Positions 1 through 64,000 of a DNA stretch of 64,000 nt are shown in pieces. This stretch comes from a virus, in the IMG/VR virus record IMGVR_UViG_3300037264_003623, positions 1 to 64,000 of that record; one strand, written 5' to 3'. The notes under the pieces are model-generated. The model worked only from the letters and a program-made list of their open reading frames with translations, did no database searches and was not told the DNA's origin. The translations under genes and the position numbers were made by a program. How positions within the stretch are numbered: the first letter of the stretch is position 1; each line of letters begins with the position of its first letter.

Positions 1-1
1 G

Positions 2-196
2 CCCTACCACTTCAAGGTTCCCTGGGGGCTGCCGGACGATTTCATAGACGTCAGGAAGTATGCGAGGGATCGGATCTCCGTCGAGTGTCTGGACAACGGG
101 GGTGTCTCGATCGACGTTAGAGTCTCATTCGAGAGCATGACCTGCGAGCTGACCGAGGAGCAGTTGGTCGCGCAGAAGATGCTGTCCGGGGGGTAG
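2..196 (+). CDS. 3' end of a hypothetical protein truncated by the window edge
   Basis: Open frame PYHFKVPWG...QKMLSGG ending at TAG 194-196, GC3-rich like neighbouring genes. Confidence 0.6.
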   Translation, partial: PYHFKVPWGLPDDFIDVRKYARDRISVECLDNGGVSIDVRVSFESMTCELTEEQLVAQKMLSGG

Positions 197-292
197 GGGT
201 CAAGGAAAAAACGCAAGGAATTGTGGCGAAGGGTTCGCAAGGCTCTGCCTGCGGTAGTCGTTGGAAAATCTGGAGTTGCGGAAGTTTCCCGG

Positions 293-364
293 TTGACCTT
301 CGGAGGTGTTCGCATATAATTCTTCCATCAGGGTATTGCCTTTGCGGGGCCCGTGCCCCATAAT
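293..364 (+). promoter_or_regulatory. Two sigma70-like promoters
   Basis: TTGACC-N16-TATAAT (293-320) and TTGCCT-N17-CATAAT (336-364). Confidence 0.6.
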
Positions 365-735
365 ATAGACGGTCAAGGCCGCTGGCAACGGCCCAGAGAA
401 CGGGAAAGGAAGCGAGCAGGTGGGAATGAAGACGGACTCCATTGGAAAACCGGTGTCGGTTTGCCGACCGATTCCGGGGGGGCGAAGCGGGGAATCTTCC
501 CACTGCTCGCCCTGCGTAGCCCCCGAAAAAAACAACCAGGCCGCGAAGCCTCGAAAGAGGCCGCGGCCTGTTCTATCTCAAGGTCGTGAGGGGAAGGCCA
601 GGGCGAGGTGCGACAGGAGGAGCCGCCTGGACGACGAGCCAGACGGCTCTTTCCCTTTCGGGCCCGAGGACGACGGCGGGGGGCCGAGGTTCCCGGGCCA
701 GGGCGAGGGGCCGGAGTCGATGTTCTGAGGCAGCA

Positions 736-1071
736 ATGAGAATCTCTCTGAAGAAGCGACGGGGCGGTGGGTGGATCCTGTCCTACGAGACCGATCCCGG
801 CGAGGAAGGGGTGATCGAAACGCAGCTCGACTTCTTCATGAAAACGGTCGGGTTCTTTGGGGGAAACAGCGAGGAGACGATGGAGGGACGAAGGATCTGG
901 GCCAGGCTGTTCAAGCAATTTCACGGGAGGCCGTTCATAGCCGGGGGGGTAAGGTACAAGTGGTTCGAGAATCTGATTGAGGAGGGCCTTATCCTCGATT
1001 GCGATAGCGATTATGCGAAGGCCATCCTTGCCGAAGAGGAGCGTCGCCGAGTGACCGGCGTTGATGGATAG
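736..1071 (+). CDS. Hypothetical protein
   Basis: ATG 736 after GAGG; typical codon usage. Confidence 0.65.
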   Translation: MRISLKKRRGGGWILSYETDPGEEGVIETQLDFFMKTVGFFGGNSEETMEGRRIWARLFKQFHGRPFIAGGVRYKWFENLIEEGLILDCDSDYAKAILAEEERRRVTGVDG

Positions 1072-1109
1072 GATCCTTCCCTGAAGTGAGGCGGGGACGA
1101 AAGGCAACG

Positions 1110-2489
1110 ATGATGTTTTCGAGAGACGACATTCAATACATCCCGATCGGGTTCAGCTTTCTTGACTGCGGGTACATGAGGGAGATTGGGATGGGGCCCA
1201 TGTGGGTCTATGTGGCGCTCCGCCGCAACGCATGGAGGAGCGACAAGGGGGAGCTCGGGAAGCACTGGTTGGGAGGGAAGATCGTCAGCCGTATCGGCCA
1301 TGAGGGAGTGGCGGAGAGGCTCGACATCGGGAAAATGTCGGTAAAGAGGTATCTGGACGTCCTCTACAAGAAGGGATGGGTGAAGAGGCTGGATGAGAGA
1401 ACGGGTAGGGCTCTCGTGTACGTCCTCGGGAGCGTGATAGAGACGGCGGAGGGGCCGGTCGAGTCGTTCTTCGCGGACGTCCTGACGGCAAGGAAGGTGG
1501 CCGAGTGGAAGGCCAAGAACGAGAAGGAACAAGGCCGAGGGGCCAAATTGATCCATCAGGGGGATCAAATTGATCTATCAGAGGGATCAAATCGGTCTAC
1601 AGAATATAGAACGGGGAATAGAGAAGAACCAATAGAGAACTTTGTCCCGTCGCCTTCGGCTCCGGGACATACCGCTCAACCCGGAAATAGGCCCGCCGAC
1701 GAGGTGAAGGCACTCCCCGTTAGCGAGCATGGCGGCGGAACGCCGGAAATGCCCCAGGACGCGAGCGGGGTGGGGGGAGGGGGTGATCGTGCTTTGGAGG
1801 GTCCGAAGGCCAGCGCGGCGGGGCAGCCGTCGGCCTCCCCGTCTATCCTGGAGGTTCCCTCTACCCCGAAAGAGGGGGGTGGGGGTGGGGAGGGAGAGAA
1901 CAATGTTCTCAAAGCGCACACCGTGTGCGCCGGGGCCGGGCAGAAGGTGATGCCGTGGGAGGTGGAGGAGGAGGAGGGGGGTCGGAAGCCGAAGAAGCCC
2001 CGGAAGAGAGGCCTGTACGACCCTGCCAAGTCGGTGTCCGAGTGGAACGGGAACGATCTGGTCGGGTACTTCCGGGTTCGCTTCAAGGCGATGTGGCCCG
2101 GGGAGGGGGCCCCGGACGTTCGGATCGAGGACCTGGCGGCGGCGAAGCGGCGGATCGTCTGGATGAAGGACGAGAAGATGGACATGTGCCTGGCGAAGAG
2201 GGCGATCGACCACCTGTTCGCCAACTGGTCGGACGGCCTCCCTGGTCGTCTCCGGTGGAAGGGGTCGAGGCCGGGGATCGCCATCATCGAGAACGCGAGG
2301 CTGTTCGAGATGCTCGTCCGTGAGGTCCAGAACGGGACAGGGGGGGCGGCGAAGGTGGACGACTGGAAGGGGGAAACCCCCGAGGTCAAGAGGTATCAGG
2401 AGCGGGAGACCATCAGAGCGAGGTTGCTGAATGAGGGTGCCACACTGGAACAGGCGACCCGTGAGGCCAACCGACTGGCTGGCCTCTAA
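1110..2489 (+). CDS. Phage replication initiator (N-terminal winged HTH, lambda O-like organisation)
   Basis: N-terminal VYVALRR...GVAERLDIGKMSVKRYLDVLYKKGWV wHTH, low-complexity linker, internal iteron-like repeats, followed directly by a DnaC-like gene. Confidence 0.7.
   Translation: MMFSRDDIQYIPIGFSFLDCGYMREIGMGPMWVYVALRRNAWRSDKGELGKHWLGGKIVSRIGHEGVAERLDIGKMSVKRYLDVLYKKGWVKRLDERTGRALVYVLGSVIETAEGPVESFFADVLTARKVAEWKAKNEKEQGRGAKLIHQGDQIDLSEGSNRSTEYRTGNREEPIENFVPSPSAPGHTAQPGNRPADEVKALPVSEHGGGTPEMPQDASGVGGGGDRALEGPKASAAGQPSASPSILEVPSTPKEGGGGGEGENNVLKAHTVCAGAGQKVMPWEVEEEEGGRKPKKPRKRGLYDPAKSVSEWNGNDLVGYFRVRFKAMWPGEGAPDVRIEDLAAAKRRIVWMKDEKMDMCLAKRAIDHLFANWSDGLPGRLRWKGSRPGIAIIENARLFEMLVREVQNGTGGAAKVDDWKGETPEVKRYQERETIRARLLNEGATLEQATREANRLAGL
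1544..1640. repeat. Iteron-like 22-bp tandem repeats plus A-rich tract (candidate origin)
   Basis: CAAATTGATCCATCAGGGGGAT / CAAATTGATCTATCAGAGGGAT / partial CAAATCGGTCTACAG, then AATAGAGAA-rich DNA. Confidence 0.6.
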
Positions 2490-3012
2490 CGTGCCGGAGG
2501 GCAAGTGGGGCGCGAGGCTTGACCTGGTCCCACAGGGATTGCCATTCGTCGGGACGGTCCGGTCGTACGTCGAGAACCTCCAGGCGAACGTGGAGGCGGG
2601 TCGGGGTCTGATCCTCTGGGGCCCGTACCGTGGGGGCAAGTCCTGCCTCGCCGCGGTCATCGTGGGTGAGGCGCTCGCCTACCGGCTGTACTCCTACTGG
2701 GTCGAGTCGTTCGACGTCGCGGACGCCTGGATCGGCAAGGCGAAGGGGAGGCGGGAGGCGATCCGTGGCGCCGGGCTCCTCGTCGTGGACGACCTCGGGA
2801 TGGAGTCGAAGGGATCGTCGGACTGGCCGAAGGATATCATGCACGACCTCATGCGGTATCGCCTGGAGCGGCTCCGCCCCACCATCATCACCACGAACAT
2901 GAGCACCGCGGAGATCCAGAAGGTCTACGGGGAGAAGATGTGGGCGCTGCTCCAGGAGTACATGTCCGACGTCCTCGTGAAGGGGGCCGAGGACCACTGG
3001 AGGAAGCGGTGA
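2431..3012 (+). CDS. DnaC/IstB-like helicase-loader ATPase
   Basis: Walker A GPYRGGKS, Walker B LLVVDDLG, PTIITTN; start uncertain (GTG 2491 possible). Confidence 0.85.
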   Translation: MRVPHWNRRPVRPTDWLASNVPEGKWGARLDLVPQGLPFVGTVRSYVENLQANVEAGRGLILWGPYRGGKSCLAAVIVGEALAYRLYSYWVESFDVADAWIGKAKGRREAIRGAGLLVVDDLGMESKGSSDWPKDIMHDLMRYRLERLRPTIITTNMSTAEIQKVYGEKMWALLQEYMSDVLVKGAEDHWRKR

Positions 3013-3323
3013 TGGGGGGCAAGACCTTCTCGTTTCCAGGCGGCCTCTCGCCCCACTTGGCGGTGCATGGTGTGGGGATGGAGAAGGACGACCTTCATTT
3101 CGACATGAACACGAAGGTGGGGGACAAGACGATCGACGACTGGATGAATGAGATGGGGGCGAAGATGAGCGCGATCGAGGTGGAGGTTAGCACGATCCTG
3201 GAGGCGATCGCGTTGAACCATCAGAAGGGCCCAGACGGGAAGTGCATCCAGGACTGCTGGTCTTGTCGGGTCATCGAAACGATGGAGGGAATCCGGGTCT
3301 CGAATCGAATCAGTGGGGGTTAG
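3012..3323 (+). CDS. Hypothetical protein with His/Cys motif
   Basis: TGATG coupling; HQKGPDGKCIQDCWSC motif shared with 3737..4042. Confidence 0.7.
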   Translation: MGGKTFSFPGGLSPHLAVHGVGMEKDDLHFDMNTKVGDKTIDDWMNEMGAKMSAIEVEVSTILEAIALNHQKGPDGKCIQDCWSCRVIETMEGIRVSNRISGG

Positions 3324-3365
3324 AGGAAGAAGTTGTGACTCGCTGCTGGGAGAGAAAGACTGCCG

Positions 3366-3740
3366 ATGGCGAAGGACAGGAAGCCCGTCGCCTTCGGTCA
3401 GAGGTTGCTCCAGTTGCGCCACGAAGTGGAGGCCAGGATCACGGTCATGTGCCCCCATCCATTGGGGAGCCGGGCGGAGAAGGCGTGGATGGCGTGGGCC
3501 AGGGGCGTGGCCTTCGGGTGTGTGGTGGTCCAGGACTCTGACACAGGGCCTGGGGCGGACCTCGGGACCGACGTGTGCTCTGAGAAGATTTCCTCCTCAC
3601 GAGGTTCGAGGCGGAGGGGAATTGTCGTCTGCAAGGATCCTACCGACGCCCACGGGTCGAGGGGAGAGCAGGCGGTCAGGAGGCAGAGGTTCGCGGAGGA
3701 CAGGAAGGGATGGAAAGGGAAGGACGGATCGAAAGGATGA
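3366..3740 (+). CDS. Hypothetical protein
   Basis: ATG start; ATGA overlap with next gene. Confidence 0.6.
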   Translation: MAKDRKPVAFGQRLLQLRHEVEARITVMCPHPLGSRAEKAWMAWARGVAFGCVVVQDSDTGPGADLGTDVCSEKISSSRGSRRRGIVVCKDPTDAHGSRGEQAVRRQRFAEDRKGWKGKDGSKG

Positions 3741-4042
3741 GGACGCTGACTGGGCAGCCTCCCAACCCTTTGGATGGGGACATCTACTACAACCCCGTCG
3801 TGGACGCCTTCTTCGTCTACTCCGACGGAGATTGGATCGACATGCCGGGGGCGTCGCCCGACGAGCTCGGGGTAATCAAGAGGAGGTTCGCCGATTTGTC
3901 GTCGTCCCTCAACGTGGTGATGGAGGCCATCGAGATGAGCCACGAGAAGGGGGAGGACGGTAAGTGCAGGCCGAGGTGCTCCGGGTGCGCGGTCAAGGAA
4001 CGGGTGGAGACATTGGCGACGGCGCGAAGGCTGATGGAGTAG
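3737..4042 (+). CDS. Hypothetical protein with His/Cys motif
   Basis: ATGA coupling; HEKGEDGKCRPRCSGC. Confidence 0.7.
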   Translation: MRTLTGQPPNPLDGDIYYNPVVDAFFVYSDGDWIDMPGASPDELGVIKRRFADLSSSLNVVMEAIEMSHEKGEDGKCRPRCSGCAVKERVETLATARRLME

Positions 4043-4090
4043 TCAGGAGTCATGGGCAGATCGATGGGCGCTACAGGAAGGAGCGGCGTT

Positions 4091-7000
4091 ATGGCTCGCA
4101 AGGGAATCAGCATCCCCAGGCTCTTCTGCCCTGGGGACGATCCATACTCTCTGTTCAAGTGGGTCAGGAAGAACGTCGATGCGAAGGACAAGGATGGGAA
4201 GCCGGTGACGTCCCACGAGGGGGTGGAGGTCCCCGACTTCTGGAGTGACAGTGCAGCGTTCATCCTCTCGGACAAGTACTTCCGAGCAGCCCACGGGTCA
4301 TGCCCGAGGGAGATCTCCCTCAAGCAAACGCTCGACCGGGTGGTCAACGAGATCGTCAAGTGGGGGGTCGAGCACGGCTACTTCGACAAGGCTAACGGAG
4401 CCGTCTTCGGGAACGAGCTCCGGGTGATGATCGCGTCCCAGCGGTTCTCGTTCAACAGCCCCGTCTACTTCAACGTGGGGTGCATGGACAAGCCGCAGTG
4501 CGCCGCGTGTTTCATCCTCGTCGTCTACGACGACCTGGGCAGTATCTCCGCGATGGTCCCGGTCATCGTGCATGTGTTCTCGCATGGGTCGGGATGCGGG
4601 TTCAATCTGTCCCTGCTCCGTGAGATGGGTGCCCCCCTCTCCAGGGGTGGGGTCGCGTCCGGGCCGAAGTCCTTCCTGCTCGGCTACAACTCCTTCGCCG
4701 GGATCATCAAGTCGGGCGGCATCCAGCGCAGGGCGGCCATGCTCGCCAGGCTGGACGACACTCACCCCGATGTCCTCGACTTCATCGAGATGAAGAGCGT
4801 CGAGGAGCGGAAGGCCCGCGCCCTTGTTCGGAAGGGGTACACGGTCGAGGAGGCGTACAAGACTGTTGCCTTCCAGAACGTGAACCTCTCCATCGGGATC
4901 TCCGACGCATTGATGAAGGCGGCCCTGGAGGGGAAGGACTGGGTGCTGAAGTCCGTTCTCACGGGGAAGACGGTCAAGGTCATCAAGGCGATGGACCTTC
5001 TCGACATGATCGCTCACGGGGCTCACTTCTGCGGGGACCCCGGCATCCAGTTGGACGATACGATGAACCGGGGCAACCCCCTGATCCGGGTCTCGAAGAT
5101 CCTCTCTACGAACCCGTGCGTTGTCGGGTCCACTAATGTCTACGTCAAGGAGGGGAAGAAGACGGTCCTCAAGCGGGTAGACCGGATCAAGGAGGGGTCC
5201 GCCAAGATCCTCAGCTACGACTTCGAGAAGCGGAAGCCGGTGTTCGCTAAGGCGACCTTCTTGGGGAAGACGCGGCAGAACGCCAAAGTCGTGAAGTTGA
5301 AAACGGCGAAGGGGGAGATCCGCCTGACACCGGATCACGAAGTCATGACGAGCAGGGGGTGGATCAAGGCGGCGGACATCCAGAAAGGGGACAAGATCTA
5401 CCGGGTGAAGGTGATAGGAGGAGTTTCAGGAGAGTTTGGAGATTCGCAGACATACCCCGGCAGAACGAGCCAGGTCGTCGTCCCCGATGGCAATGTCGAA
5501 GAGATCGAGGTCCTGGGGATGGAGGAATGCGAGGAGGGGGAAGATGTCTACGATTTCAGCGTCCCGAAGCATCATGCCTTCTTCACGGAGGAGGCTCTTG
5601 TCTCGAATTGCGCCGAGTTCGTCTGCATCCCCAATACCGCATGCAACCTAGCCTCCATGAACCTCGCCATGTTCTACCGAGACGGGGCGTTCCAGCACGA
5701 GGAGTTCCGCCACGCGGTCAGGATTTCCATCGTGGCGCAGGACATCCTCGTGGGGCTGAGCGGGTACCCGACGCCGGAGATCGACAAGAACTCGAACGAG
5801 TACCGGCCGCTGGGCCTCGGGTTCACGAACCTCGGTGGGATGTTCATCAAGATGGGCATCCCCTACGACAGCGACCAGGCCAGGATGCTCGCCTCGGCCG
5901 TCTCCGCCGACATGACGGCGACGGCGTACCAGGCATCGGTGGACATCGCCAAGGTCCTTGGCCCCTTCTCCGGGTTCGAGTACAACCGGAAGGCGATGCT
6001 CGCCGTCTTGAAGGCGCACAAGAACAAGTTCAACGCCCTCGCGGACGCCCACAGCGGGGCAGCAGACCTCGACGGGATATCAGACGAGTGGGAGAAGGTG
6101 TGCCAGGAGGCGGTGAAGCACGGGATCAGGAACTGCCAGGTGACGCTGGTGCCCCCCGCGGGGACGATCTCGAACATCCTCGACTGCACGACGGCTGGGA
6201 TCGAGCCGATCCTGTTCAGCGCGACCAAGAGGAGGCTCGACGCGGGCGGGGAGCTGATCGTCCCCTCGTTCGAGATCGACCGGGGCCTGGAGGGTCTCGG
6301 GTACTCGAAGGAGGAGAGGGCGATAATCACGAAGTACATCGAGTCGAACGGGACCCTCTCCGGGGCACCGGTGGTCAAGCCGCAGCACCTTCCCGTCTTC
6401 GACCCGGTGTACCCCCTGAAGGTCGGGGACAGGCGGGTGTCGGCAATGGCCCAGATCCAGATGATGGGGGCGGTCCAGCCGTTCATCTCCGGCTCCATCT
6501 CCAAGACGATCGGCCTGCCGGAGTCGGCGAGCGTGGAGGAGGTGAAGGAGACCATCATCCAGGCGTGGAAGCTCGGCCTGAAGGCGATCTCCTTCTATCG
6601 CTCCAACTCGAAGATGAGCCAGCCCCTCGTGAACGCCATCCTGGAACAGGAGAAGATGGAAGAGGAGGAGGGGGGTCCCGCGAGAAGAGTCATGCCGCAG
6701 GAGGTCAGGGCGCACATCCACCGCGGGGTGGTCGGGCCGGGTTCGACGTCGGAGACGAAGCTCTACATCATCCCGGGGGAGCGCGAGGACGGCACGCTTG
6801 GGGAGGTATTCGTCACGCTCGCCAAGGAGGGGTCTGCCCTTCGCGGACTGGTGGACGCCCTCATGACGGCGGTCTCCATCGGGCTCCAGTACGGGGTGCC
6901 CCTGGAGGTCTTCTGCAAGAAGTTCATCGGGACCAAGTTCGAGCCGATGGGGTGGACTAGGAACGAGAAGATCAAGTTCGCCACGAGCCTGGTGGATTAC

Positions 7001-7261
7001 ATCTTCAAGTACCTCGGGTCGCGCTACCTGGGGATGTCGTTCGAGGCACCGAAGGCGATCGATGAGGACGCCCCGAAGGAGCCGAGCAAGAGCGACGAGG
7101 AGCTACGCAGGGCGGTGATCAGGGCGCTCCGGCATCCGACGCAGTACAACACCTTCGACCTCTGCGATTGCGGCGGGATGCTCTACATGGAGGGACCGTG
7201 CAAGAAGTGCTCGAACAAGCTCTGCAAGAGGAACACGGAGAGCGGCGGGTGCGGGGGATAG
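4091..7261 (+). CDS. nrdJ: Class II (B12-dependent) ribonucleotide reductase with intein and C-terminal TSCPD-like domain
   Basis: FNSPVYFN, QCAACFI, GGIQRRAA, GDPGI, NP|C-x-E split by intein, CNLASMNL, PAGTIS, GSISKT; C-terminal GEVFV...GTKFEP..SLVDYIF. Confidence 0.95.
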   Translation: MARKGISIPRLFCPGDDPYSLFKWVRKNVDAKDKDGKPVTSHEGVEVPDFWSDSAAFILSDKYFRAAHGSCPREISLKQTLDRVVNEIVKWGVEHGYFDKANGAVFGNELRVMIASQRFSFNSPVYFNVGCMDKPQCAACFILVVYDDLGSISAMVPVIVHVFSHGSGCGFNLSLLREMGAPLSRGGVASGPKSFLLGYNSFAGIIKSGGIQRRAAMLARLDDTHPDVLDFIEMKSVEERKARALVRKGYTVEEAYKTVAFQNVNLSIGISDALMKAALEGKDWVLKSVLTGKTVKVIKAMDLLDMIAHGAHFCGDPGIQLDDTMNRGNPLIRVSKILSTNPCVVGSTNVYVKEGKKTVLKRVDRIKEGSAKILSYDFEKRKPVFAKATFLGKTRQNAKVVKLKTAKGEIRLTPDHEVMTSRGWIKAADIQKGDKIYRVKVIGGVSGEFGDSQTYPGRTSQVVVPDGNVEEIEVLGMEECEEGEDVYDFSVPKHHAFFTEEALVSNCAEFVCIPNTACNLASMNLAMFYRDGAFQHEEFRHAVRISIVAQDILVGLSGYPTPEIDKNSNEYRPLGLGFTNLGGMFIKMGIPYDSDQARMLASAVSADMTATAYQASVDIAKVLGPFSGFEYNRKAMLAVLKAHKNKFNALADAHSGAADLDGISDEWEKVCQEAVKHGIRNCQVTLVPPAGTISNILDCTTAGIEPILFSATKRRLDAGGELIVPSFEIDRGLEGLGYSKEERAIITKYIESNGTLSGAPVVKPQHLPVFDPVYPLKVGDRRVSAMAQIQMMGAVQPFISGSISKTIGLPESASVEEVKETIIQAWKLGLKAISFYRSNSKMSQPLVNAILEQEKMEEEEGGPARRVMPQEVRAHIHRGVVGPGSTSETKLYIIPGEREDGTLGEVFVTLAKEGSALRGLVDALMTAVSIGLQYGVPLEVFCKKFIGTKFEPMGWTRNEKIKFATSLVDYIFKYLGSRYLGMSFEAPKAIDEDAPKEPSKSDEELRRAVIRALRHPTQYNTFDLCDCGGMLYMEGPCKKCSNKLCKRNTESGGCGG
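5117..5608 (+). mobile_element. Mini-intein (164 aa, no endonuclease) in NrdJ
   Basis: Starts CVVGST, block B LTPDH, ends VYDFSV...LVSN; the +1 Cys is the NPCxE catalytic Cys. Confidence 0.9.
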
Positions 7262-7263
7262 GT

Positions 7264-7291
7264 TTGACGATTTCCCGAAAGGGGATATAAC
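7264..7291 (+). promoter_or_regulatory. Promoter TTGACG-N16-TATAAC, leaderless-type
   Basis: ATG 7298 lies 7 nt after the -10 box. Confidence 0.7.
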
Positions 7292-7297
7292 AAGATC

Positions 7298-7534
7298 ATG
7301 GGAAAGAAGATGATGATGGTCGATTTCCAGATGGTCGTCGGTGGCAAGCCGCTGCCGGAGGCCATCGAGGGGGCGACGATCAGGACCACTAACGGAAGAG
7401 CTATGATCCTGCCTCCCCCGTCGGGCAAGTGTCAGGAATGCGCGGTGGACCACAAGCCGGAAGAACCCCACAACAGGGACAGCCTCTACTACCAGATGGC
7501 TTTCAGGCAGAAGCATGGCCGGTGGCCGACGTGA
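7298..7534 (+). CDS. Hypothetical Cys/His protein, possibly 3'-truncated
   Basis: CQECAVDH..PHN..SLYYQ..HGRWPT ends abruptly where lower-GC HNH DNA begins. Confidence 0.6.
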   Translation: MGKKMMMVDFQMVVGGKPLPEAIEGATIRTTNGRAMILPPPSGKCQECAVDHKPEEPHNRDSLYYQMAFRQKHGRWPT

Positions 7535-7586
7535 GGACTTGATTTTGTTGGCCCGCCCTGTTAGTATGCAATCAGGGAGGTGGGCC

Positions 7587-8093
7587 ATGAATCCAATGAT
7601 TCATCATCGAGGGAAGCCTCGGGGGTGGCGGAGACCCATAAAGGAACGGTTTGAGGAGAAGGTCGAAAAATCGGATGAGTGTTGGCCCTGGGTTGGATGT
7701 CTAACTCCGAAAGGGTACGGGCAGATCAACAGCGGTGGACGTGGATCGCCAGTGGCGGTACATCGTCTTGCGTATTTTCTCCTTTTTGGGCCCATCCCGA
7801 AAGGGATGTTGGTTTTGCATAGATGCGACAATCCGGCATGTGTTCGACCAGATCATCTTTTTTTGGGAACGGCTCAGGACAACTCAAGCGACATGGTTCG
7901 GAAAGGACGGGCACGGGGAATTCGTGGAAACCATCCCAAGGCCAAACTCAGGGAGGAACAGGTGATAGAGATTCGCCGACGTTACGCTCTGGGGAATGTC
8001 TCTATGAGGGGTTTGGCGAAGATATTCGGGGTTGGCTCTGACCAGATTTGTCGAATCGTGAATCGAAAGAAGTGGGCGTGGCTGGAACCTTGA
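7587..8093 (+). CDS. Free-standing HNH endonuclease with C-terminal HTH
   Basis: CWPW.G...GYG, VHR, VLHRCDNPACVRPDHLFLGT..DN; SD GGAGG; lower GC. Confidence 0.9.
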   Translation: MNPMIHHRGKPRGWRRPIKERFEEKVEKSDECWPWVGCLTPKGYGQINSGGRGSPVAVHRLAYFLLFGPIPKGMLVLHRCDNPACVRPDHLFLGTAQDNSSDMVRKGRARGIRGNHPKAKLREEQVIEIRRRYALGNVSMRGLAKIFGVGSDQICRIVNRKKWAWLEP

Positions 8094-8107
8094 TTGAAGG
8101 ATCGACC

Positions 8108-8455
8108 ATGGCCGGAAGAAAAGGGCCAACCATGAACCTCGTCCGAAGGCTCGGGGAGGTGAACCCCGAAAGGCTCGCGGGCGAGGTCGCAAGTCTCCGT
8201 AAGGAGAGCGAGAACCTTCGCCTCGCCCTTGGTGTGAAGGTCGCGACCTACGTTAGGACGATCAACCTGGGGAAGGGTGATGTCCTCGTCGTTCGGCCCC
8301 CGAAGGGGATTTCCATCAGGCCGGAGGCGTGGGTCGCTGTCCTGGAGCACGTCTCGAAGCTGATGAAGGATCGGCTCGGGTGGGAGGGTCCGATCCTGTT
8401 CGAGGGGAACATGGAGATCAGCAAGCAGGTCGGAGGCTCTGATGGTCAGCATTGA
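8108..8455 (+). CDS. Hypothetical protein
   Basis: Typical codon usage; overlaps dnaB start. Confidence 0.6.
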   Translation: MAGRKGPTMNLVRRLGEVNPERLAGEVASLRKESENLRLALGVKVATYVRTINLGKGDVLVVRPPKGISIRPEAWVAVLEHVSKLMKDRLGWEGPILFEGNMEISKQVGGSDGQH

Positions 8456-11045
8456 CATGGGACTCGTCGCCCACATCGTCCACGGCGGATGCTTCGGCGT
8501 CGTCGTGGAGCAGGGGGTGGGAGGCGAGCACCTGTTCGCGGAGGCGAGGGTCGCCTTCGACTACATCCTCGTCCACTACTCGAAGTACGGGAAGGTCCCG
8601 GACGCCGCGACGATCGAGAGGGACACGAAGGTGGTGGTTCCTCCCCTCTCCGACGTGAAGGAACCGGTCGGCTACTACATCGACAAGGTGAAGGAGCGGG
8701 CCAGGGACAACCTTGCGAAGGAGGGCGTCAAGAGCCAGGTCCGGGCGATGGAGTCGGGCCGGACGCAGGAGGCGATCGACGCCGCAGCCAAGCTCTCCGA
8801 GGACCTCGCCAGACTGAACCTCCAGTCAGACCCGGTCGACGACTGGACGAGGCGCACCGAGGATCGGGAGGCCGAGTACAACAAGGCGAAGCTGATCGGG
8901 ACCGGGCTCATGGGCGTCGAGACGCCGTGGCCCGGCCTGAACGAGCTGACGCAGGGGATCTGTGAGGGCGACTTCTGGGTGATGTGTGGCAGACCTGGAG
9001 AAGGAAAGTGTGTCGCCGCCGGGACGCGGTTGGTCGATCCGGAGACCGGGATTGTGCTACCGGTCGAGGATGTCGTGGCCCGAAGGCGCCGGGTTCTGAC
9101 GTTCGACCGGGGGGATGGTCGGGTGCGTCCCATTACTCCTGTGGCATGGGTGTCTACGGGGAGGAAGGAGTGTCTGGCCGTCACCGTGGGTATCGGGAGG
9201 AAGCTACTCGTCACGTCGGAGCACCCGCTTCTGACGAGCCGGGGCTGGGTGAGGGCGGACGAGATCGCGGTGTCCGACAAGGTGGTCTGCGCCGCGAGGA
9301 TCCCGGAACCCGAGATGCCCGTGGCGTTGCCGGATTGCGACGTGGATCTTCTGGCGATTCTGCTGTCGGAAGGTAGTTATAGCGGGAATCATGTCGGGTT
9401 CTCGACGTCCGATCCGGTCTTCCTGGATGTCGCGAGGAAGGCGGCCGAGGGGCTTGGGATGAGGGTCGTCTATAGGGGGATGTACGATTACGATTTCGTG
9501 GGGAGGATGGTAGACAACGGGAAGAGGTCGATCGCGAGGGCTTTCCTTGAAAAGTACGGCCTCGGGCGTCGCATCGCGAGGAAGAAACGTATCCCTGATG
9601 CCATATTTTCCATCCCGAATCAGCATCTATCGAGGTTCCTGACCGTTTTTCTGATGGCCGACGGGTACGTGTCCCAGAAGGAGACGGGGGTGACGCTCGC
9701 GTCCGAGGGGATGATCGACGACATCCAGACATTGCTGCTCAGATTCGGTGTCGTCGCCAGGAAGAGATACAAGCGGTCCCGTTGCGGGGGGAAGGAGTTC
9801 GACGCATGGAAGCTCCGGGTGGATTCGTGGTGCTATCCCAACGTCAAGGGAGCTCTTTGCGGGATGTGGGGGGAGAAGGGGAGGCGGCTGCGGTCTCTTG
9901 AGGCGAGGGGGACTAACGTGGATAGCGTAGATGTCTCCGACAGGATGCGGTCCCAGATGGCCGATGCCTCCGAAAAGTATCGGAGGTCGGACGGCCCGAT
10001 CGCTGAGAGGCGCGGCCTGTTCAGGGACGCAGGGAGAAGGCTCGGACATGAGAAGGCCGAGGGACGGGACTTTATGGACAGGCATGGGTCCGGGAGGGTG
10101 TCGAGAAGGCTCTTGGCGGCGATCGTGGAGCAGGCGGACGGCCTTCTTGATGATCTGACGTGGATGACGAGCACGGACATAATGTTCGACGACGTCGTGT
10201 CCATCGAACGAGTCGGGGAGATGGACGTGTATGACATGAGCGTCGTCGGGACGCACAACTTCGTGGCCGAGGGGATCGTTTGCCACAACACTTGGTTCTT
10301 GGTGAAGATGGCGATGACGGCGTGGGCCAAGGGCGAGATTGTCCTTTTCATCTCGATGGAGATGAACAAGAGGAAGATCAAGCGGCGCATGGACGCCGTC
10401 CACCTGAAGCTGAACTACCACGACTTGAAGAGGGGGAAGCTCGGGATCGGGATCGAGGAGGAGTACATCAAGGCACTCAAGGAGCTCCGTGAGAAGCAGG
10501 CGGTGAACCCGCTCTATGTGGCCTCGGCGAGGAACGTCCGGCGCATCCGGGACATCGCCGTCCTGGTCCGTCTGTTCAAGCCCAAGGTGGTGTTCCTGGA
10601 CGGGCTCTACAAGCTCCGGCCCCCGAACATCGGGGTGTCCTCCTACTGGGAGCGCATCCAGGCGATCGCCAACGACCTCCAGCTCCTCGTCGGGGACATC
10701 GACACCAGGATGGTGGCGACGACTCAGCTCCGGCGCGAGGGCGGGAAGAACATGAAGAGGAAGCGCGGGGCGTCGGTGGAGATCGGGCTGGAGGACATCG
10801 CCTTCGCGGATGCCATCGGGCAGAACGCGGACGTGGTTCTCGGATTGGGCTCGACGAGGAGCATGAAAGACGATCACGAGCAGGTCCTCCAGGTGGTCAA
10901 GAACCGCGAGGACGAGAGGGGGGCGTGGCGCGTGAAGTTCGACCCCGGCTTCGGTGCCTTCGACGAGATCGAGCCCTACGAGCCCCAGACGACCCCGGAC
11001 GAGGACAGTGGGGGGGACGACGGGACGGTGGAGTACAGCCGATGA
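8442..11045 (+). CDS. dnaB: DnaB-like replicative helicase with intein
   Basis: GRPGEGK|T Walker A, FISMEM, VFLDG, TQLRRE, DAIGQNAD, KNR. Confidence 0.92.
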   Translation: MVSIDMGLVAHIVHGGCFGVVVEQGVGGEHLFAEARVAFDYILVHYSKYGKVPDAATIERDTKVVVPPLSDVKEPVGYYIDKVKERARDNLAKEGVKSQVRAMESGRTQEAIDAAAKLSEDLARLNLQSDPVDDWTRRTEDREAEYNKAKLIGTGLMGVETPWPGLNELTQGICEGDFWVMCGRPGEGKCVAAGTRLVDPETGIVLPVEDVVARRRRVLTFDRGDGRVRPITPVAWVSTGRKECLAVTVGIGRKLLVTSEHPLLTSRGWVRADEIAVSDKVVCAARIPEPEMPVALPDCDVDLLAILLSEGSYSGNHVGFSTSDPVFLDVARKAAEGLGMRVVYRGMYDYDFVGRMVDNGKRSIARAFLEKYGLGRRIARKKRIPDAIFSIPNQHLSRFLTVFLMADGYVSQKETGVTLASEGMIDDIQTLLLRFGVVARKRYKRSRCGGKEFDAWKLRVDSWCYPNVKGALCGMWGEKGRRLRSLEARGTNVDSVDVSDRMRSQMADASEKYRRSDGPIAERRGLFRDAGRRLGHEKAEGRDFMDRHGSGRVSRRLLAAIVEQADGLLDDLTWMTSTDIMFDDVVSIERVGEMDVYDMSVVGTHNFVAEGIVCHNTWFLVKMAMTAWAKGEIVLFISMEMNKRKIKRRMDAVHLKLNYHDLKRGKLGIGIEEEYIKALKELREKQAVNPLYVASARNVRRIRDIAVLVRLFKPKVVFLDGLYKLRPPNIGVSSYWERIQAIANDLQLLVGDIDTRMVATTQLRREGGKNMKRKRGASVEIGLEDIAFADAIGQNADVVLGLGSTRSMKDDHEQVLQVVKNREDERGAWRVKFDPGFGAFDEIEPYEPQTTPDEDSGGDDGTVEYSR
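9009..10289 (+). mobile_element. LAGLIDADG intein (427 aa) in the DnaB Walker A motif
   Basis: CVAAGT...TSEHP...LLSEGS...LMADGY...VYDMSV.GTHNFVAEGIVCHN / T. Confidence 0.93.
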
Positions 11046-13207
11046 GGGCAGAGGCGATCGTCAAGCTGGCGGACCTTCTTGGGGTGAGGGCGAAAGCGCC
11101 GAAGGCGACCTACGTCCTGATGGAGTGCTTTCCCCAGGGAACCAAGGTTCTCACGGACAAAGGAGTGCTGCCGATAGAGAGTGTCTCCATCGGGACTCGT
11201 GTGCTTTCTCTTGAGGGCGGATTTCAGCCCGTTGTGGCCCTGCATCAGAGGGAGTATTCCGGGATCTTGGTGAAGGTTTGGATCAGGGGGTTGAACTACG
11301 ACTTCGAGATGACGGCGAAGCATCGGGTGCCGGTATTTGTCGCAGAGACCGTTCGCAAGATGCGGGGGAGATTGAGACAGCGAGAGAATCGTTCTTCGGG
11401 TACATCATATGGTTTCTCCTCTATGCGGATGGATATTGATAGTGAAATTTGTGAGGCGAGGAACTTGTCGGTCGGGGATTTCCTTTCCGTTCCGCTGTCG
11501 CCCGATTCTGGTGAAGAAACAGTCGTGCTGGATGTCGATAAATACATCTATCGGTGCCCTATGCCGAAGGGCGGGGTGAGGGTTCCGAAGATCAAGGTAC
11601 CGACAGAGTATTGCATAGATGGGCGACTTTCCTATCTGTTGGGATTGTGGGTTGCAGAGGGTAGTGTGCTCAATGGATCCGGTCGTCCTGTCGCTCTCGA
11701 TTTTGCATTCAGGATGGGGGAGCCTGCTGTGGCGAGGTGTGTGAGACTGGTAAGGGATCTTTTCGGAATAGACCCGGCAGTTTACGAGAAACCAGAGGAG
11801 CATTCTTGCGTAGTTCGAGTCCATGATTGGCTCTTGTCCAGGTGGTTCCCGGACATTATGGGATGCGGAGCCGAAAACAAGCGGGTACCGGAGTTCATTT
11901 TCGGCGCTTCGGCGGATGTCTTGAGAGATTTCGTTGAGGGGATTCATGCCGGAGACAACGACGATCATGCTAAAAGGAAAAAGAAATATGAAGGATCGTG
12001 GCACGGCATCTCGACGATTTCGGAGCATCTGAGCTACCAGATACCAATCTTGCTCGCGAAGCTTGGGGTAGCATGTCGGAGAGTCAGGAGGGCGGAACGC
12101 AAGGATTTTGCCGGGGTGAAGCACAGGACTTCTTGGGGGGTGTTCTGGTCGCTTTCTCAATGGCATTGTGCGGGGCGGAGATTGGGCCGCAATATGGGTT
12201 ACCCGATTCGTCAAGTGGAATCTCGTGTTGGGAAGGAGATTGTTTACAATCTTACGGTCGCCGTTGACGAGACATATACTATCGGAAGTCTTGCGGTCAA
12301 GAATTGCCCGCTCGCCCCAGTGACCCACAAGACGGGTACGGATAACACGCCCAGCCTCTCCGTGCTGGTGAAGGACGGGGACCGGTCGGGCTGGATATGC
12401 CACTCGTGCGGGGCGAAGGGGACGCTCCCCGGTCTCGTGGTCCAGTGGGCGGTCTACTTCAACAAGGATCCCGGGCCTGCCCTGGACCTCATCAACCAGG
12501 AGGAGAACTCCGTCGAGGCGGTGTGCGGGCGCATCGACCACAGGTGGGACGAGAAGTGGAAGGAGCGCGACACGGCGGCGGTGGCGGGGGTGGACTTCGA
12601 GGTGTTTGGGGAGGTGGAGATCGCCCCGTTCATGGGGAAGGTTCCCAAGTACATCATCGATCGCGGCTTCTCCCTGGAAACGTGCAAGGCGTGGCAGCTC
12701 GGGTTCGACAAGGAGTGGAAGGACACGGATGGGAATCGTAGGCCCAGGCTGACGATCCCGATCCGGCGTAAGGACGGGAAGCTGGTCGGGATGGTGGGCC
12801 GGGCGCTCGATGACGGGAAGGGCGAGAAGTACTGGAACTACTGGCACTTCCACAAGAGCCGCTTCCTCTTCGGCCAGGATCGGACGGAGCAGGAGAAGAC
12901 GATCATCTCCGTGGTCGAGGGCTACCTCGATGTCATTCGGTGGTGGGAGTACGGGATCAACGTCGTGGGCATCATGGGGTCTCACCCGAGCGACGAGCAG
13001 GTCAGACTCCTGTCGTGCTACGAGGACATCTTCCTCGCGCTCGACAAGGACGACGCCGGGTTCAAGGGAAGGGACGAGATCGCGGCCCAGTTGAAGAACC
13101 GGGTCGCCCTATGGGATACGGAGTTCCCGGCGGGGAAGACGGATCCGAAGCAGCTCACGAAGGAGGAGGCGGAGTACTGCCTTCTGCACGCGAAGAAAAT
13201 CATCTGA
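11042..13207 (+). CDS. DNA primase (Zn finger + TOPRIM) with intein
   Basis: After intein removal: CPL...H...D.TPS...CHSCG zinc finger; VEGYLD, LDKDDAG, KTDP. Confidence 0.9.
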   Translation: MRAEAIVKLADLLGVRAKAPKATYVLMECFPQGTKVLTDKGVLPIESVSIGTRVLSLEGGFQPVVALHQREYSGILVKVWIRGLNYDFEMTAKHRVPVFVAETVRKMRGRLRQRENRSSGTSYGFSSMRMDIDSEICEARNLSVGDFLSVPLSPDSGEETVVLDVDKYIYRCPMPKGGVRVPKIKVPTEYCIDGRLSYLLGLWVAEGSVLNGSGRPVALDFAFRMGEPAVARCVRLVRDLFGIDPAVYEKPEEHSCVVRVHDWLLSRWFPDIMGCGAENKRVPEFIFGASADVLRDFVEGIHAGDNDDHAKRKKKYEGSWHGISTISEHLSYQIPILLAKLGVACRRVRRAERKDFAGVKHRTSWGVFWSLSQWHCAGRRLGRNMGYPIRQVESRVGKEIVYNLTVAVDETYTIGSLAVKNCPLAPVTHKTGTDNTPSLSVLVKDGDRSGWICHSCGAKGTLPGLVVQWAVYFNKDPGPALDLINQEENSVEAVCGRIDHRWDEKWKERDTAAVAGVDFEVFGEVEIAPFMGKVPKYIIDRGFSLETCKAWQLGFDKEWKDTDGNRRPRLTIPIRRKDGKLVGMVGRALDDGKGEKYWNYWHFHKSRFLFGQDRTEQEKTIISVVEGYLDVIRWWEYGINVVGIMGSHPSDEQVRLLSCYEDIFLALDKDDAGFKGRDEIAAQLKNRVALWDTEFPAGKTDPKQLTKEEAEYCLLHAKKII
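11126..12304 (+). mobile_element. LAGLIDADG intein (393 aa) in the primase zinc finger
   Basis: CFPQGT...TAKH...LGLWVAEGS...VYNLTV...LAVKN / C. Confidence 0.9.
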
Positions 13208-13214
13208 CGATCGG

Positions 13215-13242
13215 TTGACGAAGTAGCAAAAGATGGTATAAT
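13215..13242 (+). promoter_or_regulatory. Promoter TTGACG-N16-TATAAT with extended -10
   Basis: Consensus match upstream of the SSB gene. Confidence 0.75.
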
Positions 13243-13243
13243 A

Positions 13244-13351
13244 ATGGTTGCTGGATGGGGCGAATGCTCCATGAAGGAGGTGCGTCGTCAGGGCGACATG
13301 GTTGCGGTATGGGGTGCATGCCCCTGGAAGGAGGTGTACCGGCAGCGCGAC
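13244..13351 (+). repeat. 54-bp imperfect tandem repeat in the SSB leader
   Basis: Two copies, about 42/54 identical, each a hairpin followed by GAAGGAGGTG. Confidence 0.75.
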
Positions 13352-13410
13352 GAGATGGTGAGAGTCATTTTGGTGATAGTCGAAGCAGAGAAGATGAAAG
13401 GAACACTACG

Positions 13411-14232
13411 ATGAGCGATTGGTTTGACACCGGGAAGAGCGCGGTGGACCGCGCCAATCAGAAGTCCACGGGCAGCAAGATTTCCCTGCGGTTCTACCTC
13501 AAGCCCAACTCCGAGGCGACCGCCCTGTTCGTCGACGGCGACAACACTCCAGAGGAGCCGATCGGGAACTTCAAGGAGCACGCCTTCGAGACGACCGACG
13601 GCAAGTGGCCCAACTTCTGCACCTGCGTCGGTCCGGCGAAGTGCCCGGTGTGCAAGGAGGGCCTGCGGCCCTACGACGCATGGCCGCTGACCATCGTCCA
13701 GCTCCGGCCTTCGTGGACGGGGCGGGACGGCAAGGAGCACAAGTTCGAGCGCAAGCTCCTGATCGCCAAGAAGGAGGCGATGCAGAAGATCCTGCGGTTC
13801 GCGGCCCAGCGGAAGGGCCTCGTGGGCACGGTCTGGAACATCTTCCGCACGGGCGACCGCGCCTACACCATCGGCGACGACTGGCAGTTCGTCTCGAAGG
13901 TCGGCGGCGAGGGCATCCTCACCCCGGCCCAACGGCGGGTGGAGATGGCGAAGCCGTTCGACATCTCGGTCATCGGGTCGGACGGGAAGCAGATCGACAT
14001 CCGCGCCGAGATCCCGACCGAGAACGTCCAGCCGCTCAACTACCGGGAGCTGCTCAAGCCCAGGACCTACGAGGAGCTGATGCAGGACGGCATCGACTTC
14101 GAGGGGACGAAGCGCCGGGCGGCCTCCTGGGGCGACAAGGACGGCAAGGGGGGCGGAGGACGGGGAGGCCAGCGCGGCGGCGGGGGGCCGGGGGGCGGCG
14201 GGAAGGGCAGCGAGGACGAGGTTCCGTACTAA
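13411..14232 (+). CDS. Single-stranded DNA-binding protein, T4 gp32-like
   Basis: H...CTC...CPVC zinc site, Gly-rich linker, acidic-aromatic tail EDEVPY, strong codon bias, replication context. Confidence 0.75.
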   Translation: MSDWFDTGKSAVDRANQKSTGSKISLRFYLKPNSEATALFVDGDNTPEEPIGNFKEHAFETTDGKWPNFCTCVGPAKCPVCKEGLRPYDAWPLTIVQLRPSWTGRDGKEHKFERKLLIAKKEAMQKILRFAAQRKGLVGTVWNIFRTGDRAYTIGDDWQFVSKVGGEGILTPAQRRVEMAKPFDISVIGSDGKQIDIRAEIPTENVQPLNYRELLKPRTYEELMQDGIDFEGTKRRAASWGDKDGKGGGGRGGQRGGGGPGGGGKGSEDEVPY

Positions 14233-14250
14233 CCCGGGAGGTGTCCATTA

Positions 14251-14275
14251 GGGGGCCCTTCGGGGCTCCCTTTAT
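14251..14275 (+). terminator. Intrinsic terminator-like hairpin
   Basis: GGGGGCCC-TTCG-GGGCTCCC followed by TTTAT. Confidence 0.6.
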
Positions 14276-14277
14276 GT

Positions 14278-14354
14278 AGCGGGATTGAGGAGCTGGTTAC
14301 CTCGCCGGGCTCATAATCCGGAGCAGGTCGGTTCGATTCCGACTCCCGCTACCA
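14278..14354 (+). tRNA. tRNA-Met(CAT), initiator-like
   Basis: AGCGGGA/TCCCGCT acceptor, CCGGG-CTCATAA-TCCGG, TTCGATT loop, encoded CCA. Confidence 0.9.
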
Positions 14355-14691
14355 TTGATTCGTGTAGTTTTCGGTGACAGTTGGCACATAGGATAAGGCA
14401 CTTTGCGACTTCTTGAAGGATTTTGGCTTTCCCCCATCCTTTTTTGTGGATGAGATGGCTGATCGTGGTTTCCTTTAGGGAAGGATCGATGTGATGAAAG
14501 TCAAGGCAGATGATATCTGATTCTCCGCAAGTTTTGCATTTTAGGGTGGACTTGAGCGAGGCGATCCATGAGGCAAGACGATCCTCTCTTGAGCGGACGT
14601 ATTGAAGATGTCTTGCTCGATTTTTCCGATACTAGATTTTCATGTAGGCTGCGTGCTTTCGTGCGCCTTCTTTGGGATCTTTGTAGGGCAT
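14311..14691 (-). pseudogene. HNH endonuclease with premature TAG (absent from the ORF track)
   Basis: MPYKD...AYMKI*YRKN...CKTCG...CLDFHHIDP...KC..LCANCHRKLH; in-frame TAG at 14632-14634; final stop is antisense to the tRNA-Met anticodon loop. Confidence 0.85.
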
Positions 14692-14718
14692 GATGATCCT
14701 CATAACTAAACGTTGTGG

Positions 14719-15375
14719 TTATGATACCATGTTCGGGAGGCGATGGCAAGAGGGTTCGACTCCGGCTCCCGCAACCAGTTGCTCCCCAGGGATGGGGTGA
14801 TCGAATTCCCAATGATGATTGGGGCATAGGGCCACAAGGTTGTTGGCCGCGTTGATCTTGGTGAGTTTGGTTTCAGGGGGGAAATCCTTGACCGGTTTCT
14901 TGTGGCAGACTTCCGCATGGCGGGAGTAACTACAGACCTCACAGACGAGTTTTGGATGGGTTTTGAGGTAGACAGCGCGGGCATGAGAACGGATCACACT
15001 ATGAGAGGAACTTGGGGTATTCCTCGAAAAGATGTCTGCCTTCGTGAGGCGGGATGCGCGGCAGTCGTCGCACACCTCCCGCTTGAGGGTTTGTCCGGAA
15101 GGCCGTCTTTTCCTGGGAATCTCTTTTCCACAAGAGCGGCAGATGTCGTGCAACACTTTTCTGACTCGCTTGGAGGCATGAAAGAGGGCGTTGCACTGCT
15201 GATTGCAGAACCGTTTCACTTTGACGTCGGAAACCTTCTGCCCGTCGCGAACGGGGATGGGCTTCCCGCACGACAGGCAGATAACAGGGTTTGCGAGATA
15301 TCGGGCGATGGTGGCGGCGCGAAGTTTCAGTGCGGTTGCTTTTCCACCGGCTTGCTGGCCAGAAAGGGAAGGCAT
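14719..15375 (-). CDS. HNH endonuclease with Zn ribbons
   Basis: CLSCG, FCNQQC, CEVC..SRHAEVCH...NLVALCPNHHWEFD. Confidence 0.88.
   Translation of the reverse strand: MPSLSGQQAGGKATALKLRAATIARYLANPVICLSCGKPIPVRDGQKVSDVKVKRFCNQQCNALFHASKRVRKVLHDICRSCGKEIPRKRRPSGQTLKREVCDDCRASRLTKADIFSRNTPSSSHSVIRSHARAVYLKTHPKLVCEVCSYSRHAEVCHKKPVKDFPPETKLTKINAANNLVALCPNHHWEFDHPIPGEQLVAGAGVEPSCHRLPNMVS
14752..14777 (+). pseudogene. Orphan 3' end of a tRNA-fMet-like gene
   Basis: GGGTTCGACTCCGGCTCCCGCAACCA with no matching 5' half adjacent. Confidence 0.7.
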
Positions 15376-15412
15376 AGTAACCTCCGAACAGGTACTAACA
15401 AGATACTAACAT

Positions 15413-15465
15413 AGCGGGGTGGGGAAAGCAGGAGGTCGGCGGTTCAAGTCCGCCCCCCGCTACCA
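15413..15465 (+). ncRNA. 53-nt tRNA-like element lacking anticodon and D arms
   Basis: Perfect AGCGGGG/CCCCGCT acceptor, GGCGG-TTCAAGT-CCGCC T arm, ACCA end, only an 18-nt connector. Confidence 0.7.
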
Positions 15466-15520
15466 GGGTGAAGAGAATGGCGGATTCATGCAGAAGGGGA
15501 GTCCGCGTTCCGTCCCCGAA

Positions 15521-15593
15521 GGGCGGATAGCTCAGCCGGTAGAGCGCCACGCTGATAACGTGGAGGCCGGGCGTTCGACTCGCCCTTCGCCCA
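15521..15593 (+). tRNA. tRNA-Ile(GAT)
   Basis: GGGCGGA/TTCGCCC, CCACG-CTGATAA-CGTGG, TTCGACT. Confidence 0.9.
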
Positions 15594-15637
15594 TGAGACG
15601 GCGGAAGGGCGCGGCCACGGTTCGGCATCGAGCTCAC

Positions 15638-18600
15638 ATGGCCGAGGAGAAGAGGATCCAAGACGCCAAGGGCAGGCTTCTCACCCTCCTGCGTAAGGGG
15701 GGCGGCGACGAGGGCCTGCGCTCGCTCCTGGAGTCGGACCCGGCGGCGGTTCAGGCCGCGGCCAGGCGAGACGAGGCGAGGAGGAAGGGGATGTCCAACA
15801 TCGAAGAGGCGGTGGCCTCCCTCACGAAGGCGGCGGCGTTCTCTCTGGACCTGGAGACGGACGGGCCGTCGAGGGCAGAGGCGACCGACCCGCTCCGGGG
15901 AAAGATCGTCGGGGTCTCGTTCGGGGTGGACTTCAAGCCGGGCTCGTCGTGGTGGTTCCCATTCGAGGGGGGAGCCGCGGCGGGGGAACAGGTCTTCTCT
16001 CAGGTCGAGGTATTCCGGGCCGTCCAGCCAATCCTTCTCGATCCTGCCAAGACACTCATCGGGTCCAACTGCAAGTTCGACCTCATGTTCTTGAAGATGA
16101 ACGGGGTGGAGGTCAGGAACAGGCTGTTCGACACGGTGGTCGCCGACTGGATGATGAACGAGAACAACCGGCGGCACGGCCTGAAGGAGATCGTCAAGAG
16201 GGAGTTCGACGTCGAGCTGGAGAAGTTCACGACGGCGTGGGCGTCGAGGGACCTCGTGGGGGGGAGCCGGTTCTCTGAGTACGCGGTGAACGACGCGAGG
16301 TATGCCTTCAAGCTGTGGCGCGACGTCCACATGAAGTTTCTGGAGGCGAAGGGGAGCGAGAGGCTCAGCAAGCTCTTCCACTCTGTCGAGATGGAGATCG
16401 TCCACATCTTCATGGAGGCCGAGATGGAGGGCGTGTGCATCGACCTCGCCTACATCGCGGCCCTCAAGGAGAGGATGGAGACGGCTAAGAAGGAGGCCGC
16501 CGACCGGGCGTTCTCGATCATGGGGCGGCCCTTCAAGATCAGCTCCCCGGAGGAAGTCAGCATCATCCTCTTCGGGGTTCCGCCGGAGGAGGCGCTTAGG
16601 TCCGCGATGGAGTCCAGGGAGCGAAGGAAGCCCAAAGCCGCCAAGAAGGACCTAGTCGAGAAGTTCAACACAAAGGGGCTGTTCGGTGCCCCGAAGGGCA
16701 TGTTCCCGGTCCCCCTGGACAGGAAGGGGAGATCGGTCCTCCCGGGCGACAACGGGTTCTACTCCACGGACGACTCGGTTCTCAATGGGTACGACCATCC
16801 CTTCGTCAAGGCCCTTCTCGATTACCGGAGCGCGAGCCAGACGCTCAAGTTCTTCGTGTACGCCTACATCGGCGGGGACCCGGACGATCCCAAGAAGGTC
16901 GGGTCCGTTCGTGACGGGCGGGTGTACCCCGATTTCCATCAGGCAGGCACGATCGCGGGCCGGTTCTGCGTTTCGGGAGATACGGTGCTGGAGACATCGG
17001 TTGGGATTTGTCGTATTTCTGATTTAGAATTGCCTAATAATCAGCAAGTATCTATAATCACTCATAGAGGACAGCCCCGGCGGATCCTCGGCAAGTACTA
17101 CCTCGGGAGGGAGGAGATGTTCCGGGTCGTGCTCGATAACGGGTCGAGCATCGCCGGGACGAGGGGGCATCGGGTTCTGACGTCGGGGGGATGGAGACAT
17201 CTCTATGAGTTGCGGTGCGGCTCCAGGGTGCTTAGTTCCTGTGATTCGGCTCGACGGGGCGGTGTACAAGGGCAGGCGGCATGTGTTGCCGGAGGACGTA
17301 TTCAGGAAGCTGCTGGAGGAGGAGGATATCTGGGAGGCGGAGCTCCTGCGGAAGTACCGGATAGGGAGGCATGTCTGGTATGCCTCGAAGTATCTGTACG
17401 GGGAGAAGTACGGGGAGCAGATTCGGCGACTGCACCGGAATCGGCTTTCGATGGCCTTGACCGGGAACCGGAATGGGGAGCGGAAACCGGCCAGGATGGT
17501 CCCCAAGGAGATCCTCCAGTCATTTCTGGATGTGGGGTACAATCTTCCGGAGATGGCGCGGAGGTTGGGGATGAGCGAGTTTCTGATTCGGAGGAATCTT
17601 TCGCTTCATGGATTGGCTCGGACGGGGCAGTTACCTCGGCACATGCAGGCGACGGACTTGGAAATGGTTCGTCGGCTGGACACTCTTTCCCCCGGGCTTA
17701 TGGAGGCGGCGAAGCAATATCACGAGAGGCCGAAGGAGTTCTACGACGCCCTGTATGTCGCCTTCGCGAGGCTTGTCCAGCATCTCTGGTTCATCCAGGG
17801 ACTCTCGGGGGGCTATCGGTATCTAAGGGACCGGAAGCGTCTCCCGAAGAATCATGTTTGTTGGAGCATGAACAGGGCGGAGCTGCAACTATCGATGGCT
17901 CTTCTCGACGCGGGGATACCCCATGTTCGCCAGTTCTTCATGGAGAGGTACATGGTGGACTTTGCCTTTCCGGAGGCGAATCTACTGGTGGAGGTGGACG
18001 GGGAATACCACAAGGCGGACGCGGTTACGAAATGTCGGGACGTCAGAAAGGCGGCGAAGATTCAGGAACGGGGATGGGGGGTTCTGCATTTCACGACGAA
18101 GCAAGTCGAGACGAATCCTGGGGAAGTGGTTTCGTCTATCCGACGGCGGCTGTCGTCAGCATTGAGTCCATAGGCGAGCAGGACGTATGGGACATAGAGG
18201 TGGAGGAGGACCACTCCTTCATCGCCAATGGTTTCGTGAACCACAACTCGTGCAGCGAACCCAACCTTCAGCAGGTAAGTGGCAAGAAGGGCCTGGTCAA
18301 GCCGATGTTCGTCCCGCCTTCCGGACATAAGTTAGTAGTTGGTGACTTCAACCAGCTCCAGTTCCGCCTGGCGGGGCACTACGCCAAGACATGGTTCGGG
18401 AAGTCGAACATCGCGGACGCCTACCTGGCCGGGATGGACCTTCACACGAGGACGATGAGGGAGCTCGGGTTCGACAAGAAGTACCCGGACCCGAAGGAGG
18501 CACGGAAAGAGGCCAAGAGGGTCAACTTCTCATTCATCTTCGGGAGGGGCGCCTCGTCGTTCGCCGAGGAGAACAAGCGTCCTTCCGCCGAGGCCACGAT

Positions 18601-19090
18601 GTTCTACAACGGGTTCCACAAGTCGTACCCCGAGATCCGTTGGTGCTCGAACAAGTGCCGCAAGGACCTCTGCGAGAAGGGATATGTGGAGTCGATCCTC
18701 GGCAGGCGGAGGAACTTCCCGCAGCACAAGGGCAAGGACCCCAACGCATACGAGAAGAAGGAGGAGGACGGCGGGCCCCGGAGCAACCTCTGGTGGGATG
18801 GGTGGGTGGCGTGGAACGCGGTGGTCCAGGGCGCGGAGTCGGATCTGGTTCGGATCGTCATGCGGAACATCTACCGCGAGATCCTGGAGCGGCGGAAGGC
18901 AGATCCGAGGTGGAACACGGTCAAGATGCTCATTCAGGTCCACGACGAGATCGTCTATCAGGCGCCCGACGAGATCGCCGAGGACATGGCGACGTTGATG
19001 CGCGAGAAGGGGTCGAACTTGCTCACCCTAAAAATCCCCATCATCTTGGACGTCGGTGTGGGAGTGACGTGGGAGGCTGCTAAGAAATGA
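15638..19090 (+). CDS. polA: Family A DNA polymerase (3'-5' exonuclease + polymerase) with intein
   Basis: DLET, N.KFD, YAVND exonuclease motifs; T.AGRF|SCSEPNLQQ; motif A DFNQLQFR, motif B RKEAKRVNF, motif C QVHDE. Confidence 0.95.
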   Translation: MAEEKRIQDAKGRLLTLLRKGGGDEGLRSLLESDPAAVQAAARRDEARRKGMSNIEEAVASLTKAAAFSLDLETDGPSRAEATDPLRGKIVGVSFGVDFKPGSSWWFPFEGGAAAGEQVFSQVEVFRAVQPILLDPAKTLIGSNCKFDLMFLKMNGVEVRNRLFDTVVADWMMNENNRRHGLKEIVKREFDVELEKFTTAWASRDLVGGSRFSEYAVNDARYAFKLWRDVHMKFLEAKGSERLSKLFHSVEMEIVHIFMEAEMEGVCIDLAYIAALKERMETAKKEAADRAFSIMGRPFKISSPEEVSIILFGVPPEEALRSAMESRERRKPKAAKKDLVEKFNTKGLFGAPKGMFPVPLDRKGRSVLPGDNGFYSTDDSVLNGYDHPFVKALLDYRSASQTLKFFVYAYIGGDPDDPKKVGSVRDGRVYPDFHQAGTIAGRFCVSGDTVLETSVGICRISDLELPNNQQVSIITHRGQPRRILGKYYLGREEMFRVVLDNGSSIAGTRGHRVLTSGGWRHLYELRCGSRVLSSCDSARRGGVQGQAACVAGGRIQEAAGGGGYLGGGAPAEVPDREACLVCLEVSVRGEVRGADSATAPESAFDGLDREPEWGAETGQDGPQGDPPVISGCGVQSSGDGAEVGDERVSDSEESFASWIGSDGAVTSAHAGDGLGNGSSAGHSFPRAYGGGEAISREAEGVLRRPVCRLREACPASLVHPGTLGGLSVSKGPEASPEESCLLEHEQGGAATIDGSSRRGDTPCSPVLHGEVHGGLCLSGGESTGGGGRGIPQGGRGYEMSGRQKGGEDSGTGMGGSAFHDEASRDESWGSGFVYPTAAVVSIESIGEQDVWDIEVEEDHSFIANGFVNHNSCSEPNLQQVSGKKGLVKPMFVPPSGHKLVVGDFNQLQFRLAGHYAKTWFGKSNIADAYLAGMDLHTRTMRELGFDKKYPDPKEARKEAKRVNFSFIFGRGASSFAEENKRPSAEATMFYNGFHKSYPEIRWCSNKCRKDLCEKGYVESILGRRRNFPQHKGKDPNAYEKKEEDGGPRSNLWWDGWVAWNAVVQGAESDLVRIVMRNIYREILERRKADPRWNTVKMLIQVHDEIVYQAPDEIAEDMATLMREKGSNLLTLKIPIILDVGVGVTWEAAKK
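16967..18247 (+). mobile_element. Intein (427 aa) in PolA with an out-of-frame nested gene
   Basis: CVSGDT...GTRGHR...VWDIEVEEDHSFIANGFVNHN / S; central 320 aa are low-complexity in the PolA frame. Confidence 0.92.
17205..18173 (+). CDS. DUF559/Vsr-like endonuclease nested in the +1 frame of the PolA intein
   Basis: HTH LPEMARRLGMSE; AELQL..AL, YMVDFAF...LLVEVDGEYH...RD......GWGVLHF; GGAG 8 nt upstream of ATG. Confidence 0.85.
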   Translation: MSCGAAPGCLVPVIRLDGAVYKGRRHVLPEDVFRKLLEEEDIWEAELLRKYRIGRHVWYASKYLYGEKYGEQIRRLHRNRLSMALTGNRNGERKPARMVPKEILQSFLDVGYNLPEMARRLGMSEFLIRRNLSLHGLARTGQLPRHMQATDLEMVRRLDTLSPGLMEAAKQYHERPKEFYDALYVAFARLVQHLWFIQGLSGGYRYLRDRKRLPKNHVCWSMNRAELQLSMALLDAGIPHVRQFFMERYMVDFAFPEANLLVEVDGEYHKADAVTKCRDVRKAAKIQERGWGVLHFTTKQVETNPGEVVSSIRRRLSSALSP

Positions 19091-19620
19091 GCGAAATCGA
19101 TCCGGTCATCGTGGCCTCGAAGATGGGCATGCTCCCGGAGCCCTCGAAGGAGTTCTTGGAGGCGTTCAGGGAGGGGTCGGCGGGGATGGTTGTCGAGTGC
19201 GACTTCTGCGGGAGGGTGTACTTCGCCACGGACGACGGCGGCGACTTCGAGGAGGGGGAGCTGGAGGATCTTCGGGCGCGGGCGGAGAAGGAGCCCGACA
19301 AGTGCATCGAGGTGAGCGGCTTCGCTACTCGGATCATAGTCAACGGGAAGTACTACGCCGAGGGCTGCAAGTGCAACCTGATTCGCCCATACGAGGACTT
19401 TATCTGGTTGCACCGCAGGGGGATCCTCGCGTACATCAAGGCCAGGTCGGAGAAGAGGCTCAAGGCCGCCAAGGAGGACGCGGAGGCGACGGAAGCGACC
19501 ATGACGGCGGCGGTGATGGCCGACGAGACGGCGACGGAGGAGCGTTTGCTTCTGCGGAAGCTCCTGAACAAGTACCCCGATGAGAACGGGGTTTACTCAA
19601 TCGGGGAAAGCGTTGGTTGA
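19087..19620 (+). CDS. Hypothetical Cys-containing protein
   Basis: ATGA coupling; CDFCG, CKC. Confidence 0.75.
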   Translation: MSEIDPVIVASKMGMLPEPSKEFLEAFREGSAGMVVECDFCGRVYFATDDGGDFEEGELEDLRARAEKEPDKCIEVSGFATRIIVNGKYYAEGCKCNLIRPYEDFIWLHRRGILAYIKARSEKRLKAAKEDAEATEATMTAAVMADETATEERLLLRKLLNKYPDENGVYSIGESVG

Positions 19621-19644
19621 CGAAAGGCGTAACTCTCCTATAAC
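19617..19644 (+). promoter_or_regulatory. Promoter TTGACG-N16-TATAAC
   Basis: Consensus match; palindrome at 19653-19668 directly downstream. Confidence 0.7.
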
Positions 19645-19677
19645 ATAGTCGGGCGCACACGGTGTGCGGAGGGCGAC

Positions 19678-21036
19678 GTGAGGAAGATAGGGTCTAGCTA
19701 CATCACGGACGAGGTTCCGGCCGCGATGAACCGGTTCGTCAAGAAGGACCTGGTCCTGAAGCAGCGCGGTGGCGAGGACTACGGGTTCGCCGCGGGCCAG
19801 AAGGTCGTCCTCTACCGCGAGGGCCTGTTCGGCATCGAGGTGCCGAGGGCGTATGGGCGGAAGGAGTTCGGCCTGCCGTCCGTGGACGAGACCGTCCAGG
19901 TCCCTATCCCGCCGTTCGCCTTCACCAAGGAGCTCCGGCCCTACCAGCCTCCCCTCATCGGGGAGTTCCTGGGCAGGGTCAAGGCCGGGCGGGGCTCGGA
20001 CGCCTACGGGGGCGTCTTCAACGCACCCTGCGGGACTGGCAAGACCGTCAGCGCGATCAAGATGCTGTCGGAGATGGGCCAGGCCGCTATCGTTCTCGTC
20101 CACACGGGGGCTCTCATGCAGCAGTGGCGGGACGAGCTCCTGAAGTTCACGGACCTGCGGCCGGACCAGGTCGGGAAGGTCCAGCAGGACGAGTGCGACT
20201 GGAGGGGCAAGTCGGTCGTGGTGGGGATGATCGAGTCCCTCGCCAGGCGGGAGTACGAGCCGGACATGTACCGGGCGTTCGGGGTTGTCGTGGGGGATGA
20301 GATCCACCGGCATGCGGCAGCGACCTGGCATAAGGTGATTCCCATGTTCCCCGCGAGAATGAGGATAGGTCTATCGGCAACGCCGAGGAGATCGGATGGG
20401 CTGTGGAAGATCATCAAGCACCACATCGGGGATGTGCTCGCCTCCGGGGAGGCCGGGGGCACGGCGAAGGTCTTCCGGGTCATGACCGGCGTGGGGATCC
20501 CACCCAACCGCTACATCTGGAACGGCCAGGTGTACCTCGGGGCGCTCCTGAAGGCGATCACTAACGTGGGCAGGAGGAACGAGCTGATCGCGGACGAGGT
20601 TGTGAGGGCCGTCAGGAAGGGACGCAGGGTCCTGGTGCTGTCGGACCGGCTCGCCCATCTCGACGGAATCGGGAAGCTGGTCGGTGAGAGGATGGGGGAG
20701 GGGGACGGGCTGAAGGCGGGGAGGTATGTCGGGGGCATCAGCGCGGAGGACCTCGCCGCGGCGCGTGGGTGCAACCTCCTCCTGGGGACCTTCCAGTATG
20801 CGAAGGAGGGGCTGGACGATCCGGGCCTCGACACCCTCATGCTGGCGGTCCCGAAGGGGGACGTGGAGCAGCCGATCGGTCGTATCCTCCGGACGGTGGA
20901 CGGGAAGAGGGAACCGATCGTGGTGGATTTCGTGGACGACAACACGGGGCTATGCAGGGACTTCGCGGACAAGAGGCTTCGGCAGTACCAGCGGCTGGGG
21001 TACGAGGTTGTGGAGATATCCGCGAAAGTCTCTTGA
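19678..21036 (+). CDS. SF2 DExH helicase (UvsW/XPB-like)
   Basis: LRPYQ, APCGTGKT, DEIH, SAT, EGLDDP, QPIGRILR. Confidence 0.93.
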   Translation: MRKIGSSYITDEVPAAMNRFVKKDLVLKQRGGEDYGFAAGQKVVLYREGLFGIEVPRAYGRKEFGLPSVDETVQVPIPPFAFTKELRPYQPPLIGEFLGRVKAGRGSDAYGGVFNAPCGTGKTVSAIKMLSEMGQAAIVLVHTGALMQQWRDELLKFTDLRPDQVGKVQQDECDWRGKSVVVGMIESLARREYEPDMYRAFGVVVGDEIHRHAAATWHKVIPMFPARMRIGLSATPRRSDGLWKIIKHHIGDVLASGEAGGTAKVFRVMTGVGIPPNRYIWNGQVYLGALLKAITNVGRRNELIADEVVRAVRKGRRVLVLSDRLAHLDGIGKLVGERMGEGDGLKAGRYVGGISAEDLAAARGCNLLLGTFQYAKEGLDDPGLDTLMLAVPKGDVEQPIGRILRTVDGKREPIVVDFVDDNTGLCRDFADKRLRQYQRLGYEVVEISAKVS

Positions 21037-21060
21037 CGAATGAGCGAAAACATCTATAAT
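21033..21060 (+). promoter_or_regulatory. Promoter TTGACG-N16-TATAAT
   Basis: Consensus match. Confidence 0.75.
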
Positions 21061-21106
21061 AAGGGTGTAGTTTTGCGGGCGTAGGTTCCGGATTGGAGGT
21101 AGGGTC

Positions 21107-21577
21107 ATGGCCGAGGTGGACAAGGAGAAGGAGTACCAGAAGAAGTACTACGAGACGAACCGGGATGCCCTCTCCCAGAAGCGGAAGGCGCGGTACGCCA
21201 GAGACCCGGACGTCCGAAAGCTGGCGAGGGAGAAGGCGCTGGCCCGGTACGAGCAGACGCGCTCCGTGGTGAAGGAGCGGAAGGTCCGGCGGTACAACCT
21301 CCCGAAGGTGGTCGAGGCCAGGGGTACGACTTGCCTCTACCACTGCGTCCGGAAGTTCGCCGACGCCGTGGGCCGGAACGTCCACACCATCACTCAGTGG
21401 GAGCGCGGGGCCGTGATCCCGAAGCCCACGATGGTCGACGAGCAGGGCCGCCGGTGGTACTCCGAGGGGCACATCGCCCTTGTCGCGGCGGCGGTCAAGC
21501 GGTACGACGAGATCGGAGAGAGAGACCTCGACATCCTGAAGCGTCTGGTGGTTGAGGAGAGGAAGAAGAGGGTGTGA
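21107..21577 (+). CDS. MerR-like HTH DNA-binding protein
   Basis: FADAVGRNVHTITQWERGAVIPKP...GRRWYS; SD GGAGG. Confidence 0.75.
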   Translation: MAEVDKEKEYQKKYYETNRDALSQKRKARYARDPDVRKLAREKALARYEQTRSVVKERKVRRYNLPKVVEARGTTCLYHCVRKFADAVGRNVHTITQWERGAVIPKPTMVDEQGRRWYSEGHIALVAAAVKRYDEIGERDLDILKRLVVEERKKRV

Positions 21578-21594
21578 GTCAAGAGGAGGAGAGC

Positions 21595-22008
21595 ATGTCG
21601 GCACCGAACGGGCACGACAAGAAAGTCGCGGAGGTGGAAGCCAAGGCCGCGGGGATGGCGGCGGAGGGATCGGACGACGGTTTCGAGTGGGTCGTCAGCA
21701 CCAAAGAACGCATTCTGGGGCGCGGCGAGAAAGAGACCTTGTCCGAGAAGTCGGAGGAACGTCTCATCAAGGTCGGCATCTTCAAGACCGCTCCGGCGCA
21801 GGTCATCCAGAAGAAGGGCCTGACGATCAACCTGGGCAACTTCGAGTCGGCCAGGGTGGACGTGGGGTACGTCATGCCCTGCTACGTCGAGGAGACTAAG
21901 GAGATCGAGGGCGTCGTCAACGACATGATCGAGGAGCGCCTCCAGCGCGAGGTCGTCGAGGTCCGGGGGAAGGACATCCGCCCCGGCTTCGAGGAGAAGC
22001 GCAAGTAG
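21595..22008 (+). CDS. Hypothetical phage protein
   Basis: Strong SD; GLTINLGNFESARVD motif. Confidence 0.75.
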   Translation: MSAPNGHDKKVAEVEAKAAGMAAEGSDDGFEWVVSTKERILGRGEKETLSEKSEERLIKVGIFKTAPAQVIQKKGLTINLGNFESARVDVGYVMPCYVEETKEIEGVVNDMIEERLQREVVEVRGKDIRPGFEEKRK

Positions 22009-22030
22009 ATGAGGCGGCAGGTGGTGAGGT

Positions 22031-22054
22031 GACCCCCGCTGAAAGGCGGGGGTC
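22031..22054 (+). other. Intergenic GNRA hairpin
   Basis: GACCCCCGCT-GAAA-GGCGGGGGTC upstream of the recA SD. Confidence 0.55.
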
Positions 22055-22071
22055 TACCTTTGGAGGCGATC

Positions 22072-24477
22072 ATGGGAGACAAGCTTCAGGACCTCTTCAA
22101 CGGCGTCAGGAAGCAGCACGGGAAGTTGAGCGTCAGGAAGGCATCGGAGCTGGAGGGGGGGATCCCGAGGATCCCCACCGGCATCTTCTGGCTCGACGCC
22201 GACATGGGCGGCGGGATTCCCATCGGTCGGATGACCGAGGTTGTCGGCCTCAAGTCGTCGGGGAAGTCTTCCCTCATGGCGAAGATCGTCGCCAGCGCCC
22301 AGCGGCTCTGCCGGAAGTGCTTCCGCCCGATCACGGAGTGGGAGGAGGAGGAGCGGGAGCGCAAGTCCGTCTCCGTGGATGTGGCGACCGGCGAGGTCAT
22401 CGAGAAGATGGTCCCCTACATGGTGAAGGTCGCGAAGGACTGCGCCAATAAGTGCAGGGAGGATTCCGACGGGAAGAAGAAGAAGCACCCGGGCCGGATG
22501 ACCGTCCTGTGGGTGGATCAGGAGGGCTGCGTCTCGGAAGACAACGAGATCCTCGACCCGATGACGGGTCGAATCGCAACGGTGGGAGAGTGGGTTCGAG
22601 GCCAGGGCTGCAACGTCGAATCATTGGCGGGAAATCGCCTTTCCGTGGTCCCGATTTCCTCGAAGTGCGATTCTGGTATCCGTCCGGTTTTGCGGATCTT
22701 CACGGCGACCGGCTGGGTGGAAGTCACTCCGAATCATCCTCTTCTCGTTTGGAGAAGAGGGCAAACGTGGATTCCTGCGGCTGAAATTCAGCCAGGGGAC
22801 TACATCGCTCGTCCGCGATGGAGCTCGTTCGAGGGGGGGCGGCATCCTGATGCGGAGGTCGCGGGCCTTCTGGGGTATATGCTCGGAGATGGCGGGATCG
22901 CGGAATCGGCCAGTAGTCCTACGATCACAAACAAGGGTGATCCAGAGATCATGCGCCGGTTTTCGGAACTGGTTTCTTATTTTGGGTGCAAGATCAAGAA
23001 GTACGATGACCGGCACTATCGGATCATCGGGGAGGATAGTAACGGGAGTAGCGGGGCCAATAAGGGGCGGAACGGGGTGAAGAACTGGTTTCGAGAGAGG
23101 GGGATGCTCGTTCCATGCTACGAGAAGTTTCTACCGGAGGAGGTATTCCAGTGGGACAACATCTCCGTCGGGAGGCTTCTTGTTGGCCTGTTCATGACGG
23201 ACGGGTCCGTCAACATTGCTAGGGCATCGGCGGTTATCGGGTTCACTTCTAGGCGGTTAATTTTGCAAGTTCGGCACCTTCTCTCCAGATTGGGAATCTT
23301 GGCGCACTTGAGCATCTACCGGTACAAGAATCCCCGCCACCGGGATCAGCATACGCTTGCTATCAATGGGGTGCCTAATCTTCAGCGATTCAGGGAGTTC
23401 GTTCCCCTGTATGGAGAGAAGGGCTCGAAGCTCGATTCCTGGTGTCTTTCGGAACGGAAGCAGATTCATTATCCCGACGATTTCTACCTTCCTGGATACA
23501 GGAACGCGATGTGGAGTCATCGGGGGGCGTTCGAGAACGAATCCGATGTATGGTGGGATAAGGTGGTGAAGATCGAGCCGAGAGGGGAGAAGCATTGCTG
23601 GGACTTTGGGGTTCCCCCGCATAAGAACTTCGTTGTCAACGATTTCGTGGGGCACAATACCTTCACCCCGGACTTCTACAGGAACTTCGGGGTGGACTGC
23701 GACGACGTCTACCTTTCGTCTCCCGAGACGGGGGAGCAGGCGGTGGACCTCATCGATGCGGCCATGCGGACCGAGGAGGTGGACCTGATCGTGGTGGACT
23801 CCGTGGCGGCCATGACCCCGAGCGTGGAGCGTGAGGCGTCTGCCGAGGACCTCCAGGTCAGCCTCCAGGCGAGGAACGTGAACAAGGGGCTCCGGGTGTG
23901 GACGGCGAGCCTCAACGCCCTCGGCAACCGGGAGGGGAACGACTGCACCCTGCTTCTGGTGAACCAGCTCCGCACGAAGATCGCTTCCTTCTACACCGGG
24001 TACGTCAAGCCGGGTGGGGTGGGACAGGAGTTCGCGACCAGTGCTGAGCTCTTCCTCAAGCAGAAGGACTACATCCTCGACACGAAGGGCGCTACCGTGG
24101 CGGAAGAGGTCGAATACCTGGTCGACAAGAACAAGGTCGGGACTCCGAAGGGGGTGGGGAGGTATAGGATGTGCCTCAAGGCGCACCCGGCCTTCCCGGG
24201 GATGCCCGACCCCTTGCGGCTGCCGGGCGACACATGGGACGACGCCACGGTGCTCAGCGTGCTAAGTGAGCGCGGGTTCCTGGCCGAGGACCAGAAGACC
24301 AAGGAGGTGATCCTCTTCGGCCAGCGGTTCCCAGACCAGCAGGCCCTCCAGATGGCCCTGTTCCAGAAGGGGGACCTCTACTGGAAGGCGCGGAATGCCC
24401 TGATCCAGTTGATCGTCAACACGCCGAGCGACGGGAAGCTCAAGGAGAAGAAGAAGAAGGGCGACAAGGAGGAGTGA
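22072..24477 (+). CDS. recA: RecA/UvsX recombinase with intein
   Basis: IPTG..LD..MGGGIP.GR.TE..G..SSGKS, VDQEG|T, PETGEQA, IVVDSVAA, NQLR, KNKV. Confidence 0.92.
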   Translation: MGDKLQDLFNGVRKQHGKLSVRKASELEGGIPRIPTGIFWLDADMGGGIPIGRMTEVVGLKSSGKSSLMAKIVASAQRLCRKCFRPITEWEEEERERKSVSVDVATGEVIEKMVPYMVKVAKDCANKCREDSDGKKKKHPGRMTVLWVDQEGCVSEDNEILDPMTGRIATVGEWVRGQGCNVESLAGNRLSVVPISSKCDSGIRPVLRIFTATGWVEVTPNHPLLVWRRGQTWIPAAEIQPGDYIARPRWSSFEGGRHPDAEVAGLLGYMLGDGGIAESASSPTITNKGDPEIMRRFSELVSYFGCKIKKYDDRHYRIIGEDSNGSSGANKGRNGVKNWFRERGMLVPCYEKFLPEEVFQWDNISVGRLLVGLFMTDGSVNIARASAVIGFTSRRLILQVRHLLSRLGILAHLSIYRYKNPRHRDQHTLAINGVPNLQRFREFVPLYGEKGSKLDSWCLSERKQIHYPDDFYLPGYRNAMWSHRGAFENESDVWWDKVVKIEPRGEKHCWDFGVPPHKNFVVNDFVGHNTFTPDFYRNFGVDCDDVYLSSPETGEQAVDLIDAAMRTEEVDLIVVDSVAAMTPSVEREASAEDLQVSLQARNVNKGLRVWTASLNALGNREGNDCTLLLVNQLRTKIASFYTGYVKPGGVGQEFATSAELFLKQKDYILDTKGATVAEEVEYLVDKNKVGTPKGVGRYRMCLKAHPAFPGMPDPLRLPGDTWDDATVLSVLSERGFLAEDQKTKEVILFGQRFPDQQALQMALFQKGDLYWKARNALIQLIVNTPSDGKLKEKKKKGDKEE
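22528..23658 (+). mobile_element. LAGLIDADG intein (377 aa) in RecA
   Basis: CVSEDN...TPNHP...LGYMLGDG...LFMTDGS...NFVVNDFVGHN / T. Confidence 0.92.
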
Positions 24478-24788
24478 TCGTGGCCCGGTCGAGGTCGAAC
24501 ATCAGCCGGATGAAGGATCGGGCCAAGGTTCTATCGTCCAGGATTAGGATGCTGGAGGAGGAGAACAAGGCGCTGAGGGTCATGGTCGACATCAGCAGCG
24601 TCAGCGTGGAGCACAAGACTGCGGGGACCAGGATGGCGGGGCCAGGGAACAAGAGCAAGGAAGTTACGCTTGGACTGGTGATGATGCCTCTTCCGAAGGG
24701 ATGGAGATGCGACGGTCAGCTCGGTTCGTTTCCCATCACGAGGCACGGCCAGAACTATGTTGCGGTGCATCTTGTCAAGGAGGACTGA
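24474..24788 (+). CDS. Hypothetical protein
   Basis: GTGA coupling. Confidence 0.6.
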   Translation: MIVARSRSNISRMKDRAKVLSSRIRMLEEENKALRVMVDISSVSVEHKTAGTRMAGPGNKSKEVTLGLVMMPLPKGWRCDGQLGSFPITRHGQNYVAVHLVKED

Positions 24789-24789
24789 T

Positions 24790-25026
24790 ATGCCCGAGAA
24801 GCGCGTTTCAACTGAGGATGTCGAGAGGTACAAGAGATGGGCGATGATCCGGTTCCGTGCCCTTCTCCGCGGCAACAGGGTCACGGAGCAGATCCAGCGT
24901 TGGCTGGCCGGGGAGCTCGGGCCGGAGTACCGGTTCTCGATCGAGTTCACCTTCAACGACGATGCCGTCTCGTTCGTCGGGAACCCGTCGAACGCGGATG
25001 CCCTCTCGCAGGAGAAGCTGACGTAG
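24790..25026 (+). CDS. Hypothetical protein
   Basis: SD GGAGG. Confidence 0.65.
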   Translation: MPEKRVSTEDVERYKRWAMIRFRALLRGNRVTEQIQRWLAGELGPEYRFSIEFTFNDDAVSFVGNPSNADALSQEKLT

Positions 25027-25036
25027 GAGGATTCCC

Positions 25037-25549
25037 ATGCCCTCTGTGCCTCCCGACGCGGGCCGGGCGGATGCCAGAATCGTCGTCTGGTTCGACCATC
25101 CCAGGGACTGCCTATGCTTCGCCACGAGGGTGGGCCTGGAGCCAGGGCAGGACATCCCTGACGGCAGGATCGTCAGGATCCCTCTGAAGCTGGGCGAGGA
25201 CTTCCTTGACGCGGTGATGAATGCCGCCACGAGCGCGGCCATCATGGGGGCGGGGACGAAGGACTACGACAACGTGATGTATGGTGTCCAGATGTTGCTC
25301 GACCAGAGGATGGTCCGGGCGATCGAGATTGCCGAGGAGTTCAGGGCGCAAAGGCGGAAGAACGCCGGGGGCGGGGTGGTCGACAAGGCGAACGAGATGG
25401 TCGGCGTGTGCGCCTCCGAGTTCGCGAGGCTCGAACGCCTGAGGGAGTGGGTGGTGGGGGAGTTCAAGGGGCCGGAGGTTCGGGACAATACACAGATCGT
25501 GGTTGACCTGGACGAATGGCTCGCGGAGAACGGCTTCTATGAATCCTGA
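25037..25549 (+). CDS. Hypothetical protein
   Basis: SD AGGAGG. Confidence 0.75.
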   Translation: MPSVPPDAGRADARIVVWFDHPRDCLCFATRVGLEPGQDIPDGRIVRIPLKLGEDFLDAVMNAATSAAIMGAGTKDYDNVMYGVQMLLDQRMVRAIEIAEEFRAQRRKNAGGGVVDKANEMVGVCASEFARLERLREWVVGEFKGPEVRDNTQIVVDLDEWLAENGFYES

Positions 25550-26876
25550 ACGTAGAAAACCCTGCTCTTTAGAGCGGGGATGAATGCGCGCCTTCTCTAA
25601 AAAAAGGACTTGACATGCCGGGGAACGTATCGTACAAACAAAGCAGGACCGGAAGTCGTTTGCGCGACCTTCGGTCCCTGACCAACACCGTCCTCGGACG
25701 AGAAGGATCGGCGATGGCTGAAACCAACGTAGCAGGTTTCCGAAGGTCCTTCAAGTACCGTCTCTGTCCTTCCAAGCGTCAGGAAGCCGTCCTGGGATCT
25801 CTTATCGACGCCGCACGCCACCTCTACAACGACGCGCTTGAACAGCGTCGAGATGCCTGGAAGGCACGGAAGGTCTCCGTCAATCTCTACACTCAATCTG
25901 CCCAACTTACTGATGCAAGAGCCGAGTTCGAGGAACTCCGCGCTCTTCCCGCCCAGGTCGGACAAGATGTCCTCCACCGACTCCAGAGCGCGTTCGATGG
26001 TTTCTTCAGGCGCTTGAGGCGAGGAGAGACCCCGGGCTACCCGCGCTTCCAAGGACGGGACCGCTTCGACTCCATCACATTCCCGCAGTACCCTTGCGGA
26101 GTTCGGCTCCTCGACCGGAAGATTCGCGTCCAGAATGTCGGAGATCTCCGTATCCGACTTCATCGCCCCGTCGAGGGCTCGATCAAAACGGTCACTCTCA
26201 AGCGCGAGACGGGCAAGTGGTTTGCCGTGTTCTCGTGCGATCAAGTTTCCGCCCGAGCCTACCCCTCGGCAACCGCTGAGATCGGTATCGACATGGGTTT
26301 GGAATCCTTCGCAACCCTCTCCACGGGGGAAAAGATCGAGAACCCTCGCTGGTTCCGGGCTTCCGAGACTCGACTCGCAGAGGCCCAGCGTAGCCTGGAA
26401 CGCAAGAAGAAGGGTGGCAATCGTCGCCGCAAGGCCAAGCAATGTGTCGCCCGCCTTCATGCGAAGATCGCCAACCAGCGCCGGGACTTCCAGCACAAGC
26501 TGTCTCACCAAATCGTCTCCGAGAATGCGCTCATCGCCGTGGAGGATCTCGAACCGGGTCGGATGGCTGAGAGAGCCCCCTCGGGGCTCTCAAAGTCGAT
26601 ACATGACGCCTCGTGGTCGATGTTCTTTCTCATGCTCGCGAGCAAAGCGGCGGAAGCTGGCCGAGAGTTTGTGAAAGTTCCCCCACGAGGAACGAGTTCA
26701 ACGTGTTCGCGTTGTGGCGCGATCAAAGCCAAGGCGCTCTCCGAGCGCACGCATGAGTGTCCTTGCGGCCTTGTCCTTGATCGTGACATCAACGCCTCTC
26801 TGAACATTCTAAGGCTCGGAAGGAGCCTTCAGGCGTCAGCCTGAGAAGCCCCGGACTTTAGTCAGAGGTGCTTCAC
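25548..26876 (+). mobile_element. IS200/IS605-family tnpB-only element
   Basis: Left hairpin CCCTGCTCT-TT-AGAGCGGGG; right end GAAGCCCCGGACTTTAGTCAGAGG...TTCAC; no tnpA; left boundary could be 25541. Confidence 0.85.
25714..26844 (+). CDS. tnpB: TnpB RNA-guided nuclease
   Basis: FKYRL.P HTH, GIDMG, VEDL, CSRCG/CPCG zinc finger, DRDINA; RuvC triad intact. Confidence 0.95.
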   Translation: MAETNVAGFRRSFKYRLCPSKRQEAVLGSLIDAARHLYNDALEQRRDAWKARKVSVNLYTQSAQLTDARAEFEELRALPAQVGQDVLHRLQSAFDGFFRRLRRGETPGYPRFQGRDRFDSITFPQYPCGVRLLDRKIRVQNVGDLRIRLHRPVEGSIKTVTLKRETGKWFAVFSCDQVSARAYPSATAEIGIDMGLESFATLSTGEKIENPRWFRASETRLAEAQRSLERKKKGGNRRRKAKQCVARLHAKIANQRRDFQHKLSHQIVSENALIAVEDLEPGRMAERAPSGLSKSIHDASWSMFFLMLASKAAEAGREFVKVPPRGTSSTCSRCGAIKAKALSERTHECPCGLVLDRDINASLNILRLGRSLQASA

Positions 26877-26898
26877 GAATCCTAACCGCTATGGCGAG

Positions 26899-27393
26899 GT
26901 GAAGGGGGAGCCGGGGTTCGGCAGGAGAGGGCAGAGAATCGCCCATAGGGGCAAGTTCGCGGACCCTACACCGCAGGACGTGAGTCGGGAGCAGGAGGAT
27001 CGGGTCGCCAGGCGGATGGGTGGGGAGAAGATCGCGGGGAGCGGGGCCGGTCGGGATCGTGTCGGGCGGGGTCCCAAACACCAGACGTGGCGCGGGGCGG
27101 GTCTGATGGCGAAGGCGGCGGAGAAGGGGGACGTGTCGACCGACGTCGCCCTGGTCGAGTGCAAGACGACGATGAGGGCCTCGATTTCCATCAAGAAGGA
27201 TTACCTGGTCAAGATCGCGGGGGAGGCCAAGAGTGTTCACAAGACCCCGGCGCTGGTGGTCTCCTTCCATGAGATGCCCTACGGGGTGGACCAGGACTGG
27301 CTTCTCATCCCGATGCGCCTGTGGGAGAAAATGCGGAAAGAAGCCGGATTGGCCCATGACGAAAAGCGAGAAAGAGGTATAACAGAGGTATGA
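26899..27393 (+). CDS. Hjc-like PD-(D/E)xK Holliday junction resolvase
   Basis: QEDRVA...GSGA...GDV....VECK; original start probably displaced by the IS. Confidence 0.75.
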   Translation: MKGEPGFGRRGQRIAHRGKFADPTPQDVSREQEDRVARRMGGEKIAGSGAGRDRVGRGPKHQTWRGAGLMAKAAEKGDVSTDVALVECKTTMRASISIKKDYLVKIAGEAKSVHKTPALVVSFHEMPYGVDQDWLLIPMRLWEKMRKEAGLAHDEKRERGITEV

Positions 27394-28319
27394 GCCTGAA
27401 GGACATTCTGGCCGCGTCCAAGCAAACGCCGAAGGAGCCCGAGTGGAACCTGGGGGAGGTGCTCTGGGCGTACCAGGCCTCGCTGAGCGACGCGGAGGAC
27501 GAGTCCAGGGAGGAGGGGTTCCACCCATCCCAGCTCTTCGACTTCTGCCCGCGGCGGAGCGTCCTCGCCCACTTCTTCCCGAAGCCCGGCGAGGGGTATT
27601 TCTCGCCGGAGACGCGGACTCGCTTCGACTGGGGCACGGCGTGGCACTGGTTCGTCCAGAACCACTACTTCGGCACGATGGGCCTACTCTACGGGTCATG
27701 GCGGTGCAACCGGTGCGGGAAGGTGATGAGGGACTCCCTCATGCCTCCGCCGGACCTAGACTGCACCCCCAGCACGGGCCCCCGCCACGAGGCCGAGATC
27801 GTCCGCCTCGTGCAGGCGGAGAAGGAGATCGCGGCGGGTAAGCGGGTCCGCAGGGGCGGGTACTGGACGTACCAGGAGATGCGCGTCCACACCGAGGAGG
27901 GGATCGTCGGACACATCGACGGCATCCTCGTCATGCCCTGGGGGGAGAAGGTCCTCCTCGAAGTCAAGACGATGGACGGGAAGTGGTTCAAGAGCCTGTC
28001 CACCCCCGATCCGAAGTACATCTTCCAGATCAGCGTCTACCTGTGGGCGCTGGGCATAGACCGCTGCCTCCTGACCTACTTCTCCAAGGACGCCGATGCC
28101 CCGAAGCCCAAGACATTCTGGGTGAAGAGGGACGACGGGGTGGTGGAGGCGGTCAAGAGCAGGATCGCCCTCTACAAGATGTCGTGGCCGGAGAAGCGGC
28201 TGTGCGTCGGGAACTGCAAGAGGGACACGGAGCGGGCCGCCGAGCGTTGCTCGCACCGGCTGGAGTGCTTCCGGGAGGACATCGAGGAGGTCGTCGAGAA
28301 GATGAGGGCGACGGCGTGA
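27390..28319 (+). CDS. Cas4-like PD-(D/E)xK exonuclease
   Basis: HPSQ..CPR, GTAWH, GHIDG, LEVKT, Q...Y, C-terminal Cys cluster; ATGACG-N16-TATAAC at 27356-27383. Confidence 0.85.
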   Translation: MSLKDILAASKQTPKEPEWNLGEVLWAYQASLSDAEDESREEGFHPSQLFDFCPRRSVLAHFFPKPGEGYFSPETRTRFDWGTAWHWFVQNHYFGTMGLLYGSWRCNRCGKVMRDSLMPPPDLDCTPSTGPRHEAEIVRLVQAEKEIAAGKRVRRGGYWTYQEMRVHTEEGIVGHIDGILVMPWGEKVLLEVKTMDGKWFKSLSTPDPKYIFQISVYLWALGIDRCLLTYFSKDADAPKPKTFWVKRDDGVVEAVKSRIALYKMSWPEKRLCVGNCKRDTERAAERCSHRLECFREDIEEVVEKMRATA

Positions 28320-28555
28320 TCACGGACGAGGAGAGGGCGGCGCTGATGGTGGGAGGAGTTGATGCCATTCGGCAGGCTATCAGCGAGCGCAAGATGAAGC
28401 TCCATGATGTCCTGATGAAGCTGGTCGACGTCAAACTACTGGGGGATGGTTTCTCCTTGGAGCGAAGGAAGGCCCAGGCGGACATTAGGGTGGAGATACA
28501 GGATCTCATAGAGATGGAAGGGCGCATACTGGATGCGTCTGGGGGGCGGAGGTGA
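28316..28555 (+). CDS. Hypothetical protein
   Basis: GTGA coupling. Confidence 0.6.
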   Translation: MITDEERAALMVGGVDAIRQAISERKMKLHDVLMKLVDVKLLGDGFSLERRKAQADIRVEIQDLIEMEGRILDASGGRR

Positions 28556-28618
28556 GTAGCCCGAGATAGTGAGGTCGTCGAGAAGGAGCGCACACGGTGT
28601 GCGCCGGGAGTGTGAATT

Positions 28619-29278
28619 GTGGGCGATACGCCCTGGAAAAAGCTAGAACGCCGGGTGGCGGTATTTTTCAGCCGTTGGCTGGCGCAGGGGGAGACGGGTG
28701 TGGAGTCCGAGAGGATCCTCTCCAGACAGGCACTAATGGGGAGGATGATCGAGCGGACCTACGGCGACATCACCGTCCACCCGAAGTGCTCCGCTCGCTT
28801 CCTGCCGATGGCGAAGTGGTTCATGGCGCACATCCAGGTGGACGCGAAAAACAGGAAGGCGTTCCGCCTGCCCGGCCTCCTGACTGCTCCCGCCCACCCC
28901 TTCTGGAGCTGGTGGGACAAGCTGTCGGAGGAGACGCCGAGGTACAGCCGGACGCTCATTCCGGGGGCGCTTACCGAGCCGGTTCGGAGGATCGAAGAGC
29001 GGGGAAAGGTCAGGATGATGGTCATCCTGAACTGCCCCTCGAAGGAGCATCTCCTCGCGCTCGGGTTCGGGGACTTGGAGTTCATCGAGAGCGCGTTGGG
29101 AAAGATGAGCAGGGCGATTCCCACGTTCGAGATCCGTCGGGTGAGGACGGAGGACGCGGTGAAGATCGTGGTCCTGGAGGATTTCCTTGCGTGGGCGGAC
29201 CCAGTATCCCTGGGTTGCCCGAAGGTGGAGGAGGAGAGCTATGTTCCTGAAAAGCCTGGAGAAGCTGGCGGCAAGTAA
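28619..29278 (+). CDS. Putative PD-(D/E)xK nuclease or resolvase
   Basis: WKKLERRVA...GDI...QVDAKNRK. Confidence 0.6.
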   Translation: MGDTPWKKLERRVAVFFSRWLAQGETGVESERILSRQALMGRMIERTYGDITVHPKCSARFLPMAKWFMAHIQVDAKNRKAFRLPGLLTAPAHPFWSWWDKLSEETPRYSRTLIPGALTEPVRRIEERGKVRMMVILNCPSKEHLLALGFGDLEFIESALGKMSRAIPTFEIRRVRTEDAVKIVVLEDFLAWADPVSLGCPKVEEESYVPEKPGEAGGK

Positions 29279-29603
29279 CGGTCTGACGCCGGAGCGCGTT
29301 CTTCGAGACGTCTGTGAGAAGCGACGGCTCTCCTGCGGTCAGCTCGCGAAGGACCTTCGGTGCGCCAGGAAGGAGGTTCTGTTCTGGGCTGATGCCTTCA
29401 ACGTCGCCACGGTGGACTATCTCCCGAAGATCGTTCGGGCGGCCCGGGGGAAGAAGATGTCCCTTCGGAGCTATTTCCTCAAGTACTTCGGCAAGGGGGT
29501 GGGGTGGATGGCCGAGGACCTGGGCGTTGCATACACGACCGTCGAGGAGTACTACGCCATCTTCAGGGATGGCGAGACGTGGAGGATAGAGCATCTTCCC
29601 TAA
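29241..29603 (+). CDS. HTH protein
   Basis: SCGQLAKDL and WMAEDLGVAYTTV; strong SD. Confidence 0.7.
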   Translation: MFLKSLEKLAASNGLTPERVLRDVCEKRRLSCGQLAKDLRCARKEVLFWADAFNVATVDYLPKIVRAARGKKMSLRSYFLKYFGKGVGWMAEDLGVAYTTVEEYYAIFRDGETWRIEHLP

Positions 29604-29677
29604 AATCTGGACAATCCTGTAAAAACTTTTCGCTAGAAACCACTTGACAGATACCAAAGTGGGGTTTATAATACAGC

Positions 29678-29866
29678 ATGAGCAGACGGAAGCAGAATAC
29701 CGAGAAGGTGTTCGTATGGCTCGCGCCGGACGTAAAAGCGTGGCTTGATCTCCGGTGCGCCGAACTCGGGTTGGGAAAATCTGGCTATTTCCGGATGCTG
29801 CTCTTGCAGGAGATATCACGGTGCGAATCGTCGCACATGGCGAAGTCTGGTTCCCGAAAGAAGTAG
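29678..29866 (+). CDS. Ribbon-helix-helix protein (leaderless)
   Basis: KVFVWLAPDVKAWLD...GLGKSGYFRMLL. Confidence 0.65.
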   Translation: MSRRKQNTEKVFVWLAPDVKAWLDLRCAELGLGKSGYFRMLLLQEISRCESSHMAKSGSRKK

Positions 29867-31146
29867 TCCCGCGCATACTGGAGCTGATGAAACTTCAGTG
29901 CTCGGCGACTCGCTCGGCTTATCAAGCTATTCATAAGCACGGTCTATCGGGCAACACGATCAAGCAGTACGTCAAGCGACACTACTTTCCCGAATTGAAC
30001 CAGCGGTACGTAGCTGATGCGTGCGTTGTCGCGTTCGGGATCAAGCAGGAAGGTGTGCTCTTCGGCGGGAGGCGGGCATGGGAACGGTTGCGGACGGGCA
30101 CGTTGTCCAAGGCCGATTGGCAGGCGCGGCGCAACACCCGTCTGTACTCGCGCGGGGACAGGACACACAAGGGCAACCCAAACCTGCGGGTCGAGGGCGA
30201 TCGGCTGTTGGTGAATGATCCCGCAAAGCGAGGAAAGTGGCTCGAAGGCCGATTGTTCATCCCGGCCAAATGGAAGCCTGACCCTGCCTGCTACGATGCT
30301 CGGCTGCTCTACCAGGACGGGAATTTCACGGTCAAGGTCTCATGGACGGAGTCCGATCCGCCGATCCTTACAGACCGCGCTAACGGCGTCCTCGGGATCG
30401 ACACGAACCCGTCCGGCGTCGGAGTCGCCGACGTGTCGGCGGACGGAAACTTGCTGGCACACGGATTCGCCCCATGTCCGCGTGTCCAGTTCTCGGGCGA
30501 GGCCAAGCGGGATAACGACGTGCGCCTCATGGCGAAGACTGTCGTCGATGAGGCGGTCGCCAAGGCGAAGCCCATCGCTCTGGAAGATCTGAAGTTCGCG
30601 GCGTCTTCACAGTCAAAAGGTTCCCGCAAGTTCCGCCGGGCAAAGGCCAACTTCCTCTTCAAGAAGATCGTGGGGTCCATCGAATCAAGAGCGAGGAAAT
30701 GCGGAGTAGCGGTCGTGAAGGTCAACCCCGCGTTCACGTCGATCCTTGGGAACTTGAAATACGCGGAGCCGTTTTCGCTCAATCGGCACGCCGCCGCCGC
30801 TCTGGTGATCGGGCGTCGCGCCATCGGATTCCTTGAACGTGAGACTTTCACGGTTGCGCCGGACGGGTCGGCTCGTACTCGCCTGAACCTGGAAGGAAGA
30901 GGGCGATCCCACCATCTGACTCCGAAGGCGTACTCGTGGCTTCAAGATCGGTTCTTGAAGCCGAAACCATCCGGGCTCACAGCCCCGCTTCTGGAACCGG
31001 GTTCAAGACCCGGCATAGGGAGTAGCGCAGGCGAGATCCCTGCGGGAGAGTCGCTTCCTACAACTGGTCGGGAGCGCGAACGGGAAACCGTTTTAGGTGG
31101 AAGAAAGGCCACCTTGGAAGCCTGCAATCTTTTGCAAGTTTCCTAA
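29821..31146 (+). CDS. TnpB-related (Cas12f-like) protein lacking the zinc finger
   Basis: GIDTNP, ALEDLKF, VNPAFTS, NRHAAAALVIGRR; GTG start with GGAG. Confidence 0.85.
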   Translation: MRIVAHGEVWFPKEVVPRILELMKLQCSATRSAYQAIHKHGLSGNTIKQYVKRHYFPELNQRYVADACVVAFGIKQEGVLFGGRRAWERLRTGTLSKADWQARRNTRLYSRGDRTHKGNPNLRVEGDRLLVNDPAKRGKWLEGRLFIPAKWKPDPACYDARLLYQDGNFTVKVSWTESDPPILTDRANGVLGIDTNPSGVGVADVSADGNLLAHGFAPCPRVQFSGEAKRDNDVRLMAKTVVDEAVAKAKPIALEDLKFAASSQSKGSRKFRRAKANFLFKKIVGSIESRARKCGVAVVKVNPAFTSILGNLKYAEPFSLNRHAAAALVIGRRAIGFLERETFTVAPDGSARTRLNLEGRGRSHHLTPKAYSWLQDRFLKPKPSGLTAPLLEPGSRPGIGSSAGEIPAGESLPTTGRERERETVLGGRKATLEACNLLQVS

Positions 31147-31159
31147 ACCAGGATAGAGC

Positions 31160-31990
31160 ATGTCAGAGGCCGTGGCCACAAGGCCTGACAAGGGGAACGT
31201 CACCGAGGCAAAGTGGACGCTGAAGCGCGTCGACGAGCTGGTCAGGATCGTCAACCAGTCCTACCTGGAGCTCAGCGAGCTGCTCTACAAGGTGCGCGAG
31301 CACGAGTGGTTCCGCATGCTGGAGGGGAAGGACGGCGAGCTCTACGCAACCTTCGAGGAGTACGTCGCCGACCGCCTCGGGTGGAAAGACCGCAAGGCCC
31401 AGCTCTTCGTCAGGATACAGAAAGAGCTCATGCTCCCGGCGGGGCTCAAACGCGAGGACATGGCCGGGCTCGACTACTCCAAGGCCTACCACCTCTCCAC
31501 ACTCCCGCCCGAGGAGCGGACGCCCGAGAAGATGAGGGGATGGCTGGAAAAGGCGAAGACGGAGAACGTGAAGAGCCTCACCGTCGAGGTCAACAAGGTC
31601 CGCAACAGGGCAGAGTCCAAGAAGGCGGAGGACAAGCGCAGAGTCTTCAGGACCGAGATGACGAGCGAGGCCAACTTCCTCCTCGACCCCGACCAGAGGA
31701 AGAACGTGGAGCTGGCGCTGGAGGTCGCCCGAAAGGTCGCGGGCCCGAACTGCACCAGGGGATTCCTCCTCGACATGGTCTGCCTGGAGTTCCTCTCCGA
31801 CCGGATCGTCGAGGGGAAGGTCATGGCGAGCCGCCTCCTCAAGAGGGCCGAGGAGATCTTCGGGATCATGATCGTCGCCTGGAGGGAGACGGAGGGAGGG
31901 GGGGCGGAGATCGAGTATGGGGAGAAGGCGGCGAAGAAGTACGGGATCGAGATCGAGCACAAGCCGAAGGGGGTCAATCTCGATGGATGA
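31160..31990 (+). CDS. Hypothetical phage protein
   Basis: 276 aa, strong codon bias. Confidence 0.8.
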   Translation: MSEAVATRPDKGNVTEAKWTLKRVDELVRIVNQSYLELSELLYKVREHEWFRMLEGKDGELYATFEEYVADRLGWKDRKAQLFVRIQKELMLPAGLKREDMAGLDYSKAYHLSTLPPEERTPEKMRGWLEKAKTENVKSLTVEVNKVRNRAESKKAEDKRRVFRTEMTSEANFLLDPDQRKNVELALEVARKVAGPNCTRGFLLDMVCLEFLSDRIVEGKVMASRLLKRAEEIFGIMIVAWRETEGGGAEIEYGEKAAKKYGIEIEHKPKGVNLDG

Positions 31991-32693
31991 GACGTTCGAC
32001 AGGCTGTTCCGGTTCCCTGACGTGGTCAAGGCGTCCCTGTTCGTCAGGTGGCTCGACGTGGAGGGGGTCAGCGTCAGGGCATGGGTCGGCCCCTTCGTGC
32101 GCGTGCGGATCGGGGAGGGCCGGAGAATCAGGATCGAGGTTTGGGCGAAGGGGTACGGCGGGACGCCCATCGGGGAGTGGGGGGAGCCTGTGCCGTCGGT
32201 ATGGAGGGGTATCGCGATGTCTACGGCGGAATCGAAGACGAAGACCGAGTGGGCCTACCTTGTGGACAAGGGTGGGGAGGGTGAGTGGACGGTCCGCAAG
32301 GTGGACCTCTCCGCCCCGGACCAGGTCGTGGCCGAGCACAGGGTGCTGGCGGGCCGCTGCGATTGTGAAGGATTCGGCCGGTCGCAGGACCTCCGGTGCA
32401 GGCACACCGACATGGTGCTCACCAACCCGACGATCACGGACCACAAGACCGCCCGGAAGGCCGCCGCTGAGGTGATTTCCATGTGGGGGGACCGGTTCGA
32501 CCGGCTCATCTTCGACGACTACGTGGAGTTCGATCCCGCTGATGGCGACGTGTTTGCGGCCCCGGGCGAGGAGGCGGGGGTCAGGGCGGTGAGGCTGATG
32601 GCGAAGGGGGAGCCCATCAGGTCCAAAGGGAAGGAGTACCGGCGGGTGTTCTGCGTCCGCCGGAAGGTGCAGGTCATCGTGGATGTCTCATGA
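31983..32693 (+). CDS. SWIM zinc-finger protein
   Basis: CDCEGF.....CRH. Confidence 0.65.
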   Translation: MDETFDRLFRFPDVVKASLFVRWLDVEGVSVRAWVGPFVRVRIGEGRRIRIEVWAKGYGGTPIGEWGEPVPSVWRGIAMSTAESKTKTEWAYLVDKGGEGEWTVRKVDLSAPDQVVAEHRVLAGRCDCEGFGRSQDLRCRHTDMVLTNPTITDHKTARKAAAEVISMWGDRFDRLIFDDYVEFDPADGDVFAAPGEEAGVRAVRLMAKGEPIRSKGKEYRRVFCVRRKVQVIVDVS

Positions 32694-32701
32694 GGTGAAA
32701 C

Positions 32702-33085
32702 ATGAAGAAGGGTCAGAAGCGCGGCGGTGCCGCAAAGCCTCCGGTGGTTCGCATGACAGCGGCCAGGTACGTGAACGAGAAGTACGGCGAGAAGGGTCTT
32801 CGCGCCCTTCGGGCGATGGGCCCCGACTTCGCCAGGGATCTTCAGGACGAGATCCTGATCGTCAGGAAGCGGGGGGTACTTTCGGCCAGGAGGGACAGGG
32901 CGATGGCTGCCCTGCGGAACATCGAGGTGTTGATCGAGGACATTCCCGACGGGGATGGGACCCTTTTCCGCAAGATCCAGACCGTCATTGACGCTCTGCC
33001 TGACATCATCAAGGAGAAGCCGAAGGCGGAGGAGGAGGCGAAGGCCGCCGAGCCCGTCGAGGTCAGCGCCCAGAGTGGGGGATAG
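32702..33085 (+). CDS. Hypothetical protein
   Basis: SD GAGGTG. Confidence 0.7.
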   Translation: MKKGQKRGGAAKPPVVRMTAARYVNEKYGEKGLRALRAMGPDFARDLQDEILIVRKRGVLSARRDRAMAALRNIEVLIEDIPDGDGTLFRKIQTVIDALPDIIKEKPKAEEEAKAAEPVEVSAQSGG

Positions 33086-33209
33086 CGGGTAGTGGCGTGG
33101 GCGCGGTGGCAAGTGGTGCCCCGACAACCCTATGGGGCCCGTAGACGCCGTTACCAAATGGCTGCCGAGGACCGGGCTTGGGGGCACCGCCATTTTTTCG
33201 AGGTGAGTC

Positions 33210-33608
33210 ATGGGCGAGGAACTCCCGCCCCAGCATCCGCAGAACGTCCCGTTGAAGCCGCCTTCCCCGAGGCCAGAGGAGAATCTGGCCTTATACTCGG
33301 CTGTCTGCTCGATCTTCCACCTGCTTGACAGCCAACAGGTCTGCATCTCCCTCGACTACCCGAGGCTGGTGCAGTGGTACAGGGAGCGGATCGGGATTCC
33401 CATTACACTGGCGGCCTGGGAAGAGGTGGAGAGGACGATTCTGTTCCGGCTGGATGAGGTGAAACCATTCCTTCAGAAGAAGGGGAAGCCGATCCACGTC
33501 AGGATCATCGGTCCCCTGTCAGCATGGGAGGGGATGCGCCTCTATCGGATGTTCTATCCCCATGCGGAGAAGGTGTATCTCGTGGGGGAGGCGGTCATCG
33601 AGGTCTGA
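33210..33608 (+). CDS. Hypothetical protein
   Basis: SD GAGGTG. Confidence 0.65.
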   Translation: MGEELPPQHPQNVPLKPPSPRPEENLALYSAVCSIFHLLDSQQVCISLDYPRLVQWYRERIGIPITLAAWEEVERTILFRLDEVKPFLQKKGKPIHVRIIGPLSAWEGMRLYRMFYPHAEKVYLVGEAVIEV

Positions 33609-33732
33609 CATGATCGAGGGGGTCAACGAGGGAAGAAGCGATTCAATGTAGGGAATTGTGGGATATCGAAAACGGGGCGACTCTTTGCATTGATTGTCAC
33701 GAAAACAGATACCTTTGCTTTGGAGAAGAAGC

Positions 33733-34098
33733 ATGAAAGTTGCAAAGGAGATGGTACAGCAAAACCAAGACAAGGAGAGTCTTGCCAAGGAACTCGAAAT
33801 GCTTGCTGGAGAAGCAAAGGGTATCAGCAAGGAGATCGACCGGATCAAACGGAAACTCCTCCCGCTCATGAGCCTGGGCGAGCGCATCGGCCTCGTCGAG
33901 AAGTCCCAGCGCGAGTCGCTCGACGTCTCCGAGGAGATGCTCGCGGCCCTGGAGGTGGAGCTGGGTTCGGAGGTGGTCCGCAAGGAGCTGAACACCTCGT
34001 GGCTCAGGGAGAGGATGGCGGAGGACACGACCCTCGACAAGCGCATCCCGCGCAAGGCTGGGGACCCGTTTCTCACGGTCGGGGAGAAGAAGTCGTGA
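33733..34098 (+). CDS. Hypothetical protein
   Basis: SD GGAG; codon usage. Confidence 0.7.
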   Translation: MKVAKEMVQQNQDKESLAKELEMLAGEAKGISKEIDRIKRKLLPLMSLGERIGLVEKSQRESLDVSEEMLAALEVELGSEVVRKELNTSWLRERMAEDTTLDKRIPRKAGDPFLTVGEKKS

Positions 34099-34538
34099 TC
34101 GTCGAGGTTTACCTCCTAGTCAACATCCATGGCACGAAGACCAAGCAGTGGGTCGTCGTGGGCGCGGGCAGAGCGTTCCCCGAGGTCATCGCCAATCTGG
34201 AGGTGGCGAAGAGGATGGCGTGGCTCCTCGGGCGGGCGACCTCGCTGAAATCCGACATCGGCGTGAAGGACCGGGAGAAGGCGTGGAAGGACGCCGAGAA
34301 GGCGCTCGTCGGGGAGATCAAGAGGTCCATCTCCGTCGAGAAGAGCAAGTGCCCGCAGGGCAGGATGTGGACCGGGATGGACGACATCGGATTCACGGCG
34401 TGCGTCAGGTGCCTGCACCTGAGGGAGGACAGGGATCGGTTCAGGGTTGCCCCGGAAATGGGCACGGGCGTACCCGCGTGGGAGTGCGGGGCGATCCTCC
34501 AGGAGGTCCGGGTGGCTCGCAAGCTCGCGGACAGGTAG
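34095..34538 (+). CDS. Hypothetical protein
   Basis: GTGA coupling; Cys motifs. Confidence 0.65.
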   Translation: MIVEVYLLVNIHGTKTKQWVVVGAGRAFPEVIANLEVAKRMAWLLGRATSLKSDIGVKDREKAWKDAEKALVGEIKRSISVEKSKCPQGRMWTGMDDIGFTACVRCLHLREDRDRFRVAPEMGTGVPAWECGAILQEVRVARKLADR

Positions 34539-34541
34539 GGC

Positions 34542-34880
34542 ATGGCGAACAATGGCTGGTACAAGACGGGCTGCATGCCCAAGGAAGATCCGGCCACCGA
34601 CAAGCAGCTCTGGTTCATCAGGAAGTACCACGAGGCGGTCCTCGACGTGCTGGAGCCGGAGGAGCGGGTCTCCGTCGAGCTGATGGGGTTCCAGGAGTGG
34701 ATGGGGACCCTCACCAAGGCGGAGGCGTCGGGGGTCATCGGGATTCTGAAAGGCGAAACTGTGGCCCACGCGGTGTCCAGGAGCACCGAGGTTGGATCGC
34801 GGATGGTCGCCATGTCGATCGAAAAGAAGCCCAGTAGGAAGTGGTTCGACACCGGAATGACAAGGAGGAAAAGGTCATGA
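34542..34880 (+). CDS. Hypothetical protein
   Basis: PATDKQL...LTKAEAS.VI motif. Confidence 0.7.
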   Translation: MANNGWYKTGCMPKEDPATDKQLWFIRKYHEAVLDVLEPEERVSVELMGFQEWMGTLTKAEASGVIGILKGETVAHAVSRSTEVGSRMVAMSIEKKPSRKWFDTGMTRRKRS

Positions 34881-35317
34881 CGAAGAGGATCATCAGGGAC
34901 GCTGAGGTGGCCGAGTTCCTGGCGTCGTTCAGGGAGAGGATACAGGGGGAGCAGGAGCGGAGCCCCGTCTGGCAGGAGCTGGTCTCGTTCCCCGGATGGG
35001 GTATGGCGAAGTTCACGCCCGAGTTGGCGAAGATTCCCATCATCCCCACGGCGGAGCTCCCAGACCCGAGGATGACCGCGCAGGGCAGGGCCGACTTCGT
35101 GAAGGGGCAAGAGGGCGCGGTCACCGACGAGGGGAAGGGTAAGCCGACTCCGGGTGCGATGACCTCCGTGGCGATGCCGGGCGGGGTCAACCCGTGGGCG
35201 GACGTCCGCAGGCCGACTGACAAGGGCCCGGTCTTCCTCGCGTCGAAGACCGACGTCCCGCCGCCGTTCCCGGGGGCGTGGGAGAAGCGCGAGGGGGGAT
35301 GGTTCAGGAAGGAGTAG
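34877..35317 (+). CDS. Hypothetical protein
   Basis: ATGA coupling, SD AGGAGG. Confidence 0.7.
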   Translation: MTKRIIRDAEVAEFLASFRERIQGEQERSPVWQELVSFPGWGMAKFTPELAKIPIIPTAELPDPRMTAQGRADFVKGQEGAVTDEGKGKPTPGAMTSVAMPGGVNPWADVRRPTDKGPVFLASKTDVPPPFPGAWEKREGGWFRKE

Positions 35318-35320
35318 ACC

Positions 35321-35491
35321 GTGCTGGAAGAACTGGGAAGCGGGATCAGCCACGGCTGGATTCCCAAGATCATCTTCGGGATGGGGATCGCCTTCCTCGC
35401 TGCGGGGCTGGTGAGAGAAGAGGATTGGCTGATGGTCGCCGGGACGTTGATGATTACGGGCGGAGCGATCTTGAAGTGGGAGAAGGAGTGA
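35321..35491 (+). CDS. Small two-TM membrane protein (56 aa, not in the ORF track)
   Basis: GTG after AAGGAG; IIFGMGIAFLAAGLV and WLMVAGTLMITGGAIL. Confidence 0.6.
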   Translation: MLEELGSGISHGWIPKIIFGMGIAFLAAGLVREEDWLMVAGTLMITGGAILKWEKE

Positions 35492-35494
35492 CCC

Positions 35495-35683
35495 ATGCCC
35501 GGCAGGGAAGACCTTATCGACGCCAAGCGCAGGCTATACGTCGAGCTTCTCAAGATGCAGCCCGACCAGGCAACCGACTCTGACCTGGAGCTGATGACTG
35601 CCCTCATGAAGGACGCGGGCATCCAGAGGATTCTCGACAAGCGGCTGAAGGAAAGGTCAGGGCCATGCCCTACGAATCAGTAA
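35495..35683 (+). CDS. Hypothetical protein
   Basis: SD AAGGAG. Confidence 0.6.
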   Translation: MPGREDLIDAKRRLYVELLKMQPDQATDSDLELMTALMKDAGIQRILDKRLKERSGPCPTNQ

Positions 35684-36111
35684 GCTCGAATTGCTACAGG
35701 ACGGGGCAGCAGAACTGCCACATCTGCGAGAACGCGGACTGCGGCGACAACACAACCCCAGACATCGTCAGGCTAAGGGAAGATCTGGCGGCTGCTCAGA
35801 AGGAGCGCGAGGAGATCATCCGGGCCGCGAAGCACTCTACTACCGACCCGAAACTTGCGGCAGCCAACGTAGTGATCAAGAACATGAAGCAGGATCTCAA
35901 GATCGCCAAGGAGATGCTGAAGCGGGCGGAGAAGCAGCGGGACGAGATCGCGGACGAGTGCCAGAAGATGGGGGCGCGGCTCGACGAGATGGAGAAGGTG
36001 GTGGTCGAGGCACTCGTCACGTTCGGTGGGAAGACAATCCCCCTGAAGGAGATGGTTGACGCGGTGAAGACGGCCAAAATTATCGGGAAAAGCCTTGACG
36101 AAAGCAAGTAA
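35665..36111 (+). CDS. Cys-rich N-terminus plus coiled-coil protein
   Basis: C...CHIC...C followed by a heptad-like region. Confidence 0.65.
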   Translation: MPYESVSSNCYRTGQQNCHICENADCGDNTTPDIVRLREDLAAAQKEREEIIRAAKHSTTDPKLAAANVVIKNMKQDLKIAKEMLKRAEKQRDEIADECQKMGARLDEMEKVVVEALVTFGGKTIPLKEMVDAVKTAKIIGKSLDESK

Positions 36112-36122
36112 TCAGATATAAT
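36095..36122 (+). promoter_or_regulatory. Promoter TTGACG-N16-TATAAT
   Basis: Consensus match. Confidence 0.75.
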
Positions 36123-36148
36123 AAAGGCGTCGAGTAAGTGAGGCGGTC

Positions 36149-36880
36149 GTGAAGATCGTGGACGGAAGGATCGTGGTCCTTGATCTGATAGCGGGGAGCC
36201 ACCTCTACGGGACCAACACGCCGGAGTCGGACGTGGACCTGCGCGGGGTGGTCCTCCCGAAGCCCGAGGAGATCATCGGCCTCGCCCGGTTCGAGCAGCA
36301 GGAGAAGCACGGGGGCGAGGATACCCTGTACTACTCCCTCCCGCGGTACATCCAGCTCCTTCTGAAGGGGAATCCCAACGTCATGGAGTGGATGCACGCA
36401 GACAAGAACGACTATCTCGTATGGGGGAAGATCCCCGCTGAGTTGTGGGCGAACCGGGACCGGTTCCTCTCCAAAAAGCTCGGCCTCGCGGCCCTGGGCT
36501 ACCTCAATGGGATGACCAAGAACATGCACTTCGGTGGGCCTACGCGGGACCTCGGGGCGAAGCGGAAGGCTCTTGTAGAGAAGTATCATTACGACACGAA
36601 GAACGCCGGGCATGCGGTCAGGATGGCCCGGGAGATCGCGGAGCTCTTCGAGACGGGCATCTTCAACGTCAAGAGGACGAAGGACCGGGAGGAGCTGATC
36701 GCCATTCGCAACGGCTCTCTCACCCTGGAGCAGGCGGAGGAGCTGATCGCCAGGGAGACCGAGCACGCTGAGCATGCGTTCGAGTTCAACTGGGCTGGCA
36801 TCGCCGAGAAGCCTGACACGGCCTGGGCGAACGACTTCCTCATGAGGGTCCAGAAGGCCATCGTCGTCGGGGAGGCGTAG
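36149..36880 (+). CDS. Pol-beta superfamily nucleotidyltransferase (RlaP/YcgL-like)
   Basis: GSHLYGTNTPESDVDLRGV, KGNPN, YDTK...HAVR, L..IRNG. Confidence 0.88.
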   Translation: MKIVDGRIVVLDLIAGSHLYGTNTPESDVDLRGVVLPKPEEIIGLARFEQQEKHGGEDTLYYSLPRYIQLLLKGNPNVMEWMHADKNDYLVWGKIPAELWANRDRFLSKKLGLAALGYLNGMTKNMHFGGPTRDLGAKRKALVEKYHYDTKNAGHAVRMAREIAELFETGIFNVKRTKDREELIAIRNGSLTLEQAEELIARETEHAEHAFEFNWAGIAEKPDTAWANDFLMRVQKAIVVGEA

Positions 36881-36884
36881 CTAA

Positions 36885-37352
36885 ATGCCGAGGTACGCAA
36901 GTCAGACGGAAGTGACCGTTGACCGTTCGAGGTCTGAGATCGAGCGGACCTTGGCCCGGTATGGAGCTGACCAGTTCATCTACGGATGGAACGCCAAAGG
37001 CGCGACGGTGGGCTTCCGCATGTGCGGTCGGATGATCCGATTCAACCTTGTGCTTCCGCCCAAGGACAACGAGGCGTTCACGAGGACGCCGGGGGGCAGG
37101 CGGGAGCGAAGCTCCGAGGCGGCCCTCGTAGTTTGGGAGCAGGCATGCAGGCAACGGTGGAGGGCACTCGCCCTGGTCATCAAGGCGAAGTTGGAGGCGG
37201 TTGAATCCGGGATCACCACGTTCGAGGATGAGTTCCTCGGGGCAACCCTTCTTCCCGATGGGAAGACGGTTGCGGAGTCAATCGGGGGCCAAATCACAGA
37301 TGCGTACAGGTCGGGCAATGTCCCGAAATTGCTCCCGATGCTGGAGGGATAG
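36885..37352 (+). CDS. Hypothetical phage protein
   Basis: YA..T.V...SR.EIE..L.RYGA; WRAL.L.IKAKLEAVE. Confidence 0.8.
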   Translation: MPRYASQTEVTVDRSRSEIERTLARYGADQFIYGWNAKGATVGFRMCGRMIRFNLVLPPKDNEAFTRTPGGRRERSSEAALVVWEQACRQRWRALALVIKAKLEAVESGITTFEDEFLGATLLPDGKTVAESIGGQITDAYRSGNVPKLLPMLEG

Positions 37353-37625
37353 ATGCAGTTCCGCGTCATCGATACGAAGACGGGCAAGGAGCCCGACCTG
37401 GAACAGATCGCCATCAACGAGGACTGGGCGAAGCGCCTCATGTACTGCGACATGGAGGGCTTCGCCGTTGAGGACGATGGCACCCTGCTTTTGCTCGACG
37501 AATGCGGGAACTTCGCCTACTGCCCGCCGGGCCGGTTCAAGGTGGTTCCCGACTTCTCCGCCCTGGTGGAGGCCAAGGAGGTCGGAGAGATCATGGGGGC
37601 GGACGATGAGAAAGTCGGGCGATAG
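37353..37625 (+). CDS. Hypothetical protein
   Basis: SD GGAGG; YCD.EGF...LLDECG. Confidence 0.7.
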   Translation: MQFRVIDTKTGKEPDLEQIAINEDWAKRLMYCDMEGFAVEDDGTLLLLDECGNFAYCPPGRFKVVPDFSALVEAKEVGEIMGADDEKVGR

Positions 37626-37783
37626 GGTCGGGGCTATGTCGCACCAGGAGGAAGGGACATCTTCGTCACCCCCGAGGTGAGGGAGATGATCGAGGTCGCC
37701 GCGGTGGGGAGGGAGGGTGCGGCCGGATGAGGACGTAGGACCGACGGATGGTAGAATGGGTCTGACTTGGGGCGGAGGTTTCC

Positions 37784-38335
37784 ATGAAGAAGTGCCCGGT
37801 GTGTGGCAAGGACAAGAGCGAGTTCGAGATGCGGCCCCTGGTGAATGTCGAGGAGCTGGCGGTCGGGGACGCAATGAGCGACCAGGACTCGAAGCAGGAC
37901 GTGGGCGGGGCGAAGGTCCACGTCGTCTGCCGGTCGTGCTGGCTCGCCCTCCTGGATGGCAAGTCCAAGGCCGAGATCATGGAGCTCCTGGAGACGATCT
38001 GCGGCATCCTCTTCGAGGTCGCGAGGGAGAGGCGGGAGAAGGGTCTCTGGGCCGAGCCCGCCGTCCTGATCGAGAAGATGAGTACGTTTCCCCATCCCAT
38101 CATGCCCATGCTCGCCGTAAGCCCGTGCTGCCCCACGCTCATTCCTTTTCCTGGATCGACCGGGGATATCCAGATTTCCGACGGGACCCACCGAGGCAAC
38201 TTCCTCATCAATAACATCTCGGAATCGGGGGTGGGAAACAACATGTCCATCAGGAATCTCGCCGCCCAGTGGGGCGATATGATGTTCGAGTCAGACGACG
38301 GGGAGGCGTGGTCCTCCAACAAGAAGTCGAGGTAG
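37784..38335 (+). CDS. Zn-finger hypothetical protein
   Basis: CPVCG...CRSC; SD GGAGG. Confidence 0.7.
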   Translation: MKKCPVCGKDKSEFEMRPLVNVEELAVGDAMSDQDSKQDVGGAKVHVVCRSCWLALLDGKSKAEIMELLETICGILFEVARERREKGLWAEPAVLIEKMSTFPHPIMPMLAVSPCCPTLIPFPGSTGDIQISDGTHRGNFLINNISESGVGNNMSIRNLAAQWGDMMFESDDGEAWSSNKKSR

Positions 38336-38337
38336 GC

Positions 38338-39693
38338 ATGGCCGAGCCGAAGGAATGGAAACCTGTTCTCAGGGAGGCGTTCCACCCGCCGCACGCGCAG
38401 GACGAGCTGGCCCTGGTGGAGCTGGGCGTCCCCTTCCACGAGCAGCGGTCGTTCGAGAAGCAGGTCCCGAGCTGGCGCTGGCCCCTGTGGGGGGTCGCCA
38501 TCGAGGAGATCGTCGGGAAGGAAGGCTCTGGGTGGAAGAGGGGGAAGACGATCGGGCTGTACGGGGAGAGGCCCCCCGTGTTCGCCCCGGTCGATGTGGC
38601 CCTGGGCAAGACCAGGATGGTCTCCGGGGAGCTGGCTGGGGTCGTCTCCTACAAGGACGCTAAGGGGAACCCGCAGAAGTTCGTCATGGTCGTGGAGCCT
38701 CAGTTCAAGACTGTCAAGGTCGCCCTCATGGGGAAGGCGGACCAGACGCAAGACGCGGAGCGCCTGTTCTCCGAGATTGCGAAGTGGACCGCGGAGCACA
38801 ACTTCTACAAGGGACAGAAGATCGACGCGACGGGGAAGTTCCTCGACCTTTCCGACATCGAGGAGGCCGACCTGATCTTGGCCGAGAAGACCAAGCACGA
38901 CATCTTCTTCAACGTCAAGACCATGGTGGAGAGGTGGAGCGACTACGCGCAGTACGGCATTGCCGCGAAGCGCGGGGTCATCTTGAGCGGGCCACCTGGG
39001 TGCGGTAAGTCCATGTCCCTCAAGGTGTTGGCGAAATCCCTTCCCTGCACATTCGTGTGGGCGACGCCTATGCACGTCATGAAGGCGGATGGGTTCGTCG
39101 ACATCTACGACTTGGCGAGGGAGCTCGCGCCCACGGTCGTGCTCCTGGAGGACGTGGACGTGTACGGGCTGGATCGGCGGCTCGCCGGGACCAACCCGCT
39201 CCTGGGGGACCTCCTCAACTCGATGGATGGGCTGGTCGAGAATAAGGGTGTGGTGACCATCGCGTCGAGCAACTATGCCGAGGTTCTCGACACCGCCCTC
39301 ACCAACAGACCGGGTCGGTTCGATGTGCGGGTCGCCGTCGGATATCCCGGGCCTAAGGAGGCCGAGGCCATCATTCGCAGGTCGCTGGAGAAGCGGAAGG
39401 TCGCCTTCAAGGGCGATCCAGGGGAGATCGTCAAGCTCTCGGGTGCCCTCTCCAACGTCTCGGCCAGCGGAGCGCACGTCGCCGAGGCGGTGAACTTCGC
39501 TATGATGCTGGCTGTCGAACGTGGGCGCGGGCGCGGCGGTCGCTTGTCCGTGGATGCGACGGACCTCCAGGATGCGGTCCAGCGGATCGTGGCGGATCTC
39601 GGCCAGAACGACGCGACCGAGAAGTCCATCGTCCAGGAGAACGTCCTGAAGTGGGGCAACTGGGCTAAGGACTTGTGGAAGTCGAGGAGGTGA
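38338..39693 (+). CDS. Classic AAA+ ATPase
   Basis: GPPGCGKS, LLEDVD, LLNSMDG, LDTAL.NRPGRFD. Confidence 0.92.
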   Translation: MAEPKEWKPVLREAFHPPHAQDELALVELGVPFHEQRSFEKQVPSWRWPLWGVAIEEIVGKEGSGWKRGKTIGLYGERPPVFAPVDVALGKTRMVSGELAGVVSYKDAKGNPQKFVMVVEPQFKTVKVALMGKADQTQDAERLFSEIAKWTAEHNFYKGQKIDATGKFLDLSDIEEADLILAEKTKHDIFFNVKTMVERWSDYAQYGIAAKRGVILSGPPGCGKSMSLKVLAKSLPCTFVWATPMHVMKADGFVDIYDLARELAPTVVLLEDVDVYGLDRRLAGTNPLLGDLLNSMDGLVENKGVVTIASSNYAEVLDTALTNRPGRFDVRVAVGYPGPKEAEAIIRRSLEKRKVAFKGDPGEIVKLSGALSNVSASGAHVAEAVNFAMMLAVERGRGRGGRLSVDATDLQDAVQRIVADLGQNDATEKSIVQENVLKWGNWAKDLWKSRR

Positions 39694-39696
39694 TCC

Positions 39697-40089
39697 GTGA
39701 AGGGCCGAGTGAATGGCCGGGACAGGAAGGTTCTGCAATTCAGGCAGAATGCGGGCGAGGGGCAACCGAAGGTGGTCGTGATGCCCTCTCCCGAAGCGGT
39801 CAGGCGGGTGGCGCAGGAAGCGGCGCGCCATGACGTCGGCGAGGTCGCCAGGGTCCTCAGCGAGAAGATTTCCATGATCTTCGCCGAGGAGGTCAAGTCG
39901 GCGGTGCTCCTCAACGCCCTGATCGAGATCCTCATCCAGAAGGGTGTCTTCACCAAGGATGAGTACAAGGAGCTGGTCAAGAAGCGCGAGGAAGAGACGC
40001 AGGACCGGTACGTCAGGGCGAAGGAGGCGATCAGAAGGGGCGAGGACCCCGGCCCCATCGTCCTGGGCAAGGAAGGCGAGGGGGGGTAG
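39697..40089 (+). CDS. Hypothetical protein
   Basis: SD AGGAGGTG. Confidence 0.7.
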   Translation: MKGRVNGRDRKVLQFRQNAGEGQPKVVVMPSPEAVRRVAQEAARHDVGEVARVLSEKISMIFAEEVKSAVLLNALIEILIQKGVFTKDEYKELVKKREEETQDRYVRAKEAIRRGEDPGPIVLGKEGEGG

Positions 40090-40818
40090 ATGCACGAGCT
40101 CTCTTCGATCTGGACGAAGGCCTTCGACAGGGCGTCTGGGGATTCGAGGAGGCTCGTCGTCAGGAGCGAGTGCGACATCCCTGTCCCGCCCGAGATCGTG
40201 GGGTGGTGGCAGGATGTGGCCGAGGATCGGGACGTCTCGGGCACCCTTCGCGTGCTGGAGTTCAATCCCAGCCTCCCGTTCGGCGAGGCCATCCAGGACG
40301 ACTCGGCGGTCGTCTACATCTCCAGGGATGAGAGGGTCATCCCCCACGTCTTCCTGAGGTCCAACGGGGCCCACGAGATACGGCACCTGGAGCAGAGGAT
40401 GAGGCCGTGGCTCGTGGACTGGTTCGTCCGCGAGAAGCTGATCCAGAACTTGCTCAAGGCGGACGGCCTGAAGAACCCCGACGCGGACTTCTTCAACCGG
40501 CACCACGAGGAGCTCCCCGACGAGGCCGACGCCTTCATGTTCGAGAAGGAGGTCGCAGGGTTCGACGCGAGACCCTTCGCGGCGGCGGTCAGGAAGGCGC
40601 TCAACGGTGGGGACGTGTGGCCCAACCCGTCGAAGTACGTCGTTCAGGTGACACGCCCCCTCGGCAGGTCGAAGACGCTGTTCGATCGGGCGCGGTCCCC
40701 GAATCAGATGGAGAAGCAGGCCAGCGACTCCTGCCCCAACGCGCCGGACGGGAAGCACGCATTCCTCTTCAACAGCCCGCAGTGCCTCAGATGCAGGAAG
40801 GTCTTCGACAGGAGGTAG
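40090..40818 (+). CDS. Putative HExxH zinc metallopeptidase-like protein
   Basis: AHEIRHLEQ with downstream E.DA. Confidence 0.6.
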   Translation: MHELSSIWTKAFDRASGDSRRLVVRSECDIPVPPEIVGWWQDVAEDRDVSGTLRVLEFNPSLPFGEAIQDDSAVVYISRDERVIPHVFLRSNGAHEIRHLEQRMRPWLVDWFVREKLIQNLLKADGLKNPDADFFNRHHEELPDEADAFMFEKEVAGFDARPFAAAVRKALNGGDVWPNPSKYVVQVTRPLGRSKTLFDRARSPNQMEKQASDSCPNAPDGKHAFLFNSPQCLRCRKVFDRR

Positions 40819-40820
40819 CA

Positions 40821-41228
40821 GTGCAGACGAACCGCAGCCAGAGGTGGGGCAAGAACATTTCCATCTCCCTCTCGAAGGCGGACAAGCCGGACCTCAAGAA
40901 GGCGGTCATGGACTTCCTGGAGAAGAACCCGGAGCCGAGCGACGACGCATGGCACGCATGGGCGGAGAGGGAGGGGTTCGACGTCCACCAGGCGGAGGCG
41001 GTCGCCTACGCCCTGGCTGGGCGGCTCGTCAAATTCCTTCGGGGAGGGCGGTCCAAGGGAGTACGACCGACAGGGGCGTCCGATGAGGAGGTCGTACTGG
41101 GCGTCGAGATCGAGTCCGAGCATGTCGACGACGAGGAGATCCAGAGGAAGATCGCCTACGACCACCTGGAGGAGTTCGAGAACTACAACACCGAGCTTCG
41201 CGACATGGAGGAGAGGCTGAACGGGTAG
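40821..41228 (+). CDS. DUF5661-like protein with shared leader
   Basis: GVEIESEH...KIAYDHLEE...Y..L..ME; GTG after AGGAGG. Confidence 0.7.
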   Translation: MQTNRSQRWGKNISISLSKADKPDLKKAVMDFLEKNPEPSDDAWHAWAEREGFDVHQAEAVAYALAGRLVKFLRGGRSKGVRPTGASDEEVVLGVEIESEHVDDEEIQRKIAYDHLEEFENYNTELRDMEERLNG

Positions 41229-41303
41229 GGGATTATCTTCCTGATCGGTTCGGATATGATGAGGGAAACCGGCGCGGGCCGGTCCTTTTGCTTTGGAGGC
41301 AAA

Positions 41304-42305
41304 ATGAACACCAAGGAAAGCAAGGTATGGGGGGCCAAGCTCGCGTCGGTCCTGGGCACCACGATCGAGAAAGGAACGCGAGAGGGTAAGAGGGAGGAGA
41401 CTCTATGCCTTGAGGAAGGCGAGGAATTGCTGACTCGCGGAGGCCCAGGTTCAGGCCATTTCGGGCATGCCGGGCGTCCCGGCGCGGTGGGTGGCAGCGT
41501 CGAGGGAGGGGTGCAGGCCGGTCGGGCCGAGGCTCCCGAGTCCCCCGAGCACTTCAAGTGGTCGGGCAAGTTCGAGATGAAGCGCAAGGCGGGGCCGGGC
41601 GTGAACCTCTCGATCATCAAGGACCCCCGCCAGCGCCACTTCGAGGTCCACGGGGCGGCTGACGCCAAGGGCAAGCCGAAGCGAGGGAAGGCCGTCATCC
41701 GGACCAACGGAGACACCATCGAGCTCGATCACGATGAGCTCCACGACCTTCGGTCGAAGATGCGCTACGTCCAGATGACGAATACCCGCGACATCCAGGA
41801 GATCGCGGGGAGGGAGATCGTCAGGGGAAACACGATCGAGGTCGAGCACAAGGGGAAGACGGTGAGGATCCCCGTGAACGAGGACACCGTCCGCGAGATT
41901 GATCGCGCCTCCCATGCCTCGAAGAAGGAGGGGTTCTCCTTCACAGGCGAGAGCAAGCGGGAGATCCACAGGGCATACGACAAGATGTCGCGGGGGAACC
42001 CGATCCACATCGTGAAGGACATGGGGTTCTCCAAGGCCGGGAAGTTCGCGGCGTTCCGGGCCTATGTGGACGGGCCGAAGCGGTCGAAGAAGGACGTGGA
42101 CCGCTTGGTCGAGAGCAAGCGCGGCGTGGTGTCGAAGTCGACGGTCCAGGCCCTTCGACGGACGGCGAAGCAGTTCTTCGAGACTAGGAAGTCGGGATGG
42201 GATGCGAGGGACGGGCGATCCGCCACGGACGCCATGAAGCACTACCAGAAGGCGGCGGCCCTGTTCTCCCGGATCGAGAAGTCGGGCGAGCGGAAGAGGA
42301 GGTGA
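41304..42305 (+). CDS. Basic protein with leader and GGPGSG tag (putative virion cargo)
   Basis: GGPGSGHFGHAGRPGAVGGS motif; SD GGAGG. Confidence 0.7.
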   Translation: MNTKESKVWGAKLASVLGTTIEKGTREGKREETLCLEEGEELLTRGGPGSGHFGHAGRPGAVGGSVEGGVQAGRAEAPESPEHFKWSGKFEMKRKAGPGVNLSIIKDPRQRHFEVHGAADAKGKPKRGKAVIRTNGDTIELDHDELHDLRSKMRYVQMTNTRDIQEIAGREIVRGNTIEVEHKGKTVRIPVNEDTVREIDRASHASKKEGFSFTGESKREIHRAYDKMSRGNPIHIVKDMGFSKAGKFAAFRAYVDGPKRSKKDVDRLVESKRGVVSKSTVQALRRTAKQFFETRKSGWDARDGRSATDAMKHYQKAAALFSRIEKSGERKRR

Positions 42306-42308
42306 AAA

Positions 42309-42599
42309 ATGGAGATCCCGAGCAATCTCAAGCCCTTCATCACACAGGAACAGTGGAGCCGCCTGCGGGTCGGAAATCTCTCCCCCGAGGACCAGGCGAC
42401 CGTGCTCGACATCCTCAACGGCGGGTTCGAGGGGATGGACCCCGAGAAGATCGACCCTGAGGACGTCGAGGAGACGGTGGATTTCGTCGAGGGGATCGTG
42501 GACGACCTCCTGGAGGAGGTCCCCGACCTTGACGAGGATGAGCTGGTTGCCGCGGAACAGACATCCGACGCCATCCTCGAAGAGATGGCCGAGGAGTGA
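42309..42599 (+). CDS. Small, very acidic protein
   Basis: D/E-rich; SD GGAGGTG. Confidence 0.7.
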   Translation: MEIPSNLKPFITQEQWSRLRVGNLSPEDQATVLDILNGGFEGMDPEKIDPEDVEETVDFVEGIVDDLLEEVPDLDEDELVAAEQTSDAILEEMAEE

Positions 42600-42655
42600 A
42601 GCACCGCCGCCTGAAGGCGGCTCTCGCCACATTTTTGTAGACGGAGGGACTCTCG

Positions 42656-43060
42656 ATGGGGGAGCAGGCGGACGGGCGATTCTACGGCCCTCACCTGACG
42701 ATCGACGCCTACGGGTGCTCCAAGGAGAGGCTCGCGAGCCTGGAGGCCGCGTTCGACTTCCTGGACCGGATGCCGGGGGTCATCGGGATGGAGAAGATCA
42801 CCAAGCCTTACGTGTTCCGGCATCTCGCGCCGCCGGACCCGGAGTGGGGAATCACGGGGGTGGTCATCATCGCCACGAGTCATGTGAGTTTTCATTCTTA
42901 TCCCCAGATGGGGGTGTGCTTCGTGGACGTCTTCTCATGCAGGCCGTTCGATACGCGGAGGGCCGTGGATTTCTTCCAGGAGACGTTCGGAGGGGACGAG
43001 GTCGAGATCCGCGAGGTGAAGCGCGGTCTCCATTTCCACGAGACAGGAGGCGCTCGGTGA
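42656..43060 (+). CDS. speD: Pyruvoyl-dependent S-adenosylmethionine decarboxylase-family proenzyme
   Basis: G.HL.ID.YGC, GITGVVII.TSH.S.H.YP, VDVFSC..FD. Confidence 0.85.
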   Translation: MGEQADGRFYGPHLTIDAYGCSKERLASLEAAFDFLDRMPGVIGMEKITKPYVFRHLAPPDPEWGITGVVIIATSHVSFHSYPQMGVCFVDVFSCRPFDTRRAVDFFQETFGGDEVEIREVKRGLHFHETGGAR

Positions 43061-43323
43061 GCGTAAAAAAGGTTCCGTGCCCGGTGTGCAACAAGGACAT
43101 GGAGTACGCGGGGCAGGAGGGAGGGCACAAGGAGCGGGCCAAGAGCGGCGAGGTCATCGAAACCGTCCATGTGTTCTTCATGTGCGAGAAGTGCGACACG
43201 TCGGTTCGCCTTCGCTTCCGGAAGGACGGCCAGACGGGGGACCTCTGGCGGGAGATCCAGAGGCGGAAAGCGGTAGGCAAGGTGGTCACCGACTTCGGTG
43301 GGAAGTTCGGAGAGATGGGATGA
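43057..43323 (+). CDS. Zn-ribbon protein
   Basis: CPVC...CEKC; coupled at both ends. Confidence 0.65.
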   Translation: MSVKKVPCPVCNKDMEYAGQEGGHKERAKSGEVIETVHVFFMCEKCDTSVRLRFRKDGQTGDLWREIQRRKAVGKVVTDFGGKFGEMG

Positions 43324-45161
43324 GAACGCAGGATAGCAAGCGGTTCGCAGGCCTTCTCCTGGGCTCCCTGAACAAGGCGGAGTTCGAGGAGGAGGCGCAC
43401 CCGAGGGACGCCACGGGGAAGTTTGCCCCGAAGGAGGAATCCGCCCCTGCCGAGTCCGAGCACAGGAACCTTCGGTCCCTCGCCAGGGAGGCGTCCGCCC
43501 TGAGGGCCATCGGGGACGAAGGGGCAGCCAGGAAGATCGAGCAGAAGCTCCAGGCCGCCAGGGGGAAGGCAGAGGAGGGCCGTAGGGAGAGGATGCCGAA
43601 GCCGCTCGCTCCCCCTCGCCCCCAGCCAGCGCCCGCACCGAGGCCGCCGAGGGCGGCACCCGTTCCCCCTCCCCCGCCTCCATCTCCACCGAAACCGGCG
43701 AGATCTCCTCTTCCAAGGGCCGGGCCCGTCGATGTGGCCCATGAGCAGATAAGGATCGACAACGCGAGGGCGAAGGGGGATCTCTTCCGCGCCATGCGGA
43801 GGAGGATGGACGCGATCAAGGATCCGGCGAAGATGATGAACTTCGCTGATGCCCTGGACAGGAACAAGTACGATCAACTGGCCCAGGAGGCCAGGAACAA
43901 GCTCTTCGGCATGGGGTATGACAGGGATGGGAAGCCGGTCGATTTCGGGGCGAAGCCTCCTGCACCGTCTCCCGAGCCTCCTCCCTCGCCCGCGCCGCAG
44001 AGGCCCGCTCTGGCCGTCGCGGAACCTAAGCAACTGAGGCACGAGAAGGAGGCCGTCGGCGAGCTGAAGCGCAGGGCGTCCGGCTTCGACGATCTGGAGT
44101 CCAGGGTCAGGGAGAGGGTTCTGAGGCTCAAGAACCAGCAGAATAATCCACAGAAGGTTCGGAGCTTCGCCGATGAGCTGGAGGCACAGGGGGAGAAGTA
44201 TCTTGCGGAGGAGGCCAGGAACGCCCTCTGGGAGATGGGGTACAAGCCCGACGGCAGTCCGGTGCCGGAGGGCGAGAGGTTCGCGAGGCCCGCGCACGGT
44301 GTCCCGAGGCCAGCCGCGCCGCCTCCTCCTTCTCCTCTTCCTGAGGCCAGGGGTGCGACCGGCGTGAAGCACCCGATGTCGTCCGTCCACGACAGCGGGG
44401 CCGCCATGAAGGATGTCCAGTTCAATTTCCACGACAAGATTCACAAGGCGAAGGAGATGGGTGGCGGGATCGGGGAGACGCACAGGATCGAATTCAAGGA
44501 TGGGAACAAGGCCATCTACAAGCCGACGGCGGGGTCGGGGCTCCAGCATTACCACGATATGGGCCGTGATGTTAGGCGGACGATCGACTGGCAGATTCCG
44601 GAGGGGCAGCGGGAGGCCGTCGCCTACGCGATCAGCCGGGAGGCGGGTTTCGACATCGTGCCTCATGTCGAGCTGGTGAACTACCCGGTCGGGCGTCCGG
44701 GCGGGGGACACGCGATGGCTTGGGTGGAAGGTCAGGAGGCGGCCCACGCGGGGCAAAAGCTGAGGGATGATGCGAACGCCAATCATCCAGACCTGCACCG
44801 GATTGTCGCTCTCGACTTCATCATGGGCAACACCGACAGGCACTCCAGGAACTTCATGGGTGGCAAGGATGGACGATGGTACGCGATCGACAACGGGCTC
44901 GCCGGGTGCAAGGACATGGACATGTCGGAGTACAGGTCCGGACCCCATAGTATGTTGGAGGGGAGTCGGATACCTGACGAGGTCAAGGCCGAGATTCGAG
45001 CGATCAAGCCCGATGTGGTCAAAGGTGCCATGCAGAAGGCGGGATTCAAGCCGGTGGACATCAAGGGTGCCCTCGCCAGAATCGACTATTTGTCGAAGGC
45101 TCGAACATGGAAGAGCACCTGGGATGACAGTAGTGCAGCCAAGAGGCTCTACGAGGAGTAG
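43320..45161 (+). CDS. Leader/HPR-tagged protein with C-terminal HipA/PI3-4-kinase-like domain
   Basis: AIYKP, REAVAY, IVP, DFIMGNTDRH..N, AIDNG; internal repeat FAD.L......LA.EARN.L..MGY..DG.PV. Confidence 0.85.
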   Translation: MRTQDSKRFAGLLLGSLNKAEFEEEAHPRDATGKFAPKEESAPAESEHRNLRSLAREASALRAIGDEGAARKIEQKLQAARGKAEEGRRERMPKPLAPPRPQPAPAPRPPRAAPVPPPPPPSPPKPARSPLPRAGPVDVAHEQIRIDNARAKGDLFRAMRRRMDAIKDPAKMMNFADALDRNKYDQLAQEARNKLFGMGYDRDGKPVDFGAKPPAPSPEPPPSPAPQRPALAVAEPKQLRHEKEAVGELKRRASGFDDLESRVRERVLRLKNQQNNPQKVRSFADELEAQGEKYLAEEARNALWEMGYKPDGSPVPEGERFARPAHGVPRPAAPPPPSPLPEARGATGVKHPMSSVHDSGAAMKDVQFNFHDKIHKAKEMGGGIGETHRIEFKDGNKAIYKPTAGSGLQHYHDMGRDVRRTIDWQIPEGQREAVAYAISREAGFDIVPHVELVNYPVGRPGGGHAMAWVEGQEAAHAGQKLRDDANANHPDLHRIVALDFIMGNTDRHSRNFMGGKDGRWYAIDNGLAGCKDMDMSEYRSGPHSMLEGSRIPDEVKAEIRAIKPDVVKGAMQKAGFKPVDIKGALARIDYLSKARTWKSTWDDSSAAKRLYEE

Positions 45162-45181
45162 AGCGGGTCAGGAGGAGAAAC

Positions 45182-45499
45182 ATGCTCATCGGGATGAGGG
45201 TTCGGAAGGACACGGATAAGGGCGAGGCTACCGTGTTCGAGTACCGGATGGGCCAGAATGGCAGGGTGGCCCTTACGGTCGGGGATCCGAACGAGATCGT
45301 CTCGGAGATCACGCTGGGGTCGGGGGACAACACGATGATCGAGGACATGGGCGGGTCATACGGGGTGAGGATGCCCCCGTTCGCGAAGGGGGCCGAGAAG
45401 ACATACACCCCCGCCGACGGGGTGAGCTTCATCCTTGCGCTCCTCGTCCAGTTCAGCAGGAACAACGGCTACTCGTGGGCGGAGCCGATCCTCTCATGA
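45182..45499 (+). CDS. Small kinase-partner protein (putative immunity)
   Basis: Paralog of 46686..47006; SD AGGAG. Confidence 0.75.
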   Translation: MLIGMRVRKDTDKGEATVFEYRMGQNGRVALTVGDPNEIVSEITLGSGDNTMIEDMGGSYGVRMPPFAKGAEKTYTPADGVSFILALLVQFSRNNGYSWAEPILS

Positions 45500-46689
45500 A
45501 GACGTTCTACTCCAGGAAGTTCGCGAGGTTCATGGGTTCCATCCTGGCGAAGGCCACATGGGACCCGGATCTCCACCCGAGGAGCGAGGGCGGGAAGTTC
45601 TCCAGGACCGAGGGAGTCTCTGAGGAGAGGCGGGTCGCGGAGAGGCTCATGGGGACCTCGGCGGATCAGCTTGAGGCGGAGGCACGGGAGACCGAGCGGG
45701 AGGCTTCCGCGCTGAGGGCGATGGGGAAGGGCGAGAAGGCCGCGATGGCCGACGCCGTGGCGAGGGACCTGATGGAGAGGGCGAAACTGGCGAGGGAGCC
45801 GGTCAGGGTGTTCAGGCCGGGATCGGAGCCGAGGAGGCCCGCCCCGCCGATAGATCCCACGAGGCATCCGCAGGAGTCCGTGAGGGGGAGGGCAGAGACG
45901 ATGAGAAAAGCCTCGGGGAAGCCTGAGGCTTTCATCATGAACACGCGCAGGGTCATGGGGGGCAAGGGAGAGTGCCACCGAGTCCTCTTCGACGACGGGA
46001 CCAGGGCCGCCTACAAGCCGACGGCGGGGTCCGTCCTTGTGCAGATGGAGAAGCAGGGCCGGGGTGAGGAGATCACGATCGACCCGAAGATCCCGGAATC
46101 GAAGCGCGAACGGGCCGTCTTCGATCTCAGCGCGATGGCCGGGTTCGACGTGGTGCCCCCGGTCGAGCTCGTGGACTACGATGGGGTGGGGTCCCCCGGG
46201 GGCGGGCACGCTATGGCATGGGTGGACGGGCAGGAGGCCATTGACATCGAGGACCAGTACTACAAGGACATCTCCGCGAACCATCCCGACCTTCACCGGA
46301 TTGCGGCGCTCGACTTCATCACGGGCAATGTAGACCGGCACCAGGGGAACTTCATGAGGGGGAAGGACGGGCGCTGGTACGCGATCGACAATGGCCTCTG
46401 CTTCACCAGGGACATGGAGCTCGGGATGTCGTGGTCCGATGTCATGCGGAAGCTCATGATGCACGTCACGCCGCCGGAGGTGCGGGCGGAGATCGCCTCG
46501 ATCGACAAGGACGCTATGGGCGGAATCATGAAGGAGGCGGGCTTCGACGCCGTGGACATCAAGGCCGCGCAGACGAGGCTGGATGTGCTCAAGGCCTTGG
46601 GCGGGTGGGGGACGGAGGGGCAAATGTACGGGGCGGCCGAGGACGCCTACTTCCAGGCGGGTGGGCGCAGGCGGCCAGGGAGGGAATGA
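45496..46689 (+). CDS. Second leader/HPR-tagged HipA/PI3-4-kinase-like protein
   Basis: AAYKP, RERAVF, DFITGNVDRH..N, AIDNG. Confidence 0.85.
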   Translation: MKTFYSRKFARFMGSILAKATWDPDLHPRSEGGKFSRTEGVSEERRVAERLMGTSADQLEAEARETEREASALRAMGKGEKAAMADAVARDLMERAKLAREPVRVFRPGSEPRRPAPPIDPTRHPQESVRGRAETMRKASGKPEAFIMNTRRVMGGKGECHRVLFDDGTRAAYKPTAGSVLVQMEKQGRGEEITIDPKIPESKRERAVFDLSAMAGFDVVPPVELVDYDGVGSPGGGHAMAWVDGQEAIDIEDQYYKDISANHPDLHRIAALDFITGNVDRHQGNFMRGKDGRWYAIDNGLCFTRDMELGMSWSDVMRKLMMHVTPPEVRAEIASIDKDAMGGIMKEAGFDAVDIKAAQTRLDVLKALGGWGTEGQMYGAAEDAYFQAGGRRRPGRE

Positions 46690-47006
46690 TCGTGCTCATT
46701 GGGGTAAGATGGGTGAGGGACGTGGACACCGGGCGGGATGTGTCGTTCGAGTACAGGCTGGACCCGAGGACCGGCAAGGCTGTCCAGGTCGCGGGGCCCG
46801 CGAGGGCGAACGACGAGGTGATCCTCTCCCCGTGGGATGGGGTGATGGGCCCCGAGATCGCCAAGTATCACGGGATGGATTTCAAGCCGGTTCCGAAGGG
46901 CGGGAGGAGGCTGACCCCGGACGACGGGGTTGACTTCCTTCTCGCCGTTCTCGTCAAGTACGCGAGGAACACCGGCTACGGCAGGGTCGAGCCGATCAGC
47001 CGATAG
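46686..47006 (+). CDS. Small kinase-partner protein (putative immunity)
   Basis: LIG.R..D.D.G...FEYR...TP.DGV.F.LA.LV...RN.GY...EPI shared with 45182..45499. Confidence 0.75.
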   Translation: MIVLIGVRWVRDVDTGRDVSFEYRLDPRTGKAVQVAGPARANDEVILSPWDGVMGPEIAKYHGMDFKPVPKGGRRLTPDDGVDFLLAVLVKYARNTGYGRVEPISR

Positions 47007-47015
47007 GAGGATCAG

Positions 47016-48341
47016 ATGGAGACGCCGTCGAGCAGGGCCACGAGCAATCTGATTTCCAAGTCCCTGGAGACCGTCCAGGAGACGCCGGGCCAGGTGTCCT
47101 CGAAGGAGATGCAGGACCTCTCCGCGATGATCCTGAAGGCGATGGACGACCCCGCCTTCGTCGAGACGGTCTGCCCGAGCGGCGGCTGCCCCGAGCTCCG
47201 CGGCCTCCTCCTGGAGGTGGTCGAGCGGGCCAAGGAGGAGGACGACTCCCCCGAGGTCAAGGCGTGCGTCTCGAAGAAGATCCCGATCCTCATCGAAGAG
47301 GGATATCCGAGAGCCCAAAGTGTCGCGATCGCGTTCTCGGTTTGCCGCAAGGACCCGTCCGTCGCCGACAAGGCGGTGAAGGTCGAGGGGACGCCCCGCT
47401 ACATGACCGAGGCGGAGCTCCGCGCCATGAAGCCGAAGAAGCCGGAGACCGACACGGACACGGAGATCGAGTCCGCGATCGGGTGCGATCTCGACGCGCT
47501 CAACAGGACGACTTCCGTCCTGATTTCCAAGGCCGGGACCTCTGATGGCGCGAAGCTGGGGTGGGAGACCCGTAGGGGCGGAGCGCCCACTGATGAACCC
47601 AAGGCTGGGATGCCCTCCAGGCAGGAGTGGGATGGGTTCCAATCGAACGCTGATGCGGTATTCGATGTCAGCAGGGGCGCGGTCAAAGAGGTTGAACGGA
47701 TCGAGGAGAGGGCCATAGAAGCGGAAGAGGAGGGTAGATCCCGCCTACATCCGTTCGGCGTGAAAGAGCCGACGACGCCGAAGGGCGTGGAGCAGGCTCT
47801 GAACAAGCTGGCGGATGTCGCGCCGAAGGCCGCTGACCTCGCGGCGAGACTGAAAGGCGTCCCTGGGGTGGACGAGGGGAAGAGGAAGGCCGCTGAGGAC
47901 AAGATGCGGGGATGGAAAGGTGGGGTGCCCCGTGAGGAGATGCAGGATTTCAACGACATCGTGTCCGACATCTACACGATGGTAGACAGCGCCAGGGCGG
48001 ACCATGACCCGAAGTACATGGAGGGGTCCGAGCCCGTGACGCGGCCTTCCGTGGGCAAGGAGCTCGTTCTGAACCTGGGCGTGCAGAAGCGGTTCTTGTC
48101 CCTGCAAGACCTTGAGGGATTCAAGCCGACGAAACCGGAGGACGTCCGCCCGCCACGGGAGAGCACCAGGCACGAGGGCGAGCCGGAAGACTCGGGGCTT
48201 CGTCGCCTCATCATGCCGGGATGGGCCCGAAAGGGCGGCCAGGTTGCGCCTCCCGGTGACGTCCCGAAGGATAGGATCAGGGGCGATGGCTTGACCGAGA
48301 TGCTCATGCCGAGCAGGAAAGAGGACGAGCCCAAGGAATAG
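47016..48341 (+). CDS. Multi-module tagged protein (putative virion cargo)
   Basis: EGYP.AQ.VAIA.S module; ISK-AGTSDGAKLGWETRR. Confidence 0.75.
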   Translation: METPSSRATSNLISKSLETVQETPGQVSSKEMQDLSAMILKAMDDPAFVETVCPSGGCPELRGLLLEVVERAKEEDDSPEVKACVSKKIPILIEEGYPRAQSVAIAFSVCRKDPSVADKAVKVEGTPRYMTEAELRAMKPKKPETDTDTEIESAIGCDLDALNRTTSVLISKAGTSDGAKLGWETRRGGAPTDEPKAGMPSRQEWDGFQSNADAVFDVSRGAVKEVERIEERAIEAEEEGRSRLHPFGVKEPTTPKGVEQALNKLADVAPKAADLAARLKGVPGVDEGKRKAAEDKMRGWKGGVPREEMQDFNDIVSDIYTMVDSARADHDPKYMEGSEPVTRPSVGKELVLNLGVQKRFLSLQDLEGFKPTKPEDVRPPRESTRHEGEPEDSGLRRLIMPGWARKGGQVAPPGDVPKDRIRGDGLTEMLMPSRKEDEPKE

Positions 48342-48351
48342 CGCACACGAT

Positions 48352-49059
48352 GTGCGGAAACCGGAGGAATACCCCGTGAAAGAGCGCAAGGACAAGGACC
48401 TGGGCTCGATTTTCAACGCCAAGTCCCTCCTCGACGGGCAGGGGACCCCACAGCGGGACACCGCCCAGAGCAGGAAGGTCGCCCTGGACTTCGCCGGGAT
48501 GCTCGCGAAGGATGGCACGAGCGAGGGTGCGAAGAAGGGCTGGGAAACTCGACGCGGCGCGGCAGCCCTGTCCGAGGGCCCCAAGGAGTTCAGAGACTTC
48601 ATGGTAGGAGCCATCGCCCAGCGCGACACCCCTGATGCCAAGGCGACGAAGGAGATGGCGGAGAATCTCAAGGACAGTGATGTTCCCCTGAAGGATGCTT
48701 TTACCGCCGCTCAGAAACGGGTTGACCAGGCCGACGCCCTCGCCGGGGAGACCCTCAAGCGGTTCGGCTCCGCCCTTTCCCAGTATCACGTCGACAACAT
48801 CAATCGCGAGCGGGAGACGATCAAGCGGGCCATGGATGTCGCCGACAGGCATGTCCGGGAGAACAGCCGGGGGTATGCCGCCGACGCCATCAGCAACGCC
48901 GTCGAGGGCGCGGACCTCATGTCGATCTGGGCATCTTCCGCGGTCGGAGAAGTCTGGAAAAAGCAGACCCGGGAGAGGGGGGTGGGGAAGTCCGGCACTT
49001 CCGAGGGGGTCCCGAAGACCCTCAAGGGGTCGTTCCTGACCGAAGGCGACACACAATAG
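48352..49059 (+). CDS. Tagged protein (putative virion cargo)
   Basis: LAK-DGTSEGAKKGWETRR; start codon uncertain. Confidence 0.7.
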   Translation: MRKPEEYPVKERKDKDLGSIFNAKSLLDGQGTPQRDTAQSRKVALDFAGMLAKDGTSEGAKKGWETRRGAAALSEGPKEFRDFMVGAIAQRDTPDAKATKEMAENLKDSDVPLKDAFTAAQKRVDQADALAGETLKRFGSALSQYHVDNINRERETIKRAMDVADRHVRENSRGYAADAISNAVEGADLMSIWASSAVGEVWKKQTRERGVGKSGTSEGVPKTLKGSFLTEGDTQ

Positions 49060-49084
49060 GTTGCGTTTCCCATCCGGTTCCTTC

Positions 49085-49112
49085 TTGGCGAATACGCTAA
49101 AGGGTGTATAAT
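49085..49112 (+). promoter_or_regulatory. Promoter TTGGCG-N16-TATAAT, leaderless-type
   Basis: ATG 49119 lies 7 nt after the -10 box. Confidence 0.65.
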
Positions 49113-49118
49113 AGGATC

Positions 49119-50681
49119 ATGGAAGTGGGCGCGATCTATGACGTCCAGAAGGAAGGCACCTCCGAGGGTGCCTACCGCGGGTGGGAGACTAGGAGAGACG
49201 GCCCGAGGGCCGCCCCTTTCGTCGAAGCGCGGAGGAAGATTGGGAGCATGGTGGAGGAGGCCAACGAGGAGTTCAAGAGGGAGGTTGCTCTTCACCTGAA
49301 GGGTATCCCGAGCGACTACGCGGGGATGACACGCAGGGACAGGGAGAACAGAGCCGAAGGCCTGAGGCTCGTTCGGGATGCAGTCGAGAGACTGAGGGGG
49401 GCCGAGGTCGCGGAGGCGGACAGGGGTACGCTCGCCAGGATGATCGACTACGCGGAGCGGGAAGCCCCCATCATCAGCGAGCGCGACAAGGGGGACCGGA
49501 GGTGGCACGAGGAGTTCGACGCCTTCCTCGCCGAAGCCGAGGAGGTCGCGTCCAGGGCGAAGGAGCCCGAGGGAATGGAAAAGGGCGAGGTCGTCGTCTG
49601 GGAGCCGAGCAGGCATCCCCGGGGGGAGGGGGGCCGGTTCGCCCAGGCCGAGGCCAGGGATCCCGAGGAGAGGCGGAGGCTGGTCGAGTCCGCGGCGTCC
49701 GAGGCCGCCAGGCGGGTTATCGACAGCATGGGCCGAGACGCGAACAGGGTGATCTACGATACGGTGAGCGAGTTCGGCCTGTCCGGCAACGACGCGGCCG
49801 AGGCGTTCCAGATGGCCGACCGGAGGCTGCGGAAGGAGCGGGAGCTGGATGTGCTCCGCAAGGCCACTGGGGACCTGCTCTCGAAGGTCGAGTTCGAGGA
49901 GGACGAGCACCCGAGGGACCCCGCAGGCAGGTTCGCCTCCAGGGGAGAAGGGGTCGCGCCGAGGGCCGATGCCGTCTCGAAGGAGGAGATCGACAGGGTG
50001 TTCGACGGCAGGGCGAAGAACCCGAGCACGCCCGATGAGCAGAGCCGCCTGCACCAGGAGATCGAGGCCTCGGCGGACAGGGCGAGTCGGATGTCGCAGG
50101 AGGACCACATCTCCGGGGTGCCCGAGAGGATGACCAAGGTATCCGAGAGGGCGGAGGCCGTCGTGATGTCCCTCGGCAGGAGGATCATGGAGGAGGGCGC
50201 AGCTAACTGGAAGGAGTTCGTCTTCGCGGTGGAGAACGGGAGCGGGGACGTGGTGGGGATGAGGGAGGGCGACAAGGAATCAGCGTCGTGCGTCGGGATC
50301 TACGGGGGGATGGACAGGGATAGGGGATACACGTTCGTCCACAACCATCCCACAAGCAACTCCTTCTCGGACGTGGACGTGATCATATTCACTAGGATCC
50401 CCCAGTTTACGAGGGCGGTGGTGGTCAGCGGGATGTGGACGTACATTCTGGAGAAGCCGCCGGGGTGGAACTTCAGGAAGGTTTGGGGCGTGGACGATGC
50501 CAGGGCGGAGTACCTCCGCCAGAGCGACGTGCTGACGCCCAAGTACAAGCCCCCCGCCAACCCGGACGGGACGAGGGACGACGCCAGGGACAGGGTCGCG
50601 TGGCGGGAGCAGGGCCATGAGGTGATATCCAACCTGGCGAAGCTCTACGGGCTGTCCTACAGGAGGGAGAAGAGGGCATGA
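49119..50681 (+). CDS. Three-tag polyprotein with C-terminal JAB/MPN-like domain
   Basis: One GTSEGA tag, two HPR tags; E...FVHNHP.S.SFS..D. Confidence 0.75.
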   Translation: MEVGAIYDVQKEGTSEGAYRGWETRRDGPRAAPFVEARRKIGSMVEEANEEFKREVALHLKGIPSDYAGMTRRDRENRAEGLRLVRDAVERLRGAEVAEADRGTLARMIDYAEREAPIISERDKGDRRWHEEFDAFLAEAEEVASRAKEPEGMEKGEVVVWEPSRHPRGEGGRFAQAEARDPEERRRLVESAASEAARRVIDSMGRDANRVIYDTVSEFGLSGNDAAEAFQMADRRLRKERELDVLRKATGDLLSKVEFEEDEHPRDPAGRFASRGEGVAPRADAVSKEEIDRVFDGRAKNPSTPDEQSRLHQEIEASADRASRMSQEDHISGVPERMTKVSERAEAVVMSLGRRIMEEGAANWKEFVFAVENGSGDVVGMREGDKESASCVGIYGGMDRDRGYTFVHNHPTSNSFSDVDVIIFTRIPQFTRAVVVSGMWTYILEKPPGWNFRKVWGVDDARAEYLRQSDVLTPKYKPPANPDGTRDDARDRVAWREQGHEVISNLAKLYGLSYRREKRA

Positions 50682-51787
50682 AGGATCCGAAGGTGCCGAT
50701 CACCGAGTGGGACATCGACGACCGCGGCAACGTGCCTCCCTACGGGAACGCCGTCGCGAAGGAGGGCACTTCTGAAGGGGCGAAGCTGGGATGGGAAACG
50801 AGGCGGGAGGGCGGACAGGCGGAGGAGAAGAAGCCGGACGCCTCATCCTTCGAGACGCCCCCCGAGAATTGGCAGCAAAGTCTGCCGTACCAGCATCGGC
50901 TGAACTTGGGTGCATGGACGGAGTGGCTCACCAACCTGAGGATGTCCCATGTCTACCGCCAGGGGGGCGAGGCCAAGCCCTACCGGCCAGAGTTCGCCGA
51001 CGTCGCGGCTCGGCGCGAGGTCGGGCGGTGGCTCGATCGCAACGACGATAAGATGATCTACCACATCTCGCGGAAGGTGGACATCTCGCATGGGCCGAGG
51101 GACGAGAAGATCGGCGAGGCGGTCGGGCTGGTTCAGGAGATCGTTCGCATGGCCCAGGCCGAGGCGCGGAGGGAGGCCGAGACGCAGGCCAAGAAGAACC
51201 CTCTGTCCGGCGTCCTGTTCGGGAAGGCCAGGGTCGTGGGCGGATTCCCACTCACGCAGGAGGACGCGCTCGCGAAGGAAGGCACGTCCGAAGGCGCCAA
51301 GAAAGGGTGGGAGACCAGGCGCGAGGGCGGCGGGGCGCTATCCGAAGAGGAGCGCAAGAGGGCCATTCGATCCCTTGAGGTGCGGGGCGCGGCGGACAGG
51401 GGCGACGTGTCCGTGAAGATCGTCCCCCTTCTTACCGGGGAGGGGTTCGGGGTGGAGACCACGGTGGCTGGCGACAGGAGGAACCCGAGGGAGCCCGCCA
51501 TGACGATGGAGGAGGCACGCAGGTTCGCCCTGGAGCAGCTCCAGAGCCCCCGCCCGACCCAGACCCCCGAGATGAAGCCGAAGCCCGAGGCGGAGGAGAA
51601 GAAGCCCTCTCCGACGCCCGTGAGGCCCTACAGGAACCCCGGAGACTTGGCCGCCGACTACAAGCGGCAAGGTATCCCGAAGCAACGTGCCTGGGATCAG
51701 TTCATCATCGACACTGTCCTCTCCCCGAAGTTCCGGTCGGAGCAGGTGGACGCGAGGGAGTTCTTCCAGGCCTACGATAGGGCGTAG
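50678..51787 (+). CDS. Two-tag polyprotein (putative virion cargo)
   Basis: Two AK-EGTSEGAK.GWETRREGG copies. Confidence 0.75.
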   Translation: MKDPKVPITEWDIDDRGNVPPYGNAVAKEGTSEGAKLGWETRREGGQAEEKKPDASSFETPPENWQQSLPYQHRLNLGAWTEWLTNLRMSHVYRQGGEAKPYRPEFADVAARREVGRWLDRNDDKMIYHISRKVDISHGPRDEKIGEAVGLVQEIVRMAQAEARREAETQAKKNPLSGVLFGKARVVGGFPLTQEDALAKEGTSEGAKKGWETRREGGGALSEEERKRAIRSLEVRGAADRGDVSVKIVPLLTGEGFGVETTVAGDRRNPREPAMTMEEARRFALEQLQSPRPTQTPEMKPKPEAEEKKPSPTPVRPYRNPGDLAADYKRQGIPKQRAWDQFIIDTVLSPKFRSEQVDAREFFQAYDRA

Positions 51788-51859
51788 GTCGCGGGGAGAT
51801 GGAACGGTGGAGGCAGACTGCATCCTATCTCTGCTTCTTGCCCTACCAGATCCTGCGGC

Positions 51860-52480
51860 TTGAGCACAGAGGCGCACACGGTGTGCGGGAATGGGTGTCA
51901 CATGGCGGAGGCGGGAGGAAGGGTTTGCTCGTGCGGCCATCCCGAGTCGTCGCACGACCGGTTCGGCTGCCACTATGGCGGCTGCCCTTGTCCCCGCTTC
52001 GACCCCTTGCCTTCCTTGGCAGAGAACTTCAAGGAGGTCATCGACCTTGTGCGCCTCGCAATCGAGCTGCACCCACAGCTCAAGATGTACTGGTATTACT
52101 CTCCTCGGGGTCACCGGCGCTACCTGATGCCCACCCGGGTTGGGAAGTCGAGGCGCTACTCGACGGGCACCCTGAAAGGTGACACGGAAGCGGCCCCCGT
52201 AGGGCTCGGATCCGGGTCGGCCGCGCCCTCAAACCCCTCCGGAATCGGTCGCGGGGCCGTCCAGGCTGCCCCCAGGAACCAGCGCGAAGCCTCTTGGGCC
52301 ACTTCCCCGCATGGGCGCGGCGGCCTCCTCGCTCCGGGCCGCGGGCGCCGTCTCCCCTTCTCCATCAACGACTTGCATCCCACCAGGAACCAGGACGCAC
52401 ACGCATACCCCCTCGATGGGTATGCGCCGGCTCTCAAAAACGTCGCAAGTCCTCGCGCACGAGGGATTTACGTCAGATAG
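51860..52480 (+). CDS. Hypothetical Cys-rich protein; C-terminal half doubtful
   Basis: CSCGH...H...C....CPC..F; start uncertain. Confidence 0.4.
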   Translation: MSTEAHTVCGNGCHMAEAGGRVCSCGHPESSHDRFGCHYGGCPCPRFDPLPSLAENFKEVIDLVRLAIELHPQLKMYWYYSPRGHRRYLMPTRVGKSRRYSTGTLKGDTEAAPVGLGSGSAAPSNPSGIGRGAVQAAPRNQREASWATSPHGRGGLLAPGRGRRLPFSINDLHPTRNQDAHAYPLDGYAPALKNVASPRARGIYVR

Positions 52481-52500
52481 AGAAGTCATAGGAGGAGGCT

Positions 52501-52710
52501 ATGAGAGCGGAAACGAGTGAGGAAACGAGGTCCCCGACGAGGGTGATGTCGTCTGCCCTGGAGAAGGCGGGGTTCCGGGACCTGGGGGCGTACTTCCGGG
52601 CGAGGACGAGGGCGACGTTCGTCGTAATGTCAAGGGAGATGGGGGTTTCGGGCGAGACAGTGAGGCGGTGGTACAGGGATTGGTCGGGGGTGAACTCGGA
52701 CTGCTCGTAG
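52501..52710 (+). CDS. Small HTH protein
   Basis: MSREMGVSGETVRRWY; SD AGGAGG. Confidence 0.65.
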   Translation: MRAETSEETRSPTRVMSSALEKAGFRDLGAYFRARTRATFVVMSREMGVSGETVRRWYRDWSGVNSDCS

Positions 52711-52735
52711 GAAGACGATTCCCAACTCTCCGTCT

Positions 52736-52839
52736 TTGCATGCCTCTTGGAGAGGCGTGTTATTCCCTTGATCCGCCTCTGGGAGAGGCGTATTATCCCC
52801 AGGAAAGCACTTGACCAGCCTCTCGGAGAGGCGTATAAT
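52736..52839 (+). promoter_or_regulatory. Three tandem promoter/operator units
   Basis: GCCTCTnGGAGAGGC at 52742, 52775 and 52818, each between TTG... and TGTTAT/TATTAT/TATAAT. Confidence 0.8.
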
Positions 52840-52845
52840 AGAGAC

Positions 52846-53112
52846 ATGACCAGAACGAGGAAGCACACGAAGGAGATCCGGGTCTGGGTCACGCCGGAGC
52901 TCGACGCTCTGTTGGGGGAGAAGGCAGGGACGGAGGGCCGGAGCAAGTCCGATTTCGTGAGGAGGCTGTTGGAGGGGGTGCTGTCTCCAGGCCAGGCGGA
53001 TTCCCATCGAGCGGCCCCCGCTGATGCTTCCTCCCGCGCCGCGCCTTGGGGGACATCGGTGAAGTTGACGCGGACCAGCATGAGCTCGGACGAGTTCCTG
53101 AAGGACACGTAG
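52846..53112 (+). CDS. Ribbon-helix-helix (CopG-like) protein, leaderless
   Basis: EIRVWVTPELDALL...GRSKSDFVRRLL. Confidence 0.75.
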   Translation: MTRTRKHTKEIRVWVTPELDALLGEKAGTEGRSKSDFVRRLLEGVLSPGQADSHRAAPADASSRAAPWGTSVKLTRTSMSSDEFLKDT

Positions 53113-53215
53113 GATTCGACCTAGTGCGCCTCGCACTGGATCTGCACCCGCAACTCAAGATGTATTGGGATCACTCTCCACGTCGATGGAGGCGTCACCT
53201 GATCTGGAGGACGCG

Positions 53216-53632
53216 ATGAGGAAGGCTCGGTTCAAGGTGAAGAAGGCGGAGCCCTGGCTGTGCCTGCTGTGCGGGAAGCCCGTGTCCCAGCCCGTGCTCC
53301 TGAGGGGGAGGGGCGGGGCGAACGTGGTCTCCCACGAGTTCGGCCAGGCCCTGCACTTCTACATGCCGGGGAACTGGGGCTCGGGCATCTGGGACCCCTG
53401 CTCTACGAGCTCCACGCAGACGAGGCTGGAGGGCGCGATCTGCGACGTCTGCCTGATGCCTCTGCTCAAGAGGGTGCGCGTGGTGCGCTTCAGGGAGGAG
53501 TACCACGAGGTCTACAGCGAGCCGCACCCTGTGTGGGAGAAGGAGCAGAAGAGGCTGCACAGGGAGAGGCTCAAACACGAGAGGCGCGAGAAGGCCAGGA
53601 GGGGGAGATGCCGGGTGAAGAAGAGTTCGTGA
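53216..53632 (+). CDS. Zn-finger hypothetical protein
   Basis: CLLCG...GNWGS..WD...ICDVC; SD GGAGG. Confidence 0.7.
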   Translation: MRKARFKVKKAEPWLCLLCGKPVSQPVLLRGRGGANVVSHEFGQALHFYMPGNWGSGIWDPCSTSSTQTRLEGAICDVCLMPLLKRVRVVRFREEYHEVYSEPHPVWEKEQKRLHRERLKHERREKARRGRCRVKKSS

Positions 53633-53856
53633 AGTGCGCGTGCTGCAAGGAAGAGGTCGCGGGCGAGGACATCATCAAGTGCTCGCGCTGCAAGCGCGGT
53701 GTGTGTGACGAGTGCTACCTCGTGACGTGCGCGGGCAGCATGTGTGAGGACTGCGCCGCGGGCGAGGAAGAGGACGACGAGGATCCCGGCGATAGTGATG
53801 AGCGTGATGAGTGGGATGAAGAGGAAGAAGAGGAAGAGGACACTGACGAGGACTGA
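53608..53856 (+). CDS. Cys-rich protein with acidic tail
   Basis: Four CxxC motifs then a D/E tract. Confidence 0.65.
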   Translation: MPGEEEFVKCACCKEEVAGEDIIKCSRCKRGVCDECYLVTCAGSMCEDCAAGEEEDDEDPGDSDERDEWDEEEEEEEDTDED

Positions 53857-54121
53857 CAGTGCTGACTCCGAGTGACAGGAGGAGGCATCTTCTACACGGG
53901 CATGAGACCAGGGGGGTGGTCAAACTTTCCTCCGCATGCCGATCGATCGCCCCCTGCACCGCCTCCCATCGCCCCTCCCGCCTTGCACATACTGGGCGGA
54001 ATTATGCGGGGTCGGGGCGTGTCGGCCTGCCCACAATGTTCCCTCCTGTGGATCGGATCGGCTCCCCGGATGGCCTCCGGAAATTTCGGTGGATTTCCCC
54101 CCGGTTTTTCGGGGATTCTAC

Positions 54122-54149
54122 TTGACGAAAGGCCAGAAACACATATAAT
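54122..54149 (+). promoter_or_regulatory. Promoter TTGACG-N16-TATAAT
   Basis: Consensus match; near-identical to 60182. Confidence 0.8.
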
Positions 54150-54176
54150 ATGTGTGTCAAGATAAAGGAGTCAGAG

Positions 54177-54452
54177 ATGAGCGAGACGAACGTGGACTTG
54201 GGGACGGCGTACATCGCGGTGCGTAGGGAGGGGGCGACGGGGATCGAGTTCGGCGACTCCTCGACGTTGAGCCGCTACTTGGTGGACGCGGTTCGGTCCG
54301 CGAGAAGGCATGACAAGCTTCGTGATTCTGCGTCCAGCGACTACCCTGTGGTGCGGTTCGCCACGGTGCAGTTGGTCGAGGTGGCGGACGCGACGAAGGA
54401 TGCCTGCATGGAGGAGATCGAGGCGGCTATGGGCCTGCGGGGGGAGGGGTAG
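54177..54452 (+). CDS. Hypothetical protein
   Basis: SD AAGGAG. Confidence 0.7.
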   Translation: MSETNVDLGTAYIAVRREGATGIEFGDSSTLSRYLVDAVRSARRHDKLRDSASSDYPVVRFATVQLVEVADATKDACMEEIEAAMGLRGEG

Positions 54453-54521
54453 GGGGAGATCAATCCGAGGTGCCACTGGTTCAAGAACACGAGGGAGAGG
54501 GCGGCATAGCCGGTCTTTCTT

Positions 54522-54549
54522 TTGACGAAGGCGGGAAAACGCCTATAAC
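54522..54549 (+). promoter_or_regulatory. Promoter TTGACG-N16-TATAAC
   Basis: Consensus match. Confidence 0.75.
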
Positions 54550-54581
54550 ATGGGTGTTGTTTCAAGGCAAGGGAGGAAGCG

Positions 54582-54839
54582 ATGGTGATCAAGCTGAGGT
54601 CCGAGCGCAAGGGCGGGCACGTCCACGAGCGGGTGTTCGTCGGCCCCGACGAGGGGCACCTCGCCCTGGCGGGGACTCTGGTGCTCGACGTCGGGCAGTG
54701 GCAGGAGCTCGGGGCCGCGCTGCTCCTCGGGGCGGGCAGGATGCACGGGAGAGTGAAGGTGCTGCTGGAGGGGGATCGGCAGGTCGTCGGCGGGTTCGAC
54801 GAGATCCCGGAGGTCACCGAGGGGAGGGTCGAGGGGTGA
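54582..54839 (+). CDS. Hypothetical protein
   Basis: SD GGAGG. Confidence 0.7.
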   Translation: MVIKLRSERKGGHVHERVFVGPDEGHLALAGTLVLDVGQWQELGAALLLGAGRMHGRVKVLLEGDRQVVGGFDEIPEVTEGRVEG

Positions 54840-55318
54840 GCAAGGGCCGGAGGATCTTCAGGCGGGTCAACCCGTTCGTCGGTCGCTCGAAGTGCGCGCC
54901 GAAGTCGAAGGTCGACCACTACCTAGATCTCCCCGGCGGGCTCTTCGTCGTCTACAAGGACGGGACGAAGATCAGGTCCGGCTACTCGCTCTACGACCTC
55001 CTTGGGCCGGACAAGCCGGAGGGCGACATCATCGAGGTCGACGGGCAGGGCCGGGAGATCAAGGCGTGGCGGGGGCTGGGCGAGGATCGGGAGGGGGAGA
55101 GGATGACCGAGGAACGGAAGACCCTGATCAGGCGGGCGAGGCGCGAGTGCTCTAAGTGCTACCGCGGGCCGAAGATCGTGGGGCATGCGTTCACGGCCTT
55201 CATCTGCTCCCTGTGCGGGGAGGAGAAGTCTTACCCAAACACGGGCGTCCCGAAGGTCTGCGACGAGTGTTGCGAGAAGAAGGGGGTCTGCTGTAGATGC
55301 GGCGGGCCTATGGATTGA
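54836..55318 (+). CDS. Hypothetical protein with Cys-rich C-terminus
   Basis: GTGA coupling; several CxxC. Confidence 0.6.
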   Translation: MSKGRRIFRRVNPFVGRSKCAPKSKVDHYLDLPGGLFVVYKDGTKIRSGYSLYDLLGPDKPEGDIIEVDGQGREIKAWRGLGEDREGERMTEERKTLIRRARRECSKCYRGPKIVGHAFTAFICSLCGEEKSYPNTGVPKVCDECCEKKGVCCRCGGPMD

Positions 55319-55319
55319 C

Positions 55320-55577
55320 ATGAGCGCCAAGAAGAAGCGGATGTCGCTGCAAGAGGTCGTCAATGAACTTGAGAGGAGAACCGGCAGGACCCCGGTGTTC
55401 GTTGACGGTCAGTTCAGGGACCCCAAGACGTGCTCGAAGTCCAAGGACAGGAGGTGCCCGAAGTGCAAGTCGGTCCTGAGGCTAGGCTACGGCTTCGCCG
55501 GGGGCTACGGACTCGGGGGGTACAACTACTGTGAGAAGTGCCACAAGGTCTACGATTTCGTCGAGGACAAGGAGTAG
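55320..55577 (+). CDS. Zn-ribbon protein
   Basis: CPKC...GYG.AGG..G.Y.YCEKC. Confidence 0.65.
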   Translation: MSAKKKRMSLQEVVNELERRTGRTPVFVDGQFRDPKTCSKSKDRRCPKCKSVLRLGYGFAGGYGLGGYNYCEKCHKVYDFVEDKE

Positions 55578-55580
55578 GGG

Positions 55581-56093
55581 ATGGTCGAGTACACCCACAA
55601 GTCGGCGGTCCTGTCCGAGGACGGGAAGTACCGGTACGTGTTGCGTCGCCAGTGGTCGATGTGCGATGCGACCCAGTTCTTCACCCCCGTCTTCATATGC
55701 TTAAATCCTTCGACCGCCGACGAATCGGTGGACGACCCGACCGTCCGCAGGTGCGTGGGGTTCGCGAAGGCGTGGGGCTGGTGTGAGGTGACCATCCTGA
55801 ACCTCTTCGCCCTGCGCTGCACCGACCCGAGGGGCCTGGTCGGCCATCCCGATCCTCGTGGCCCCGAGAACGAGAAACACCTCCTGGAGTTCGGAAAGTT
55901 CAACCAGGCGATCGCGTGCTGGGGCGTCGGTGGGGCGCTGATGGGAGAGGGGAAGAGGGTAAGCCAGATGCTCGCGTTCCACGGGTGCGAGCTTCTGCAC
56001 CTCGGGCTGACGAAGGATGGGTATCCCAGGCACCCGCTGTATCTCCCATCCTCGGCGAGGCCGGTCTCGTGGGTGTGGCGAAGGAGGATTTGA
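55581..56093 (+). CDS. DUF1643-family protein
   Basis: YRY.L.R.W, LNPSTAD...DDPT.RRC, NLFA.R.TDP, PRHPLY. Confidence 0.85.
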   Translation: MVEYTHKSAVLSEDGKYRYVLRRQWSMCDATQFFTPVFICLNPSTADESVDDPTVRRCVGFAKAWGWCEVTILNLFALRCTDPRGLVGHPDPRGPENEKHLLEFGKFNQAIACWGVGGALMGEGKRVSQMLAFHGCELLHLGLTKDGYPRHPLYLPSSARPVSWVWRRRI

Positions 56094-56578
56094 TGGACAG
56101 CTACGGTGACACGATGAAGCACATCGGCAGGGTGAGGGAGATCCTGTCGATCGTGGCGGAGAGGCTGAAGAATAGGGGAGTGGGCCACGACCGGTCCAAG
56201 CTGGAGTCTCCGGAGAAGGATGTCCTCGACGAGTTCACCCCGAAGCTGGCTGGGTCCGAGTACGGGGGCGAGGAGTACAAGGGCTTCCTCAAGGCGATGA
56301 AGCCTGCCCTGGACCACCACTACGCGGAGAGCCCTCACCACCCGGAACATTACCCGAACGGAATCAACGACATGACCCTGATCGATCTGGTGGAGATGAT
56401 GGCGGACTGGGCCGCCGCGTCAGAAAGACACCAGAGCGGAAGTGTGGCACGGTCGGTCGAGGTGAACCGGAAACGGTTCGGGCTAACGGACCAGCTTGCC
56501 ACCATCTTCCTCAACACCTACAGGGAACTGGGACTGCTTCCGAAACCGAACGATGCTGGCGCACAAGTCAAGGAATAG
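56093..56578 (+). CDS. HD-like protein (DUF5662-like)
   Basis: HD.SKL, ALDHHY...PHHPEH, M.L.DL.EM.ADW. Confidence 0.8.
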   Translation: MDSYGDTMKHIGRVREILSIVAERLKNRGVGHDRSKLESPEKDVLDEFTPKLAGSEYGGEEYKGFLKAMKPALDHHYAESPHHPEHYPNGINDMTLIDLVEMMADWAAASERHQSGSVARSVEVNRKRFGLTDQLATIFLNTYRELGLLPKPNDAGAQVKE

Positions 56579-57268
56579 CGGCTCATGAATCTTATTCTTC
56601 ATGACATTCACGATCGAGCAGACGAACTGGAAGTTGCCGATCTCGTACCCGAGCCCGGAATCTATCCTATCAATGGACGGGCGGTACGGGGATGCCTTGT
56701 CCACGATCATCGTGATGCCGGACAGGGCGCAGATTCCTCCCTGGAGGAGGAACTGATGGTCGAGATCCTCCTTTGTCAGATTCCACTCGTGGCCCCGGCG
56801 TGCGGCGCTGAACTTCCAGGCGAAGATCAATCGTCCCGCAAAGTTCTCGGAGCCGGTCCAGTTCGCGGTTCGACCGCCGTGCATCTTCATGACGGCGTGG
56901 CGAACGCACCGGGGGCACAGATTCCGGTCGAACACCTTCTTTCCGTGCTGGGGCGTATTCCTGATCAGATGCTTGCCGCAATCTTCGCAGGTGTACTCGA
57001 TCAGAACGGTTCGGTCCCTGGAGGCGAAGCAGGAGCGGCACCACGACGAAAGACCGTCGCTGGAGCGAGAGTTCTTCGTAAACGACGCGGCGGGTCTCAT
57101 GACCCCGCAATGACTGCATGTCTTGGACTTTACCAAGCGCGGCGGTTGTCTCTGCGCCTCGACTTGGCACCGGTGCGAGCAGTAGACGCGGGTGTGGCAC
57201 CTCGGATGGAAGACTTCTTTGCATGTGGGACAGATGATCGACGTGAGGTGATGATAGATTCGGGCCAT
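56483..57268 (-). CDS. Free-standing HNH-like endonuclease with Zn ribbons
   Basis: YCSHRC, CSHCG...WCRSC, CALSG, SIDRIDS..GY..GN...VC..VN.MK; AAGGAGG SD on the minus strand. Confidence 0.85.
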   Translation of the reverse strand: MARIYHHLTSIICPTCKEVFHPRCHTRVYCSHRCQVEAQRQPPRLVKSKTCSHCGVMRPAASFTKNSRSSDGLSSWCRSCFASRDRTVLIEYTCEDCGKHLIRNTPQHGKKVFDRNLCPRCVRHAVMKMHGGRTANWTGSENFAGRLIFAWKFSAARRGHEWNLTKEDLDHQFLLQGGICALSGITMIVDKASPYRPSIDRIDSGLGYEIGNFQFVCSIVNVMKNKIHEPLFLDLCASIVRFRKQSQFPVGVEEDGGKLVR

Positions 57269-57328
57269 GCTTCCTCCTTGTTAAAAGTTCCTATCTCTAT
57301 TATACCTGATAGCAGCTACAAGGCAATA

Positions 57329-57463
57329 GCGTCAGAAAGGCACATCACGGGGGATGTGCTCAAGAGCATCGAGATCAACACGAAGCGGTTCTCGATCTCT
57401 CCCCAGCTCGCGGCGATTCTGGTGAACACGGTGAGGGAGATATGGCCGAAGAAGGAGGGGTAG
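57329..57463 (+). pseudogene. Displaced duplicate 3' end of the HD-like gene
   Basis: ASERHITGDVLKSIEINTKRF...QLAAILVNT.RE aligns with ASERHQSGSVARSVEVNRKRF...QLATIFLNT.RE. Confidence 0.8.
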
Positions 57464-57700
57464 ATGCCGATTCTCAGCATCGAGATCACCTGCTTGAAGA
57501 CGCGGTGCGAGGGGTGCTACCACTGCCACTATGGGAAGGAGCGCAGGCTTGTCCCGGACATCACCTGTTCTCTCTTCGGTAGGGCGCTCCAGGCCCCGGG
57601 CGGGAGCCCGCTGCGCCTGAAGCAGTGCGTAGCGGCGGAGGCAAGGGCGCACCTTACCGAGACGGCGCGTAAGGCCCTGGCGATGTGCGGGGTGGTGTGA
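57464..57700 (+). CDS. Cys-rich hypothetical protein
   Basis: SD GGAGG. Confidence 0.6.
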   Translation: MPILSIEITCLKTRCEGCYHCHYGKERRLVPDITCSLFGRALQAPGGSPLRLKQCVAAEARAHLTETARKALAMCGVV

Positions 57701-57882
57701 TGTGGACCGTGATCCGCGACGAGAAGGGGATGGCCGTTGCCCTCGGGTGGGACCCGAGGCCGGATCCCCCGAAACTGAGGATTCCCAAGCAGCGGCCCTA
57801 CCCTCAGGCGGAGCGGTGGTGCCGTGAACGCGGGATGCTCGACGGGGACGGGTGCCTCAAGGAGGAGGAGAAGTCGAAGTGA
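57700..57882 (+). CDS. Hypothetical protein
   Basis: TGATG coupling. Confidence 0.55.
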   Translation: MWTVIRDEKGMAVALGWDPRPDPPKLRIPKQRPYPQAERWCRERGMLDGDGCLKEEEKSK

Positions 57883-57923
57883 ACATCATCGACGGGAAGT
57901 GGCGGAAGTACAAGCGGGACTAG

Positions 57924-58607
57924 ATGGTCGCGCTGAAGGAGCCGGTCCAGGTCGTGAAGGTCGGCTACGAGGTTGGCCGGGACGAGATCATGGAGCAGCT
58001 CGCGAGGGAGGCGAGCCCGGTGCCCGCGGATGCTCCGACCGGTTTCGAGGGGGACTACTTCCCGTTCAAGGACTTCGTCTTCCATGTCGTGTCGGGGCAC
58101 AACCTTCTCTGGAAGTACTGGAACGATAGGGAGAACTTCAGGAAGCATCTCGACTCGCTCCTGGGGGACGCCCTTGGATCCGCCGACATCGGCGAGGTCC
58201 TCCAGTCCATCGACATGGCGGTGGTGAGGCGGATGGTCCGGGCGCGGGTCCGGCAGGAGCTTGTCGGGAATCGAAAGCGGATCCTCTGGACCGAGCCGAT
58301 CGAAGGTGATGCGGATGAATCGTGGAGGGGGCCCTGGGCGGTGCGCGGGTGGAGGATGGCGACCACCGGGACGTACACCCCCGGGTATGGGGGTGGGTAT
58401 GGGGGTGGGGAGGATGAGGAGGGACCCTCGATCAGGAACGTGAAGCACCATGTCCTTCTGCTGGTCGAATGGGTCGGGGAAGGCGGGCTTAGGGGGGGCA
58501 GTTACGTCGTCGAAAAGGGGAACACTTACCCCTGGACGAATGTGGCGACGGCGAACACCCTGATGGAGGAGGATCGGTCATTGATGTTGGTCGATCCGTT
58601 TGCATGA
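57924..58607 (+). CDS. Hypothetical protein
   Basis: 227 aa; a 14-codon in-frame GTG ORF (57879) precedes it across a single TAG. Confidence 0.7.
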   Translation: MVALKEPVQVVKVGYEVGRDEIMEQLAREASPVPADAPTGFEGDYFPFKDFVFHVVSGHNLLWKYWNDRENFRKHLDSLLGDALGSADIGEVLQSIDMAVVRRMVRARVRQELVGNRKRILWTEPIEGDADESWRGPWAVRGWRMATTGTYTPGYGGGYGGGEDEEGPSIRNVKHHVLLLVEWVGEGGLRGGSYVVEKGNTYPWTNVATANTLMEEDRSLMLVDPFA

Positions 58608-58984
58608 TGAGCGAGTGCGTGAGGTGCGGGTACTGCTGCACGGTAGCCTCGTGTGGTTTCGGGGAGTGGAACCCGACGCTGGGGCAGTGCAGGTTCCTGA
58701 CCGGCGACAACCTCTGTGGCAAGCACGAGGAGATCTTCGTCATGGAAGGATCCGACGTCAGCCCCGCGTTCGGGAAGGGGTGTCCCTCCTCGCTGTTCAA
58801 CGAGCGGCGGGACGCGAAGATTAGGGGGGACTGGCCCAAGACATCGCAGGGGAAGGACATCGACATGAGCTTGGAGTTCGTTGGCCGGTTTCTCCGGTTC
58901 CCGGACGTGAACGAGGATTTCGAGTTCGGAGGGTACGCCTACGTCTACAAGGGCAACCGGGTGTGGGAAAGGAAGAAGGGATGA
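58604..58984 (+). CDS. Cys-cluster protein (CxxCGxCC)
   Basis: CVRCGYCC...C...CRFL...C. Confidence 0.65.
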   Translation: MMSECVRCGYCCTVASCGFGEWNPTLGQCRFLTGDNLCGKHEEIFVMEGSDVSPAFGKGCPSSLFNERRDAKIRGDWPKTSQGKDIDMSLEFVGRFLRFPDVNEDFEFGGYAYVYKGNRVWERKKG

Positions 58985-59553
58985 GCCTACTTGTGGGGAT
59001 CGACGAGGTGGGGCTCGGGCCTCTCGCGGGTCCCGTTGTGGCGGCGGCGGTCCTGATCGAGGACGGCGCGGTGCCCGGGGTGCGCGACTCGAAGAAGGTG
59101 CCGGAAGGGCGGCGGTACGCCCTGGCGGAGGAGATCCGGCAGAAGGCCAAGTGGTTCCACATCGCCCGGCGGGGGCCGGAGGACGTGAACGCCCACAACA
59201 CGATCTGGTGCTGGCGGGCGGTCCTATACGAGGCGGCGAAGGCGGCGCACCTCGCCTGGCCGGAGGTGGAAATCCTGATCGACGGGCCGGGGAAGAAGGA
59301 GTGGCGGGGGACGCTGACCTACGCCCGGTTCGTCCCCGGCGGCGACGACAACGTGTACCAGGTTGCGGCGGCCTCCCTGTTGGCGAAGGCGGCGAGGGAC
59401 CTGGAGATGATCGAGATGGGGGAGAAGTTCCCGAAGTACACCTTCGGCCACCACAAGGGATATGGAGTTCCGGCCCATCTGGCCGAGATCCGGCGGTGGG
59501 GACTGTGCGAGATCCACCGGCGCGTGCCCGCGATGCACGCGATCGAACGGTGA
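58981..59553 (+). CDS. rnhB: Ribonuclease HII
   Basis: GIDEVG.GPLAGPV, DSKK, IDG, GD, AAS.LAK..RD, HKGYG, IHR. Confidence 0.93.
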   Translation: MSLLVGIDEVGLGPLAGPVVAAAVLIEDGAVPGVRDSKKVPEGRRYALAEEIRQKAKWFHIARRGPEDVNAHNTIWCWRAVLYEAAKAAHLAWPEVEILIDGPGKKEWRGTLTYARFVPGGDDNVYQVAAASLLAKAARDLEMIEMGEKFPKYTFGHHKGYGVPAHLAEIRRWGLCEIHRRVPAMHAIER

Positions 59554-59557
59554 GGAC

Positions 59558-59629
59558 GCCAGCGTGGCGCAACGGTAGCGCGGCGGTTTTGTAAATCGCA
59601 GGTTGGGAGTTCGAGTCTCCCCGCTGGCT
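59558..59629 (+). tRNA. tRNA-Thr(TGT)
   Basis: GCCAGCG/CGCTGGC, GCGGT-TTTGTAA-ATCGC, TTCGAGT. Confidence 0.9.
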
Positions 59630-59745
59630 CTCGGTTTTTTCAGGATTCCTTGCCCAATCCCCGGGTTCTCCGTCATTCCTTGTCACGGATTCTCGTACAT
59701 AGGGATGTGAGGGGCGAAGTGAAACGCCCCGAAAGGAGGACGGAG

Positions 59746-59955
59746 ATGGGCAGGTTCTACGACTTTTTCGATGAGGTGGACGGGATCGGCAACCTAGTCA
59801 ACGCCGAGGCGATCCTGGGGGAGAGGTACTTCCAGGAGGGGTACAGGGGCAAGGCGCTCCGCCGGAAGGTCCGGTGGGCGATGATCATGATCCGGCACAT
59901 GGATCGGCTCGACATGGCCGACGTTGTCCCCCTCTGGGAGATGGAGGTGGGGTAG
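59746..59955 (+). CDS. Hypothetical protein
   Basis: SD AGGAGG. Confidence 0.65.
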   Translation: MGRFYDFFDEVDGIGNLVNAEAILGERYFQEGYRGKALRRKVRWAMIMIRHMDRLDMADVVPLWEMEVG

Positions 59956-59985
59956 AATGGGAGGTGGACCTTCGGGGGCCGACCG

Positions 59986-60156
59986 ATGGAAGACAGAGAC
60001 AAGCCCTGGTACCACTGGCAGATCCGGTGCCAGGAGGATGGGGACGACGGGTGGACGTGCATCGCTAACATCAACGGGGGCAAGGCGGGCCCCTGCATGT
60101 TCAGGAGCAGGGGTGAGGCGGAGAGGAAGTGCCCCGTCTACAAGCCGGAGGGATGA
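59986..60156 (+). CDS. Small hypothetical protein (56 aa)
   Basis: MEDRDKPWYHW...CPVYKPEG, GC3-rich. Confidence 0.5.
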   Translation: MEDRDKPWYHWQIRCQEDGDDGWTCIANINGGKAGPCMFRSRGEAERKCPVYKPEG

Positions 60157-60181
60157 CCTCCGATTTTTTTTGTTTTCCCCC

Positions 60182-60209
60182 TTGACGAAAGGGACGAAAC
60201 GCATATAAT
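60182..60209 (+). promoter_or_regulatory. Promoter TTGACG-N16-TATAAT
   Basis: Consensus match with upstream T tract. Confidence 0.8.
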
Positions 60210-60231
60210 ATGAGTGTCAAGAGCGAAGGAG

Positions 60232-60468
60232 ATGATGATGGCCGAGACGACGACCCTGACGGCGGAACAGCAGAAGGAGTTCGTGAGGCTGGTGGGGGCG
60301 CTCTCCCCGGAGAACCTGTACTGCGACGGCGAGATCTCGCACGCCCAGGGCGTCAAGAAGTACAAGGCCCTGCGGAAGCAGTGGTGGGCCCTGGAGATCA
60401 GGGTCGGCCGCAAGGTGACCGAGGACGAGGTGTGGGCGGCCCACATGGCCGAGAATCGAAAGGAGTAG
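60232..60468 (+). CDS. Hypothetical phage protein
   Basis: LSPENL.CDGE motif; SD AAGGAG. Confidence 0.75.
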   Translation: MMMAETTTLTAEQQKEFVRLVGALSPENLYCDGEISHAQGVKKYKALRKQWWALEIRVGRKVTEDEVWAAHMAENRKE

Positions 60469-60958
60469 AGGCCCCCTGGAAGAGGGGAGGGAGGGGCGCT
60501 GGCCGATCCGCAGGTAGCCGGTGCCCTATGCTCCGGGGGATGCGGGCCCCTGGCTTGTCCTTCCACGCAGGCCTCCGTCGCCCCTACGGTGGCGGAGGAC
60601 CTGCGGGTGGGCTCGGTTCTCCTCTCTTTCAGCGGGCTTCTGGGGAAGCGGACAGAAAATGATCTCAGGGGGCCAGCCAGCGCCGGTTCCCGCCACGGTA
60701 CTTGGAGTCGTGGGATCGGGGCCGATAAGCGTGGGCCGTGGAGGCCAGCGGCAGGAGGGGGGCCAAGCCTCTGAATGTCGTCGCGGGTTCGAGGCCCGTC
60801 CCTGGGGCCAGATGCGTGGGGGTCATGATGAAGCGGTTCGAGAACAAGGTCGATACCGACGCGGACTGCGTCCGGGCCGGGCCTCCGATTCCCCCTCCGG
60901 GGTGCGAACTCTCGTTCGTGAGGAGGATGGTGGCCTTGTGGCGGGAGAGGAGCAAGCG

Positions 60959-61222
60959 ATGACCGAATCCAAGGGAGAGCCGACGGGATTCCTGGCGGGG
61001 AAGCGGTACCGCAGGATGGCGCTGGCGCAGCACGTCATGGTGGTCGCCGTGTTCGACCTGGAAGTGGGGGACTGGTCGGCCTACATCGACGCCGTGCCGG
61101 GGAACGACCACGCGGCGGAGTGGGGGTCCGTGGTGGACCATGGCGACAAGATCCCGAAGGACGTAGCGGCGGTGCTGTTCCCCGGCCTCGCGGCGGACAA
61201 GGGGCTGAAGTGGAGAGAGTGA
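60959..61222 (+). CDS. Hypothetical protein
   Basis: DWSAYI...G.K; SD AGGAG. Confidence 0.7.
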   Translation: MTESKGEPTGFLAGKRYRRMALAQHVMVVAVFDLEVGDWSAYIDAVPGNDHAAEWGSVVDHGDKIPKDVAAVLFPGLAADKGLKWRE

Positions 61223-61488
61223 CGGAGGAAGAGATGGCCTTGCCGATGGAAGGGGCGAAGCTCGACCTCTGCCGGGAGGCGGTGAAGACGCTCCCCGAGA
61301 GGGCCTGTGCCTACTACGCCGAGAGGTTTCGGCGGGGTTTCATGGAACAACATCGCCCAAGCCCCGACGACGCGGCCCTGGAGATCTACCGCTACGCCTT
61401 CTTAGGGGAGAAGCCCCCGAGGCGGTTCCGTGAACTGGTCAGGCCGATCCTGGTGGCGTTGAGGTTCGCGGCAGATGGAGATGATTGA
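61219..61488 (+). CDS. Hypothetical protein
   Basis: GTGA coupling. Confidence 0.6.
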   Translation: MTEEEMALPMEGAKLDLCREAVKTLPERACAYYAERFRRGFMEQHRPSPDDAALEIYRYAFLGEKPPRRFRELVRPILVALRFAADGDD

Positions 61489-61741
61489 GATCCTGCGGCG
61501 GCTGGGTACCGTCGAGAAGAGGAAGGGGGGAGTCCTGCGAGACGGGATGCAGATAGGGATGATCCGTCTTGTTCTTTTCTCGGACGGGAGCGGGGAGGTG
61601 CAGGCGGACTGGGCCAAGTATGACGAGGAAATGTGCCGGGAGGAGAAACTTCTTCATGCGATATTCTCGGTCGACGGTCCTATCTTCGAGTTTGAGAAGA
61701 TCGAGCAGTTAGAGGCGTGGCTGGTGGAGCAGAGCGGATGA
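61475..61741 (+). CDS. Hypothetical protein
   Basis: Part of a coupled gene run. Confidence 0.6.
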   Translation: MEMIEILRRLGTVEKRKGGVLRDGMQIGMIRLVLFSDGSGEVQADWAKYDEEMCREEKLLHAIFSVDGPIFEFEKIEQLEAWLVEQSG

Positions 61742-62025
61742 ATGAGCATGGAGGGCCGGACTCGAAGGTGATGTCCAGGTGGGAGGAGTGCTACTTCGCC
61801 GCCAAGGATCTCCCGTCGTTTGTCTGCGTCCGTCTTGCCAGGAGGACTCGGGCGAGGATGAACTGGACGGCGGGGGGGTCGACGGAGAGCGTTGCGGCCT
61901 CGGAGATCTACGCGATCGCCTTCGAGGGGGTTCCGATCCTTCGTAGCGTCGAGGAGCATCTTCAGCCGGTCCTCGACCGGCTCAGGGCGTTGCAAGTGGC
62001 CGAGAGGATGATGGGCGATGAGTAG
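61738..62025 (+). CDS. Hypothetical protein
   Basis: ATGA coupling. Confidence 0.6.
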   Translation: MNEHGGPDSKVMSRWEECYFAAKDLPSFVCVRLARRTRARMNWTAGGSTESVAASEIYAIAFEGVPILRSVEEHLQPVLDRLRALQVAERMMGDE

Positions 62026-62254
62026 AGACCTCAAGTGCAGGACATGCGGGGAGTGGATGAAGGAGATTGCCTGTCACGAGGACTCCAACGCTCGCGACTG
62101 GATCACGATGTGGTGCCCGGAGTGCGGGACCATCTGCGGATCCTTCGAGTCGGTGTCAGGTCCGCAGGATTACCACTGGGAGTTCCCGAAGATGGCATCC
62201 CTCCCCGAGGTCGGGGCCGCACTTTCTCTCATGCGTGACAGGAACAAGGGTTGA
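62018..62254 (+). CDS. Zn-ribbon protein
   Basis: CRTCG...WCPECG. Confidence 0.65.
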   Translation: MSRDLKCRTCGEWMKEIACHEDSNARDWITMWCPECGTICGSFESVSGPQDYHWEFPKMASLPEVGAALSLMRDRNKG

Positions 62255-62278
62255 CGGAGAGGCGAAACCGCCTATAAT
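62251..62278 (+). promoter_or_regulatory. Promoter TTGACG-N16-TATAAT upstream of the tRNA array
   Basis: Consensus match. Confidence 0.75.
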
Positions 62279-62460
62279 AGGGTCATGAAGATCGGTGCTG
62301 ACATCCGCGAGGGAAACCGGGGGGCGGCCACGCTCCTCTGGTCCAGCACCACGCCAACATCATGCCTTAGCTTCCACTACCCGCTGTCCTTGTAGGGCCG
62401 CCAGGCCTCTTCGACTCGGTTCCTTGGTCTGGCGGCGGAAACCCCTTCGGGAACCACTGC

Positions 62461-62545
62461 GGGCAGGTCGGATAGCGGCAAGTCCACCTGGCTGTAAACC
62501 AGGCGCCTCAGGCTTACGTGAGTTCGAGTCTCACCCTGCCCACCA
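62461..62545 (+). tRNA. tRNA-Tyr(GTA)
   Basis: GGGCAGG/CCTGCCC, CCTGG-CTGTAAA-CCAGG, long variable arm, CCA. Confidence 0.92.
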
Positions 62546-62620
62546 CGCGCTGTGGCCCAGTCTGGCTAGGGCGCCTGCTTCGGGAGCAGGAAAACGCCGG
62601 TTCGATTCCGGCCAGCGCGA
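62546..62620 (+). tRNA. tRNA-Pro(CGG)
   Basis: CGCGCTG/CAGCGCG, CCTGC-TTCGGGA-GCAGG. Confidence 0.92.
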
Positions 62621-62621
62621 T

Positions 62622-62698
62622 GCTGGGATAGCTCAGACGGTAGTAGCACTGGACTGAAAATCCAGGTGTCGCCGGTTCGATTCCGGCTCCCAGCGCCA
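62622..62698 (+). tRNA. tRNA-Phe(GAA)
   Basis: GCTGGGA/TCCCAGC, CTGGA-CTGAAAA-TCCAG, CCA. Confidence 0.9.
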
Positions 62699-62786
62699 GC
62701 GGAAGTGGCGGAACGGCTAACGCACCCGGTTCAAGGCCGGGCGGCTCGAAAGGGCCTTGCGGGTTCGAGTCCCGCCTTCCGCACCA
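62699..62786 (+). tRNA. tRNA-Leu(CAA)
   Basis: GCGGAAG/CTTCCGC, CCCGG-TTCAAGG-CCGGG, long variable arm. Confidence 0.92.
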
Positions 62787-62870
62787 GGGCGAGTGGTGGA
62801 GTTGGCAGACACCTGTGTTTGAGGGGCACAGGCCCGAAAGGGCATGCGGGTTCGACCCCCGCCTCGCCCA
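62787..62870 (+). tRNA. tRNA-Leu(GAG)
   Basis: GGGCGAG/CTCGCCC, TGTGT-TTGAGGG-GCACA. Confidence 0.88.
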
Positions 62871-62872
62871 TT

Positions 62873-62906
62873 GCCGGGGTGGTGAAGTTGGCAGACGCGC
62901 TGGCAT
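62873..62906 (+). tRNA. 5' half of a split tRNA-Leu
   Basis: GCCGGGG acceptor strand, D arm, CTGGC anticodon strand; partner at 63584-63638. Confidence 0.8.
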
Positions 62907-62990
62907 GTTGGAGTGGCGTAATGGCTAACGCACCGGACTCAGGATCCGGGTCCGAAAGGACACCTGTGGGTTCGACTCCCACCTCCGACA
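62907..62990 (+). tRNA. tRNA-Leu(CAG), nested inside the split tRNA
   Basis: GTTGGAG/CTCCGAC, CCGGA-CTCAGGA-TCCGG. Confidence 0.9.
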
Positions 62991-63053
62991 TTAAAGACTT
63001 GGCAGACTCATAGGAACGGGTTATAATATGTCGTCCAAGTAGGAGGACGACAG

Positions 63054-63587
63054 ATGAGAAGGGAAGAGGATCTGCGAAGGGTGGTTTCCGAGTGCGTGTC
63101 TTTTGCCCAGGTTCTTCGACGTTTGGGATTGAAGCAGGCTGGCGGAAGTCAGAGCGAGTTGAAGAAGAGGGTGGAGGCGCTCGGGATAAGCACAAGTCAT
63201 TTCCTTGGCAGGAGGACGAACTCGGGGGCGCACCATCGCGGCGGGTGCCCCAAGAAGGCTTGCTCGGAGGTATTGGTTCGTAGCGTGAGGCGGCATCCCT
63301 ACCTTCTTCGCCGGGCCTTGCTCGAATCGGGGAGGGAGTACCGCTGCCAAGGAGACGGTTGCCCGGTAAGGGATGAATGGCTTGGGAAGAAGATCGTCTT
63401 GCAGGTGGATCACGTTGATGGAGACAGGAGCAACAATAGGGCTTCCAACCTTCGATTCCTTTGCCCCAACTGTCATTCGCAGACAGGCAACTGGGGAAAG
63501 AACGAAGGGGGAACGGATCTGACCACTAACGCGAGGCAGTGCCAGAACTGGAGACGGAAACGCCGGGAAGCATCGGGCACGGTTTGA
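63054..63587 (+). CDS. HNH endonuclease
   Basis: LQVDHVDGDRSNNRASNLRFLCPNCHSQT; own promoter TTGGCA-N17-TATAAT (62999-63027) and SD AGGAGG. Confidence 0.92.
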   Translation: MRREEDLRRVVSECVSFAQVLRRLGLKQAGGSQSELKKRVEALGISTSHFLGRRTNSGAHHRGGCPKKACSEVLVRSVRRHPYLLRRALLESGREYRCQGDGCPVRDEWLGKKIVLQVDHVDGDRSNNRASNLRFLCPNCHSQTGNWGKNEGGTDLTTNARQCQNWRRKRREASGTV

Positions 63588-63638
63588 GGAGCCAGTGCCC
63601 GAAAGGGCGTGCGAGTTCGACCCTCGCCCCCGGCACCA
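63584..63638 (+). tRNA. 3' half of the split tRNA-Leu(GAG)
   Basis: TTGAGGA loop, GCCAG, variable arm GCCC-GAAA-GGGC, T arm, CCCCGGC-ACCA. Confidence 0.8.
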
Positions 63639-63639
63639 T

Positions 63640-63713
63640 GTGGTCGTGGTCCAGCGGTAGGGCGCTTGGTTGTGCCCCAAGAGATGGCGGTTCGACTCCG
63701 CCCGATCACCCCA
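63640..63713 (+). tRNA. tRNA-His(GTG)
   Basis: GTGGTCG/CGATCAC, C73, CTTGG-TTGTGCC-CCAAG, CCA. Confidence 0.85.
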
Positions 63714-63789
63714 GCCCTCGTAGCTCAGTTGGTAGAGCGGCGCTTTCGTAAAGCGCAGGCCGCAGGTCCGATGCCTGCCGGGGGCTCCA
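63714..63789 (+). tRNA. tRNA-Thr(CGT)
   Basis: GCCCTCG/CGGGGGC, GCGCT-TTCGTAA-AGCGC, atypical T loop TCCGATG, CCA. Confidence 0.82.
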
Positions 63790-64000
63790 GGGGCATGGAA
63801 ATCGCGGATAGCCTATCCGCGCCGCTATACCGCATCTATATCCGGAACGGTGAGTTCACCCCTCGGGACCTACCCCCGGCGATCTTTTTCCCCCTTCTCC
63901 AGATGTGGATTCCTGTCGAACTTCGCACTTCTCGCGGAATAGGAGGGAATCAGAGGACGATTCCTGTAAGAAACGCGATCGACAGGTGTTCAGGAGGGAT

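Follow-up and report, generated by a model that had tools for sequence, protein, structure and literature searches.

The window analysed here is a stretch of 64,000 nucleotides (positions 1 to 64,000 of IMG/VR record IMGVR_UViG_3300037264_003623) from the ~145-kb record of an uncultivated phage. This is a tailed phage in which one operon encodes a Zn-ribbon protein, kinase K1, partner protein P1, kinase K2, and partner protein P2, in that order. The features of the operon, with the evidence for each in parentheses, are as follows.

43057 to 43323, + strand: small Zn-ribbon protein of 88 aa, whose gene opens the conserved unit (sequence, homologs)
43320 to 45161, + strand: kinase K1, 613 aa, composed in order of leader, HPR-type tag, coiled coil, Pro-rich linker, two helical repeats, Pro-rich linker, and kinase core (ORF, Pfam, BLASTP)
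43320 to 43376, + strand: K1 leader, 19 residues, with the C-terminal end L-N-K (similar leaders on other proteins)
43377 to 43424, + strand: K1 tag of the HPR-x3-G-K-F type, immediately past the leader Lys (motif scan)
43695 to 43955, + strand: K1 helical repeat, copy 1 (BLASTP self-comparison)
43995 to 44279, + strand: K1 helical repeat, copy 2 (BLASTP self-comparison, L032 ortholog)
44382 to 45134, + strand: K1 kinase core, type II PI4K-like (Pfam, alignment, motifs)
45182 to 45499, + strand: partner P1, 105 aa, without leader or tag (BLASTP against P2, protein family search)
45496 to 46689, + strand: kinase K2, 397 aa (ATGA overlap, AF2 model, orthologs)
45496 to 45552: K2 leader
45553 to 45600: K2 HPR-type tag, followed by a helical region, a linker, the kinase core (about 45868 to 46665), and a conserved C-terminal tail
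46686 to 47006, + strand: partner P2, 106 aa, without leader or tag (BLASTP against P1)

The GTG start codon of the Zn-ribbon gene overlaps the stop codon of an AdoMet decarboxylase gene (GTGA) and has AGGAGG 7 nt upstream. The ATG codons of K1, K2 (at 45496), and P2 overlap the stop codons of the Zn-ribbon gene, P1, and K2, respectively, in each case as ATGA, and the ATG of P1 is preceded by AGGAGGA 5 nt upstream. Because start and stop codons overlap in this way, the Zn-ribbon, kinase, and partner genes were regarded as one operon. A GTG at 45475 had been considered as the K2 start and was replaced by the ATG at 45496, which overlaps the P1 stop. A sequence check placed the ORFs of the two kinases and the two partners on the + strand exactly where the initial annotation had them. 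The Zn-ribbon gene was absent from that annotation, but it belongs to the conserved unit: homologs immediately precede the kinase gene in loci L032, L005/L013, L011, and L012 (HMM E values of 1e-38 to 8e-55; alignment A8), and the gene precedes a kinase in five loci. The family comprises about 32 clusters, all unnamed, and Pfam returned only sub-threshold Zn-ribbon matches for the protein.

K1 and K2 share 46% identity over 293 aa (BLASTP E value, 4e-75), far beyond chance. The kinase cores are 49% identical, the partners 38%, and the N-terminal parts about 29%, in line with the earlier description of conserved cores with diverged linkers and partners. In K1, the catalytic positions are K401, E432, D506-R-H-x2-N511, and I-D524-N-G. 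The Lys, the Glu, DRH-x2-N, and IDNG are invariant in the alignment of K1/K2-type kinases (A3), as expected from the paralogous kinases with intact motifs that had been noted originally, and most of them are also invariant in alignment A5; in a profile comparison, the catalytic motifs align to those of PI4KII-beta. On the basis of these motifs, K1 and K2 are predicted to be catalytically intact atypical kinases acting on either a protein or a lipid. The helical repeat recorded for K1 was recovered as a duplication of residues 126 to 212 in residues 226 to 320 (38% identity over 95 aa; BLASTP E value, 1e-14), and the L032 ortholog of K1 (4873 to 6885) has the same architecture with both copies kept. 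K2 has the orthologs P0014, P0021, P0030, and P0037. A third paralog, K3, is located outside the window (95079 to 95981 of the record) and has no partner; in five related phages K3 is placed between TerL and portal, and a partner was never seen with K3-type kinases.

The AF2 model of K2 (pLDDT 85; core above 90) is most similar to human PI4KII-alpha (4pla_A; Z score, 21.3; 255 residues aligned; rmsd, 3.1). The next tier, with Z scores of 9.6 to 13.8, includes Fam20, CtkA, actin-fragmin kinase, HipT (7wcf and 7ab3_C; 10.5 to 11.8), and HipA (9.6 to 10.2). Foldseek also matched K2 to PI4KII (E value, 4e-7), and the kinase profile searched against PDB sequences matched a type II PI4K (E value, 5e-8). 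The Pfam family PF00454 (PI3_PI4_kinase) scored 32.5 bits with K2 and 26.5 bits with K1 at a cut-off of 27.1, in both cases matching the catalytic loop region alone. The Pfam family HipA_C reached only 15.4 bits with K1 (cut-off, 30.5; E value, 0.015) and gave no match with K2. Thus, of the original label "HipA/PI3-4-kinase-like", the placement in the PI3/PI4-kinase superfamily holds, whereas the HipA part is imprecise: with a Z score of 21.3 to PI4KII against ~10 to 12 to HipT and HipA, the modelled fold is that of a type II PI 4-kinase rather than that of HipA. Membership of K1 and K2 in the HipA family was rejected on both Pfam and structural grounds. The NCBIfam model TIGR03843 also matched the kinases (E value, 6e-15; 42.6 to 55.3 bits), but since 55 bits is set against a cut-off of 172.4, the phage kinases are not members of that family. 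Cellular kinase homologs without a partner were found in Acidimicrobiia MAGs. Literature searches on TIGR03843/SCO1664 and on phage PI3_PI4 kinases returned nothing relevant.

P1 and P2 are paralogous (38% identity over 103 aa; E value, 9e-23), and a motif scan detected neither leader nor tag on them or on the partners in the other pairs examined, so the initial description of paralogous proteins of ~105 aa that lack both stands. An exhaustive search of 1.84 billion proteins returned 20 representatives of the partner family, comprising 17 stand-alone homologs (102 to 114 aa) and three giant repeat proteins, and no fused kinase-partner form. The two giant matches that were examined align merely as repeats, and the giant proteins were rejected as relatives because their Ig-like or low-complexity repeats make the matches spurious. 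None of the 20 family members matches Pfam, the partners gave no match in Pfam, PHROGs, NCBIfam, or PADLOC, and the partner profile produced only chance matches to PDB sequences. Single-protein scans of viral contigs with K2 and P2 gave no match, and the partner alignments either proved too variable for pattern scanning or yielded no loci.

The AF2 model of P1 has a pLDDT of 95. Its best structural matches are weak and are to HipS (7vkb_B, Z score of 3.9; 7ab3_B, 3.7), followed by equally weak matches to the HipA N-subdomain (5k98_A, 3.5; 4pu3_A, 3.0). These HipS and HipA N-subdomain structures rank 1, 3, 4, and 23 among 48,161 chains (Z scores of 3.0 to 3.9; rmsd of about 4; 77 to 79 residues). 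Foldseek found no match for the partner in PDB or BFVD, hhalign of the partner alignment (A4) against 11 HipA N-domains (Couple_hipA) gave a probability of 0.1%, and PF13657 (Couple_hipA) had no match anywhere in the phage genome at an E value of ≤10. An ESM Atlas model of the partner was poor, and its matches were discarded as beta-propeller noise. The modelled similarity of the partner fold to HipS is therefore a weak one that sequence profiles do not reproduce.

The order of kinase followed by partner recurs in six other metagenomic phage loci (L005=L013, L010, L011, L012, L014, and L032=L033). Across eight diverged pairs, two of them within the window, the partner lies 0 to 30 nt downstream of a K1/K2-type kinase. 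Between pairs, the kinase cores are 37 to 49% identical and the partners 23 to 55%, and the two divergences are correlated (Spearman, 0.54). The L008 and L009 kinases, which are of the P0021 type and the closest K2 orthologs, have no partner downstream. Partner-less kinases, including those of the K3 type, either can do without one or are regulated by some other means. Every relative that was found comes from a large phage contig, without any example in a cellular toxin-antitoxin setting. A blastn search against deposited phages gave no match, and the literature searched contained no similar phage module of kinase and partner.

Each kinase starts with a Lys-terminated leader (19 residues with an [LIVM]-x-K end), which is followed by a short tag. 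Five such leaders are present in this genome (on K1, K2, K3, and two ORFs that begin at 40821 and 41304), and others are found on the kinases in L008, L010, L011, and L032. The HPR-type tag occurs on K1 and K2, and the ORF at 49104 contains it twice. In L032 and L008 it is present on a type IB topoisomerase (TopoIB; PF01028; 5e-40) and on other proteins. In one L010 ORF, a tagged HD_4 (RelA/SpoT-type) hydrolase domain is fused before the kinase. Several proteins of no assigned function in this phage group are also marked by leaders or tags. The HK97-fold capsid gene encodes an N-terminal 20-residue stretch that ends in I-E-K. The literature searched for the tag motif contained nothing relevant.

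The initial annotation had proposed packaged kinase effectors with cytoplasmic inhibitors, and the comparative evidence partly supports this reading. We consider it plausible, if somewhat short of probable, that the kinases are effectors packed into the head and that the untagged partners restrain them in the producing cell. The leader and tag would direct the kinases and the other tagged enzymes into the prohead, where a head protease could trim the leader or tag after the Lys. The kinases would then be ejected alongside the DNA and phosphorylate a target in the next host. Translational coupling presumably yields partner and kinase in stoichiometric amounts, and the two diverge together. Each partner would bind the kinase of its own pair within the producing cell, keeping it inactive until it is packed away. 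In doing so, the partner might act much as HipS does on HipT or as immunity proteins do on polymorphic toxins.

A second reading, which we find possible but doubtful, is that the partner binds the kinase as a helper: a folding or packaging chaperone, a prohead adaptor, or a completing or activating subunit comparable to the N-subdomain of intact HipA. Adjacency, coupling, and co-divergence indicate association without telling whether its effect is positive or negative, active HipA contains as one of its own parts the fold to which the partner shows a weak resemblance, and the close kinase orthologs that have no partner are easier to explain with an accessory helper. However, a small ORF that follows a toxin gene typically encodes immunity (PMC5576092), every stand-alone HipS protein characterised to date is an inhibitor, and the partner is without a tag to connect it with the head.

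It is unlikely that the kinases stay outside the virion and act in the infected cell on host or phage proteins or lipids, as T7 gp0.7 does, with leaders and tags that serve, for example, in localisation, in assembly, or in regulated proteolysis and with a regulator or a substrate as the partner. The position of the cluster would suit such a role, as its neighbours are genes of replication or auxiliary function (AAA ATPase, AdoMet decarboxylase) and the head genes are ~40 kb away. Against this, the leader/tag system marks unrelated enzymes and punctuates multidomain ORFs, the short N-terminal piece of the capsid protein has the same [LIVM]-x-K end, and K3, whose leader is of the same kind, is found between TerL and portal in five phages. 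Least probable is a phage-borne toxin-antitoxin, abortive-infection, or superinfection-exclusion system, with a Hip-like kinase toxin and its antitoxin, unrelated to virion cargo: the broad kinase superfamily is common to HipA and HipT (Z scores of about 10 to 12), the partner is weakly HipS-like, and the succession of Zn-ribbon, kinase, and small protein is reminiscent of the tripartite HipBST, but no PADLOC defence model was matched (by the kinases below an E value of 0.05, or by the partners at all), HipA_C stayed below its cut-off and Couple_hipA was not found, there is no HTH regulator, the long N-terminal leader/tag/linker regions and the L010 fusion to a tagged enzyme are unlike toxin-antitoxin toxins, and the relatives are all on large phage contigs, with none in a cellular toxin-antitoxin context.

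Returning to packaged kinases held by inhibitors, a broader form of the proposal can be entertained as a possibility, though hardly a likely one. The unit may represent undescribed and widespread virion-delivered type II PI4K-like effectors of uncultivated phages, which combine a Lys-terminated leader and modular tags with a dedicated small inhibitor (a new sequence family with a HipS-analogous mode) and a Zn-ribbon protein as the third component. It would then be a phage counterpart of tripartite HipBST, serving as an offensive weapon rather than as a toxin-antitoxin module. Only a few of the proteins that phages inject are understood, and injected kinases have hardly been studied. If the kinases are delivered and the partners are inhibitors, phages would have a new way to take over their hosts by phosphorylation, and the partners would be a new family of kinase inhibitors, perhaps HipS-like in action despite their unrelated sequence. 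The leaders and tags would amount to a compact code for loading foreign proteins into capsids, with possible use in phage engineering. Two diverged pairs adjoin in this genome and therefore offer a ready-made test of cognate specificity.

Among known proteins, type II PI4Ks (PI4KII-alpha and PI4KII-beta) and actinobacterial TIGR03843 (SCO1664) are the best structural or profile matches and have the catalytic-loop and IDNGL motifs in common with the phage kinases, but the identity is only 14 to 18%. In T4, IPI to IPIII and Alt are cargo with a capsid-targeting sequence and are trimmed by the prohead protease. The phage described here similarly has a short N-terminal leader on unrelated enzymes of one phage, and delivery of enzymes along with the DNA, as proposed for its kinases, would be common to T4 cargo and polyvalent proteins. 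The kinases differ from T4 cargo in the leader sequence, in the proposed cut after Lys, and in having internal tags. Polyvalent proteins include kinase domains, for which the T7 kinase has been cited as a precedent (Iyer et al. 2017, PMC5512222). Those kinases are of the Ser/Thr/Tyr type and lack the C-lobe, and no partner gene was described for them (PMC5512222); identity of K1 and K2 with the C-lobe-less, Ser/Thr-type kinases of Iyer et al. was rejected, as those are not PI4KII-like.

The MuF toxins of temperate phages are similar in having a presumably head-associated carrier joined to a variable enzymatic domain and a small unannotated ORF immediately downstream, as is the case here in eight kinase-partner pairs; 89% of the MuF phage toxin genes are followed by a small immunity ORF (Jamet et al. 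2017, PMC5576092). However, Pfam and PHROGs detected no MuF domain (SPP1 gp7-like) in K1 or K2, and the carrier here consists of a leader of 19 residues and a short tag. A kinase serves as payload here, PMC5576092 lists none, and the kinase modules are tandemly duplicated.

In the HipBST and hipJS systems, a HipT or HipJ kinase is paired with a HipS antitoxin of ~100 aa (PMC9325769, PMC10627512, PMC8262856). HipS is a proven inhibitor of HipT (PMC9325769), and in hipJS modules the HipS gene follows the kinase gene (PMC8262856). The phage unit likewise pairs a core-only kinase of the PI3/4K-HipA superfamily with a separately encoded alpha/beta protein of ~100 aa; the small gene is downstream of the kinase, as in hipJS, and the unit is tripartite, as in HipBST. 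The differences are that the phage kinase fold is type II PI4K-like (Z score of 21 versus about 10 to 12), that no relationship in sequence between the partner and HipS or Couple_hipA could be detected (fold Z scores of 3.0 to 3.9), that the third gene encodes a Zn-ribbon protein where HipBST has the HTH protein HipB, and that the phage kinases have leaders, tags, and long linkers and are located in a cargo-like phage cluster. By analogy, then, the logic of the unit appears to resemble that of known effector-immunity and HipT-HipS systems.

The window carries two tandem kinase genes, K1 and K2, each followed by the gene of a small partner protein (P1 and P2, respectively), and these four ORFs were confirmed where the initial annotation had placed them. 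That annotation had overlooked a gene for a Zn-ribbon protein upstream of K1. The cluster is organized as follows (window positions).

42656-43060: S-adenosylmethionine decarboxylase (PF02675, E 5e-26)
43057-43323: Zn-ribbon protein, 88 aa
43320-45161, + strand: kinase K1, 613 aa
45182-45499, + strand: partner P1
from the ATG at 45496, + strand: kinase K2
46686-47006, + strand: partner P2

The GTG start of the Zn-ribbon gene overlaps the stop codon of the decarboxylase gene (GTGA), and its own stop overlaps the ATG of K1. K1 and P1 are separated by 20 nt containing AGGAGGA, the start ATG of K2 (45496) overlaps the P1 stop in an ATGA, and the stop of K2 and the ATG of P2 overlap in the same way. 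The proposed paralogy held for both the kinases (46% identity over 293 aa; E 4e-75) and the partners (38% identity over 103 aa; E 9e-23). The duplicated helical unit described for K1 was also recovered (38% identity over 95 aa; E 1e-14) and is kept in the K1 ortholog of the metagenomic locus L032.

The description of the kinases as HipA/PI3-4-kinase-like stood in part: the Pfam PI3_PI4_kinase profile matches the catalytic loop only (32.5 bits for K2 and 26.5 for K1; cut-off, 27.1), whereas HipA_C scored far under its threshold and the type II PI4K fold is nearer. TIGR03843 matches the kinase at E 6e-15, yet well under the NCBIfam cut-off. In the AlphaFold2 model of K2 (mean pLDDT, 85; core, >90), the closest structure is human PI4KII-alpha (Z 21.3; 255 residues aligned; rmsd 3.1), followed after a clear gap by Fam20 (13.8), CtkA (13.2), actin-fragmin kinase (12.7), HipT (10.5 to 11.8), and HipA (9.6 to 10.2). 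The ranking of PI4KII is borne out by Foldseek (E 4e-7) and by a profile run against PDB sequences (E 5e-8 for PI4KII-beta). The initial report of intact motifs stands: the K1/K2-type alignment shows no variation at the ATP-binding Lys and its Glu partner or in D-R-H-x2-N and I-D-N-G, and the kinases therefore look catalytically active. The fold does not give the substrate class (protein or lipid), because several relatives with the same fold are protein kinases. The K2-type kinases (window 46630-46689; orthologs P0014, P0021, P0030, and P0037) also share a conserved C-terminal tail, A-A-E-D-x-Y/F-F-Q-x-G-G-R-R-R, which is absent from K1 and which resembles a TEV-type protease site.

Of 1.84 billion representative proteins searched exhaustively with HMMER, 20 matched the partner family, and no kinase-partner fusion was found among these 20; 17 of them are stand-alone proteins of 102 to 114 aa. 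The remaining three are giant repeat proteins, which were rejected as homologs: the two inspected match as repeats only (one Ig-like repeat protein). Partners had no matches in Pfam or PDB sequences. The partner model (pLDDT, 95) has six strands and two helices and found no match in PDB or BFVD by Foldseek. In a full VIA-align scan of 48,161 chains, the best Z was only 3.9, but ranks 1, 3, 4, and 23 were HipS of Legionella (7vkb_B), HipS of Escherichia coli (7ab3_B), and N-subdomain 1 from two HipA proteins; these alignments span 77 to 79 residues. Couple_hipA was absent at E<=10, and hhalign of the partner against 11 actinobacterial HipA N-domains gave a probability of 0.1%. "HipS-like" is a lead from the modeled fold, not an assignment of membership. 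HipS is an antitoxin of ~100 aa that blocks ATP binding in HipT (PMC9325769), and in hipJS modules it is encoded downstream of the kinase (PMC8262856). That the partner inhibits its kinase is, in our judgment, an evenly balanced proposition. Its main rival is that the partner is a helper of the kinase, since in HipA the fold that it weakly resembles belongs integrally to the active enzyme; for the same reason, the resemblance does not tell inhibition from help.

A partner homolog begins 0 to 30 nt past a K1/K2-type kinase in L005 (=L013, a viral contig of 111.6 kb), L010 (gene order partner, kinase, partner), L011, L012, L014, and L032 (=L033). L032 and L033, on contigs of 109 to 116 kb, represent one phage-like contig of ~110 kb (99.98% identical over 12.8 kb) that was binned in two different archaeal MAGs (Methanomicrobiales and Bathyarchaeia), probably a binning artifact, so the bins give no reliable host assignment. 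Across eight pairs, identities range from 37 to 49% among kinase cores and from 23 to 55% among partners, and the two divergences are correlated (Spearman 0.54; the pairs are mutually nonindependent). Exceptions are the P0021-type K2 orthologs (L008 and L009), which have no downstream partner, and the K3-type kinases, beside which a partner never occurs. We consider it quite likely that kinase and partner are specifically associated, both functionally and physically. Homologs of the Zn-ribbon protein (a family of ~32 clusters, all unnamed) directly precede the kinase in L032, L005, L011, and L012 (E 1e-38 to 8e-55), so the conserved unit comprises Zn-ribbon, kinase, and partner genes, and the window has a second kinase-partner pair beyond it.

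The record is a linear IMG/VR virus sequence of 109,083 bp, estimated to be 75% complete; its first 64 kb make up the window (G+C, ~62%). Long open frames with a coding G+C pattern (high third-position G+C) are all on the + strand. The first 30 kb hold genes for ribonucleotide reductase, a DnaB-type helicase, primase, DNA polymerase, a second helicase, a UvsX-like recombinase, and an exonuclease, and an ORF of the replication module (25615-26844) matches the PHROGs transposase family phrog_506 (E 1.5e-105). The kinase and partner genes lie in a cluster at positions 38 to 52 kb, its genes mostly without known function, with an AAA ATPase and the decarboxylase adjoining. The decarboxylase gene is flanked by genes that are neighbors in the syntenic L032 cluster and looks like an inserted auxiliary gene. 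Beyond the window, the record (G000) contains the following.

84766-90162: large terminase (TerL)
95079-95981: third kinase paralog, K3, 300 aa, about 31% identical (also L003 1252-2151)
103193-106333: portal
from about 108088: HK97-fold capsid gene

The essential genes for ribonucleotide reductase, DnaB, DNA polymerase, UvsX-like recombinase, TerL, and portal are far longer than their family norms and match profiles in part only (window 4052-7261, 8442-11045, 15419-19090, and 22060-24477; record 84766-90162 and 103193-106333), with additional HNH matches in TerL and portal, which suggests inteins or homing-endonuclease insertions.

K3-type genes look like core genes of the phage group, since they lie 2 to 8 kb upstream of the portal gene in this phage and in four relatives, whose portals are 55 to 69% identical to the one here. 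The K3 type is commoner in databases than K1/K2. In a related 156-kb phage, a tandem array (L050; G086:C1:24500-35000, minus strand) encodes four diverged kinase paralogs of 489 to 527 aa; the ORFs following the first two match the partner profile marginally (E about 0.006), and a fifth kinase is encoded at about 108 kb (L051).

Every kinase opens with the same type of leader, which ends in [LIVM]-x-K and has 19 residues in K1 and K2, and the tag, a short motif directly after the leader, is of the H-P-R-x3-G-x-F/W or GTSEGA...GWETRR type. In this genome, leaders occur on K1, K2, K3, and two further ORFs, and tags on K1, K2, and five further ORFs; K3 has no tag. The partners lack both, as first noted, and so do the Zn-ribbon proteins. 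The N terminus of the capsid protein has a 20-residue piece ending in I-E-K. Two ORFs of other loci bear the same signals.

L032 226-1206: type IB topoisomerase (PF01028, E 5e-40) with a leader and an HPR-type tag as on the kinases
L010 326-2278: one ORF with leader, tag, HD_4 (RelA/SpoT-type HD, E 3e-13), second tag, Lys/Pro-rich linker, and kinase

The latter ORF, flanked by a partner gene on both sides, looks like a tag-punctuated polyprotein. A leader-bearing protein with a third kind of tag, Gly-rich G-G-P-G-S-G-H-x-G-H-A-G-R-P-G, is conserved between this phage and that of L032 (window 41304-42305; L032 3359-4297).

We lean slightly toward the kinases being packaged in the head. On the best-supported reading, an enzyme cargo set including the two kinases would probably be loaded there for delivery to the next host. 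Kinases of the K1/K2 type would each be made together with a cognate small protein, which would stay behind in the producing cell and probably keep its kinase inactive there. Taken whole, this explanation is tentative, its chances falling a little short of even. A further rival has the kinase acting inside the cell, unpackaged, leaving the leaders and tags to be read otherwise. Another is a toxin-antitoxin or exclusion module; PADLOC defense models gave no match.

Nothing on the leader and tag motifs or on PI4KII-like kinases of phages was found in the searchable literature. In logic, the system as we read it resembles HipBST/hipJS, with a core kinase and a small HipS; the MuF phage toxins, with immunity ORFs downstream (PMC5576092); and the T4 capsid-targeted internal proteins and phage polyvalent proteins (PMC5512222). 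It differs in the type II PI4K-like fold of its kinases, in a partner family without detectable sequence relatives, and in the Zn-ribbon third gene and the leader/tag system.
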